Below are positions 1 to 27,083 of a stretch of DNA of 27,083 nucleotides, in pieces. Every line of letters begins with the position of its first letter. Positions within the stretch are counted from its first letter, which is position 1. The notes under the pieces are model-generated. The model made no database searches, was not told the DNA's origin, and was given only the letters and a program-made list of their open reading frames with translations. The DNA lies in the NCBI GenBank assembly GCA_009776495.1, contig WRNS01000001.1, forward strand, positions 1 to 27,083, read 5' to 3'. Position numbers and translations under genes: made by a program. The DNA comes from Methanobrevibacter sp. GTDB taxonomy: Archaea; Methanobacteriota; Methanobacteria; Methanobacteriales; Methanobacteriaceae.

Positions 1-152
1 TCATTGATTAAAATATAATTAAATTAATATATTAAAAAAAATTATAATATAAATCATAATCACATTTTTTTTCATTTGGATTGATGATATTGTTTTTATA
101 ATTTATATTTTAGGCATATAATTAATAAATTTATTTTATAAGGTGAATCGTT

Positions 153-749
153 TTGAAATATAGCTCTGGATTAATGGCACTTTCTTTTTGGTATATTGAA
201 ACAAAAAAAACAGCAAAATATTTGATTCAAGGATTATCTAGAAAAGAGATAATTGAATTAGCTATTGAAGAAAATATTTATCAGGTTGAAACGGAAAATC
301 GTAAAAAAAGAATAGCTAACACTTGTGTCACTCGTTTAATTAATTTTCCTACTATCCTTTTGGAAGATATTATAAATTCCGATATTACTTCTTCTAAAAT
401 GTTAGTATTAATAAGCATATTAAAAAATGATAAACTATTTTTCGAATTCATGCATGAAGTCTTTAGAAATAAAATAATTATTGGGGAAAAATATATTGAA
501 AAGAAAGACTTAAACATTTTTTTTGATGAAAAAAAACTTCAAAGCGAAACTGTAAATAACTGGGTTCCCAAAACAGTTCAAAGATTGAAATTAGAATATG
601 TTAATATTTTAAGAGAATCAGGGCTTTTAAGTTTTGAAAAAAAGGATAAAAAAGCTATAATTTTTCCTATTTTAGATTATAAAGTGGAACAAGATATTAT
701 TTCTAATAATTTGAGTCCTTATTTATATGTAATAACTGGAGAAAAATAA
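153..749 (+). CDS. brxA: BREX protein BrxA (DUF1819 family)
   Basis: 198-aa ORF with TTG start after AGGTGA SD (141-146); BrxA-like motifs (NIYQ..TENRKKRIA, KNDKLFFEFMHEV); first gene of the brxA-B-C order. Confidence 0.9.
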   Translation: MKYSSGLMALSFWYIETKKTAKYLIQGLSRKEIIELAIEENIYQVETENRKKRIANTCVTRLINFPTILLEDIINSDITSSKMLVLISILKNDKLFFEFMHEVFRNKIIIGEKYIEKKDLNIFFDEKKLQSETVNNWVPKTVQRLKLEYVNILRESGLLSFEKKDKKAIIFPILDYKVEQDIISNNLSPYLYVITGEK

Positions 750-763
750 TTGATGGTGTTTAA

Positions 764-1348
764 ATGGATATTGATGAAAAATTAAATAGAATTGAAGGAG
801 TTATTAAATCAAAATCTTTTAAAAAGGGTACAGGTCTTGGAAACGATATTCCTTACTATATTTTTGACTATAATCCTATCCATGAAATAAAAGTAAGAGA
901 TCATGTGGAATTTTTAAAAAATAAAATTAACAATAACTCTATTTCAGATTTTAAAATTGATGAATTTGATTTATATGATATTACAATAGAAATACTTAAA
1001 AACAAAAAGTATTTAGAAAAAGTTTTCGAATTTGAAGAAAAAAAAGGAAGAGAAAAAACTCAAAGTAGTGTAAACAAACTCCTTAGAATTAGTAGTGAGA
1101 ATTCAAATCTTATTGTAAATCACATAAAAACGAATATTTCAGAGGATTCAATTGTTTTCATCACGGGTGTTGGAAAGATTTATCCTATAATTAGATCTCA
1201 TGATGTATTAAATAATTTACATCATCATATTGATGAAATTCCCGTAGTATTGTTTTTTCCAGGAAGATATTCTGGTAATGAATTAGAATTATTCAATACA
1301 ATAAAAGATAATAACTATTATCGAGCTTTTCCATTAATTACTGATTAA
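764..1348 (+). CDS. brxB: BREX protein BrxB (DUF1788 family)
   Basis: 194 aa; motifs GLGNDIPYYIFDY, FITGVGKIYPIIRSH.VLNNL, PVVLFFPG.Y, DNNYYRAF typical of DUF1788; lies between brxA and brxC. Confidence 0.93.
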   Translation: MDIDEKLNRIEGVIKSKSFKKGTGLGNDIPYYIFDYNPIHEIKVRDHVEFLKNKINNNSISDFKIDEFDLYDITIEILKNKKYLEKVFEFEEKKGREKTQSSVNKLLRISSENSNLIVNHIKTNISEDSIVFITGVGKIYPIIRSHDVLNNLHHHIDEIPVVLFFPGRYSGNELELFNTIKDNNYYRAFPLITD

Positions 1349-1415
1349 GATTATTTTCAATAGCTATTGTATTATATTAATAAAAATTACATTAAAAAGA
1401 ATTTGGGGCAGATAA

Positions 1416-4400
1416 ATGATTATTAAAGATATGTTTGAAAAACCTATTGATAGGGACATTAAAGGAGTCATTAAAGTAGGTCAAAAGACAGAAGAAAATA
1501 TATTTCAAGAATTAAATGAGTATGTTGTGACTAATGAGTTACAAAAACATTTTAGGGATTTTTTTGAAGGTTATGAAAAAGGAATCAACAATTTTACAGA
1601 TGAAATGGGGGTATGGATTTCAGGACATTTTGGAAGTGGGAAGTCTCACCTTTTAAAAATATTATCCTATATTTTAGAGAATAAAAAAGTAGAAGGTAAA
1701 CATGCTATTGATTTTTTTAAAAATCAGGGAAAAATTAAAGATCCCATTGTTCTTGCAAACATGGACGAATCTACTAATGTTTCTACTGATGTTGTTCTTT
1801 TTAACATAGATTCTAAAAGTTCAGGATCTGATAAAGATAAAGATCCTATTGTCAATGTATTTTTAAAAGTTTTCAATGAACTTCAGGGATTCTCTGGAGA
1901 ACATCCATCTTTAGCAGATTTTGAAAGAAATTTGACTAAAAAAGGAACGTATGAACAATTTAAAGAAGAATTTGAAAAAATTTCTTCTAATAGATGGGAA
2001 GATCAAAGAGATGATTTTCTATTTGTCCAAGATGATATTATAGAAGCTTTGGTGAAAATTGGATGGAGTGAAGATGCTGCTTCAAGATGGGCAGATAGTG
2101 CTGAAGAAAATTATAGTATTTCTATAGAAAAATTTGCAAGCTTGGTCAAGGAATACTGTGAAAGTAAAGGCTCCAATCACCATATAATATTTTTAGTGGA
2201 TGAGATAGGACAATATATTGGGGATAACTCTAAATTAATGCTTAATTTACAAACAGTCACCGAAGATTTAGGTATTCAATGTGGAGGTAAAGCATGGGTT
2301 ATTGTTACAAGTCAAGAAGCTATAGATTCTATGTTAGAAATTAAAGGACAGGACTTTTCTAAGATTCAAGGACGGTTTAAAACAAGGCTGTCTCTTTCAT
2401 CTGCAAATGTAGATGAAGTTATAAGAAGAAGAATCCTTGAAAAAGGAGATATAGCTACTGAATCTCTTGAAGCGCTATATGAAACAAAAGAAGCTATACT
2501 TAAAAATTTAATCACATTTACACAAGATACGGCATTTAAAAAAATGTATGGGGATAAAAAAGAGTTTAGTAACGTATATCCATTTATTCCATACCAATTT
2601 GATTTAGTTGCAAATGTTTTAAATGCTATTAGGATACATGGGGCTTCAGGTAAACATTTATCTGAAGGCGAAAGATCCATGTTAGCACTTTTCCAAGAAT
2701 CAGCTACAGAGATTATGGATAAAGAAACAGGAACTTTAGTTCCATTTTATATATTTTATGAAGCTTTACATAGGTTTGTGGACTCAACTCATAGTACTGT
2801 AATAATTAAAGCTGGAAATAACGAATATTTGGATAATTTTGATGTTAATGTTCTTAAAGTTCTTTTCATGATTAAATATGTGAAAGAAATTGACGCTAAT
2901 TTGGAAAATTTGACTACACTAATGGTAGATCATGTTGATGTAGATAGAATAGATTTAAATAAAAAAATAGCTAAGTCATTAAATAATCTTGAAAGAGAAA
3001 CTCTTATTTCAAAAAATGGAGATATTTATTCCTTTTTAACCAATGAAGAACAGGACATAAATAGAGCAATTAACAATGAAAATGTTGAAATTGGAGAAAT
3101 TCAAAATCATATTACTGAAGTTGTTTTTGAAGATATATACAATGCATCCAAGTATAGATATGATAATAGGTATAACTTTGACTTTAATAAAGCTGTGGAT
3201 GGAAGATATAAAGGAAATAAACAATCATCAGATATAGGACTCCATATAATAAGCTCTTATTATGAGTTTTCAAATTCTTCTTCAGAATCTCAAAGTACAT
3301 TGGCATCTCAAAATGATTATGAAAAAGAATCTTTAGCTTTAAAAGGCATGTCTGAATTAAATAAAGAAGTTATTATCAGGTTAAAAGATGATGAAATTAT
3401 TTTTGATGAAATAAGAGGAATGATACAAATAATTAGGTATTTAAATAAACAAAGCACTTCTTTTAGAGAAAGTTCAAAATCTATTATCAATGATAAAAAA
3501 CAAGAAGTTCAGGATAAAAAAGAAAGGATAAGATTAGCTATTGAAGAATCCCTACAAAGTTCTGATATATATGTTGATGGGAATAAAACAGAAATCAATG
3601 AAAAAAATGCGGTTATAAGGATTGATGATGGGTTAAAAAGATTAGTTGATAATGCTTACTATAAACTTTCTTATATGGAATCAAAACCAACAGAGGTAGA
3701 TATAAAAAATGTTTTACTTCATAGGTTAGAAGATAAATTTGCAGAATCTAAAGATCAGCTAGCTTTAGATGATTTAATTAGTCATATAGATAATCAAACT
3801 AAAATCGAAAAACCTTCTTTGAAAAGTATCATGGACCGGTATAAAAAAGCCCCTTATGGTTTTGTTGAAGATGATATTAAGTATTTAATAGCTACTTTAT
3901 TTGCAAATAAGTCTATTTATTTAATTAAAAACAGTCAACAAATTGTTCTTGGAAAAGATCGCCCAGAGGATATTTTAAAATCTTTTAAAACTAAAAGTGA
4001 ACAAGAGAAAATATTAATTGATAAAAAGCAAACAATAGAAAATATTAAAAAAACAACTGCTAAAGATATATTAAAAGAATTTTTTTCACTACAAAATGCT
4101 CCTGATGATCAGGAAGATTTAAAAGAAAAGTTTTTACAGGAATTAAACAATTATGATAAAATATTGGATGATATATTAGTGGAATACAAATTAGAAAGCA
4201 GATTCCCTGGAAAAAACATTGTTGAAAAAACAAAAGAATTATTTAAAGAAACAAAAAGAATAAATTCTACTAAAGATTTTTTTGATTTCATATCAGATAA
4301 TGAAGATGAATTTTTAGATCTTAGTGATGATTTAGATTATGTTAAACAATTTTTTGAAGGAAGTCAGAAAGAAATCTTCATCAATGCATGTAAAATATTG

Positions 4401-5000
4401 GCAATATTTGAAGCTAATGAACTTAAATTAAGAAATGAAGATTTAATTAATTTAAATGAAGAGATAAAAAGAATAATTTCAATGGATTCCCCTTATTCAA
4501 ACATACCAAAACTTCCTGAAATATATGGTGAATTCAAATCAATATATGAAAAGATTTTAGAAACTAAAAAGGGAAAAATTAGAGAAAATATTGATAGTAA
4601 TAAAACTCAAGTTTTAGAAATTTTAAATGATGAAATTTTGAAAAATGAATTTCAAGATAAAATTAATGTTAGATTTGAATCATTAGAAAATAAATTAAAT
4701 AACAAAACTGATGTTTATGGCTTAGATGAGTTCACTGATTTTTCTGATGATTTAAAAAATGAATTTTTTGAAAAAATTAGAAATTTTTTAGAAAAACAAA
4801 CTCCAGATTCAGGTGAGGGAGAGAAGCCAGTAATCCCTACTATTAAAACAATAAAAATAAAGAATATTTTAAATGAATCCTCATTATCCATAAAAAATGA
4901 AGAAGATATAGATATTTTCATTGAAAAACTTAAAAATAATCTTAAAAAAGAATTTGAAGAATTAAAAGATGAAAAAGGATCTATTAATTTGAAATTTTAG
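1416..5000 (+). CDS. brxC: BREX P-loop ATPase BrxC
   Basis: 1194 aa; N-terminal DRDIKGVIKVGQ, Walker A GHFGSGKS, Walker B FLVDEIGQYIG, VTSQE and KIQGRF motifs, long helical C-terminus. Confidence 0.95.
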   Translation: MIIKDMFEKPIDRDIKGVIKVGQKTEENIFQELNEYVVTNELQKHFRDFFEGYEKGINNFTDEMGVWISGHFGSGKSHLLKILSYILENKKVEGKHAIDFFKNQGKIKDPIVLANMDESTNVSTDVVLFNIDSKSSGSDKDKDPIVNVFLKVFNELQGFSGEHPSLADFERNLTKKGTYEQFKEEFEKISSNRWEDQRDDFLFVQDDIIEALVKIGWSEDAASRWADSAEENYSISIEKFASLVKEYCESKGSNHHIIFLVDEIGQYIGDNSKLMLNLQTVTEDLGIQCGGKAWVIVTSQEAIDSMLEIKGQDFSKIQGRFKTRLSLSSANVDEVIRRRILEKGDIATESLEALYETKEAILKNLITFTQDTAFKKMYGDKKEFSNVYPFIPYQFDLVANVLNAIRIHGASGKHLSEGERSMLALFQESATEIMDKETGTLVPFYIFYEALHRFVDSTHSTVIIKAGNNEYLDNFDVNVLKVLFMIKYVKEIDANLENLTTLMVDHVDVDRIDLNKKIAKSLNNLERETLISKNGDIYSFLTNEEQDINRAINNENVEIGEIQNHITEVVFEDIYNASKYRYDNRYNFDFNKAVDGRYKGNKQSSDIGLHIISSYYEFSNSSSESQSTLASQNDYEKESLALKGMSELNKEVIIRLKDDEIIFDEIRGMIQIIRYLNKQSTSFRESSKSIINDKKQEVQDKKERIRLAIEESLQSSDIYVDGNKTEINEKNAVIRIDDGLKRLVDNAYYKLSYMESKPTEVDIKNVLLHRLEDKFAESKDQLALDDLISHIDNQTKIEKPSLKSIMDRYKKAPYGFVEDDIKYLIATLFANKSIYLIKNSQQIVLGKDRPEDILKSFKTKSEQEKILIDKKQTIENIKKTTAKDILKEFFSLQNAPDDQEDLKEKFLQELNNYDKILDDILVEYKLESRFPGKNIVEKTKELFKETKRINSTKDFFDFISDNEDEFLDLSDDLDYVKQFFEGSQKEIFINACKILAIFEANELKLRNEDLINLNEEIKRIISMDSPYSNIPKLPEIYGEFKSIYEKILETKKGKIRENIDSNKTQVLEILNDEILKNEFQDKINVRFESLENKLNNKTDVYGLDEFTDFSDDLKNEFFEKIRNFLEKQTPDSGEGEKPVIPTIKTIKIKNILNESSLSIKNEEDIDIFIEKLKNNLKKEFEELKDEKGSINLKF

Positions 5001-5116
5001 TTTGTGATTTTCTTAAAGTAAAGTACTTATTCATAATTAGGTTTTTTTATTTATTTAATTGATTATTAAATATATTTTATGGAAACTATAGTTAAAAATT
5101 TTATAAAAAAAGAAAC

Positions 5117-6145
5117 TTGAAAAGTTCAACTGCTTCAGCGTATAATTCTGCTTTAAAGGATTACTCTAAATTTCACAATATGAGTATAAAAGACCTTATA
5201 AAAGAAGCTGATTATGAAGAAGAGAAAAGAATACGAGAAAAAAAAAGGACTATTAGAAAACGATTAGAAGAATATCGTAATTATAAAATTGAATATGGAT
5301 CTTCAAGAAGAACTATAAAAAAATATTTTGCAATGGTAAAAACTTTTTATAGGCATCATGAAATTATAATTCCATATATCCCTGAAGTTCAATTAAAAAG
5401 AGACTATCACGAAAAATATGAGGATATTCCTAAAATAAATCACATTAAAAAAGCAGTTGAATCAACAGATGATTTAATGGAAAAGGCCATTATTTTGTTC
5501 ATGAGTAGTAGTGGAACAGCACGGAATGAAACCTTAAGTTTAACTGTTGAAGATTTTTTTAAAGCATGTGAAAAATATATTAATATTGATATATATGATA
5601 AAAATATTAAGTACATCTTGGATGAGCTTTCTTCAAAAAATAATATAATTCCACTTTTTGAACTTGTAAGAATAAAAACAGATTATCATTACTATACTTG
5701 TTGTAGTGATGAATCTAGTGAAATGATTATAAATTATTTAAAAAACAAAAAAATGTTAAAATTAGAGTCTAAGCTATTTGATATGAATAGAAACAGGTTC
5801 AATAAATTTTTCATGAGGATTAATATGGATAATAACTGGGGTCAGGTAGGTTATTATGGATTTTTTAGGTCTCATGCTCTTAGAAAATTTCATGCAACAG
5901 TTATTGAGGATAAATCTTTAGCTGATGCATTGCAAGGTAGAAGAAGAGATAGTGTTACTGAAAGTTATTATAAATTAAATCCAGAAAGAATTCGAGAAAG
6001 ATATTTAGAAGTGTTTCACAAATTAAGAATCTTTCAAAAGCCAATCGAATTGAATAATGGTTATAATCAACTTAAAAAAGATAATGAAAGTTTAAATGAG
6101 AGATTGAAAAAATTAGAGGAATTAGTAAAAGGATTAGTAAAATAA
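5117..6145 (+). CDS. Tyrosine recombinase/integrase (XerC/D-like); true start probably ATG 5079 across an A7 frameshift
   Basis: Catalytic-type motifs SSGTARNE (R), RIKT (K), SHALRKFH (HxxR), LQGR, ESYY (Y); N-terminal SAM-like core-binding region; C-terminal coiled coil. Confidence 0.88.
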   Translation: MKSSTASAYNSALKDYSKFHNMSIKDLIKEADYEEEKRIREKKRTIRKRLEEYRNYKIEYGSSRRTIKKYFAMVKTFYRHHEIIIPYIPEVQLKRDYHEKYEDIPKINHIKKAVESTDDLMEKAIILFMSSSGTARNETLSLTVEDFFKACEKYINIDIYDKNIKYILDELSSKNNIIPLFELVRIKTDYHYYTCCSDESSEMIINYLKNKKMLKLESKLFDMNRNRFNKFFMRINMDNNWGQVGYYGFFRSHALRKFHATVIEDKSLADALQGRRRDSVTESYYKLNPERIRERYLEVFHKLRIFQKPIELNNGYNQLKKDNESLNERLKKLEELVKGLVK

Positions 6146-6353
6146 AAAAAGAAGTTATTTTTTCTTATTTTAAGATTTGTAAGTAATTGACCATGAAACC
6201 TGAAAAAATAAAGTATTGTATTGTAATCGATAGAACTTTTTAAAATAATAAATTTCAAAATTTTATTAGGATAGGGTATTTAATAAATAAAATTATTTTT
6301 ACCATTACTCTTTTAAATTTTATCATTTCAAAATCAAATGTCTTTTATATAGG

Positions 6354-9300
6354 TTATAATTTCTTCAGTAGATTGATTTTTTTGTTTTCTACTTCTACAT
6401 TTTGGAATAGCTCATAATTATGTTTCACTCCGTCATCTAAGTCAATTTCTATCTGCTGATTAGCTACATGTCCAAGTGCTTTATCATATTTACGAGTTTC
6501 TTCAAGTTGTTTTTTAAGCTTAATGTTTTCTTTTGTTGCTTGAAATTTTTCATTAGAATTAGTAGAATTAATGATTACTTGTTCATTATGGTTAATTTGT
6601 TCTTCAAATGCTTTTTGGAGAGGATGAAGATAGTCTATTCTAACTCGAGCAACTGTATCCGGCGTATATCTATGCATGTATATCAGTGCTTTAAACCCAT
6701 CTTCTTTTCCACTATCAAATTGCCAATAGATAGGTGTTTTTTTAAACATCCGTTTATGGTCCTTGAAAAAGTCTTTTAAGAAGTATTTCCGGATTGTTTC
6801 TCTGTAAGTTTTTCCTTTATTTCCTAAAGCATTAGCTATGAATTTTATGTTTTCTTCTAAAGTTTCTTCTGAGAAGGTTACTTTTAGGAATTCTGTGAAT
6901 TTGCTTAGGATATCGTCCTCGAAAAATTCAGTGTCTGAAATAGGGACTATGTTATCTTCATCTGGGAGGAATTTTGAGTATTTTGAAGGGTTGTAATCCC
7001 CTCCAGCATATACAAGTCCTTCTTGGTCTAAGGAGTAACGACCAAACATGCAACCTGTGAAATATGAAAATAAGCTTTTAATATCTCTTTCTATTTCTGC
7101 GATTCTAAGCGAAGTGTCACTTCCATCCATTTCAACGATTGAATTTTTATTTAAGCCATATATTTCAATAAATATTTCATTCAATTTCTTTTCATTTTCC
7201 ATTAGCTGATAATAAATCGATTCACAATGATTATTCCATTTTTCAAAAGCATTCGATAAAAATTTTTCATTTTGTTGTAAGAATGGGTGTTTTTCAAAAT
7301 TCCAACTAGTTTCAAAACTATCCCAATCCATTTTTGATAATTTAATATTTTCTTTGACAATATCTCTTACTATATCAACAGAGTTTTCCGAATAAATTAT
7401 GGGTAATGATGATATATGACCTACTTCATAATTTAAAGTTGGAGAAATAAGCCCCAATATTTTACTACAAACTTGCGAGTTGAGAAAGCCTAAGAGATAC
7501 ATTTTATCCTCATCTGTAAATATTGAACATCCTGCGACATCAAACAAAAATCCACTCTGGAAAAATCTAAATGCAATATTTCCACTTGAAATTTTTGACC
7601 AACTAAGACTTTCTTTAAAATAACATGAAATACTTTTAATGGTTCTAGTGACTGAATTATATTTTGATTTTGCATATTCTTTAAGTTCTTTTCCATCTTT
7701 TTCATAGTTGATTAAATATTCTTGATTTCCATACCATTTTCTATAATTTCCTCCTTTGTTATAAGGAAACCATTTTTTACCTGAGTTCATAGCATGAGTA
7801 GCATCTGTCATTCCAAAACCAACTTTACAAATATCAACTTCATACCACATTTTTAAGAATCGATTGTTATCACCAGTAGAAAGTCCTTGTCGTGCAAGTG
7901 CAAATGAAGAGAAATTTTTCCCGTTTTTGAAAGCATTTATAAGCTGAGGTCCAGCCCAGTAGGCTATCGGATTTCCTGGAATAGCTGAAACCTTATCTAT
8001 TGCTGTGATAAAAATGTTTTCACGTTTCAAAAAAGATGTTTCTTTTAATTTTTGAGAATTTTTATCAGTCACTCTTATAAAAGAGGATAAGTATTCTTTT
8101 AAATTAGTTTTTCTAATGGAAAATGCTGTAGTTTGGACAACTTCTCCACCAATTTCTTCAAATGCTCTTGCACCTAAATGAACCATATTAATTATAGTAT
8201 TTTTCAGGATTTTTTCTCTTAGTTTTTCATAGCTTGATAAAAACATGAAGCTTTGCTGAGTAATCATGGAATAAAAACCGTTTTCTCTTGTAATGGAATC
8301 ACACTTTTCCATAAAAACTGAAAATAAGTCTCGTTTAGAATCTACGAAGTTTTTTTTCAAATAATTTGATAATTTACTACTCATTCCACTATTACCCATA
8401 TATGGAGGATTAGTGACGACAATTTCGTATTTTTGAGATAAAATATCAGCTTGTTTCAGCAAAGGATTGATTTTAATTTTTATTTCGTCAAAAAATCCAA
8501 TTTCTATTAAAGAACTTTGAGAAAGTGTAGTTAATTTATTTTTAAGAATTTTAAAATCAACATTTTTAACATCTAGTAAAGAACCGAAATATTTAGCATC
8601 TATGAAAACTTCTCTAACATATTTTAAATTTCTTTTTAAATCATGATTTTCTTTAGATAAGTAATCAATCAAATCTGGACTAATATCATTGCTTTCTTGT
8701 ATTGATGCTAAATTTAATTCTATATTTTCTTTAAAAATCTGTCTATGAAATGCTCTTGCTTTCATAAAAACTGCAAAATATGCTAGTTGGTATGCTCTGT
8801 CATCTATATCCAAACCAAAAAGATTATTTTTCAATATGCAAATACTTGCATCTTTTTTGTTATACCCTTGAGAAAGATATATTTGCATAAGAACATCGAA
8901 AAAATAGATTAAAACATGCCCACTACCCATACAAGGATCTATTACTTTAATATCTTCTATATTAATGTTTTCATTTTCTTTTTCAATTGATTTTAATTGT
9001 TTTTGAACTTCAGGTTTTTGTTCAGCTTCATCAATATAATATTCCCAATTCTTTTTGATTTCGTCATCAGGATGTGTTTCAACCCACAATCTGCCCAAAC
9101 TGTTTTCAACCATATATTTAACAATCCAATCTGGAGTAAACAGTTGTGTAGCTGCTGGTATACGTTCTTTAGTAATTTTAACTCTCTTCTTCAACTGTGC
9201 AAATGTTTCATCTTTTAGCTCTGCATTGTAATATTGGTATAGCCACCCAATTATTTCCACTTGATCTTTAAAATCTTCTTCAGAAATCAATTTTATTAAC

Positions 9301-9896
9301 TGTCTTACTATACCTTCTTCTTTGGTAAAGGAAATAGAAAGCAATAGTTCAAAATAGTCTTTAGTTTTTTCAAATAGTTCTGGGAGAATTGAATTTAATT
9401 CATTACATTGTTTAATAAATAAAAATTGAAACAATTCATCTAGTTTATTTTCATTTTTAAGAGAATATATAGTTTCAATTTCTTTTCCATCAAAATCTAA
9501 ACCAATGTTAGGAGCTTCTGTTATTATGTCGGGTTCTAACTTATTTTCAGTTTCACTCGAAAGAATTCTTATTTTCATTGGAAGATAATTATTAACCTCC
9601 ATAAATCGAATAGCTATTATTCTGTTAAACCAAGTGTATGCAACTTCTTCAACTACATTATCATAACCTTTTTCTTCAATTGCGATTATCAAATTTTTTC
9701 TCTGTTGAATTTCTTTTTTATACAATATTTTTGGATAAGAACTGCCAATATCATATATTTCTCTTTCAGAATCTTTTTGAGAAGGGTTTAAAATGTTATT
9801 TTCATTTATTCCAATTAAATTCATTTGATAGGCAACATCTTCTCTTAATTTATTTCTTGCGTTCATAGCAAAAGTTTTTATCGATTTCTTATTCAT
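6354..9896 (-). CDS. pglX: BREX adenine methyltransferase PglX (BrxX), full-length, cassette A currently attached
   Basis: 1180 aa from ATG 9896 (the ORF track extends to 9914); AATQLFTPDWIV, motif I IDPCMGSGH, motif IV NPPY, C-terminal PIYW.FDSGK and IDLDDGVK.NY motifs. Confidence 0.95.
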   Translation of the reverse strand: MNKKSIKTFAMNARNKLREDVAYQMNLIGINENNILNPSQKDSEREIYDIGSSYPKILYKKEIQQRKNLIIAIEEKGYDNVVEEVAYTWFNRIIAIRFMEVNNYLPMKIRILSSETENKLEPDIITEAPNIGLDFDGKEIETIYSLKNENKLDELFQFLFIKQCNELNSILPELFEKTKDYFELLLSISFTKEEGIVRQLIKLISEEDFKDQVEIIGWLYQYYNAELKDETFAQLKKRVKITKERIPAATQLFTPDWIVKYMVENSLGRLWVETHPDDEIKKNWEYYIDEAEQKPEVQKQLKSIEKENENINIEDIKVIDPCMGSGHVLIYFFDVLMQIYLSQGYNKKDASICILKNNLFGLDIDDRAYQLAYFAVFMKARAFHRQIFKENIELNLASIQESNDISPDLIDYLSKENHDLKRNLKYVREVFIDAKYFGSLLDVKNVDFKILKNKLTTLSQSSLIEIGFFDEIKIKINPLLKQADILSQKYEIVVTNPPYMGNSGMSSKLSNYLKKNFVDSKRDLFSVFMEKCDSITRENGFYSMITQQSFMFLSSYEKLREKILKNTIINMVHLGARAFEEIGGEVVQTTAFSIRKTNLKEYLSSFIRVTDKNSQKLKETSFLKRENIFITAIDKVSAIPGNPIAYWAGPQLINAFKNGKNFSSFALARQGLSTGDNNRFLKMWYEVDICKVGFGMTDATHAMNSGKKWFPYNKGGNYRKWYGNQEYLINYEKDGKELKEYAKSKYNSVTRTIKSISCYFKESLSWSKISSGNIAFRFFQSGFLFDVAGCSIFTDEDKMYLLGFLNSQVCSKILGLISPTLNYEVGHISSLPIIYSENSVDIVRDIVKENIKLSKMDWDSFETSWNFEKHPFLQQNEKFLSNAFEKWNNHCESIYYQLMENEKKLNEIFIEIYGLNKNSIVEMDGSDTSLRIAEIERDIKSLFSYFTGCMFGRYSLDQEGLVYAGGDYNPSKYSKFLPDEDNIVPISDTEFFEDDILSKFTEFLKVTFSEETLEENIKFIANALGNKGKTYRETIRKYFLKDFFKDHKRMFKKTPIYWQFDSGKEDGFKALIYMHRYTPDTVARVRIDYLHPLQKAFEEQINHNEQVIINSTNSNEKFQATKENIKLKKQLEETRKYDKALGHVANQQIEIDLDDGVKHNYELFQNVEVENKKINLLKKL
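8562..8576 (-). repeat. Inverted repeat, left copy (CTAGATGTTAAAAAT on minus strand), inside pglX encoding LDVKN
   Basis: Plus strand ATTTTTAACATCTAG is the exact reverse complement of 9962-9976. Confidence 0.9.
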
Positions 9897-9945
9897 ACAC
9901 AAACATCTTCCCATAATAGTTTAAATAAAAATTCTGTTATTAAAT

Positions 9946-9960
9946 AATTATATATTTTTC
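9946..9960 (-). promoter_or_regulatory. Candidate archaeal BRE-TATA promoter for pglX inside the invertible segment
   Basis: Minus strand reads GAAAAATATATAATT, about 50 bp upstream of ATG 9896; a second TATA-like TTTATTTAAA lies at 9920-9929. The AT-rich background lowers specificity. Confidence 0.4.
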
Positions 9961-9961
9961 T

Positions 9962-9976
9962 CTAGATGTTAAAAAT
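9962..9976 (+). repeat. Inverted repeat, right copy (CTAGATGTTAAAAAT), marking the 5' end of the headless pglX cassette
   Basis: Perfect 15-bp match to the reverse complement of 8562-8576; read in frame as LDVKN with the downstream ORF. Confidence 0.9.
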
Positions 9977-12211
9977 ATAAATTACGAAAATATTTCAAAT
10001 TTAGTACTTACTTCCATGAAAAAAACGACACTTACCGATGCAATACTTTCGGATGAAATAAATGATAAATTATTTCCTCTAATAAAGCAAGCAGAATTAT
10101 TATCTAAAAAATATGATGTTCTTGTGACAAATCCACCATATATGGGAATAAGAGGTATGAATAAAAAATTATCTGACTTCTTGAAAACAAACTTTAAAGG
10201 TAGTAAAAGTGACTTTTTTTCGGCTTTTGTAGAAAAATCATTTTCTTTCTGCAAATCCACAGGATATTTAGGGTTTTTGACACCATATGTTTGGATGTTT
10301 ATTAGTTCTTATGGGGATCTAAGAGAAAACATTATGAAAAATAAAACCATAACATCTTTAATACAATTTGAGTATAGTGCATTTGAAGAGGCTACAGTTC
10401 CCATATGTACTTTCACATTAAAAAACACTCATGAAAATATCTTTGGAAAATACATAAAATTATCTGATTTCCGAGGAGGAATGGAAGTTCAGGAAGCAAA
10501 AACCTTAGAGGCAATAACTAATCTTGATTGTGATTATCTATTTTGTTTTAATCAATTAAATTTTAAAAATATTCCTGGAAATCCTATAGCATTTTGGGCT
10601 GGACCTCAGCTTATAAATGCTTTCAAAAACGGGAAAAAACTATCTGAACTTGCAGATATTAAACAAGGACTTGCTACGGGAGATAACAAGAAATTTATAA
10701 GATTTTGGCATGAGGTAGATATTAATAAAATAGGGTTTGATTATAATCCAGAAAATGCTAAACAAAGTATCGAAAAATGGTTTCCGTATAATAAAGGAGG
10801 AAAATATAGGAAATGGTATGGGAATAATGAATTTATAGTGGATTATGAAGATAATGGAAAAAATATTTTGGACTACAAACAAAAAAAATTAAAAAAAGGA
10901 TTAATCGAAAAAAAGAATAGTGGATGTTGGAATAGTAATTTTTACTTCAGAGAAAGTCTCAGTTGGTCAAAAATTTCAAGTGGAAATATTGCATTTAGGT
11001 TTTTTCAAAATGGATTTTTGTTTGATGTTGCTGGTTGTTCTATATTTACCGAAGAAGATAAGCTGTATCTTTTAGGTTTTCTCAATTCACAAGTTTGTGG
11101 GAATATATTAGGACTTATCTCTCCAACCTTAAACTATGAAGTAGGGCATATTTCATCATTACCTATTATTTTTTCAGAAGATAAACTTCAAACAATCAAA
11201 GGGATAGTTAAAAAGAATATTGATTTATCAAAAGATGAATGGGATAATTTTGAAACTAGCTGGAATTTTAAAAAGCATCCTATTATCCAAACAGATAAAA
11301 AATTAATATCTGAAGCTTATGAAGATTGGGATGAAATTAGCAAAACTAATTTTTATAACTTAATGGAAAATGAAAAGCAACTAAACCAAATATTCTTTGA
11401 AATATATGATTTAAGAAATGATTCTTATCCTGAAATTGATGAAAGTAACATTGCACTCAGAAAAGCAGATTTAGAAAGGGATATAAAAAGTTTTCTATCA
11501 TATTTCCTTGGTTGTTTGATGGGTAGATACTCTTTAAATGATGAAGGGGTTATTTTTTCTGGAGGCGAATATAATCCCTCAAAATACTCAAAATTCATCC
11601 CAGATGAAGATAACATCGTCCCTATTTTAGACACAGAATACTTTGAAGATGACATCATAAAACAATTCACAGAATTCCTAAAAGTAACCTTCTCAGAAGA
11701 AACCTTAGAAGAAAACATCAAATTCATAGCTAACGCCTTAGGAAACAAAGGAAAAACTTACCGAGAAACTATCAGAAAATACTTCTTAACTGACTTTTAC
11801 AAAGATCATGTTAAAACTTACAAAAAAACGCCTATCTACTGGTTGTTTGATAGTGGTAAGGAAAATGGGTTTAAGGCTTTAATTTATCTTCACAGATACA
11901 CACCAGATACTGTTGCAAGGATAAGAACAGATTATCTCCATAAAACTCAAAAAGCAATAGAAACTTCAATAGCTAACAATGAACAAATAATACTTAATTC
12001 TACTAACCAAAAAGAGAAAAACCAAGCAACAAAAGATAACACAAAACTTAAAAAACAATTAGATGAAACAATAAAATATGATGAAGCTTTAGCTCACATA
12101 GCTAACAAACAAATTGAATTAGATTTAGATGATGGTGTTAAAGTAAATTATGCTAAATTCCAAGGAGTTGAAGTTGGAAATAAAAAAATCGATTTACTAA
12201 AAAAGATTTAA
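9962..12211 (+). CDS. pglX: Headless pglX C-terminal cassette B (motif IV plus target-recognition and C-terminal regions); ORF track starts at internal ATG 10016
   Basis: Open frame from the repeat (LDVKNINYENIS...) to the stop at 12211; has NPPY but lacks motif I and the first ~440 aa; colinear with the C-terminal 740 aa of the full gene; an in-frame TAA at 9941-9943 with no start codon before the repeat. Confidence 0.9.
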   Translation, partial: LDVKNINYENISNLVLTSMKKTTLTDAILSDEINDKLFPLIKQAELLSKKYDVLVTNPPYMGIRGMNKKLSDFLKTNFKGSKSDFFSAFVEKSFSFCKSTGYLGFLTPYVWMFISSYGDLRENIMKNKTITSLIQFEYSAFEEATVPICTFTLKNTHENIFGKYIKLSDFRGGMEVQEAKTLEAITNLDCDYLFCFNQLNFKNIPGNPIAFWAGPQLINAFKNGKKLSELADIKQGLATGDNKKFIRFWHEVDINKIGFDYNPENAKQSIEKWFPYNKGGKYRKWYGNNEFIVDYEDNGKNILDYKQKKLKKGLIEKKNSGCWNSNFYFRESLSWSKISSGNIAFRFFQNGFLFDVAGCSIFTEEDKLYLLGFLNSQVCGNILGLISPTLNYEVGHISSLPIIFSEDKLQTIKGIVKKNIDLSKDEWDNFETSWNFKKHPIIQTDKKLISEAYEDWDEISKTNFYNLMENEKQLNQIFFEIYDLRNDSYPEIDESNIALRKADLERDIKSFLSYFLGCLMGRYSLNDEGVIFSGGEYNPSKYSKFIPDEDNIVPILDTEYFEDDIIKQFTEFLKVTFSEETLEENIKFIANALGNKGKTYRETIRKYFLTDFYKDHVKTYKKTPIYWLFDSGKENGFKALIYLHRYTPDTVARIRTDYLHKTQKAIETSIANNEQIILNSTNQKEKNQATKDNTKLKKQLDETIKYDEALAHIANKQIELDLDDGVKVNYAKFQGVEVGNKKIDLLKKI

Positions 12212-12231
12212 AAATCAGTCATTAAAAATTT

Positions 12232-12256
12232 ATCAGTTATTTATAAAATAACTGAT
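12232..12256. promoter_or_regulatory. 11-bp-arm palindrome ATCAGTTATTT-ata-AAATAACTGAT (operator or terminator)
   Basis: Perfect arms at 12232-12242 and 12246-12256; extra near half-site ATCAGTCATT at 12214-12223; TATA-like TTTATAT at 12276-12282. Confidence 0.55.
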
Positions 12257-12316
12257 GAAATATTTTTACCTAAAGTTTATATTTGCTAAATAATAATATA
12301 ATATCTAAGTGATAAT

Positions 12317-12565
12317 ATGGGTGAAACAAGTAATCTTTATAAAGGTTTTCAAACTGTGGTTCCTTCTAAAATTAGGAAAAAACTTAATTTAGACTTGGAT
12401 TATGTTTTAGAATGGAGTATTAATGAAAATAATAAAGTTGAAATTGAGTTTCGCAAAAAAACAAACTTCATGGATTTAAATGGCTTAATTTCATCTAAAA
12501 AACTTAATGATTCTGTAAAACTTCAGCGAAAAATTAGACGTGGTGAAGATATTGATTTTCGTTGA
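12317..12565 (+). CDS. AbrB/MazE/SpoVT-family antitoxin (VapB-like)
   Basis: 82 aa; QTVVPSKIRKKLNL..DYVLEW pattern of swapped-hairpin DNA-binding domains; overlaps the downstream PIN gene. Confidence 0.8.
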   Translation: MGETSNLYKGFQTVVPSKIRKKLNLDLDYVLEWSINENNKVEIEFRKKTNFMDLNGLISSKKLNDSVKLQRKIRRGEDIDFR

Positions 12566-12941
12566 TACTTCTTTTATCATAGCATTTGTTAATGATAATG
12601 ATGGGAGACATAAAGAAGCTGTTGAATTAGCTAAAATAATAGAAAATGAAGAAAAAGTTGTTTCCTATATGATTATTGTAGAAGTACTAAATAATCTTAG
12701 AAAATTTAAAAAAGGAAAACTTAATCAGGAAGTTTATAGAATAATTAAAGATAACTTTAAAATTCAGGAAGAATCTATTAATCTTTATGATGATGCTTTA
12801 ATGACACAATTAAAGTATCATGGAAAATTAGGATTTGCTGATTGTGTCATAATTGAAACTATGAAAAGATTAAATTTAAATCAAATAGCTTCTTTTGATC
12901 AACATTTTGATGGAAAAGAGGGAATTGTTCGGATTTCATAG
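12552..12941 (+). CDS. vapC: PIN-domain ribonuclease toxin (VapC family)
   Basis: Likely TTG start at 12552 (MIFVDTSFIIA) 5 nt after a GGTGA SD; acidic PIN residues in VDTS, IVEV, FADC and SFDQHF. Confidence 0.88.
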   Translation: MIFVDTSFIIAFVNDNDGRHKEAVELAKIIENEEKVVSYMIIVEVLNNLRKFKKGKLNQEVYRIIKDNFKIQEESINLYDDALMTQLKYHGKLGFADCVIIETMKRLNLNQIASFDQHFDGKEGIVRIS

Positions 12942-12975
12942 TTTAGAAATTTTATAATCTTTAAGAGTGTATATA

Positions 12976-15477
12976 ATGAATCTTCAAAAAATACAGTCAA
13001 AGTTATTAGAATTATTTAGTACTGAAGAAAGGCAAATTGTCTTCTGGTATGATGATAAAGCTCAATTTCAAGAGGATATAGCTAATTTAGAATTAAATGA
13101 TATAAAAAAACATATTTTAACAGATTCCAACTGGATTCACACCAAATATCTTTTAGAAGTTGAGGATAAAGATAGTGACTATTTAATCTATGCTCCTTTT
13201 TCAAAACCTGATGATAGAGACAATAATCTCGCTGATACAGTATATTATTCAAAGGAGTTCTTTGCAGATAAGATATCTTTTCTTATGGAAGAGCTAAACA
13301 TTCCTAATAAGTTCAAATCTTCTTTTGAAAAGTACTCAAAATTTTTCAATTCACAAAAAAGAATTGATTCCTTTAAAGATTTTAACATAGAAAATTATAC
13401 TGATGAAAATATTATCATAGCTATTTTATCAGTTTTATGTAACCTTAATATACCTAACTTTGATGAGGTATTAAAAGAGTTATTAACCGAAGAAAATTTA
13501 AAAGAAAATAAACTCATAGAAAACTTTGAAAAGATGAATATTTTAAAGGATTTTTGGGATTTAGCTAAGAAAAAATATTCTTATATAGAGAAAAAACCTA
13601 ACTTAGAAAAGTTTTTCATCTCTTTAGTTTTAACGCATGCCTCAACTCAATTTGATGGAAACATCCCAAAAGCTTGGGAAAAACATATTTTAGAAAATAA
13701 AAATAACATTAAAGTTTTCATGAGTAATTTAATGAGTAATTCTAATTATAAAATTAAAAATCACACTTATCAAGAAATGTATGATATTAATGCAAAAAAA
13801 GTAGAGATTTTATTTAAAAACTCACTATCTAGAATTCCAGTAGATAGCTATAAAAACTGTGATACTTTTGAAATATTCGATATTAATATTATGGAATATA
13901 TAGCTGAATTATTAGTTAGTAATCAAGAATATAATCCTCATTTTAAGGAGTTAATCGAAAATAGGATAAAAACTCATTTTTATAAAAATTTCCTCAATGA
14001 ATACCATGTTTTAAAATGGGCTAATTTTTTAATAAAAAATATTAATCTGTTTACAAAAGAGTCTAGACCAAATTCTCCTGATGAAATAATAGCTAAATAT
14101 TCTAAAGAATGGTTTTTAATAGATAAAGCTTATAGAAAATTTTATTTTTATTATGCAAAAGTGAATGACAATTTTAAGGATTTAAGAGATTTAATTGAAA
14201 AAATGTATTCTAATAATTTTCTATATGACTTAGCTATTCACTGGGCTGAAAATTATAATCCTGATAAAAATTATATTTACCAAACTGATTTTTATAAAAA
14301 AGTAGTCTCTCCTAGAGTATCTCAGCATAGAACTGTTGTAATTATTTCAGATGCTTTGAGATATGAGTGTGGAGATGAGTTAAAAGACATACTTAATCAA
14401 GATGAACTTCGTGAAATTGACTTAAGTCCAATTATTTCAACGATACCATCTAACACTGAATTTGGTATGGCAGCATTACTTCCACATAATGATTTGTCTT
14501 TTCATGATAATTTATTAATTGATAATAATTCAACAAGGGGCTTGGATAATAGGCAAAAAATATTAAATAATTATTCAAGAGAAGCTTTAGCTGTTAACTA
14601 TGAAACATTAATGGATATGCATCATGAAGAGTTAAGAACATTCTTTAAAGATTATCAACTTATTTATGTCTATCATAATCAAATAGATGCACGAGGAGAT
14701 CATCTACCAAGTCAAAATGAAGTATTTATTGCCTCTGATGAAGCTATTAAGGAGATAGAAAAATTAATTAAAAGATTAACTAGTTATACTGGAACTTCTA
14801 ATTTCATAGTCACTGCAGACCATGGTTTTATTTATAGAAATGATTCTTTAAAAGAAAGTGATAAAATTGATATAAAGGATGGAGAAATATTCTCTAAAAA
14901 TAAAAGATTTTTATTATCAAACAATGAATTAAATATAAATGGAACATTTTCTCATAAAATACCTTATTTAAATAATGATTTATTTGTCACAGTTCCTAAA
15001 GGAATGGATATATTTAAAACTCAAGGTGGTGGTTTAAATTATGTTCATGGAGGAGCATCACTTCAAGAAATAATAATACCTCTACTTAAAGTCCGAGTAA
15101 AAAGTACTAAAAGAGAGAGTTCACAAGTTAAATTAAATCTAATTGCACCAATAAATAGAAGAATAACAAACTTAGAAACTCATTTAACTTTTGCTCAAAG
15201 CGATAAAATTTCTGATAAAGTTTTACCATTACAAGCATTAATTTATATTGAAGATGAGTATCAAAATAAAATTTCCAATGAAATCATAATTCATGCTAAT
15301 AAAACAGATGATGATCCAAAACTCTTGGAATTTAGAGAAAAAATCACAGTTAGAAATAAACAATATGATAAATCTAAAAATTATTATCTTGTAATAGAAG
15401 ATGAAGATAAAAATACGGAAATTGATAGATACGAATTTGTTATTGACTTAGCATTTGCAGATGAATTTGATTTCTAA
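12976..15477 (+). CDS. pglZ: BREX-1 alkaline-phosphatase-fold protein PglZ (BrxZ)
   Basis: About 833 aa from ATG 12976; IVFWYD, SDALRYE, IPSNTEFGMAALLP, YHNQIDARG, TADHGF, YVHGGASLQE motifs. Confidence 0.95.
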   Translation: MNLQKIQSKLLELFSTEERQIVFWYDDKAQFQEDIANLELNDIKKHILTDSNWIHTKYLLEVEDKDSDYLIYAPFSKPDDRDNNLADTVYYSKEFFADKISFLMEELNIPNKFKSSFEKYSKFFNSQKRIDSFKDFNIENYTDENIIIAILSVLCNLNIPNFDEVLKELLTEENLKENKLIENFEKMNILKDFWDLAKKKYSYIEKKPNLEKFFISLVLTHASTQFDGNIPKAWEKHILENKNNIKVFMSNLMSNSNYKIKNHTYQEMYDINAKKVEILFKNSLSRIPVDSYKNCDTFEIFDINIMEYIAELLVSNQEYNPHFKELIENRIKTHFYKNFLNEYHVLKWANFLIKNINLFTKESRPNSPDEIIAKYSKEWFLIDKAYRKFYFYYAKVNDNFKDLRDLIEKMYSNNFLYDLAIHWAENYNPDKNYIYQTDFYKKVVSPRVSQHRTVVIISDALRYECGDELKDILNQDELREIDLSPIISTIPSNTEFGMAALLPHNDLSFHDNLLIDNNSTRGLDNRQKILNNYSREALAVNYETLMDMHHEELRTFFKDYQLIYVYHNQIDARGDHLPSQNEVFIASDEAIKEIEKLIKRLTSYTGTSNFIVTADHGFIYRNDSLKESDKIDIKDGEIFSKNKRFLLSNNELNINGTFSHKIPYLNNDLFVTVPKGMDIFKTQGGGLNYVHGGASLQEIIIPLLKVRVKSTKRESSQVKLNLIAPINRRITNLETHLTFAQSDKISDKVLPLQALIYIEDEYQNKISNEIIIHANKTDDDPKLLEFREKITVRNKQYDKSKNYYLVIEDEDKNTEIDRYEFVIDLAFADEFDF

Positions 15478-15809
15478 TTAGATTCGAATATTTTACTTAA
15501 TTAAATAAAAATACCTTAAAAATACTCAGTATTTAAATATCATATTAATCTAATATATATGGTGAATTTTCAGGTCCTGATTAAATTATTAAACATGAAT
15601 TAATTATTAATTTTTTCATAAATTTTAATTAAATTTATATTTATAGATTAATAGATTATAAAAAATGCATTAATTAAAAAATTTAGAAAATAGCTTCTGG
15701 ATATTGTCTATAGATTATTAATTTGATATGTTTTTTAAATTGTATTATGCTAAATTATAGAATTGACGGCGAATAAAAGAAGATTTTTTGGAAATGAGGT
15801 TTTGGAAAT

Positions 15810-18800
15810 ATGCCTAATAATGATGAAACATTCTACTTTTTAAAGGAAGATTTTCCTAAAATTGAAAAAATATGCATGACTGTAGAGGAAAATATCTATA
15901 CTAATCCTGTTTATGCAGTAATGGAAGGGAGAAAAGCAACAGAAAAAATACTTGATGAAGTTATAGATAAAGAAAGTCTTCAAATGTTAAAAAACAGTAA
16001 TTTAAATGAAAAAATCAACGAAATTAACAGTTTAAGCATTTTTTCCAAAGCAGGTTATGTTTTCAGAGCATTTGATTATAATAGAAAATTGGGGAACATA
16101 GCTGCACATCATGAAGTTCATAGTGAAATCACTACAGCTCTCAGAGTTCATGAAAATTTATTCACTATCGCCAAATGGTTTCATGATAAATATTTGGATA
16201 AATATGAAATAGGTGAATATAAAAATCCAATTCCTGAAAACCTAAAAAGTAAAAACAAATTTCTTGAAGAAGATATTTCTATATTGGATAATGATCAGAA
16301 TTATGAAGATTCACAAAACAATAAACATGATTATAAGAATTTGAGTTCTGAAAGTGATACTAACACTAATAAAATTAATGAAAATAGAACAAAAATAAGA
16401 AAAGATTCTTTTCCTGAGAAAACTTCATATACTCAAAGAAATACTAAGAAAATAAAATCATTTAATTTTAATGGAAATGAATATGTGGTAAGGAACTCTA
16501 AAGATCTTCTTTTACAATTATTGAGTATTTTATATAATTCAGAAAATGATTTTGATAAAGTTTTTCAGCTTAAAGGTAGAAATAAACCTTATTTTTCAAA
16601 AGATCCTGAAGTTTTAAGGTCTGCTAAATTAATCAAAGGTACAAACATTTATGCTGAAACAAATAGAAGCACTGAAAATATCATTAATTTTTCAAAAAAA
16701 TTATTGAATCAATTTAATTATGCACCTGAAACTTTAAAAATAACTTTTTATGATGATGTTTCTATAGATGAAGATAATCTTTTTTTGAAAAATAGAGGCT
16801 ATGGAAAAGAATTTTCAAGCAAACCATCCCTTAAGTTGGATAGCCATAAGAGTACAGAATCTAAAATTGATAATTCCAAAAATATTCCTAAAAAGAAAGA
16901 AGAGAATGAAAATCTAGATTATTATAAAATTACCATGAAAAATCTGAAAGGTTGGAACAAGGCAGTTTTTGATAAAATCACATTATTAAATTCTGAATTT
17001 TTCACTTATCAAAATCTTCTTGTTTTTATTCCAGATTTTCAAGAAATGTTTCCTAATAATTCTGCGATTGAATCAACAATTAGATTTACACTACAAAGAT
17101 TAAGAGATTTAGGTTTAATAGATTTTTTATCAAGGGGAAATTATAAAAATAAAGTGTTTTGTTACTTGCAATCATCAATCAATGAAAGAAAATATGAAAA
17201 TCCTATTCTGGAAGTTGCAGACAGTGAAAACAAATTTCTTGAAGAAGATGTTTCCATAATGGAGGATAATAATATAAATAAAGAAAAATCATTGAACAAT
17301 GGTTTTTCCGAAAATGGATATGAAAATTCGTCGGAAGAGATTTTTGAGCCTGAAATTTCTTATTTTAATAAGTCTAAAGATTTTTTAATTTCTAAAGGTG
17401 ATATAATTAATGTAAATGATACTGAGGATAAATATAACTTAAATGAAGCAACTGAATTAAATTCAAAGTTAAATAATCACTTTCTAGGAAAAGTAGTTAG
17501 AAAGGATTTAACAAAGAAAATAAAAGAAGGAGCCAATGTTCCAGTTTATGTTTTAGAATATTTACTTGGAAAGTATGCTACTGGTGTTGATGAACATCAA
17601 ATTCAAAAAGGTCTTGAAAAGGTTAAAAATATACTATCAGACAACTTTGTAAGACCTGATGAAGCTCAAAAAGTTATCTCTAAAATAAGAGAAATTGGTA
17701 GTTTTACTGTAATTGATAATGTTTCAGTAAAGTTAAATTATCATACTGATAATTATGAAGCAGAATTTTCTAATTTAGGCTTAAAAGGAGTTCCAATAGC
17801 TAAAAAGTTTCCAAAACAATACGAACGTTTGTTAGGAGGAAATATTTGGTGTATGATAAATTTTGAATATTATTTTGATGAGGCAGATCCAAAAAGAAAC
17901 CCTTTTATCATAAATAACTTAAGTCCAATACAGATGCCTAATTTAGATTTAGAGGAAATTTTAAATGCTAGAGAAAATTTTAGTAAAGGAGAATGGATTG
18001 ATATTCTTTTAAGATCTTGTGGTATGGAACCTAGTCAGCTAACTGAAAGAGTTAAATGGTTGCTCATTACAAGACTTGTTCCTTTAGTTGAAAATAACTT
18101 TAATCTCTGTGAATTAGGTCCAAGAAGTACTGGAAAATCTCATATATATAAAGAAATATCTCCTAATTCTATTTTAGTTTCTGGAGGTCAGACAACTGTA
18201 GCTAATCTTTTCTATAATATGTCCACTAAACTCGTTGGTCTTGTTGGTATGTGGGATTGTGTAGCTTTTGATGAAGTAGCTGGAATTAAATTTAGTGATG
18301 CTGATGGCGTAGCTATTATGAAAGACTATATGGCTTCAGGGTCTTTTTCTCGAGGAAAAGAAAAGAAAAATGCTTTAGCCTCAATGGTTTTTGTAGGAAA
18401 CATAAATCAAAGTGTGGATTATTTACTTAAAACATCAAACTTATTTACACCATTCCCTGGTGAAATTGCAAAGGATAGTGCATTTTTTGATCGTATCCAT
18501 TGTTATATTCCTGGATGGGAAATTCCGAAATTCAACCCAGAACATTTCACTAATGATTATGGATTCATTACAGATTATTTTGCAGAATTCATGCGAGAAA
18601 TGAGAAAAAGATCTTTCAGTGGTTCTTATCTGGAATATTTTAAATTAGGTCGTGATTTAAATCAAAGAGATACTATTGCAGTTAAAAAAATGGTCTCTGG
18701 CTTGATAAAACTCATTTATCCTAATGGAAAATATGATAAAGAAGATATTCGTGAACTTTTAATTCTATCTTTAGAATCCCGTAGAAGAGTAAAAGAGCAG

Positions 18801-19442
18801 TTAAAAAGGATTGCTGGCTTAGAATTTTTCGATGTTAATTTTTCATTCATTGATAATGAAACAGATAAAGAAGAAAGAGTAGGTGTTAAAGAACAAAGCA
18901 AAGGCGAATTAATATTTGAAGGATCAACAGGACCAAACCATTATAATATTTCAACTGATAAAACATCTACAGAAGTCATTGAAAATTCAGAACATAATTT
19001 AGAATCTGAACCAATTAGTTCTACTTTTTCTAAAAATTTAGAATCATTAAAAATTTATGAAAGTCAGATTCATGAACTGAAAAATCTATATGAAAACAAA
19101 GAAAAAATTGCTCGTGATTTAATCGAAAAATGTTTTTCTCCACCACAAATGTCTTATGATAGATTCATAGATGAACTAGATAGTTATAATATACTTTTTT
19201 ATAATCAAGCAGAATCAGCATTGAAAATCATTGAGGCAAATGTAGGATACACACCAAAAGTTGATGACGAGCTTAAAAAAAGATTGAATACACTAAAATC
19301 ATTTGTAGAAAAAATCGACGAATTGAACATTGAATTAGCTATTAAATTAAGTAATTCTAGTGAGGAATCTTATTCTGGTGAAATAGAAGATTTGTTGGAG
19401 GATATGCAAAAGCTTGTCGATTCTGTGAAAGAATATGATTAA
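15810..19442 (+). CDS. brxL: Multidomain BrxL fusion: DUF4145/HEPN-like + SeqA-C-like + DpnI-wH-like + BrxL AAA+ core + non-Lon helical tail
   Basis: BrxL core at about aa 550-1038 (GKVVRKDLTKKIKEGANVPVYVLEYLLG, Walker A GPRSTGKS, VAFDEVAG, RRRVKEQL); the N- and C-terminal extensions are described in the findings. Confidence 0.88.
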   Translation: MPNNDETFYFLKEDFPKIEKICMTVEENIYTNPVYAVMEGRKATEKILDEVIDKESLQMLKNSNLNEKINEINSLSIFSKAGYVFRAFDYNRKLGNIAAHHEVHSEITTALRVHENLFTIAKWFHDKYLDKYEIGEYKNPIPENLKSKNKFLEEDISILDNDQNYEDSQNNKHDYKNLSSESDTNTNKINENRTKIRKDSFPEKTSYTQRNTKKIKSFNFNGNEYVVRNSKDLLLQLLSILYNSENDFDKVFQLKGRNKPYFSKDPEVLRSAKLIKGTNIYAETNRSTENIINFSKKLLNQFNYAPETLKITFYDDVSIDEDNLFLKNRGYGKEFSSKPSLKLDSHKSTESKIDNSKNIPKKKEENENLDYYKITMKNLKGWNKAVFDKITLLNSEFFTYQNLLVFIPDFQEMFPNNSAIESTIRFTLQRLRDLGLIDFLSRGNYKNKVFCYLQSSINERKYENPILEVADSENKFLEEDVSIMEDNNINKEKSLNNGFSENGYENSSEEIFEPEISYFNKSKDFLISKGDIINVNDTEDKYNLNEATELNSKLNNHFLGKVVRKDLTKKIKEGANVPVYVLEYLLGKYATGVDEHQIQKGLEKVKNILSDNFVRPDEAQKVISKIREIGSFTVIDNVSVKLNYHTDNYEAEFSNLGLKGVPIAKKFPKQYERLLGGNIWCMINFEYYFDEADPKRNPFIINNLSPIQMPNLDLEEILNARENFSKGEWIDILLRSCGMEPSQLTERVKWLLITRLVPLVENNFNLCELGPRSTGKSHIYKEISPNSILVSGGQTTVANLFYNMSTKLVGLVGMWDCVAFDEVAGIKFSDADGVAIMKDYMASGSFSRGKEKKNALASMVFVGNINQSVDYLLKTSNLFTPFPGEIAKDSAFFDRIHCYIPGWEIPKFNPEHFTNDYGFITDYFAEFMREMRKRSFSGSYLEYFKLGRDLNQRDTIAVKKMVSGLIKLIYPNGKYDKEDIRELLILSLESRRRVKEQLKRIAGLEFFDVNFSFIDNETDKEERVGVKEQSKGELIFEGSTGPNHYNISTDKTSTEVIENSEHNLESEPISSTFSKNLESLKIYESQIHELKNLYENKEKIARDLIEKCFSPPQMSYDRFIDELDSYNILFYNQAESALKIIEANVGYTPKVDDELKKRLNTLKSFVEKIDELNIELAIKLSNSSEESYSGEIEDLLEDMQKLVDSVKEYD
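16252..16274 (+). repeat. Direct repeat copy 1 (AAAACAAATTTCTTGAAGAAGAT) in the brxL fusion
   Basis: Identical to 17227-17249; part of a longer imperfect repeat encoding Y(K/E)NPI(P/L)E...S(K/E)NKFLEED(I/V)SI. Confidence 0.85.
17227..17249 (+). repeat. Direct repeat copy 2 in the brxL fusion
   Basis: Identical to 16252-16274, 975 bp apart (325 codons, in frame). Confidence 0.85.
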
Positions 19443-19646
19443 AAGTTATTAATATTTGAATCTAAATTGATAAAAAAGAATAAATAATTATTCCAATTAC
19501 AATTATTAAAAGATTAATAAGAAATTGAAATATGATGATGATAAATATGATGAATATTAGATATATTGAATGATTATTTACAAAAACTAATGAAATCATG
19601 ATTAAAAAAGTAAGAAAAATTTAAAACTAAAATATGGGGCAATAAA

Positions 19647-20786
19647 ATGACTGATTTTTCACTTGATGTTAAAGAAATAGAAAAAGAAGTAGAAGATACT
19701 ATCCAAACTGTAGAAAAAGATTCGCAAAATCCTGAAATTCAAAAACAAGCTGAAAATAATGCTGTTGCAATTTTTAAAACTGATTTCGATAATCCAACTG
19801 AAAGACAAAATATTTTAAAACCTTTAGATGACTTTGGACTTTCTGCAATATCTAGGTCTGCATCAAGAAATAAGCTTTTAGCCACTAGATTCGCTGATTT
19901 TTCCAAAGGAGGAGAGGATGCAGGAGATGTTGGAGAAAAATTATCTGAGTTAAATATGCAAATGAAAGATTTAGATCCTAGTATGCTCGATTTTGCTAAA
20001 AAAGGTTTTTTAGGAAACTTATTTAATCCAATAAGAAAATATTTTAACAGATATCAGAAAGCAGAAACTGCTATTGCAAATATTATAAAATCTCTGGATA
20101 TTGGTAGCAGAACATTACAGAATGACAATACAACCCTCCTTGCTGAAGAAGATCATTTAAGAGATTTAACAAAGAAACTTATTGCTGACATTGAATTGGG
20201 TAAGATGATGGATGAATCCATCGAAGCTCAAATTCGTAAAGCTGAGCTTGAAGAGGTTGAGGAAGCTAAAATTACATTTGTTCGTGAAGAAATATTGTTC
20301 CCACTCAGGCAAAGGATAATGGACATGCAACAGATGATAGTTACAAATCAACAAGGTATTGTGTCCTTAAATGTAATCAGGCGAAATAATAAAGAGCTTA
20401 TTCGAGGAGTTAGTCGTGCTAAAAATGTTACAGTAACTGCTCTAAGAACGGGTGTGATGGTTGCAAGTGCATTGTACAATCAAAAGATAGTTATTAAAAA
20501 AATTCAGATTCTTAATGAAAATACAGAGCACATAATCGAATCCACATCCAGAATGTTGCGTGAACAAGGAAGTGAAATACAAAAAACTAGTATGGAAACA
20601 ATGATTTCTCCAGAAGTTCTTAAAACGTCTTTTGTTAATGCTATTGCTGCAATAGATGATATAAGTAAATTTAAAGAACAATCTCTCCCTAAAATGCAGG
20701 AAACTATCAATCTATTTTATGAAATGGCTCAAGAAGGCCAAGAAGTCGTTGATAGAATTGAGATTGAAGGTGTTGGTCCTAGATAA
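19647..20786 (+). CDS. telA: Toxic anion resistance protein (TelA/KlaA family)
   Basis: 379 aa helical protein; DLDPS, NPIRKYF..YQ.AETAI, IRRNNKELIRGV.RA..VTV.AL...VMVA.AL.NQK.V motifs typical of TelA. Confidence 0.88.
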   Translation: MTDFSLDVKEIEKEVEDTIQTVEKDSQNPEIQKQAENNAVAIFKTDFDNPTERQNILKPLDDFGLSAISRSASRNKLLATRFADFSKGGEDAGDVGEKLSELNMQMKDLDPSMLDFAKKGFLGNLFNPIRKYFNRYQKAETAIANIIKSLDIGSRTLQNDNTTLLAEEDHLRDLTKKLIADIELGKMMDESIEAQIRKAELEEVEEAKITFVREEILFPLRQRIMDMQQMIVTNQQGIVSLNVIRRNNKELIRGVSRAKNVTVTALRTGVMVASALYNQKIVIKKIQILNENTEHIIESTSRMLREQGSEIQKTSMETMISPEVLKTSFVNAIAAIDDISKFKEQSLPKMQETINLFYEMAQEGQEVVDRIEIEGVGPR

Positions 20787-20808
20787 TTCTTTTTTCATTC
20801 TTTTCTTT
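20787..20808 (+). terminator. Candidate oligo(T) archaeal-type terminator after telA
   Basis: T-rich run TTCTTTTTTCATTCTTTTCTTT immediately after the stop codon. Confidence 0.35.
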
Positions 20809-20877
20809 ATAGTTTCGCACACCATTTTCACATGTAAAGTAACATATTTTAATAGTTAAAATTAAGGAAGGATATGC

Positions 20878-21021
20878 ATGGCAGAGCAAATTGAACCCAC
20901 ACCAACATTAAAGGGTAAACAAGCTTGTGAATTTATAAAAAAGATAAATACTCCACCTTCCAAAGAGAAAATTGCCTATATGAAAGAAACTAGAAAAAGG
21001 TTTGAGGTCGATTATAATTAA
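20878..21021 (+). CDS. 47-aa small protein MAEQIEPTPTLKGKQACEFIKKINTPPSKEKIAYMKETRKRFEVDYN (not in the ORF track)
   Basis: Hand-translated; purine-rich GGAAGGA upstream; resembles small MAxPIxxTPxLxGxxAxxF peptides. Confidence 0.6.
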   Translation: MAEQIEPTPTLKGKQACEFIKKINTPPSKEKIAYMKETRKRFEVDYN

Positions 21022-21467
21022 AAAAAATTCTTTATAATCACATTAATCAAAAAAAATAATATAAGATTAGTACCTAGTAGTACCGGTTTCGCAACTTACT
21101 GTTACAAGACATACTAGGCATTACCTAACTCTTATATTTAATATTACTTTATTCCACTTATATAAATTTTTGCATTTCCACCAACTCTGTTTGTGTTTTT
21201 TTTATTTTATTTAACAAATTCTTTTTTTATACAGATTTTGTGCGGATTTTAAATATTATTTTTCACATCCTTAGATAATTATGATTTTTATATAAACCAA
21301 ATATAAACTACCTATAATATAACAATCAATGCTTGTTAATTGGATAATAGTGTATGATAATAATTTTGACCAACAATCAAAAGGAATTTATCAAAAAGAA
21401 CTGAATAATTTTCTATATTATCTTGTTATGAAATTATATTGTATCTTTTTTTTCAAAGGATTAAACT

Positions 21468-21540
21468 AGTTTACATTTTTTGGGTATTTTAGTTTACATT
21501 TTTGGAGTGTTTTAGTTTACTCTTTAAAGATTTTGATTTT
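21468..21540 (+). repeat. 23-bp tandem array, upstream copy (AGTTTAC at 21468, 21491, 21514) plus shared tail AAGATTTTGATTTT
   Basis: Exact 23-bp spacing; same unit and same 3' tail as the array at 22974-23184. Confidence 0.85.
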
Positions 21541-21716
21541 AGAATAATTAATATTTTGAATTAGAATGTCAATTTTTCAAAAATTTTAAATATCATAAAA
21601 GAGACACTTATAATTGTAATTATTAAAATTTTTAAATAATAATCATGTATAAGTGTAATTTTTTAAATTTTCATGAAAATAACATTTATAAATGTAATTT
21701 TTTTTATTTGATTTAA

Positions 21717-22955
21717 ATGATTAAAAGAGAATTATATTTAAAAAAAATCAGGTCTTTAATAGGTAAAGACATTATAAAGGTTTTAACTGGAATTAGGAGA
21801 TGTGGGAAGTCTTCTATGTTAAAATTAATCATTGATGAATTAATAGAGGAAGGAATTAATAGAGAGAACATAATTTTAATTAACTTTGAATCTGCAAAAT
21901 ATATGGATATAGACTCTTCAGCTAAATTAAACAAATTAATTAAAAATTTAATATGTGATTTAAAAGGAACTATCTATCTATTCTTTGATGAAATACAAAA
22001 TGTTAAAAATTGGGAAAAATTAATAAATAGCTATAGGATAGATTTAGATGCAGAAATATTTATTACAGGTTCTAATGCTAATTTACTTTCAGGAGAATTA
22101 GCTACTCTTATAGCTGGAAGATATATTGAAATAAAAATCTACCCTTTCTCCTTTAAAGAATCATTAAAATTAAAAAAAGAGTATGACTCAAAAAAACATG
22201 GTCTGAAAAAGTATGACTCAAAAAAACATGATCTTAAAAAATTTTTCTTAGAATATTTAAAATATGGAGGTATGCCTTTAGTACTTCAATTGAATCCAAA
22301 TGAAAAAATAGATTACTTAAGAGACCTTTACAATTCTATCATTCTAAAAGATATTGTATATAGGAATAAGATTCGAGAAGTGGATTTATTTGATAAATTA
22401 ATTAAATTTTTAATGGATAATATTGGTCATACATTTTCTGCAAAAAGTATTTCAAAATTTTTCAAAAGTGAAAATAGGATAGTTTCACGAGATACTATCT
22501 ATAATTATTTGATATTTCTTCAAGATGCATGTTTAATACATAAAGTACAAAGAGAAGATTTAATCGGAAAAAAAATATTGAAAATACATGAAAAATATTA
22601 TTTCACTGATCATGGATTTAATGAAACAATAGCTGGAAAAAATACTGAAAATATAGCTCAAATCTTGGAAAATATTGTTTATATGGAATTTTTAAGACAT
22701 GGATATGAAATATATGTAGGAAAAATAAATAACTCTGAAATAGACTTTATATGTAAAAAATATGAAAGAACTATCTATGTTCAAGTATCTTATTTACTTG
22801 CCAGTAAAAAAACTGTTGAAAGGGAATTTAACTCTTTGTTAAAAATTAAAGATAACCATGAAAAGATAATTATTTCTATGGATGAAGTGAATTTCTCACA
22901 AAAAGGAATAAAACATTTAAATATAATAGATTTTTTAAAATCCAGTGATTTTTAA
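21717..22955 (+). CDS. AAA+ ATPase (AAA_14) with C-terminal DUF4143 domain
   Basis: 412 aa; Walker A GIRRCGKS, Walker B LFFDEIQ, ITGSNA, LAGRY, EIDFI and YVQVSY motifs. Confidence 0.9.
   Translation: MIKRELYLKKIRSLIGKDIIKVLTGIRRCGKSSMLKLIIDELIEEGINRENIILINFESAKYMDIDSSAKLNKLIKNLICDLKGTIYLFFDEIQNVKNWEKLINSYRIDLDAEIFITGSNANLLSGELATLIAGRYIEIKIYPFSFKESLKLKKEYDSKKHGLKKYDSKKHDLKKFFLEYLKYGGMPLVLQLNPNEKIDYLRDLYNSIILKDIVYRNKIREVDLFDKLIKFLMDNIGHTFSAKSISKFFKSENRIVSRDTIYNYLIFLQDACLIHKVQREDLIGKKILKIHEKYYFTDHGFNETIAGKNTENIAQILENIVYMEFLRHGYEIYVGKINNSEIDFICKKYERTIYVQVSYLLASKKTVEREFNSLLKIKDNHEKIIISMDEVNFSQKGIKHLNIIDFLKSSDF
22181..22240 (+). repeat. In-frame 30-bp tandem duplication inside the ATPase gene
   Basis: GTATGACTCAAAAAAACATGGTCTGAAAAA / GTATGACTCAAAAAAACATGATCTTAAAAA (2 mismatches), giving YDSKKHGLKK-YDSKKHDLKK. 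Confidence 0.9.
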
Positions 22956-22973
22956 TATATGATACTAATTCAC

Positions 22974-23184
22974 ATTTTACATTTTTTAAGTTTTTTAGTT
23001 TACATTTTTTGGGTTTTTTAGTTTACATTTTTCGAGTTTTTTAGTTTACATTTTTTGGGTTTTTTAGTTTACATTTTTCGAGTTTTTTAGTTTACATTTT
23101 TTGGGTATTTTAGTTTACATTTTTGGAGTTTTTTAGTTTACATTTTTTAAGTGTTTTAGTTTACAAATTTAAGATTTTGATTTT
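22974..23184 (+). repeat. 23-bp tandem array, downstream copy
   Basis: AGTTTACA at 22997, 23020, 23043, 23066, 23089, 23112, 23135, 23158 (period 23), with a degenerate unit at 22974; consensus roughly AGTTTACATTTTT(T/C/G)RRGT(T/A/G)TTTT. Confidence 0.92.
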
Positions 23185-23309
23185 TTAATATTTAACAACA
23201 AATATTTATATATGATTAAAAATAAAATTAGTATTAATTATTACTATCATAGAAAATATTATTAATTTTTAAAATAATTTTCAGATATTAAAAAAAATCA
23301 GGAGATATA

Positions 23310-24641
23310 ATGACAGCAGAAATAGCAATCTTAAACAAAAGTGCTGTAGTCTTAGCTGCAGATAGTGCAGGCACGATAGATTTAGGATTCAGAACACAAA
23401 TTGATAATTCAACTGATAAGCTTTTCATGCTTTCAAAAAAAGATCCTGTTGCCATAATGATTTATCAAAATTTATCTTTTGTAGGAGTTCCATTTGAAAC
23501 AATAATAAAAATGTATAGAAAAAAGTTATCAAACACAAGATTTAATACATTAAAAGAGTATTGTGATGATTTTTTAAAGTTTCTAATTTTTAATTTTAAA
23601 GGAAATGAAGAAGATCAAAAGTTAGATATTATAGCTAAATCTAGGAAACAAATTAAAGAGATATATGATTATAATCTTCTCTCATTAGAAAATTTCACAT
23701 CTGTTAAAAGATTTTTAGAGGAAGGAGGAGAGCTCACAGATGGCATATTTGAACCAAATTTTTTTGAATATAAAATAGATAAACAAATTGAGAATATTAA
23801 GAACAATATTTCAGATTCTTCAAAAAATTTTCCTAATGATTTATTTGTAGAAATACGCCAAAAGCATCGACAAACTATTAGAGGAGTAATTTCTACATTA
23901 AAACAAGAATTAAGTCATGAATCTTTTTTCAATGAAACACATGAAGATAAATTAATTGATTTAGCTTGTCTTTCTCTTTTGGAAAGTTATTCTGGAGTTG
24001 TTATATCTGGTTTTGGAAAAAATGATATTTTTCCTTCATTGGTTTCAACTACATTATACTCAATATATAATGATAAATTATATAAAATTGAAAATCAATC
24101 ATTCAATATAACTGAAGAAAATAATGCGGGAATTATTCCTTTCGCTCAAAAAGACATGGTAGAGACATTTTTAAACGGAGTTTCAAAGGATTTTTTAAAA
24201 GAAATAGAAGAATTCATTGAAAATAAAATTAAGGGATACTCTCAAATTATGAACTCTTCATTTGAAACCAGTGAGGGTAATGAAAAAACCATTGAAAAAC
24301 TAAATTATTTGAAACAAAAAATTGAAGATAGTTTTAGTACTTACAGTAAGGATTTCTTTGACAGTTATAATGAACTAATCTATAATGGTATTGAATCACA
24401 TATTGGTCCAATATTATTAGATATAATAAATTTACCTAAAAATGAAATGGCAGTATTAGCAGAATCATTAATTCATTTAATATCTTTAAAAAGAAAATTT
24501 TCATTAAATCAGGATGAAACAGTTGGTGGGAATATAGATGTTGCAATAATCTCTAAAGGAGATGGTTTTATTTGGGCAAATAGAAAACATTATTTTAATG
24601 CAGAACTTAACCCGCATTATATAAAAAACTATGGAAATTAA
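23310..24641 (+). CDS. Proteasome-beta/HslV-like N-terminal-threonine (Ntn) hydrolase with a large helical insertion
   Basis: Starts M-TAEIAILNKSAVVLAADS (Thr1, Asp17 after Met removal), Lys36 in TDKLF, C-terminal VGGNIDVAIISKGDG resembling the proteasome beta C-terminal strands. Confidence 0.7.
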   Translation: MTAEIAILNKSAVVLAADSAGTIDLGFRTQIDNSTDKLFMLSKKDPVAIMIYQNLSFVGVPFETIIKMYRKKLSNTRFNTLKEYCDDFLKFLIFNFKGNEEDQKLDIIAKSRKQIKEIYDYNLLSLENFTSVKRFLEEGGELTDGIFEPNFFEYKIDKQIENIKNNISDSSKNFPNDLFVEIRQKHRQTIRGVISTLKQELSHESFFNETHEDKLIDLACLSLLESYSGVVISGFGKNDIFPSLVSTTLYSIYNDKLYKIENQSFNITEENNAGIIPFAQKDMVETFLNGVSKDFLKEIEEFIENKIKGYSQIMNSSFETSEGNEKTIEKLNYLKQKIEDSFSTYSKDFFDSYNELIYNGIESHIGPILLDIINLPKNEMAVLAESLIHLISLKRKFSLNQDETVGGNIDVAIISKGDGFIWANRKHYFNAELNPHYIKNYGN

Positions 24642-24703
24642 TAGAAAAATTAATATGTTACCATACATAATTAATAAATAATAACAATTAACTTGGGATA
24701 AAA

Positions 24704-24832
24704 ATGATTAAATTAAAAAAAACTGTCATGGAAACTATTGAGTCTGCGATGAAAGAACCATCAGCTTTTAATGGGAAAAAAATCGCAGAAAAATCTACTA
24801 AAAAATTTTTAGAGGATTTAAACAAAGAATAA
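24704..24832 (+). CDS. 42-aa small ORF MIKLKKTVMETIESAMKEPSAFNGKKIAEKSTKKFLEDLNKE
   Basis: Hand-translated; GGGATA upstream; no recognised family. Confidence 0.35.
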   Translation: MIKLKKTVMETIESAMKEPSAFNGKKIAEKSTKKFLEDLNKE

Positions 24833-24897
24833 ATTATTTTAAATAGTTAATTATACGTGTTTAAATAGGTAATATTATTTTCACTCAAATATACATT

Positions 24898-25074
24898 TTA
24901 TCTATTCATTTTTGTTTTATTTTGGAAAATTTCGGTAGTATTCCAATCTTCTAAATCCGTAAAACTTTTATTTTCAGAGTCTCTCTTTAGAGCTTCAATA
25001 GAAATATATTTATTTTTAAACCCTTCAATTAGCTTTTTCTCATTTAATTCTCTTATTAGCTTTATTTTATTCAT
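24898..25074 (-). CDS. 58-aa small ORF MNKIKLIRELNEKKLIEGFKNKYISIEALKRDSENKSFTDLEDWNTTEIFQNKTKMNR
   Basis: Hand-translated; AAGGAT upstream on the minus strand; no recognised family. Confidence 0.35.
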   Translation of the reverse strand: MNKIKLIRELNEKKLIEGFKNKYISIEALKRDSENKSFTDLEDWNTTEIFQNKTKMNR

Positions 25075-25244
25075 ATTAATCCTTTGAAGTTTTTTTTGTA
25101 ATATTGAATCATTTTTTTTATCAAATGTATTTTAATTGTTAATTCTACTTCCTCTAATCGGATTGTTAGCAGAATTTCATTTTTGAAAAACTTTTATAAA
25201 ATTAATTTTTTTTTATTATTAAGAAATTAAAATTAGTGATAATT

Positions 25245-25647
25245 ATGGATGATGATGAACACTTAGAAAAGCTTGTTGAAGAAGAGTTTGGAAAGTTTAA
25301 CTATCATAAAATAATGAGAGAGGTCTTTGACTCCATAGAGCTTAAAGATGACAATCCCAATCTTAGAAAAAAGTTTACATTATTATTGATGCTTGTTTAG
25401 ATAAAGAGGCATATAAAATTTATCAACAACTTGATCTTATAATGGTTGATAAAGTTTTTGATAGAATAAATGAGGTAAATAGCTTTAAAATTGGTTATAA
25501 ATTAGGTAGACTAAAAACTACTGCTGATTATGGTTCAAATTAAAATTAATTCATGATTTAAAAAAATTAGAGAGTGATAATGAAAAAATTGCTGAATATA
25601 CTGATATTTCACTTGAAGAAATTGAAAATATAAAGGGGAATATTTAA
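25245..25647 (+). pseudogene. Frameshifted small acidic ORF(s), possibly a relic of an Rpn/PD-(D/E)XK transposase-like C-terminus
   Basis: ATG 25245 after AGTGAT stops at 25400; the -1 frame is open from the A6G tract (25367-25373) to TAA 25543; a third fragment encodes KKLESDNEKIAEYTDISLEEIENIKGNI ending at 25647. Confidence 0.4.
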
Positions 25648-25731
25648 AATTATTATTAAAAACTTATCAACTATTTCTAATTGTTAAAATTTTAACTAGG
25701 AGATAATTATTTTTAAGAGTAAATTAAGGAG

Positions 25732-26904
25732 GTGTTGGATATAGAGGAAATAATAAAATTAATCTTTAAAGCAGCTAGCCTAAGGAGATGGAATGATCAT
25801 ATTAGTCCAATTGAATTGGTGGAACTAGATAAACAAGCTCATAAGATGGTGATTGTATACACAATAGCTAAAATTCAAGAAGAAAATGAGGAAATTGATT
25901 GGGTTAAGCTAATTGAAAAATTCTTGTTTGAATTGTTTTATAGATTAGAATTAACCGATTTAAAACCTCAAATATTTCATGAAATGGTGAAAGAAAGAAA
26001 GGATGATCTGGATAAGTTTGTCTTGGATAACATAGCTTCTACCTTAGCTAATTTCAATAAAAGATTTTTTGAAAAATTTGAAAATTATATCCAAACAGAA
26101 GAGGAATGTATAGAGGATAGAATAATAGCTTCTGCACATTTTTTAGCTACAGATTGGGAATTTAATTTAATTTATCCTTCAAATTCTATGATTTATGGAA
26201 TTGATAAAACAAAAGATAGTATTGAAGAAAGAATAGAGGAACACTATGACTTATGGGGTGTAAAAGAACTCTTACTAAATAAAAAGATTTATGGTTTTGT
26301 GGACTTGTGTGGTCAGCTAAGATTTCAAAAAAGATGGTCCCATATTCCTCGTGTTCCTGAAACTTCTGTTTTAGGTCATATGTTAATGGTTGCTGTGATT
26401 AGCTATTTTTTAACCATCAACACATTAGAAAATCCCTCAAAGAAAAGAATTTATAATAACTTTTTTGCAGGATTATTCCATGATTTACCTGAAGTTTTGA
26501 CAAAAGATATCATATCCCCTATTAAAAAATCAGTTGGAGGGTTAAATGATTTAATAGGCAATTACGAGGAAAAAATGATGGAACAAGAGATTGAACCCTT
26601 AATTCCAAAATGGTATAATGAAATGTCTTTTTTAACCAAGGATGAATTTGAAAATAAAATTGTTAAAAATGGGAAGATAATTAAAAATATTCCATATGAA
26701 GAAATGGATAGCTATAATGAGGATAAATTTTCACCAGTGGATGGTGAGATAGTTGATTTTGCTGATAAATTATCAGCCCTCAGAGAAGCTACTGCTTCAG
26801 TTAAACATGGTTTAAAATCAGATGATCTTGAAGAAGCTATTAAAAATATTAAAGATGAGCTACTTTTAAAAAATAAGTTTGGTGTGAATATTGATAAAGT
26901 ATGA
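25732..26904 (+). CDS. HD-domain phosphohydrolase (YfbR/COG1896-like, duplicated-domain type)
   Basis: 390 aa; RRWND...ELDKQAHK first half, and RFQKRW...ETSVLGH...FHDLPE...DFADKLSA second half; strong GGAGGTG SD. Confidence 0.82.
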   Translation: MLDIEEIIKLIFKAASLRRWNDHISPIELVELDKQAHKMVIVYTIAKIQEENEEIDWVKLIEKFLFELFYRLELTDLKPQIFHEMVKERKDDLDKFVLDNIASTLANFNKRFFEKFENYIQTEEECIEDRIIASAHFLATDWEFNLIYPSNSMIYGIDKTKDSIEERIEEHYDLWGVKELLLNKKIYGFVDLCGQLRFQKRWSHIPRVPETSVLGHMLMVAVISYFLTINTLENPSKKRIYNNFFAGLFHDLPEVLTKDIISPIKKSVGGLNDLIGNYEEKMMEQEIEPLIPKWYNEMSFLTKDEFENKIVKNGKIIKNIPYEEMDSYNEDKFSPVDGEIVDFADKLSALREATASVKHGLKSDDLEEAIKNIKDELLLKNKFGVNIDKV

Positions 26905-27083
26905 TAATTTCTTGAAAAAGATAAAGCTATTGATAATCATATTTTTTTATTCAATTAATTAGATTGATTCATTTTTTAATTTTTTATATTTTTAAATTTA
27001 TTTTAGATAATATTTTTTATTTTTATAATTTTTTTTATTTTTAATTTATTTTAGAAAATATTTTTAATTTTTTATATTTTTTA

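Follow-up and report, generated by a model that had tools for sequence, protein, structure and literature searches.

A probable tyrosine recombinase-linked PglX specificity shufflon in an archaeal type 1 BREX locus

A Methanobacteriaceae MAG carries a type 1 BREX operon that probably contains a recombinase-linked shufflon for the specificity of its methyltransferase, PglX. In the stretch of DNA analyzed here (27,083 nt; hereafter, the window), a tyrosine recombinase gene lies between brxC and pglX, and the expressed pglX is accompanied by a promoterless, headless partial copy of itself in inverted orientation, i.e. by the layout of a shufflon. An exact inverted repeat, read in the same frame in both arms, marks the boundary at which the shared 5′ part of the gene (the head) could be joined to either of two C-terminal cassettes.

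Pfam searches recovered the complete type 1 BREX set (brxA, brxB, brxC, pglX, pglZ and brxL; 6/6) from this one locus (Table 1). The whole-gene PglX matched the BREX-1 PglX profile NF033452 with 1421 bits (cutoff 500), aligned over its full length with Salmonella PglX (8c45; E=2e-244) and E. coli BrxX (9ewz), and displays the features of a gamma-class N6-adenine methyltransferase (MTase), namely motif I (GxG), motif IV (NPPY), a TRD and a CTD. The expressed pglX resides on the minus strand and hence runs against the direction of the operon.

Table 1. Coordinates of the BREX genes, the pglX segments and the inverted repeats in the window
Feature	Position	Strand	Remarks
brxA	153-749	+	Pfam BrxA 1e-49
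brxB	764-1348	+	Pfam BrxB 6e-45
brxC	1416-5000	+	Pfam BrxC domains 4e-37
Upstream frame, 13 codons	5079-5120	+	ATG 5079; A7 tract 5105-5111; TGA overlaps recombinase TTG start
Tyrosine recombinase, 342 aa, candidate invertase	5117-6145	+	AlphaFold model and Foldseek
Cassette A	6354-8561	-	C-terminal 735 aa of expressed PglX: rest of MTase from motif IV, TRD, CTD
IR4, 40 bp exact	6862-6901, partner 11664-11703	-	C-terminal domain
IR3, 38 bp exact	7567-7604, partner 10961-10998	-	SWSKISSGNIAF; between both TRD subdomains
IR2, 44 bp exact	7915-7958, partner 10595-10638	-	WAGPQLINAFKNGK; MTase/TRD hinge
IR1 left arm	8562-8576	-	LDVKN; PglX aa 447-451 numbered from ATG 9914
Head segment between repeats, 1385 bp	8577-9961	-	PglX aa 1-440 (ATG 9896) and 65 bp upstream DNA
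IR1 right arm	9962-9976	+	Cassette B codons 1-5
Cassette B	9962-12211	+	Headless 749-codon pglX copy, co-oriented with operon, open throughout
pglZ	12967-15477	+	Pfam PglZ 4e-52
brxL	15810-19442	+	Pfam BrxL_ATPase 1e-140

Two C-terminal cassettes and an in-frame inverted repeat

The head segment codes for the NTD and MTase motifs I–III, and a TATA-like sequence (AAAAATATATAA) in its 65 bp of upstream DNA may mark the promoter from which the head is transcribed. The domains of cassette A were placed by alignment to the Salmonella and E. coli PglX structures. Cassette B, on the other side of the head, matched NF033452 at profile positions 481–1209 (858 bits), likewise carries NPPY, and remains open over its entire length compared with at most 110 codons in the other frames (open-frame probability ~1e-31). 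That cassette B is expressed on its own as a headless protein was considered and rejected, as no start codon is conserved across lineages and as the cassette contains only half a Rossmann fold.

Exactly two exact copies of CTAGATGTTAAAAAT exist in the window, one on each strand; beyond these two arms of IR1, the single further match (two mismatches, at position 21996) is unrelated. This bears out the perfect 15-bp inverted repeat reported in an earlier note on this DNA, and inspection of the two reading frames confirmed that both arms are translated as LDVKN. The same note placed the onset of similarity between cassette and full gene at the repeat. Indeed, the BLASTP alignment of PglX with cassette B starts at PglX residue 447 and cassette residue 1—the IR1 codons—and reaches the last residue at 60% identity over 754 columns. 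IR1 forms an island of identity, with the 24 nt upstream and the 60 nt downstream being 42% and 43% identical, respectively, i.e. roughly random at 26% GC; the chance of an exact 15-nt run at a given place is ~3e-6. The closest in-frame stop lies six codons upstream of position 9962, and the flipped junction yields an open 1189-aa product as compared with the present 1180 aa (from ATG 9896), in agreement with the lengths predicted in the earlier note. Motif I (DPCMGSGH) falls within the head, where its presence among the first 440 residues had been claimed, while NPPY belongs to the exchanged part.

We propose that the recombinase would invert the head segment site-specifically at IR1, thereby detaching the head from cassette A and fusing it in frame to cassette B. 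The resulting PglX would be co-oriented with pglZ-brxL and would confer a changed BREX motif, for methylation and exclusion alike.

Where the two cassettes diverge was mapped onto E. coli BrxX. Cassette B has a three-residue deletion in loop 587–601, and A and B differ at the equivalents of D684 (S/A) and R751 (K/W) while being identical at the equivalents of Q784 and N823. The differences concern the MTase loop, which reads base pair 6, as well as the K681/D684/R751-equivalent region, and the TRD subdomain for base pairs 1–2 also differs between the cassettes. Because the base-pair-6 loop and the base-pair-1–2 subdomain both differ, a flip should alter the BREX motif, and the residue differences suggest that head+A and head+B would mark different motifs. 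At aa 555–593, module 1 of cassette A and of cassette B is 87% and 84% identical, respectively, to the positionally equivalent module of another genus, but only 44% to its own paralogue, implying that both alleles are old and maintained; residues 782–820, on the other hand, are homogenised (87% amino acid identity between A and B). Among the window and the related loci L021 and L033 (see below), crosswise orthology, which would be a trace of past internal inversions, was not found in module 1, where A pairs with A and B with B. In the segments after module 1, homogenisation blurs the orthology pattern among these three loci.

A divergent tyrosine recombinase next to pglX

The AlphaFold model of the candidate invertase (pLDDT 88.9) was compared with the PDB using Foldseek, and the top 41 matches were all tyrosine recombinases (probability 0.99–1.00), including XerA (5hxy; E=2e-6), XerH, lambda Int, Cre and IntI. 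The protein is thus predicted to adopt the two-domain tyrosine recombinase fold. Residues K187, H253-x-x-R256 and Y284 are invariant across 24 homologues, R136 is present here (replaced by K in one paralogue), and R275 occupies the usual His/Trp position; alignment and model together indicate the catalytic set R...K...HxxR...H/W...Y. Within the tyrosine recombinases, the protein represents a divergent subfamily. Its Pfam PF00589 match (21.0 bits) stayed under the cutoff of 27.1, its match to the NCBIfam XerA profile fell far under cutoff, and a sequence-level search of the PDB returned no match.

In the window, L013 and L021, an A7 tract leaves the upstream ATG out of the recombinase frame; in L033 (A8) and L016 (interrupted run), the ATG is in frame. 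The recombinase of the window would start at the TTG 13 codons further in, or require slippage.

The recombinase adjoins the locus also in L013, L016, L021 and L033. Across 20 Methanobacteriaceae loci, a homologue was only ever found beside pglX, together with extra headless cassettes or with a pglX cut by the contig end, and none was seen beside a single intact pglX. This co-occurrence makes the neighbouring recombinase the candidate for catalysing inversion. Recombinase-linked pglX cassettes were present in ~10 of the 23 pglX-bearing Methanobacteriaceae species found. A single head, joined to different tails, is shared by 76 protein clusters.

Related loci and competing explanations

The arrangement brxABC–recombinase–cassette A (reversed)–head–cassette B–pglZ is shared with Ca. 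Methanoflexus mossambicus (L021) and a metagenome contig (L033). Both possess an exact repeat at the IR1 codons with a sequence of its own (24 bp, TTGAATGTAAAAGCACTAAATTAT, in L021; 16 bp, CTTTACTAAATGTAAA, in L033), such that in each of the three lineages both arms have changed together. A degenerate core (YTRRATGTWAAA) derived from the repeats of the three lineages, as a putative common recombinase-binding core, was not enriched in the window. Dyad symmetries spotted by eye were within expectation for AT-rich DNA, and no claim is made for them.

A flipped state was not found among the assemblies of this locus type, all four of which show pglX in the anti-oriented state; one of them (L032) is a second independent assembly of the locus, with 2 SNPs in 22 kb and the same state as the window. 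A search of a 5.8-billion protein set for the head+B protein returned nothing beyond the headless cassette (100%) and relatives of at most 64%, and a search of the MAG for contigs with the alternative junction returned self inverted matches only. Searches for sequencing runs with the 6-kb switch region, or with the head by itself, yielded no entries. Two candidates were discarded: genome G302 (L084), considered as a flipped relative, has a pglX co-oriented with brxA, yet its assembly contains neither a second cassette nor a close recombinase; in L048, a core of the L033 type precedes a headless cassette without being in frame with it, making this locus uninformative.

In Methanobrevibacter smithii, the equivalent head segment inverts between near-identical strains, with clean junctions. 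The comparison covered the complete genome G209 (locus L086) and metagenome contigs L098–L106. M. smithii belongs to the same family as the organism of the window, and its BREX locus also has a head and promoter segment between head-to-head cassettes, with a homologous recombinase 45–47% identical to the window's and a homologous PglX head of 61% identity. It differs in that its shufflon sits upstream of brxA, whereas that of the window lies between brxC and pglZ, and in possessing five cassettes and a second pglX. For this locus, our literature searches yielded only the remark 'appears twice' on PglX (PMC12487256). Contigs L098 and L106 are related by an inversion confined to the 1.33-kb head and promoter, with the crossover inside an 8-bp repeat (ACAAGACA). 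A 3.15-kb inversion at the hinge was likewise observed, with P0122 consisting of the expressed head and a silent cassette at 100% identity, as was a reciprocal swap of module 1 in which the head stayed in place. In the head flip and the module-1 swap, the crossover fell within 7–8 bp of identity. Relative to the site in the window, the crossover of the head is displaced ~23 codons upstream and has a different sequence, and hence the site itself is not conserved across the family. As for orientation, pglX was co-oriented with brxA in four M. smithii samples and anti-oriented in six contigs. The idea that the anti-oriented state is the sole stable one was therefore rejected, and the finding of three out of three window-type lineages in one state is not significant. 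By analogy, inversion presumably occurs in the organism of the window as well.

Besides IR1, cassettes A and B share three longer exact repeats (IR2 to IR4; Table 1). The hinge position of IR2 also bears exact repeats in L021 (53 bp) and L033 (218 bp), and in L033 identical tracts extend up to 228 bp. Moreover, the places of IR2 and IR3—the hinge and the inside of the TRD—match places of recombination in M. smithii. These observations bear on the two-state switch that the earlier note had envisaged. Inversion of the head at IR1 is supported by geometry, reading frame, the conserved position of the repeat, the intactness of the silent cassette, the predicted fold of the neighbouring recombinase and the flips in M. 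smithii; "two-state", however, is probably too narrow a description, as the internal repeats of 38–44 bp could permit module shuffling. Recombination at the hinge and TRD repeats, either by themselves or in nested combination with IR1, is a probable route to additional exchanges, making more than two alleles likely.

Taken further, this would mean that IR1 plays a minor role and that exchange proceeds mostly via the 44-bp hinge, 38-bp TRD and 40-bp CTD repeats, giving rise to mosaic PglX alleles, often through two nested inversions that restore gene orientation, rather than to an A/B toggle. We consider this possible yet rather unlikely. The longer exact repeats do exist and recur at the hinge in two further loci, the hinge is a demonstrated crossover in M. 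smithii, where a reciprocal exchange of module 1 left the head unmoved, and the anti-orientation is kept in 3/3 lineages of this locus type; in Lacticaseibacillus rhamnosus, too, single-inversion states of pglX are rare (Milman, Yelin and Kishony, NAR 2023, PMC9881135). Even a module-1 swap, however, needs two sites, of which IR1 is one, and a single head flip is common in M. smithii. In addition, module 1 of the window and L021 shows straight positional rather than crosswise orthology, and the long blocks are equally explicable as gene-conversion tracts. Gene conversion might in turn be invoked for IR1 itself, such that the 15-bp identity would reflect shared ancestry or non-reciprocal conversion with cassette B as a donor only. 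The identical tracts in L033 and the homogenised stretch of residues 782–820 demonstrate that conversion occurs, but the 15-mer does not look like a conversion tract, its flanks being unrelated on one side and ~43% identical on the other, and 15 bp is short for homologous recombination. As two other lineages have such an island at these codons, each with a sequence of its own, and as the exchange in M. smithii is reciprocal with very short crossover identities, we deem this explanation highly improbable.

Alternatively, past inversions may have built the layout and the present state may since have become fixed, with the start of the recombinase compromised. The out-of-frame ATG at the A7 tract, the uniform orientation of all assemblies of this locus type and the failure to find the flipped product in databases would all be compatible with such a relic. 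On the other hand, three loci have kept the A7 form and the TGA/TTG overlap even though their recombinases share just 74–82% identity, which speaks for a maintained arrangement and against decay. Every lineage retains an intact recombinase ORF and an intact silent cassette of 749 codons, and IR1 is still perfect. A frozen locus thus appears quite unlikely to us, and a recombinase-linked shufflon with head inversion at IR1 remains the reading we favor.

Implications and relation to known switches

On balance, we lean towards the view that Methanobacteriaceae, including M. smithii as the main human-gut methanogen, run active tyrosine recombinase-driven PglX shufflons, in which the head with its promoter flips between divergent cassettes and modules (the base-pair-6 MTase loop and the base-pair-1–2 TRD subdomain) are exchanged separately at cores of 7–15 bp. 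If true, the archaeal methylome and virus exclusion would vary combinatorially at the population level, and, as far as our literature search reaches, this would be the first documented defence-system specificity shufflon in Archaea. Chromosomal invertons have barely been studied in this domain—only 42 archaeal long-read sets were included in the inverton study of Chanin et al. (PMC10028968)—and here a whole methanogen family has recombinase-linked pglX cassettes. As the M. smithii junctions are known to the base, in a cultivable and medically relevant archaeon, epigenetic switching and gut virus–host dynamics become directly testable. Natural chimeras in which the MTase loop and the TRD subdomains are exchanged independently also constitute ready-made tests of the modular recognition model from E. 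coli and Salmonella.

Epigenetic invertons have been reviewed elsewhere (PMC7672463). Several known switches resemble the proposed one in part. In Campylobacter fetus, a promoter-bearing segment flips between opposed homologous sapA cassettes, which encode S-layer proteins, so that one of several alleles is expressed; this inversion is RecA-dependent, and the invertible piece lacks an enzyme-coding head, whereas that of the window carries one. The type I hsdS shufflon of S. pneumoniae (SpnD39III/ivr) reportedly involves the tyrosine invertase PsrA/CreX. In hsdS shufflons, in-frame inverted repeats of very different lengths lie within the specificity genes, one of them also measuring 15 bp, and they have in common with the window a tyrosine recombinase beside the locus and a switch of methylation motif. 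Their targets are the individual specificity subunits (TRD halves) of an enzyme made up of several subunits, whereas in the window part of the catalytic domain together with the TRD of a single-chain gamma-class MTase would be swapped.

Programmed inversions of type 1 BREX pglX have been described in L. rhamnosus and Brevibacterium casei, where the inversion variants were confirmed by long reads, and PglX annotations were ~21-fold enriched among predicted inversion targets (PMC9881135). Like the window, these bacterial loci are of type 1 and combine an inverted partial pglX near a recombinase with in-frame inverted repeats. In both bacteria, however, the expressed pglX remains part of the operon and only its middle or 3′ part is exchanged (in L. 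rhamnosus by two nested inversions), whereas in the archaeal window the 5′ head and its upstream region would be invertible between two divergent, complete C-terminal cassettes, changing the direction of the gene relative to the operon. Since inversion-driven PglX phase variation is established in bacteria, the principle is not new; what distinguishes the present locus from the bacterial pglX switches is its archaeal host and its head-flipping layout.

The pglX cassettes and their inverted repeat

The window is the entire contig C1 of a MAG (1.53 Mb, 27% GC, 69% complete) whose closest named relatives are termite-gut Methanobacteriaceae (Ca. Methanoflexus, Ca. Methanovirga) and Methanobrevibacter. 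Its PglX scores 1421 bits against the BREX-1 PglX model and aligns over its full length with the solved structures of Salmonella PglX and E. coli BrxX. Between cassette B, the headless pglX copy, and pglZ there is an insert of a small ORF and a PIN-domain gene, the latter VapC-like (Pfam 2e-17); this insert is absent from the locus of Ca. Methanoflexus mossambicus (L021), and a metagenome contig (L033) has three other ORFs there. BrxL bears a ~550-aa N-terminal extension with matches to DUF4145 and DpnI_C (Dam-replacing HTH), and BrxL of relatives aligns to it only from aa ~535 onward.

Features of the BREX locus in the window
Feature	Coordinates	Strand	Remarks
brxA, brxB, brxC			first genes, in this order
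13-codon frame	5079-5120		from conserved ATG (5079); TGA overlaps TTG at 5117
recombinase	5117-6145	+	342 aa; after brxC
full pglX	9914/9896 down to 6354	-	
repeat arm	8562-8576	-	15 bp
repeat arm	9962-9976	+	15 bp
headless pglX copy	9962-12211	+	open
small ORF, PIN gene	12317-12941		after headless pglX copy, before pglZ
pglZ			last BREX genes, with brxL; downstream of PIN gene
brxL	15810-19442		1210 aa

The repeat CTAGATGTTAAAAAT described in the earlier note has its two arms at the positions stated there and no other exact copy in the window, and both arms read L-D-V-K-N in frame. Similarity between PglX and cassette B likewise starts where that note placed it, at LDVKN (aa 447 vs. aa 1), and reaches the last residue with 60% identity. 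The repeat forms an island of identity: the 24 nt upstream show no relationship between the copies (42% identity) and the 60 nt downstream are 43% identical, roughly random at the window's base composition, the chance of an exact 15-nt run at a given place being ~3e-6. The frame of cassette B opens six codons ahead of the repeat, and a fusion at the repeat of the head (the N-terminal part of PglX, from the ATG at 9896) with cassette B encodes an uninterrupted protein of 1189 aa, as compared with the present 1180 aa; these lengths, and all other figures of the note, proved correct.

The order brxABC, recombinase, reversed cassette A (the C-terminal part of the expressed pglX) with head, cassette B and pglZ recurs in L021 and L033, whose recombinases share 74% and 67% identity with that of the window. 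Behind a conserved AK..GSL motif, at the corresponding codons, each has an exact inverted repeat of its own (24 bp in L021, 16 bp in L033). The repeats of the three loci are mutually different and the arms identical within each; the two arms at each locus have changed together. Their position falls in a BrxX-specific insertion of the methyltransferase (MTase) domain (E. coli residues 390-500; PMC11842806), a tolerant place for cutting and rejoining PglX. The headless cassette is intact in all three lineages as a frame of 740-767 codons, for which the chance in this DNA is ~1e-31. In module 1 (aa 515-626), A and B each resemble the cassette at the same position in the other genus far more than they resemble their own paralogue (aa 555-593: 87% and 84% vs. 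44%); the two alleles are older than the genera and have been retained.

In L021 (TTGAATGTAAAA, 16209-16235) and L033 (TAATGTAAAA, twice, ~14690-14740), the short spacer that separates the start of pglX from cassette B contains additional copies of the repeat core. They may serve the recombinase as accessory sites or be remnants, and the window showed no equivalent. The Ca. Methanoflexus mossambicus genome has two separate BREX-1 loci (L013 and L021). Both include a recombinase gene, with products 82% (L013) and 74% (L021) identical to that of the window, and two further paralogues of the recombinase are encoded elsewhere (64% and 46%). Duplication of pglX without the inversion layout is found in L046 (JGI 3300001682 contig), a BREX-1 locus lacking the recombinase and with a second full-length pglX after brxL, and in L079 (genome G131), with two full-length pglX genes.

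Inversion at the homologous locus of M. smithii

Among 314 Methanobacteriaceae genomes searched, 23 contain pglX heads, and ~10 of these have pglX with headless cassettes and/or a homologue of the window recombinase. One is the complete M. smithii genome G209 (1,853,160 bp), whose BREX locus (L086) encodes a recombinase 47% identical to the window's and five cassettes, with the expressed pglX head-to-head with a headless cassette beside brxA, i.e. in the topology of the window. In public assemblies, the M. smithii head (at least 95% identity) is joined to different tails in 76 distinct 90%-identity protein clusters. Protein P0122 equals the reference over its first 656 residues and, from residue 655, one of the silent cassettes in that genome (100%); its contig carries a 3.15-kb inversion between the two hinge repeats. 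Contigs L100 and L098 (99.96% identical) have reciprocally exchanged ~650-bp module-1 segments around a 1.33-kb head segment that is 100% identical and colinear; this exchange requires two nested inversions. Between L106 and L098, only the 1.33-kb head and promoter segment is inverted, with crossover within the 8-bp repeat ACAAGACA. Because this segment inverts, pglX is found in both directions: immediately upstream of brxA and pointing the same way in four samples, and anti-oriented in six other contigs. Head inversion is demonstrated at this archaeal locus.

Crossovers within 7-8 bp of identity, together with reciprocal exchange, point to site-specific recombination, and they show that a 15-bp repeat is ample. 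The M. smithii site has a different sequence and lies ~23 codons upstream of that in the window; mechanism and topology carry over, the site itself does not.

The second M. smithii pglX, adjoining the recombinase, is split in G209 (L086 8517-9164 and 5594-8710). A 460-bp segment coding for head aa 6-152 lies inverted in both the reference and L099, leaving ORFs of 1038 aa and 144 aa, and has the opposite orientation in L098 (17150-17609), where the gene is intact (1181 aa). Such a pattern resembles an ON/OFF inversion within the head.

Recombinase, further repeats and predicted specificity residues

The recombinase matches the Pfam integrase model below threshold only, and a PDB sequence search with a profile of six homologues gave no match. 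With 24 homologues as input, AlphaFold gave a model (pLDDT 88.9) whose top Foldseek PDB matches were exclusively tyrosine recombinases (archaeal XerA, XerH, lambda Int, Cre, IntI), and K187, H253-x-x-R256 and Y284 are invariant among the homologues. The recombinase start is unusual: the 13-codon frame ahead of the TTG runs through an A7 tract, which puts its ATG out of frame with the recombinase, whereas the same ATG is in frame in L033 (A8), a further locus, L016 (interrupted run), and M. smithii. Since the A7 form is present at three loci whose proteins are just 74-82% identical, it may well have been maintained for low or phase-variable expression rather than reflect decay, and may limit invertase expression by homopolymer phase variation or translational coupling.

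Beyond the 15-bp repeat, the cassettes contain three longer inverted repeats, all exact (44, 38 and 40 bp). The 44-mer WAGPQLINAFKNGK lies on the hinge between MTase and target recognition domain (TRD), and the 38-mer between the two TRD subdomains. In L021 and L033, too, the hinge has an exact repeat (53 bp and 218 bp, respectively), which ranks first or second in length at its locus. They may be extra crossover sites, gene-conversion footprints, or both; gene conversion does occur, as A and B are homogenised at aa 782-820 (87% identical).

By alignment, we mapped A and B onto the E. coli BrxX-DNA structure (PMC11842806) and Salmonella PglX (PMC11341690). The exchanged part begins ahead of motif IV and includes two specificity elements: the base pair 6 reading loop of the MTase domain (E. 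coli 587-601), with a three-residue deletion and different residues in B, and the first TRD subdomain, reader of base pairs 1-2. There, the equivalent of K681 is Q in both cassettes, that of D684 is S in A and A in B, and that of R751, where the loop is longer, is K in A and W in B. A and B do not differ in the second TRD subdomain (equivalents of Q784 and N823). Given the differences in the loop and first subdomain, the two motifs would be expected to differ at positions 1-2 and/or 6.

Orientation states and known systems

L032, an independent assembly of a near-identical strain that differs by two SNPs in 22 kb, neither of them in the switch, has the orientation of the window, as do L021 and L033, and a collection of 5.8 billion proteins contained no head-cassette B protein. 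That all three lineages share one orientation is not significant (P ~0.25). Several MAG contigs, namely L013 (G029:C80), G005:C204 and L047, break off within pglX cassettes, at aa 765 (SWSKISSGN repeat), aa 603 and aa 33 of a cassette; such ends fit, only suggestively, assembly-graph branching from mixed orientations in sampled populations.

The PglX head-flip mechanism is very plausible at the window locus. The two-state switch proposed in the earlier note is thus partly supported: the head would be invertible in the window's own organism as well, and the system is probably multi-state rather than two-state.

The literature searched yielded no description of an archaeal pglX shufflon and, for M. 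smithii pglX, only the remark that PglX 'appears twice'. Goldfarb and colleagues reportedly proposed pglX cassette switching in 2015. Long reads confirm pglX inversions in L. rhamnosus and B. casei, and PglX is strongly enriched among bacterial inversion targets (Milman et al. 2023; PMC9881135). The window locus belongs to this known kind; what differs is the host, archaeal rather than bacterial, and the head-flip layout, in which two divergent cassettes, both complete, flank a promoter-bearing head that forms the invertible segment.

Follow-up and report, generated by a model that had tools for sequence, protein, structure and literature searches.

What could a BrxL protein do with three domains added in front of it, two of them from families that read m6A in DNA and the third with a HEPN fold? 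This question is raised by the brxL gene of a Methanobrevibacter-like MAG, which lies in a stretch of 27,083 nucleotides analysed here as a whole (the window). To our knowledge, no mechanism by which BREX stops phages is established, and within the system BrxL is the component whose role is least understood. A sequence-only reading had divided the extension of about 550 residues into three modules, likened to DUF4145 (HEPN-like), to the C-terminal domain of SeqA and to the C-terminal winged helix (wH) of DpnI. All three hold up in sequence-profile and fold tests, and the coordinates then given for the ORF and its domains all agree on recheck (Table 1).

Table 1. Position, strand and extent of the features discussed (numbering of the window)
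Feature	Position	Strand	Extent and basis
Rest of BREX locus	153..15477	.	brxA, brxB, brxC, recombinase, pglX, headless pglX copy, PIN toxin gene, pglZ (Pfam)
brxL ORF	15810..19442	+	1210 aa; N-terminal extension of ~550 aa and replaced C-terminus
DUF4145 / HEPN-fold module	15810..16214	+	aa 1-135; Pfam, NCBIfam, alignment, AF2, VIA
R92-x2-G95-N96-x3-H100 motif	16083..16109	+	end of helix 3; 25-sequence family alignment A1
Linker copy 1	16216..16309	+	upstream of cassette; overlaps the HEPN Y-x-N-P end; direct repeat D1
SeqA-C-like domain	16452..16748	+	aa 215-313; Pfam segment, family profile, Foldseek, VIA
Disordered spacer between readers	16785..16868	+	aa 326-353; pLDDT <50 (model of aa 195-460)
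DpnI-type winged helix	16893..17186	+	aa 362-459 in model; Pfam core 16935-17147
Linker copy 2	17191..17284	+	downstream of cassette; direct repeat D1
BrxL N-terminal DNA-binding domain	17478..17870	+	aa 557-687; BrxL_N PF20442, E 5e-45, 153 bits
BrxL AAA+ ATPase	17904..18845	+	aa 699-1012; PF13337, E 1e-140, 468 bits
Helical tail	18942..19439	+	aa 1045-1210; replaces the Lon-like domain; homologous to the C-half of a gene upstream of telA in relatives

The BREX locus and its assembly

The protein is a genuine and intact BrxL, belonging to the type 1 BREX system of a Methanobrevibacter-like archaeon. The locus is complete: Pfam detects in the window all six BREX genes, i.e. brxA, brxB, brxC, pglX, pglZ and brxL, with pglX on the minus strand and an unassigned 82-aa ORF preceding the PIN toxin gene. 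The inverted headless copy of pglX and the recombinase form, with pglX, an arrangement for inversion switching.

In a MAG as fragmented as this one (321 contigs, 69% complete), the contig might be an assembly chimera, made of pieces of different genes wrongly joined. Judged by contig comparison this is unlikely: the same brxL ORF is found on a 44-kb ENA contig (ERZ27257302 k141_846840), and over positions 5810-27083 of the window—21,274 nt, brxL ORF included—the two assemblies differ at 2 positions. Furthermore the sole internal repeat, described below, is judged too short in its exact matches for a false join, the more so as the name k141_ of the ENA contig suggests a far longer assembly word; every junction is in frame, the junction of HEPN with BrxL is independently seen in another protein, and the nucleotide composition is even along the whole window. 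We thus regard a chimera as hardly credible.

A conserved core and an exchanged C-terminus

The DNA-binding and ATPase core of BrxL is conserved and its Walker motifs are intact (Walker A, G-P-R-S-T-G-K-S, aa 770-777; Walker B, V-A-F-D-E, aa 822-826). It is 81% identical to the core of an ordinary 698-aa BrxL, and 72-81% to that of Methanobacteriaceae BrxLs. Both domains pass their profile cut-offs, as does the protein for the NCBIfam families TIGR02688 (589 bits for a cut-off of 329) and TIGR02653 (818 bits for a cut-off of 628, over profile positions 2-504 of 675 only), and the company of the locus is that expected of brxL. The Lon-like domain is missing: Lon_C has no match in the brxL product and no remnant in any frame of the window.

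In its place stands the C-terminal half of a resident gene upstream of telA, for which the Lon-like domain has been swapped. More than 100 homologues of this tail are present in the family genomes; at the two loci inspected it is the C-half of proteins of 297-324 aa, and it adjoins telA in the genomes G235 and G125. The ESM Atlas holds no usable match to the tail, and Pfam gives only sub-threshold ones, e.g. Abi_C (E 0.15; 0.002 in a homologue), which are not relied on. Type 4 BrxL functions without a C domain, HKD variants are also devoid of the Lon-like domain, and the C-terminus of BrxL is variable (PMC12839542). The rings of BrxL are built up via its N-terminal domain and its ATPase, and the N-termini lie at the poles, the site of DNA entry (PMC10164562).

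The HEPN module

When the whole protein is searched, DUF4145 matches aa 32-104 slightly below the Pfam cut-off (E 2.8e-4, 21.3 bits vs 23.1), which is passed by the segment alone (E 6.5e-5, 23.4 bits). The module also matches the HsdR N-terminus of PRK11448 (NCBIfam, E 2.6e-14). The AF2 model of aa 1-170 (pLDDT 87) displays the four-helix HEPN fold: its top match in VIA is the HEPN structure 2hsb (Z 13.8, rmsd 2.7 Å, 119 of 126 residues), followed by about 20 more structures of the HEPN superfamily in a ranking that is mostly HEPN; in such searches, matches between helical bundles may be generic when Z is lower than about 13. The match to 2hsb bears out the first of the three assignments.

The motif RKLGNIAAH occupies aa 92-100, exactly where it had been placed. 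In the 25-sequence alignment of the family, E45, R92, G95, N96 and H100 are invariant, and so are Y137 and P140 in the conserved Y-x-N-P end of the module. In the model E45 belongs to helix 2 (33-54), and R92, N96 and H100 to helix 3 (82-100), which the motif closes. This placement fits the description of the HEPN active site (PMC3710099); the spacing between R92 and H100 is however 7, compared with the canonical 4-6. A HEPN-fold DUF4145 module is therefore fused to the N-terminus of BrxL, and this fusion alone is not unique: it recurs in a second BrxL (P0002), where the shared fusion has 64% identity and lies in a syntenic locus, and the same module is carried by DptF homologues in related methanogens.

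Two domains from families of m6A readers

For the middle module the SeqA family of Pfam (PF03925) yields 20.9-23.2 bits, below its gathering cut-off of 25.5; on the cut segment the match covers aa 234-308 (E 1e-4, 22.8 bits). The family as a whole is more telling: a profile built from 60 of its homologues matches the solved SeqA C-domains (3sk7, E 1.4e-6; 1lrr, 6e-4), and 49 of these 60 match PF03925 individually. The third module passes the cut-off of DpnI_C (PF17726) widely, with 57-61.5 bits for a threshold of 23 (aa 380-446, E 2e-15 in the whole protein and 9e-17 on the cut segment), and its sequence matches PDB 4esj (E 2e-5).

Both folds are found again in the AF2 model of aa 195-460 (pLDDT 85). 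With Foldseek, DpnI takes PDB ranks 1-3 (rmsd 0.6-2.2 Å; 0.6-1.0 Å for 4kyw and 4esj) and SeqA-DNA complexes take ranks 4-8, the SeqA structures having prob 1.0 and TM 0.59-0.63 normalised to the target. In VIA, which is independent of Foldseek, the top three are one match to DpnI at Z 11.6 and two matches to SeqA, at Z 11.2 and 9.9. The middle module is thus homologous to SeqA-C by family profile and shared fold, and the third one, at about 1 Å from DpnI, is a wH of the DpnI type, both as formerly proposed.

The residues that contact DNA are less well kept. Aligned to DpnI, the wH retains R231 and Q235, i.e. two of the five residues of the methyl-pocket listed in PMC3424567, E228, K229 and Q232 being replaced by S, T and F; it does not display the complete methyl-pocket/GATC motif. 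Concerning the two key DNA-binding loop asparagines of SeqA, N150 and N152 (PMC2691817), the equivalent of the former is retained (E-T-N) and that of the latter is S. With two of five pocket residues and one of two loop asparagines kept, the specificity for m6A/GATC may have shifted or disappeared, and specific reading of GATC by the two predicted reader domains is not assured. Moreover, the DpnI GATC/m6A motif is present in only ~10% of wH fusions, the remaining specificities being unclear (PMC11037411). The two domains might then be extra anchors, blind to methylation, that raise the affinity of BrxL for DNA, or might read a mark or sequence other than m6A-GATC. On the other hand R231, Q235 and the N150 equivalent are all retained, and the cassette brought in together two folds that are unrelated to each other and each belong to a family of m6A readers, a pair that recurs in other Methanobrevibacter proteins. 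We consider plain anchoring, or the reading of another mark or sequence, to be unlikely.

A cassette inserted in frame

The SeqA-C-like domain and the DpnI-type wH form a two-domain cassette inserted in frame into the linker that follows the HEPN module. This is deduced from the linker itself, duplicated over 94 nt (74% identity, longest exact common run 23 nt) with a spacing of 975 nt, i.e. 325 codons, and from the second HEPN-BrxL protein, which has no cassette. The 293 codons between the copies contain 0 stops in frame, compared with 56 and 20 in the other two frames, in DNA of 25% GC. The copies have diverged with a dN/dS near 1 (33 codons), so that the linker part shows no sign of selection.

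No donor copy of the cassette, nor any other copy of its modules, was found in the MAG (69% complete). Its close relatives reside on Methanobrevibacter nucleases and on TFIIB fusions. The SeqA-C-like domain shares 62% identity with the C-domain of a Methanobrevibacter HSDR_N-SeqA-C protein (P0009); such modules lie mostly downstream of HSDR_N nuclease domains, often in tandem copies, and one stands alone, without a neighbouring methylase (P0012). Another protein (P0007) has the two domains in the same order, SeqA-C then DpnI_C, and in archaea both reader types also occur as fusions with TFIIB.

The reader pair was found on no further BrxL, neither among the 120 nearest homologues listed nor in 250 family genomes, and a 2026 survey covering 2913 taxa with BrxL reports none. 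The inspection of BrxL-family proteins covered the best 120 or 150 hits. The word-based homologue search with aa 1-550, which returned 4 proteins, weighs little as a negative: it missed long relatives that exhaustive HMMER found. An apparent 1529-aa BrxL frame in one genome (G181) turned out to be an ordinary 684-aa BrxL behind pglZ. The former statement that no BrxL of such architecture had been described thus stands, for the databases as for the literature.

A singleton of this kind, which has lost its Lon-like domain by fusion to a neighbouring gene and whose linker copies differ at a dN/dS near 1, could be evolutionary debris, i.e. a chimeric BrxL fallen out of defence in a rearranged locus, its fusions having no adaptive role. 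Yet the 3.6-kb ORF has stayed open in AT-rich DNA whose other frames are full of stops, the core keeps its 81% identity to a BrxL of the working type along with its Walker motifs, the invariant HEPN residues are retained, the six BREX genes are all present, and the C-termini of BrxLs are naturally variable (PMC12839542). Debris appears to us quite improbable.

A methyl-DNA-targeted arm of BREX?

The reading that we favour, with something less than an even chance of being right, is that BrxL was rebuilt by domain shuffling and that the readers would make it a methyl-DNA-targeted, type-IV-like arm of BREX. According to the ring geometry of PMC10164562, both readers would be present six or seven times per ring, round the DNA entrance. 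Most probably the readers would tether BrxL to, or load it onto, DNA with methylated adenine in a fixed sequence context, possibly GATC-like; such loading would provide a modification-dependent arm acting against invaders that bear this methylation. The HEPN modules, gathered on the assembled ring, could serve as a back-up RNase.

This type-IV-like reading is supported by the following observations: the search of the MAG for D12 methylases of the Dam class gave no match, the SeqA-C-like modules belong mostly to HSDR_N nucleases, and the characterised DpnI-type wH fusions, among which wH-NTPase fusions exist, are all m6A-dependent restriction enzymes (PMC11037411). It is weakened by the singleton status of the protein, by the partial conservation of the pocket and loop residues and by the rearranged locus with its lost Lon-like domain. 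As to what defines type IV systems, namely a reader of modifications joined to a DNA nuclease within one protein or operon and lacking a cognate methylase, domains of reader families are present, and a DNase domain is absent from the BrxL fusion protein; PglZ, encoded next door, is called a metal-dependent nuclease in a preprint (PMC11974810).

The methylation setting of the host leads to a different proposal, in which a Dam-class enzyme of the host methylates the motif and the readers park BrxL on host DNA, the wH where it is fully methylated and the SeqA-C-like domain where it is newly replicated and hemimethylated. BrxL would so be kept off self targets, or would form a pool ready for unmethylated invader DNA. 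D12-class methylases occur in 162 of the 250 family genomes, including one of the two other same-genus genomes searched, and GATC is under-represented (O/E 0.61), which fits a past GATC restriction-modification and hence possibly self-methylation; these two facts also weaken the type-IV-like reading. In addition, the known role of SeqA is to bind self hemimethylated DNA (PMC2691817), and the TFIIB fusions of both reader types suggest the reading of host DNA; one of them (G001) lies 10 kb from a D12 methylase. Five of the seven other DpnI_C-bearing genomes also possess a D12 methylase, a proportion which is however no different from the 65% background of the 250 family genomes. At the opposite, the MAG itself yielded no D12 methylase—being 69% complete, it may simply miss it—and its only PF01555 methylase, below all equivalog cut-offs, can be assigned to no motif, GATC included; and the characterised wH fusions target foreign methylated DNA (PMC11037411). 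Self-reading is in our opinion a rather unlikely function.

That the readers track the motif of PglX was also considered and appears unlikely: PglX is a methylase of different and switchable specificity, its gene being accompanied by the inverted headless copy and the recombinase, and the readers are fixed.

The sequence-only reading had suggested that the ring could load according to methylation state and cluster HEPN-like domains for abortive RNase activity, or that a type-IV-like arm is added to BREX. In a more far-reaching version BrxL would set where BREX acts on DNA, the wH would bind fully methylated and the SeqA-like domain hemimethylated sites, and ring assembly would pair the HEPN modules and trigger an abortive RNase. 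In this precise form the proposal has a slim chance of being correct. If true, the two domains would tell resting from replicating DNA bearing a foreign-type m6A mark, and a single polypeptide would unite BREX, type IV sensing and abortive infection.

Implications

A BrxL bearing a HEPN module and two domains of m6A-reader families points to BrxL as the DNA-engaging and targetable arm of BREX, and the fusion offers a natural construct for asking whether marks on DNA redirect the loading of BrxL. It bears also on the merger, in one protein, of BREX with modification-dependent restriction, and on HEPN as a fail-safe of BREX. Beyond BREX, the divergent SeqA-C-like family is widespread and mostly attached to nucleases, which lengthens the list of candidate m6A readers, and SeqA-C-like and DpnI-type wH domains are shuffled together among defence and TFIIB-fusion genes of Methanobrevibacter.

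Comparison with known systems

With the canonical type 1 BrxL (Acinetobacter, PDB 8EMC; PMC10164562) the Methanobrevibacter protein shares the N-terminal DNA-binding domain and the MCM-like AAA+ ATPase, and its gene is likewise the last of brxA-brxB-brxC-pglX-pglZ-brxL. The canonical protein has neither the extension of ~550 residues nor its three domains, and ends with a Lon-like C domain that pairs rings tail to tail, where we find an unrelated helical tail. The nearest relative is the 894-aa BrxL P0002, from a metagenome (Logan SRR21023576), whose HEPN module is joined via the same linker (64% and 81% identity) in a locus of the same order (82-aa ORF/PIN-pglZ-brxL; L021); in contrast to the present protein, it is devoid of the SeqA-C-like/DpnI-wH cassette and has kept Lon_C.

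Other defence proteins carry HEPN on an NTPase, like HEPN-DUF499 of BREX-related systems and PrrC/RloC, where HEPN has been proposed as a back-up suicidal RNase (PMC3710099, PMC12839542). The BrxL fusion differs from them both by the HEPN family, DUF4145 with R-x7-H, and by the ATPase, BrxL; the 2026 survey makes no mention of HEPN on BrxL (PMC12839542). The C-terminal domain of SeqA (E. coli, V. cholerae; PDB 1lrr, 3fmt, 3sk7) has the fold in common with the BrxL domain, with detectable homology and shared G-R-x-x-x-Y-F and T-N loop elements. SeqA possesses however an N-terminal oligomerisation domain, which the BrxL fusion does not, and the N152 equivalent is S in BrxL, whose domain comes from a divergent family that is found for the most part on HSDR_N nucleases.

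The DpnI-type wH fusion enzymes (DpnI, HhiV4I, wH-HNH, wH-GIY-YIG, NTD-wH-NTPase with McrC; PMC11037411) use the same wH family and, like the BrxL fusion, join a reader to an effector, NTPases being among the effectors. Their partner is a nuclease or a McrB-like GTPase, here it is BrxL, and the wH of BrxL differs from theirs by its partial methyl-pocket motif and by the second reader of another fold that accompanies it. Finally, BREX systems paired with a type IV enzyme of the GmrSD/BrxU type, as cited in PMC12839542, would have a modification-dependent arm in common with the present system; the arm is there a separate enzyme, whereas here, with no dedicated nuclease domain attached, the presumed sensor resides inside BrxL.

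BREX locus and its host

The window is one entire contig of a MAG of 1.53 Mb (321 contigs, 68.7% complete, GC 27%), the nearest relatives of which are Methanobrevibacter and other Methanobacteriaceae. It contains a complete type 1 BREX locus.

Genes of the BREX locus
Feature	Coordinates	Strand	Remarks
brxA	153-749		Pfam
brxB	764-1348		Pfam
brxC	1416-5000		Pfam
Tyrosine-recombinase-like gene	5117-6145		between brxC and pglX
pglX	6354-9914	minus	Pfam
Headless pglX copy	10016-12211	plus	faces pglX
PIN toxin gene and small upstream ORF	12317-12941		between pglX and pglZ
pglZ	12967-15477	 	Pfam
Studied brxL ORF	15810-19442	plus	1210 aa

The two pglX genes share inverted copies of 75% identity (6354-7983 and 10570-12211) and, together with the recombinase-like gene (5117-12211), look like a specificity-switching shufflon. 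The small ORF preceding the PIN gene encodes 82 aa without family match, in a VapBC-like arrangement. An 82-aa ORF and a PIN gene occupy the same place (1407-2028) in L021, the BREX locus of P0002, an 894-aa HEPN-BrxL from a metagenome (Logan SRR21023576); the likeness is one of arrangement. Downstream of telA, the window carries an AAA_14/DUF4143 ATPase gene (21717-22955) and a 443-aa ORF without family match (23310-24641). P0009, an HSDR_N-SeqA-C protein found in a different sample of this study series, also has a comparable AAA_14/DUF4143 gene near its own.

A BrxL with two methyl-adenine reader-like domains

The sequence-only reading described the ORF as a BrxL preceded by a DUF4145/HEPN-like module, a domain resembling the SeqA C-terminus and a DpnI-type winged helix (wH). 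Its coordinates were exact and the observation is upheld; to the extent that assemblies can tell, this architecture is genuine. Pfam places BrxL_N at aa 557-687, BrxL_ATPase at aa 699-1012 and DpnI_C at aa 380-446 (E 2e-15); a plain sequence search likewise retrieved DpnI as its only solved protein (4esj, E 2e-5). For the SeqA-like segment, cut out and submitted to Pfam, SeqA-C aligned at aa 234-308 with an E-value of 1e-4, the score falling slightly short of the Pfam cut-off. When aa 1-550 were compared exhaustively by HMMER with 1.84 billion representatives, 662 matches were obtained, the majority covering aa ~205-313: this domain of ~110 aa is mostly C-terminal, frequently present in two or three tandem copies and, among the top matches scanned, commonly preceded by an HSDR_N PD-(D/E)XK nuclease domain. 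The profile of 60 such domains matches the solved SeqA-C of V. cholerae (3sk7, E 1.4e-6) and SeqA of E. coli (1lrr, 6e-4), and 49 of its members match Pfam SeqA individually.

The AF2 model of aa 195-460 (55-row alignment, pLDDT 85) consists of two domains, both well folded, and a spacer (aa 326-353) that is disordered. In a Foldseek search of the PDB, DpnI takes the first three places (rmsd 0.6-2.2 Å, ~30% identity) and SeqA-hemimethylated-DNA complexes the fourth to eighth (prob 1.0, rmsd ~2 Å over 86-90 residues), with only generic winged helices below. A Foldseek-independent aligner likewise put DpnI (Z 11.6) on top, followed by SeqA (Z 11.2 and 9.9).

The SeqA-C-like family (P0005, P0009, P0011, P0012, P0016) is widespread and apparently undescribed, with one to three tandem copies. 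In P0005, P0009, P0011 and P0012, among the top matches scanned, the domain follows an HSDR_N PD-(D/E)XK nuclease; such proteins, found in bacteria and archaea, are candidate m6A-dependent restriction enzymes.

Intactness and uniqueness

The identical protein occurs on a 44-kb ENA contig sharing 21 kb with the window, with 2 mismatches. The sole internal repeat of the ORF has a longest exact match of 23 bases, in our view not enough to cause misassembly. With low probability, the protein might be a non-functional chimeric BrxL; against this, the 293 codons between the repeat copies contain no stop (56 and 20 in the other frames), Walker A and Walker B are intact, and conservation of the BrxL core equals that of ordinary BrxL. 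We regard the protein as a new variant of BrxL with a plausible but putative function.

The earlier claim that no such BrxL is described holds for the top matches listed, the family genomes and the literature searched. The ~22 BrxL orthologues in 250 family genomes all start at the equivalent of aa 512-548, in frames of ~680-720 aa; a longer frame in genome G181, considered as a second extended BrxL, was rejected as ordinary. Among the best 120 BrxL of a 5.8-billion-protein collection, the studied one alone has DpnI_C and lacks Lon_C. BrxL domains were found in none of the five Pfam-scanned top matches of 900-1500 aa from the exhaustive HMMER search, and few family genomes encode DpnI_C at all (7 of 250 others). 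A 2026 BREX survey reports HEPN on DUF499 ATPases only, says nothing of N-terminal extensions of BrxL, and its text contains neither SeqA nor DUF4145 (PMC12839542). Our literature term search found no paper connecting BrxL with SeqA, DpnI_C or DUF4145 domains.

Origin of the reader cassette and of the new C-terminus

A direct repeat of 94 nt (16216-16309 and 17191-17284; 74% identity), its copies 975 nt or 325 codons apart, brackets the two readers in frame; the conserved Y-x-N-P with which the HEPN module ends lies within the repeated peptide. The readers are an insertion relative to P0002. SeqA-C-like and DpnI_C domains are adjacent, in the same order, in P0007, a Methanobrevibacter-type TFIIB fusion, and P0009, P0005 (both HSDR_N-SeqA-C) and P0008 (three DpnI_C) have 45-62% identity to the respective reader domains; the cassette therefore came from a local pool.

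TFIIB repeats and DpnI_C wH are combined in Methanobrevibacter-type giants of 1100-1500 aa (P0006, P0007, P0010 and locus L019, 995-4609). By sequence comparison, all four have SeqA-C-like domains; P0006, P0010 and L019 also contain DUF7226, and in genome G001 a D12-class methylase lies 10 kb from one such giant. They may be methylation-reading transcription factors or defence sensors.

At the other end, BrxL similarity stops at ~aa 1044, and Lon_C is absent from the protein and from the whole window. For the tail (aa 1045-1210), the family genomes hold more than 100 matching ORFs; at the two loci inspected, it makes up the C-half of proteins of 297-324 aa, one with a zinc ribbon. This tail family is without Pfam model, its >100 copies in 250 genomes often being two per genome. 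The gene of a tail homologue lies upstream of telA, abutting it in genome G235 and ~600 bp off in G125, and telA is also the next gene after the studied ORF (tail to telA, 18942-20786); the right edge of the island thus joined brxL to a gene already resident there. Even without its Lon-like domain, this BrxL may still work: in the structure of Acinetobacter BrxL, the ring is built, and DNA held, by the N-terminal and ATPase domains, and the Lon-like domain does no more than join two rings by their tails (PMC10164562). Across 2913 BrxL-bearing type 1 BREX taxa, the C-terminus is the part that varies; 1030 have an HKD nuclease there, others an inactive Lon domain, and type 4 BrxL has no such domain (PMC12839542).

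What the readers might read

BrxL N-termini lie at the barrel poles, where DNA enters (PMC10164562), so that the extension would set each reader, in six or seven copies, around this entrance. We favour a type-IV-like arm, in which the readers would draw BrxL, hence BREX, to invaders with a fixed m6A mark. Indeed, all characterised DpnI-type wH fusions are m6A-dependent restriction enzymes, wH-NTPase fusions paired with McrC being on record (PMC11037411); SeqA domains occur in restriction-linked fusions (PMC4738411); the SeqA-C-like family is in the main nuclease-attached, and one bacterial member is a solitary gene in a housekeeping neighbourhood that lacks a methylase. It is unlikely that the readers follow the PglX motif, since pglX is built for inversion switching.

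The readers may also serve self-reading, i.e. of the host's own methylation: a D12 methylase is present in 65% of family genomes, including one of the two other same-genus genomes searched, and GATC, with an O/E of 0.61, ranks third in depletion among the 4-base palindromes of the MAG, behind CTAG (0.54) and CCGG (0.57). On the other hand, no D12 methylase was found in this 69%-complete MAG. Besides, only two of the five DpnI pocket residues (R231 and Q235) and one of the two key SeqA asparagines (the N150 equivalent) are kept, as might be expected if the readers were a methylation-blind DNA anchor; in P0007, by contrast, the wH has retained every one of the five pocket residues.

The HEPN module

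The proposed DUF4145/HEPN-like N-terminus gave a weak Pfam DUF4145 match, and in NCBIfam aa 5-200 align to the N-terminus of the HsdR model (E 2.6e-14). Its AF2 model is an all-helical bundle (pLDDT 87), for which a wide structural search placed the HEPN protein 2hsb on top (Z 13.8, 119 of 126 residues), followed by about 20 further HEPN-superfamily structures including sacsin HEPN, HepT toxins, Csm6, AbiA and RnlA/LsoA; Foldseek gave the same answer with weak E-values. Alignment of aa 1-170 with 25 homologues reveals E45, R92, G95, N96, H100, Y137 and P140 as invariant. The R..GN...H motif ends the third long helix and E45 is in the second, positions matching those of the HEPN active site (PMC3710099), with an R-to-H spacing of 7 instead of the canonical 4-6. 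The module is a candidate back-up RNase.

A second BrxL shows the HEPN fusion: in P0002, this module and its linker (64% identity) precede a BrxL core (81% identity) with Lon_C, and the P0002 locus shares with the window the gene order 82-aa ORF/PIN-pglZ-brxL. DptF homologues of related methanogens are headed by the same module, at 61-64% identity; P0003, P0004 and L018 (802-3141), which score above the TIGR03238 cut-off, have both this module and the linker. Fusions of DUF4145, a HEPN family, with restriction endonucleases and with helicases are on record (PMC3710099), and here the module behaves as a swappable head of various defence NTPases. The studied BrxL has its HEPN module in common with these DptF homologues, and HEPN-DUF499 and PrrC/RloC are analogous designs.
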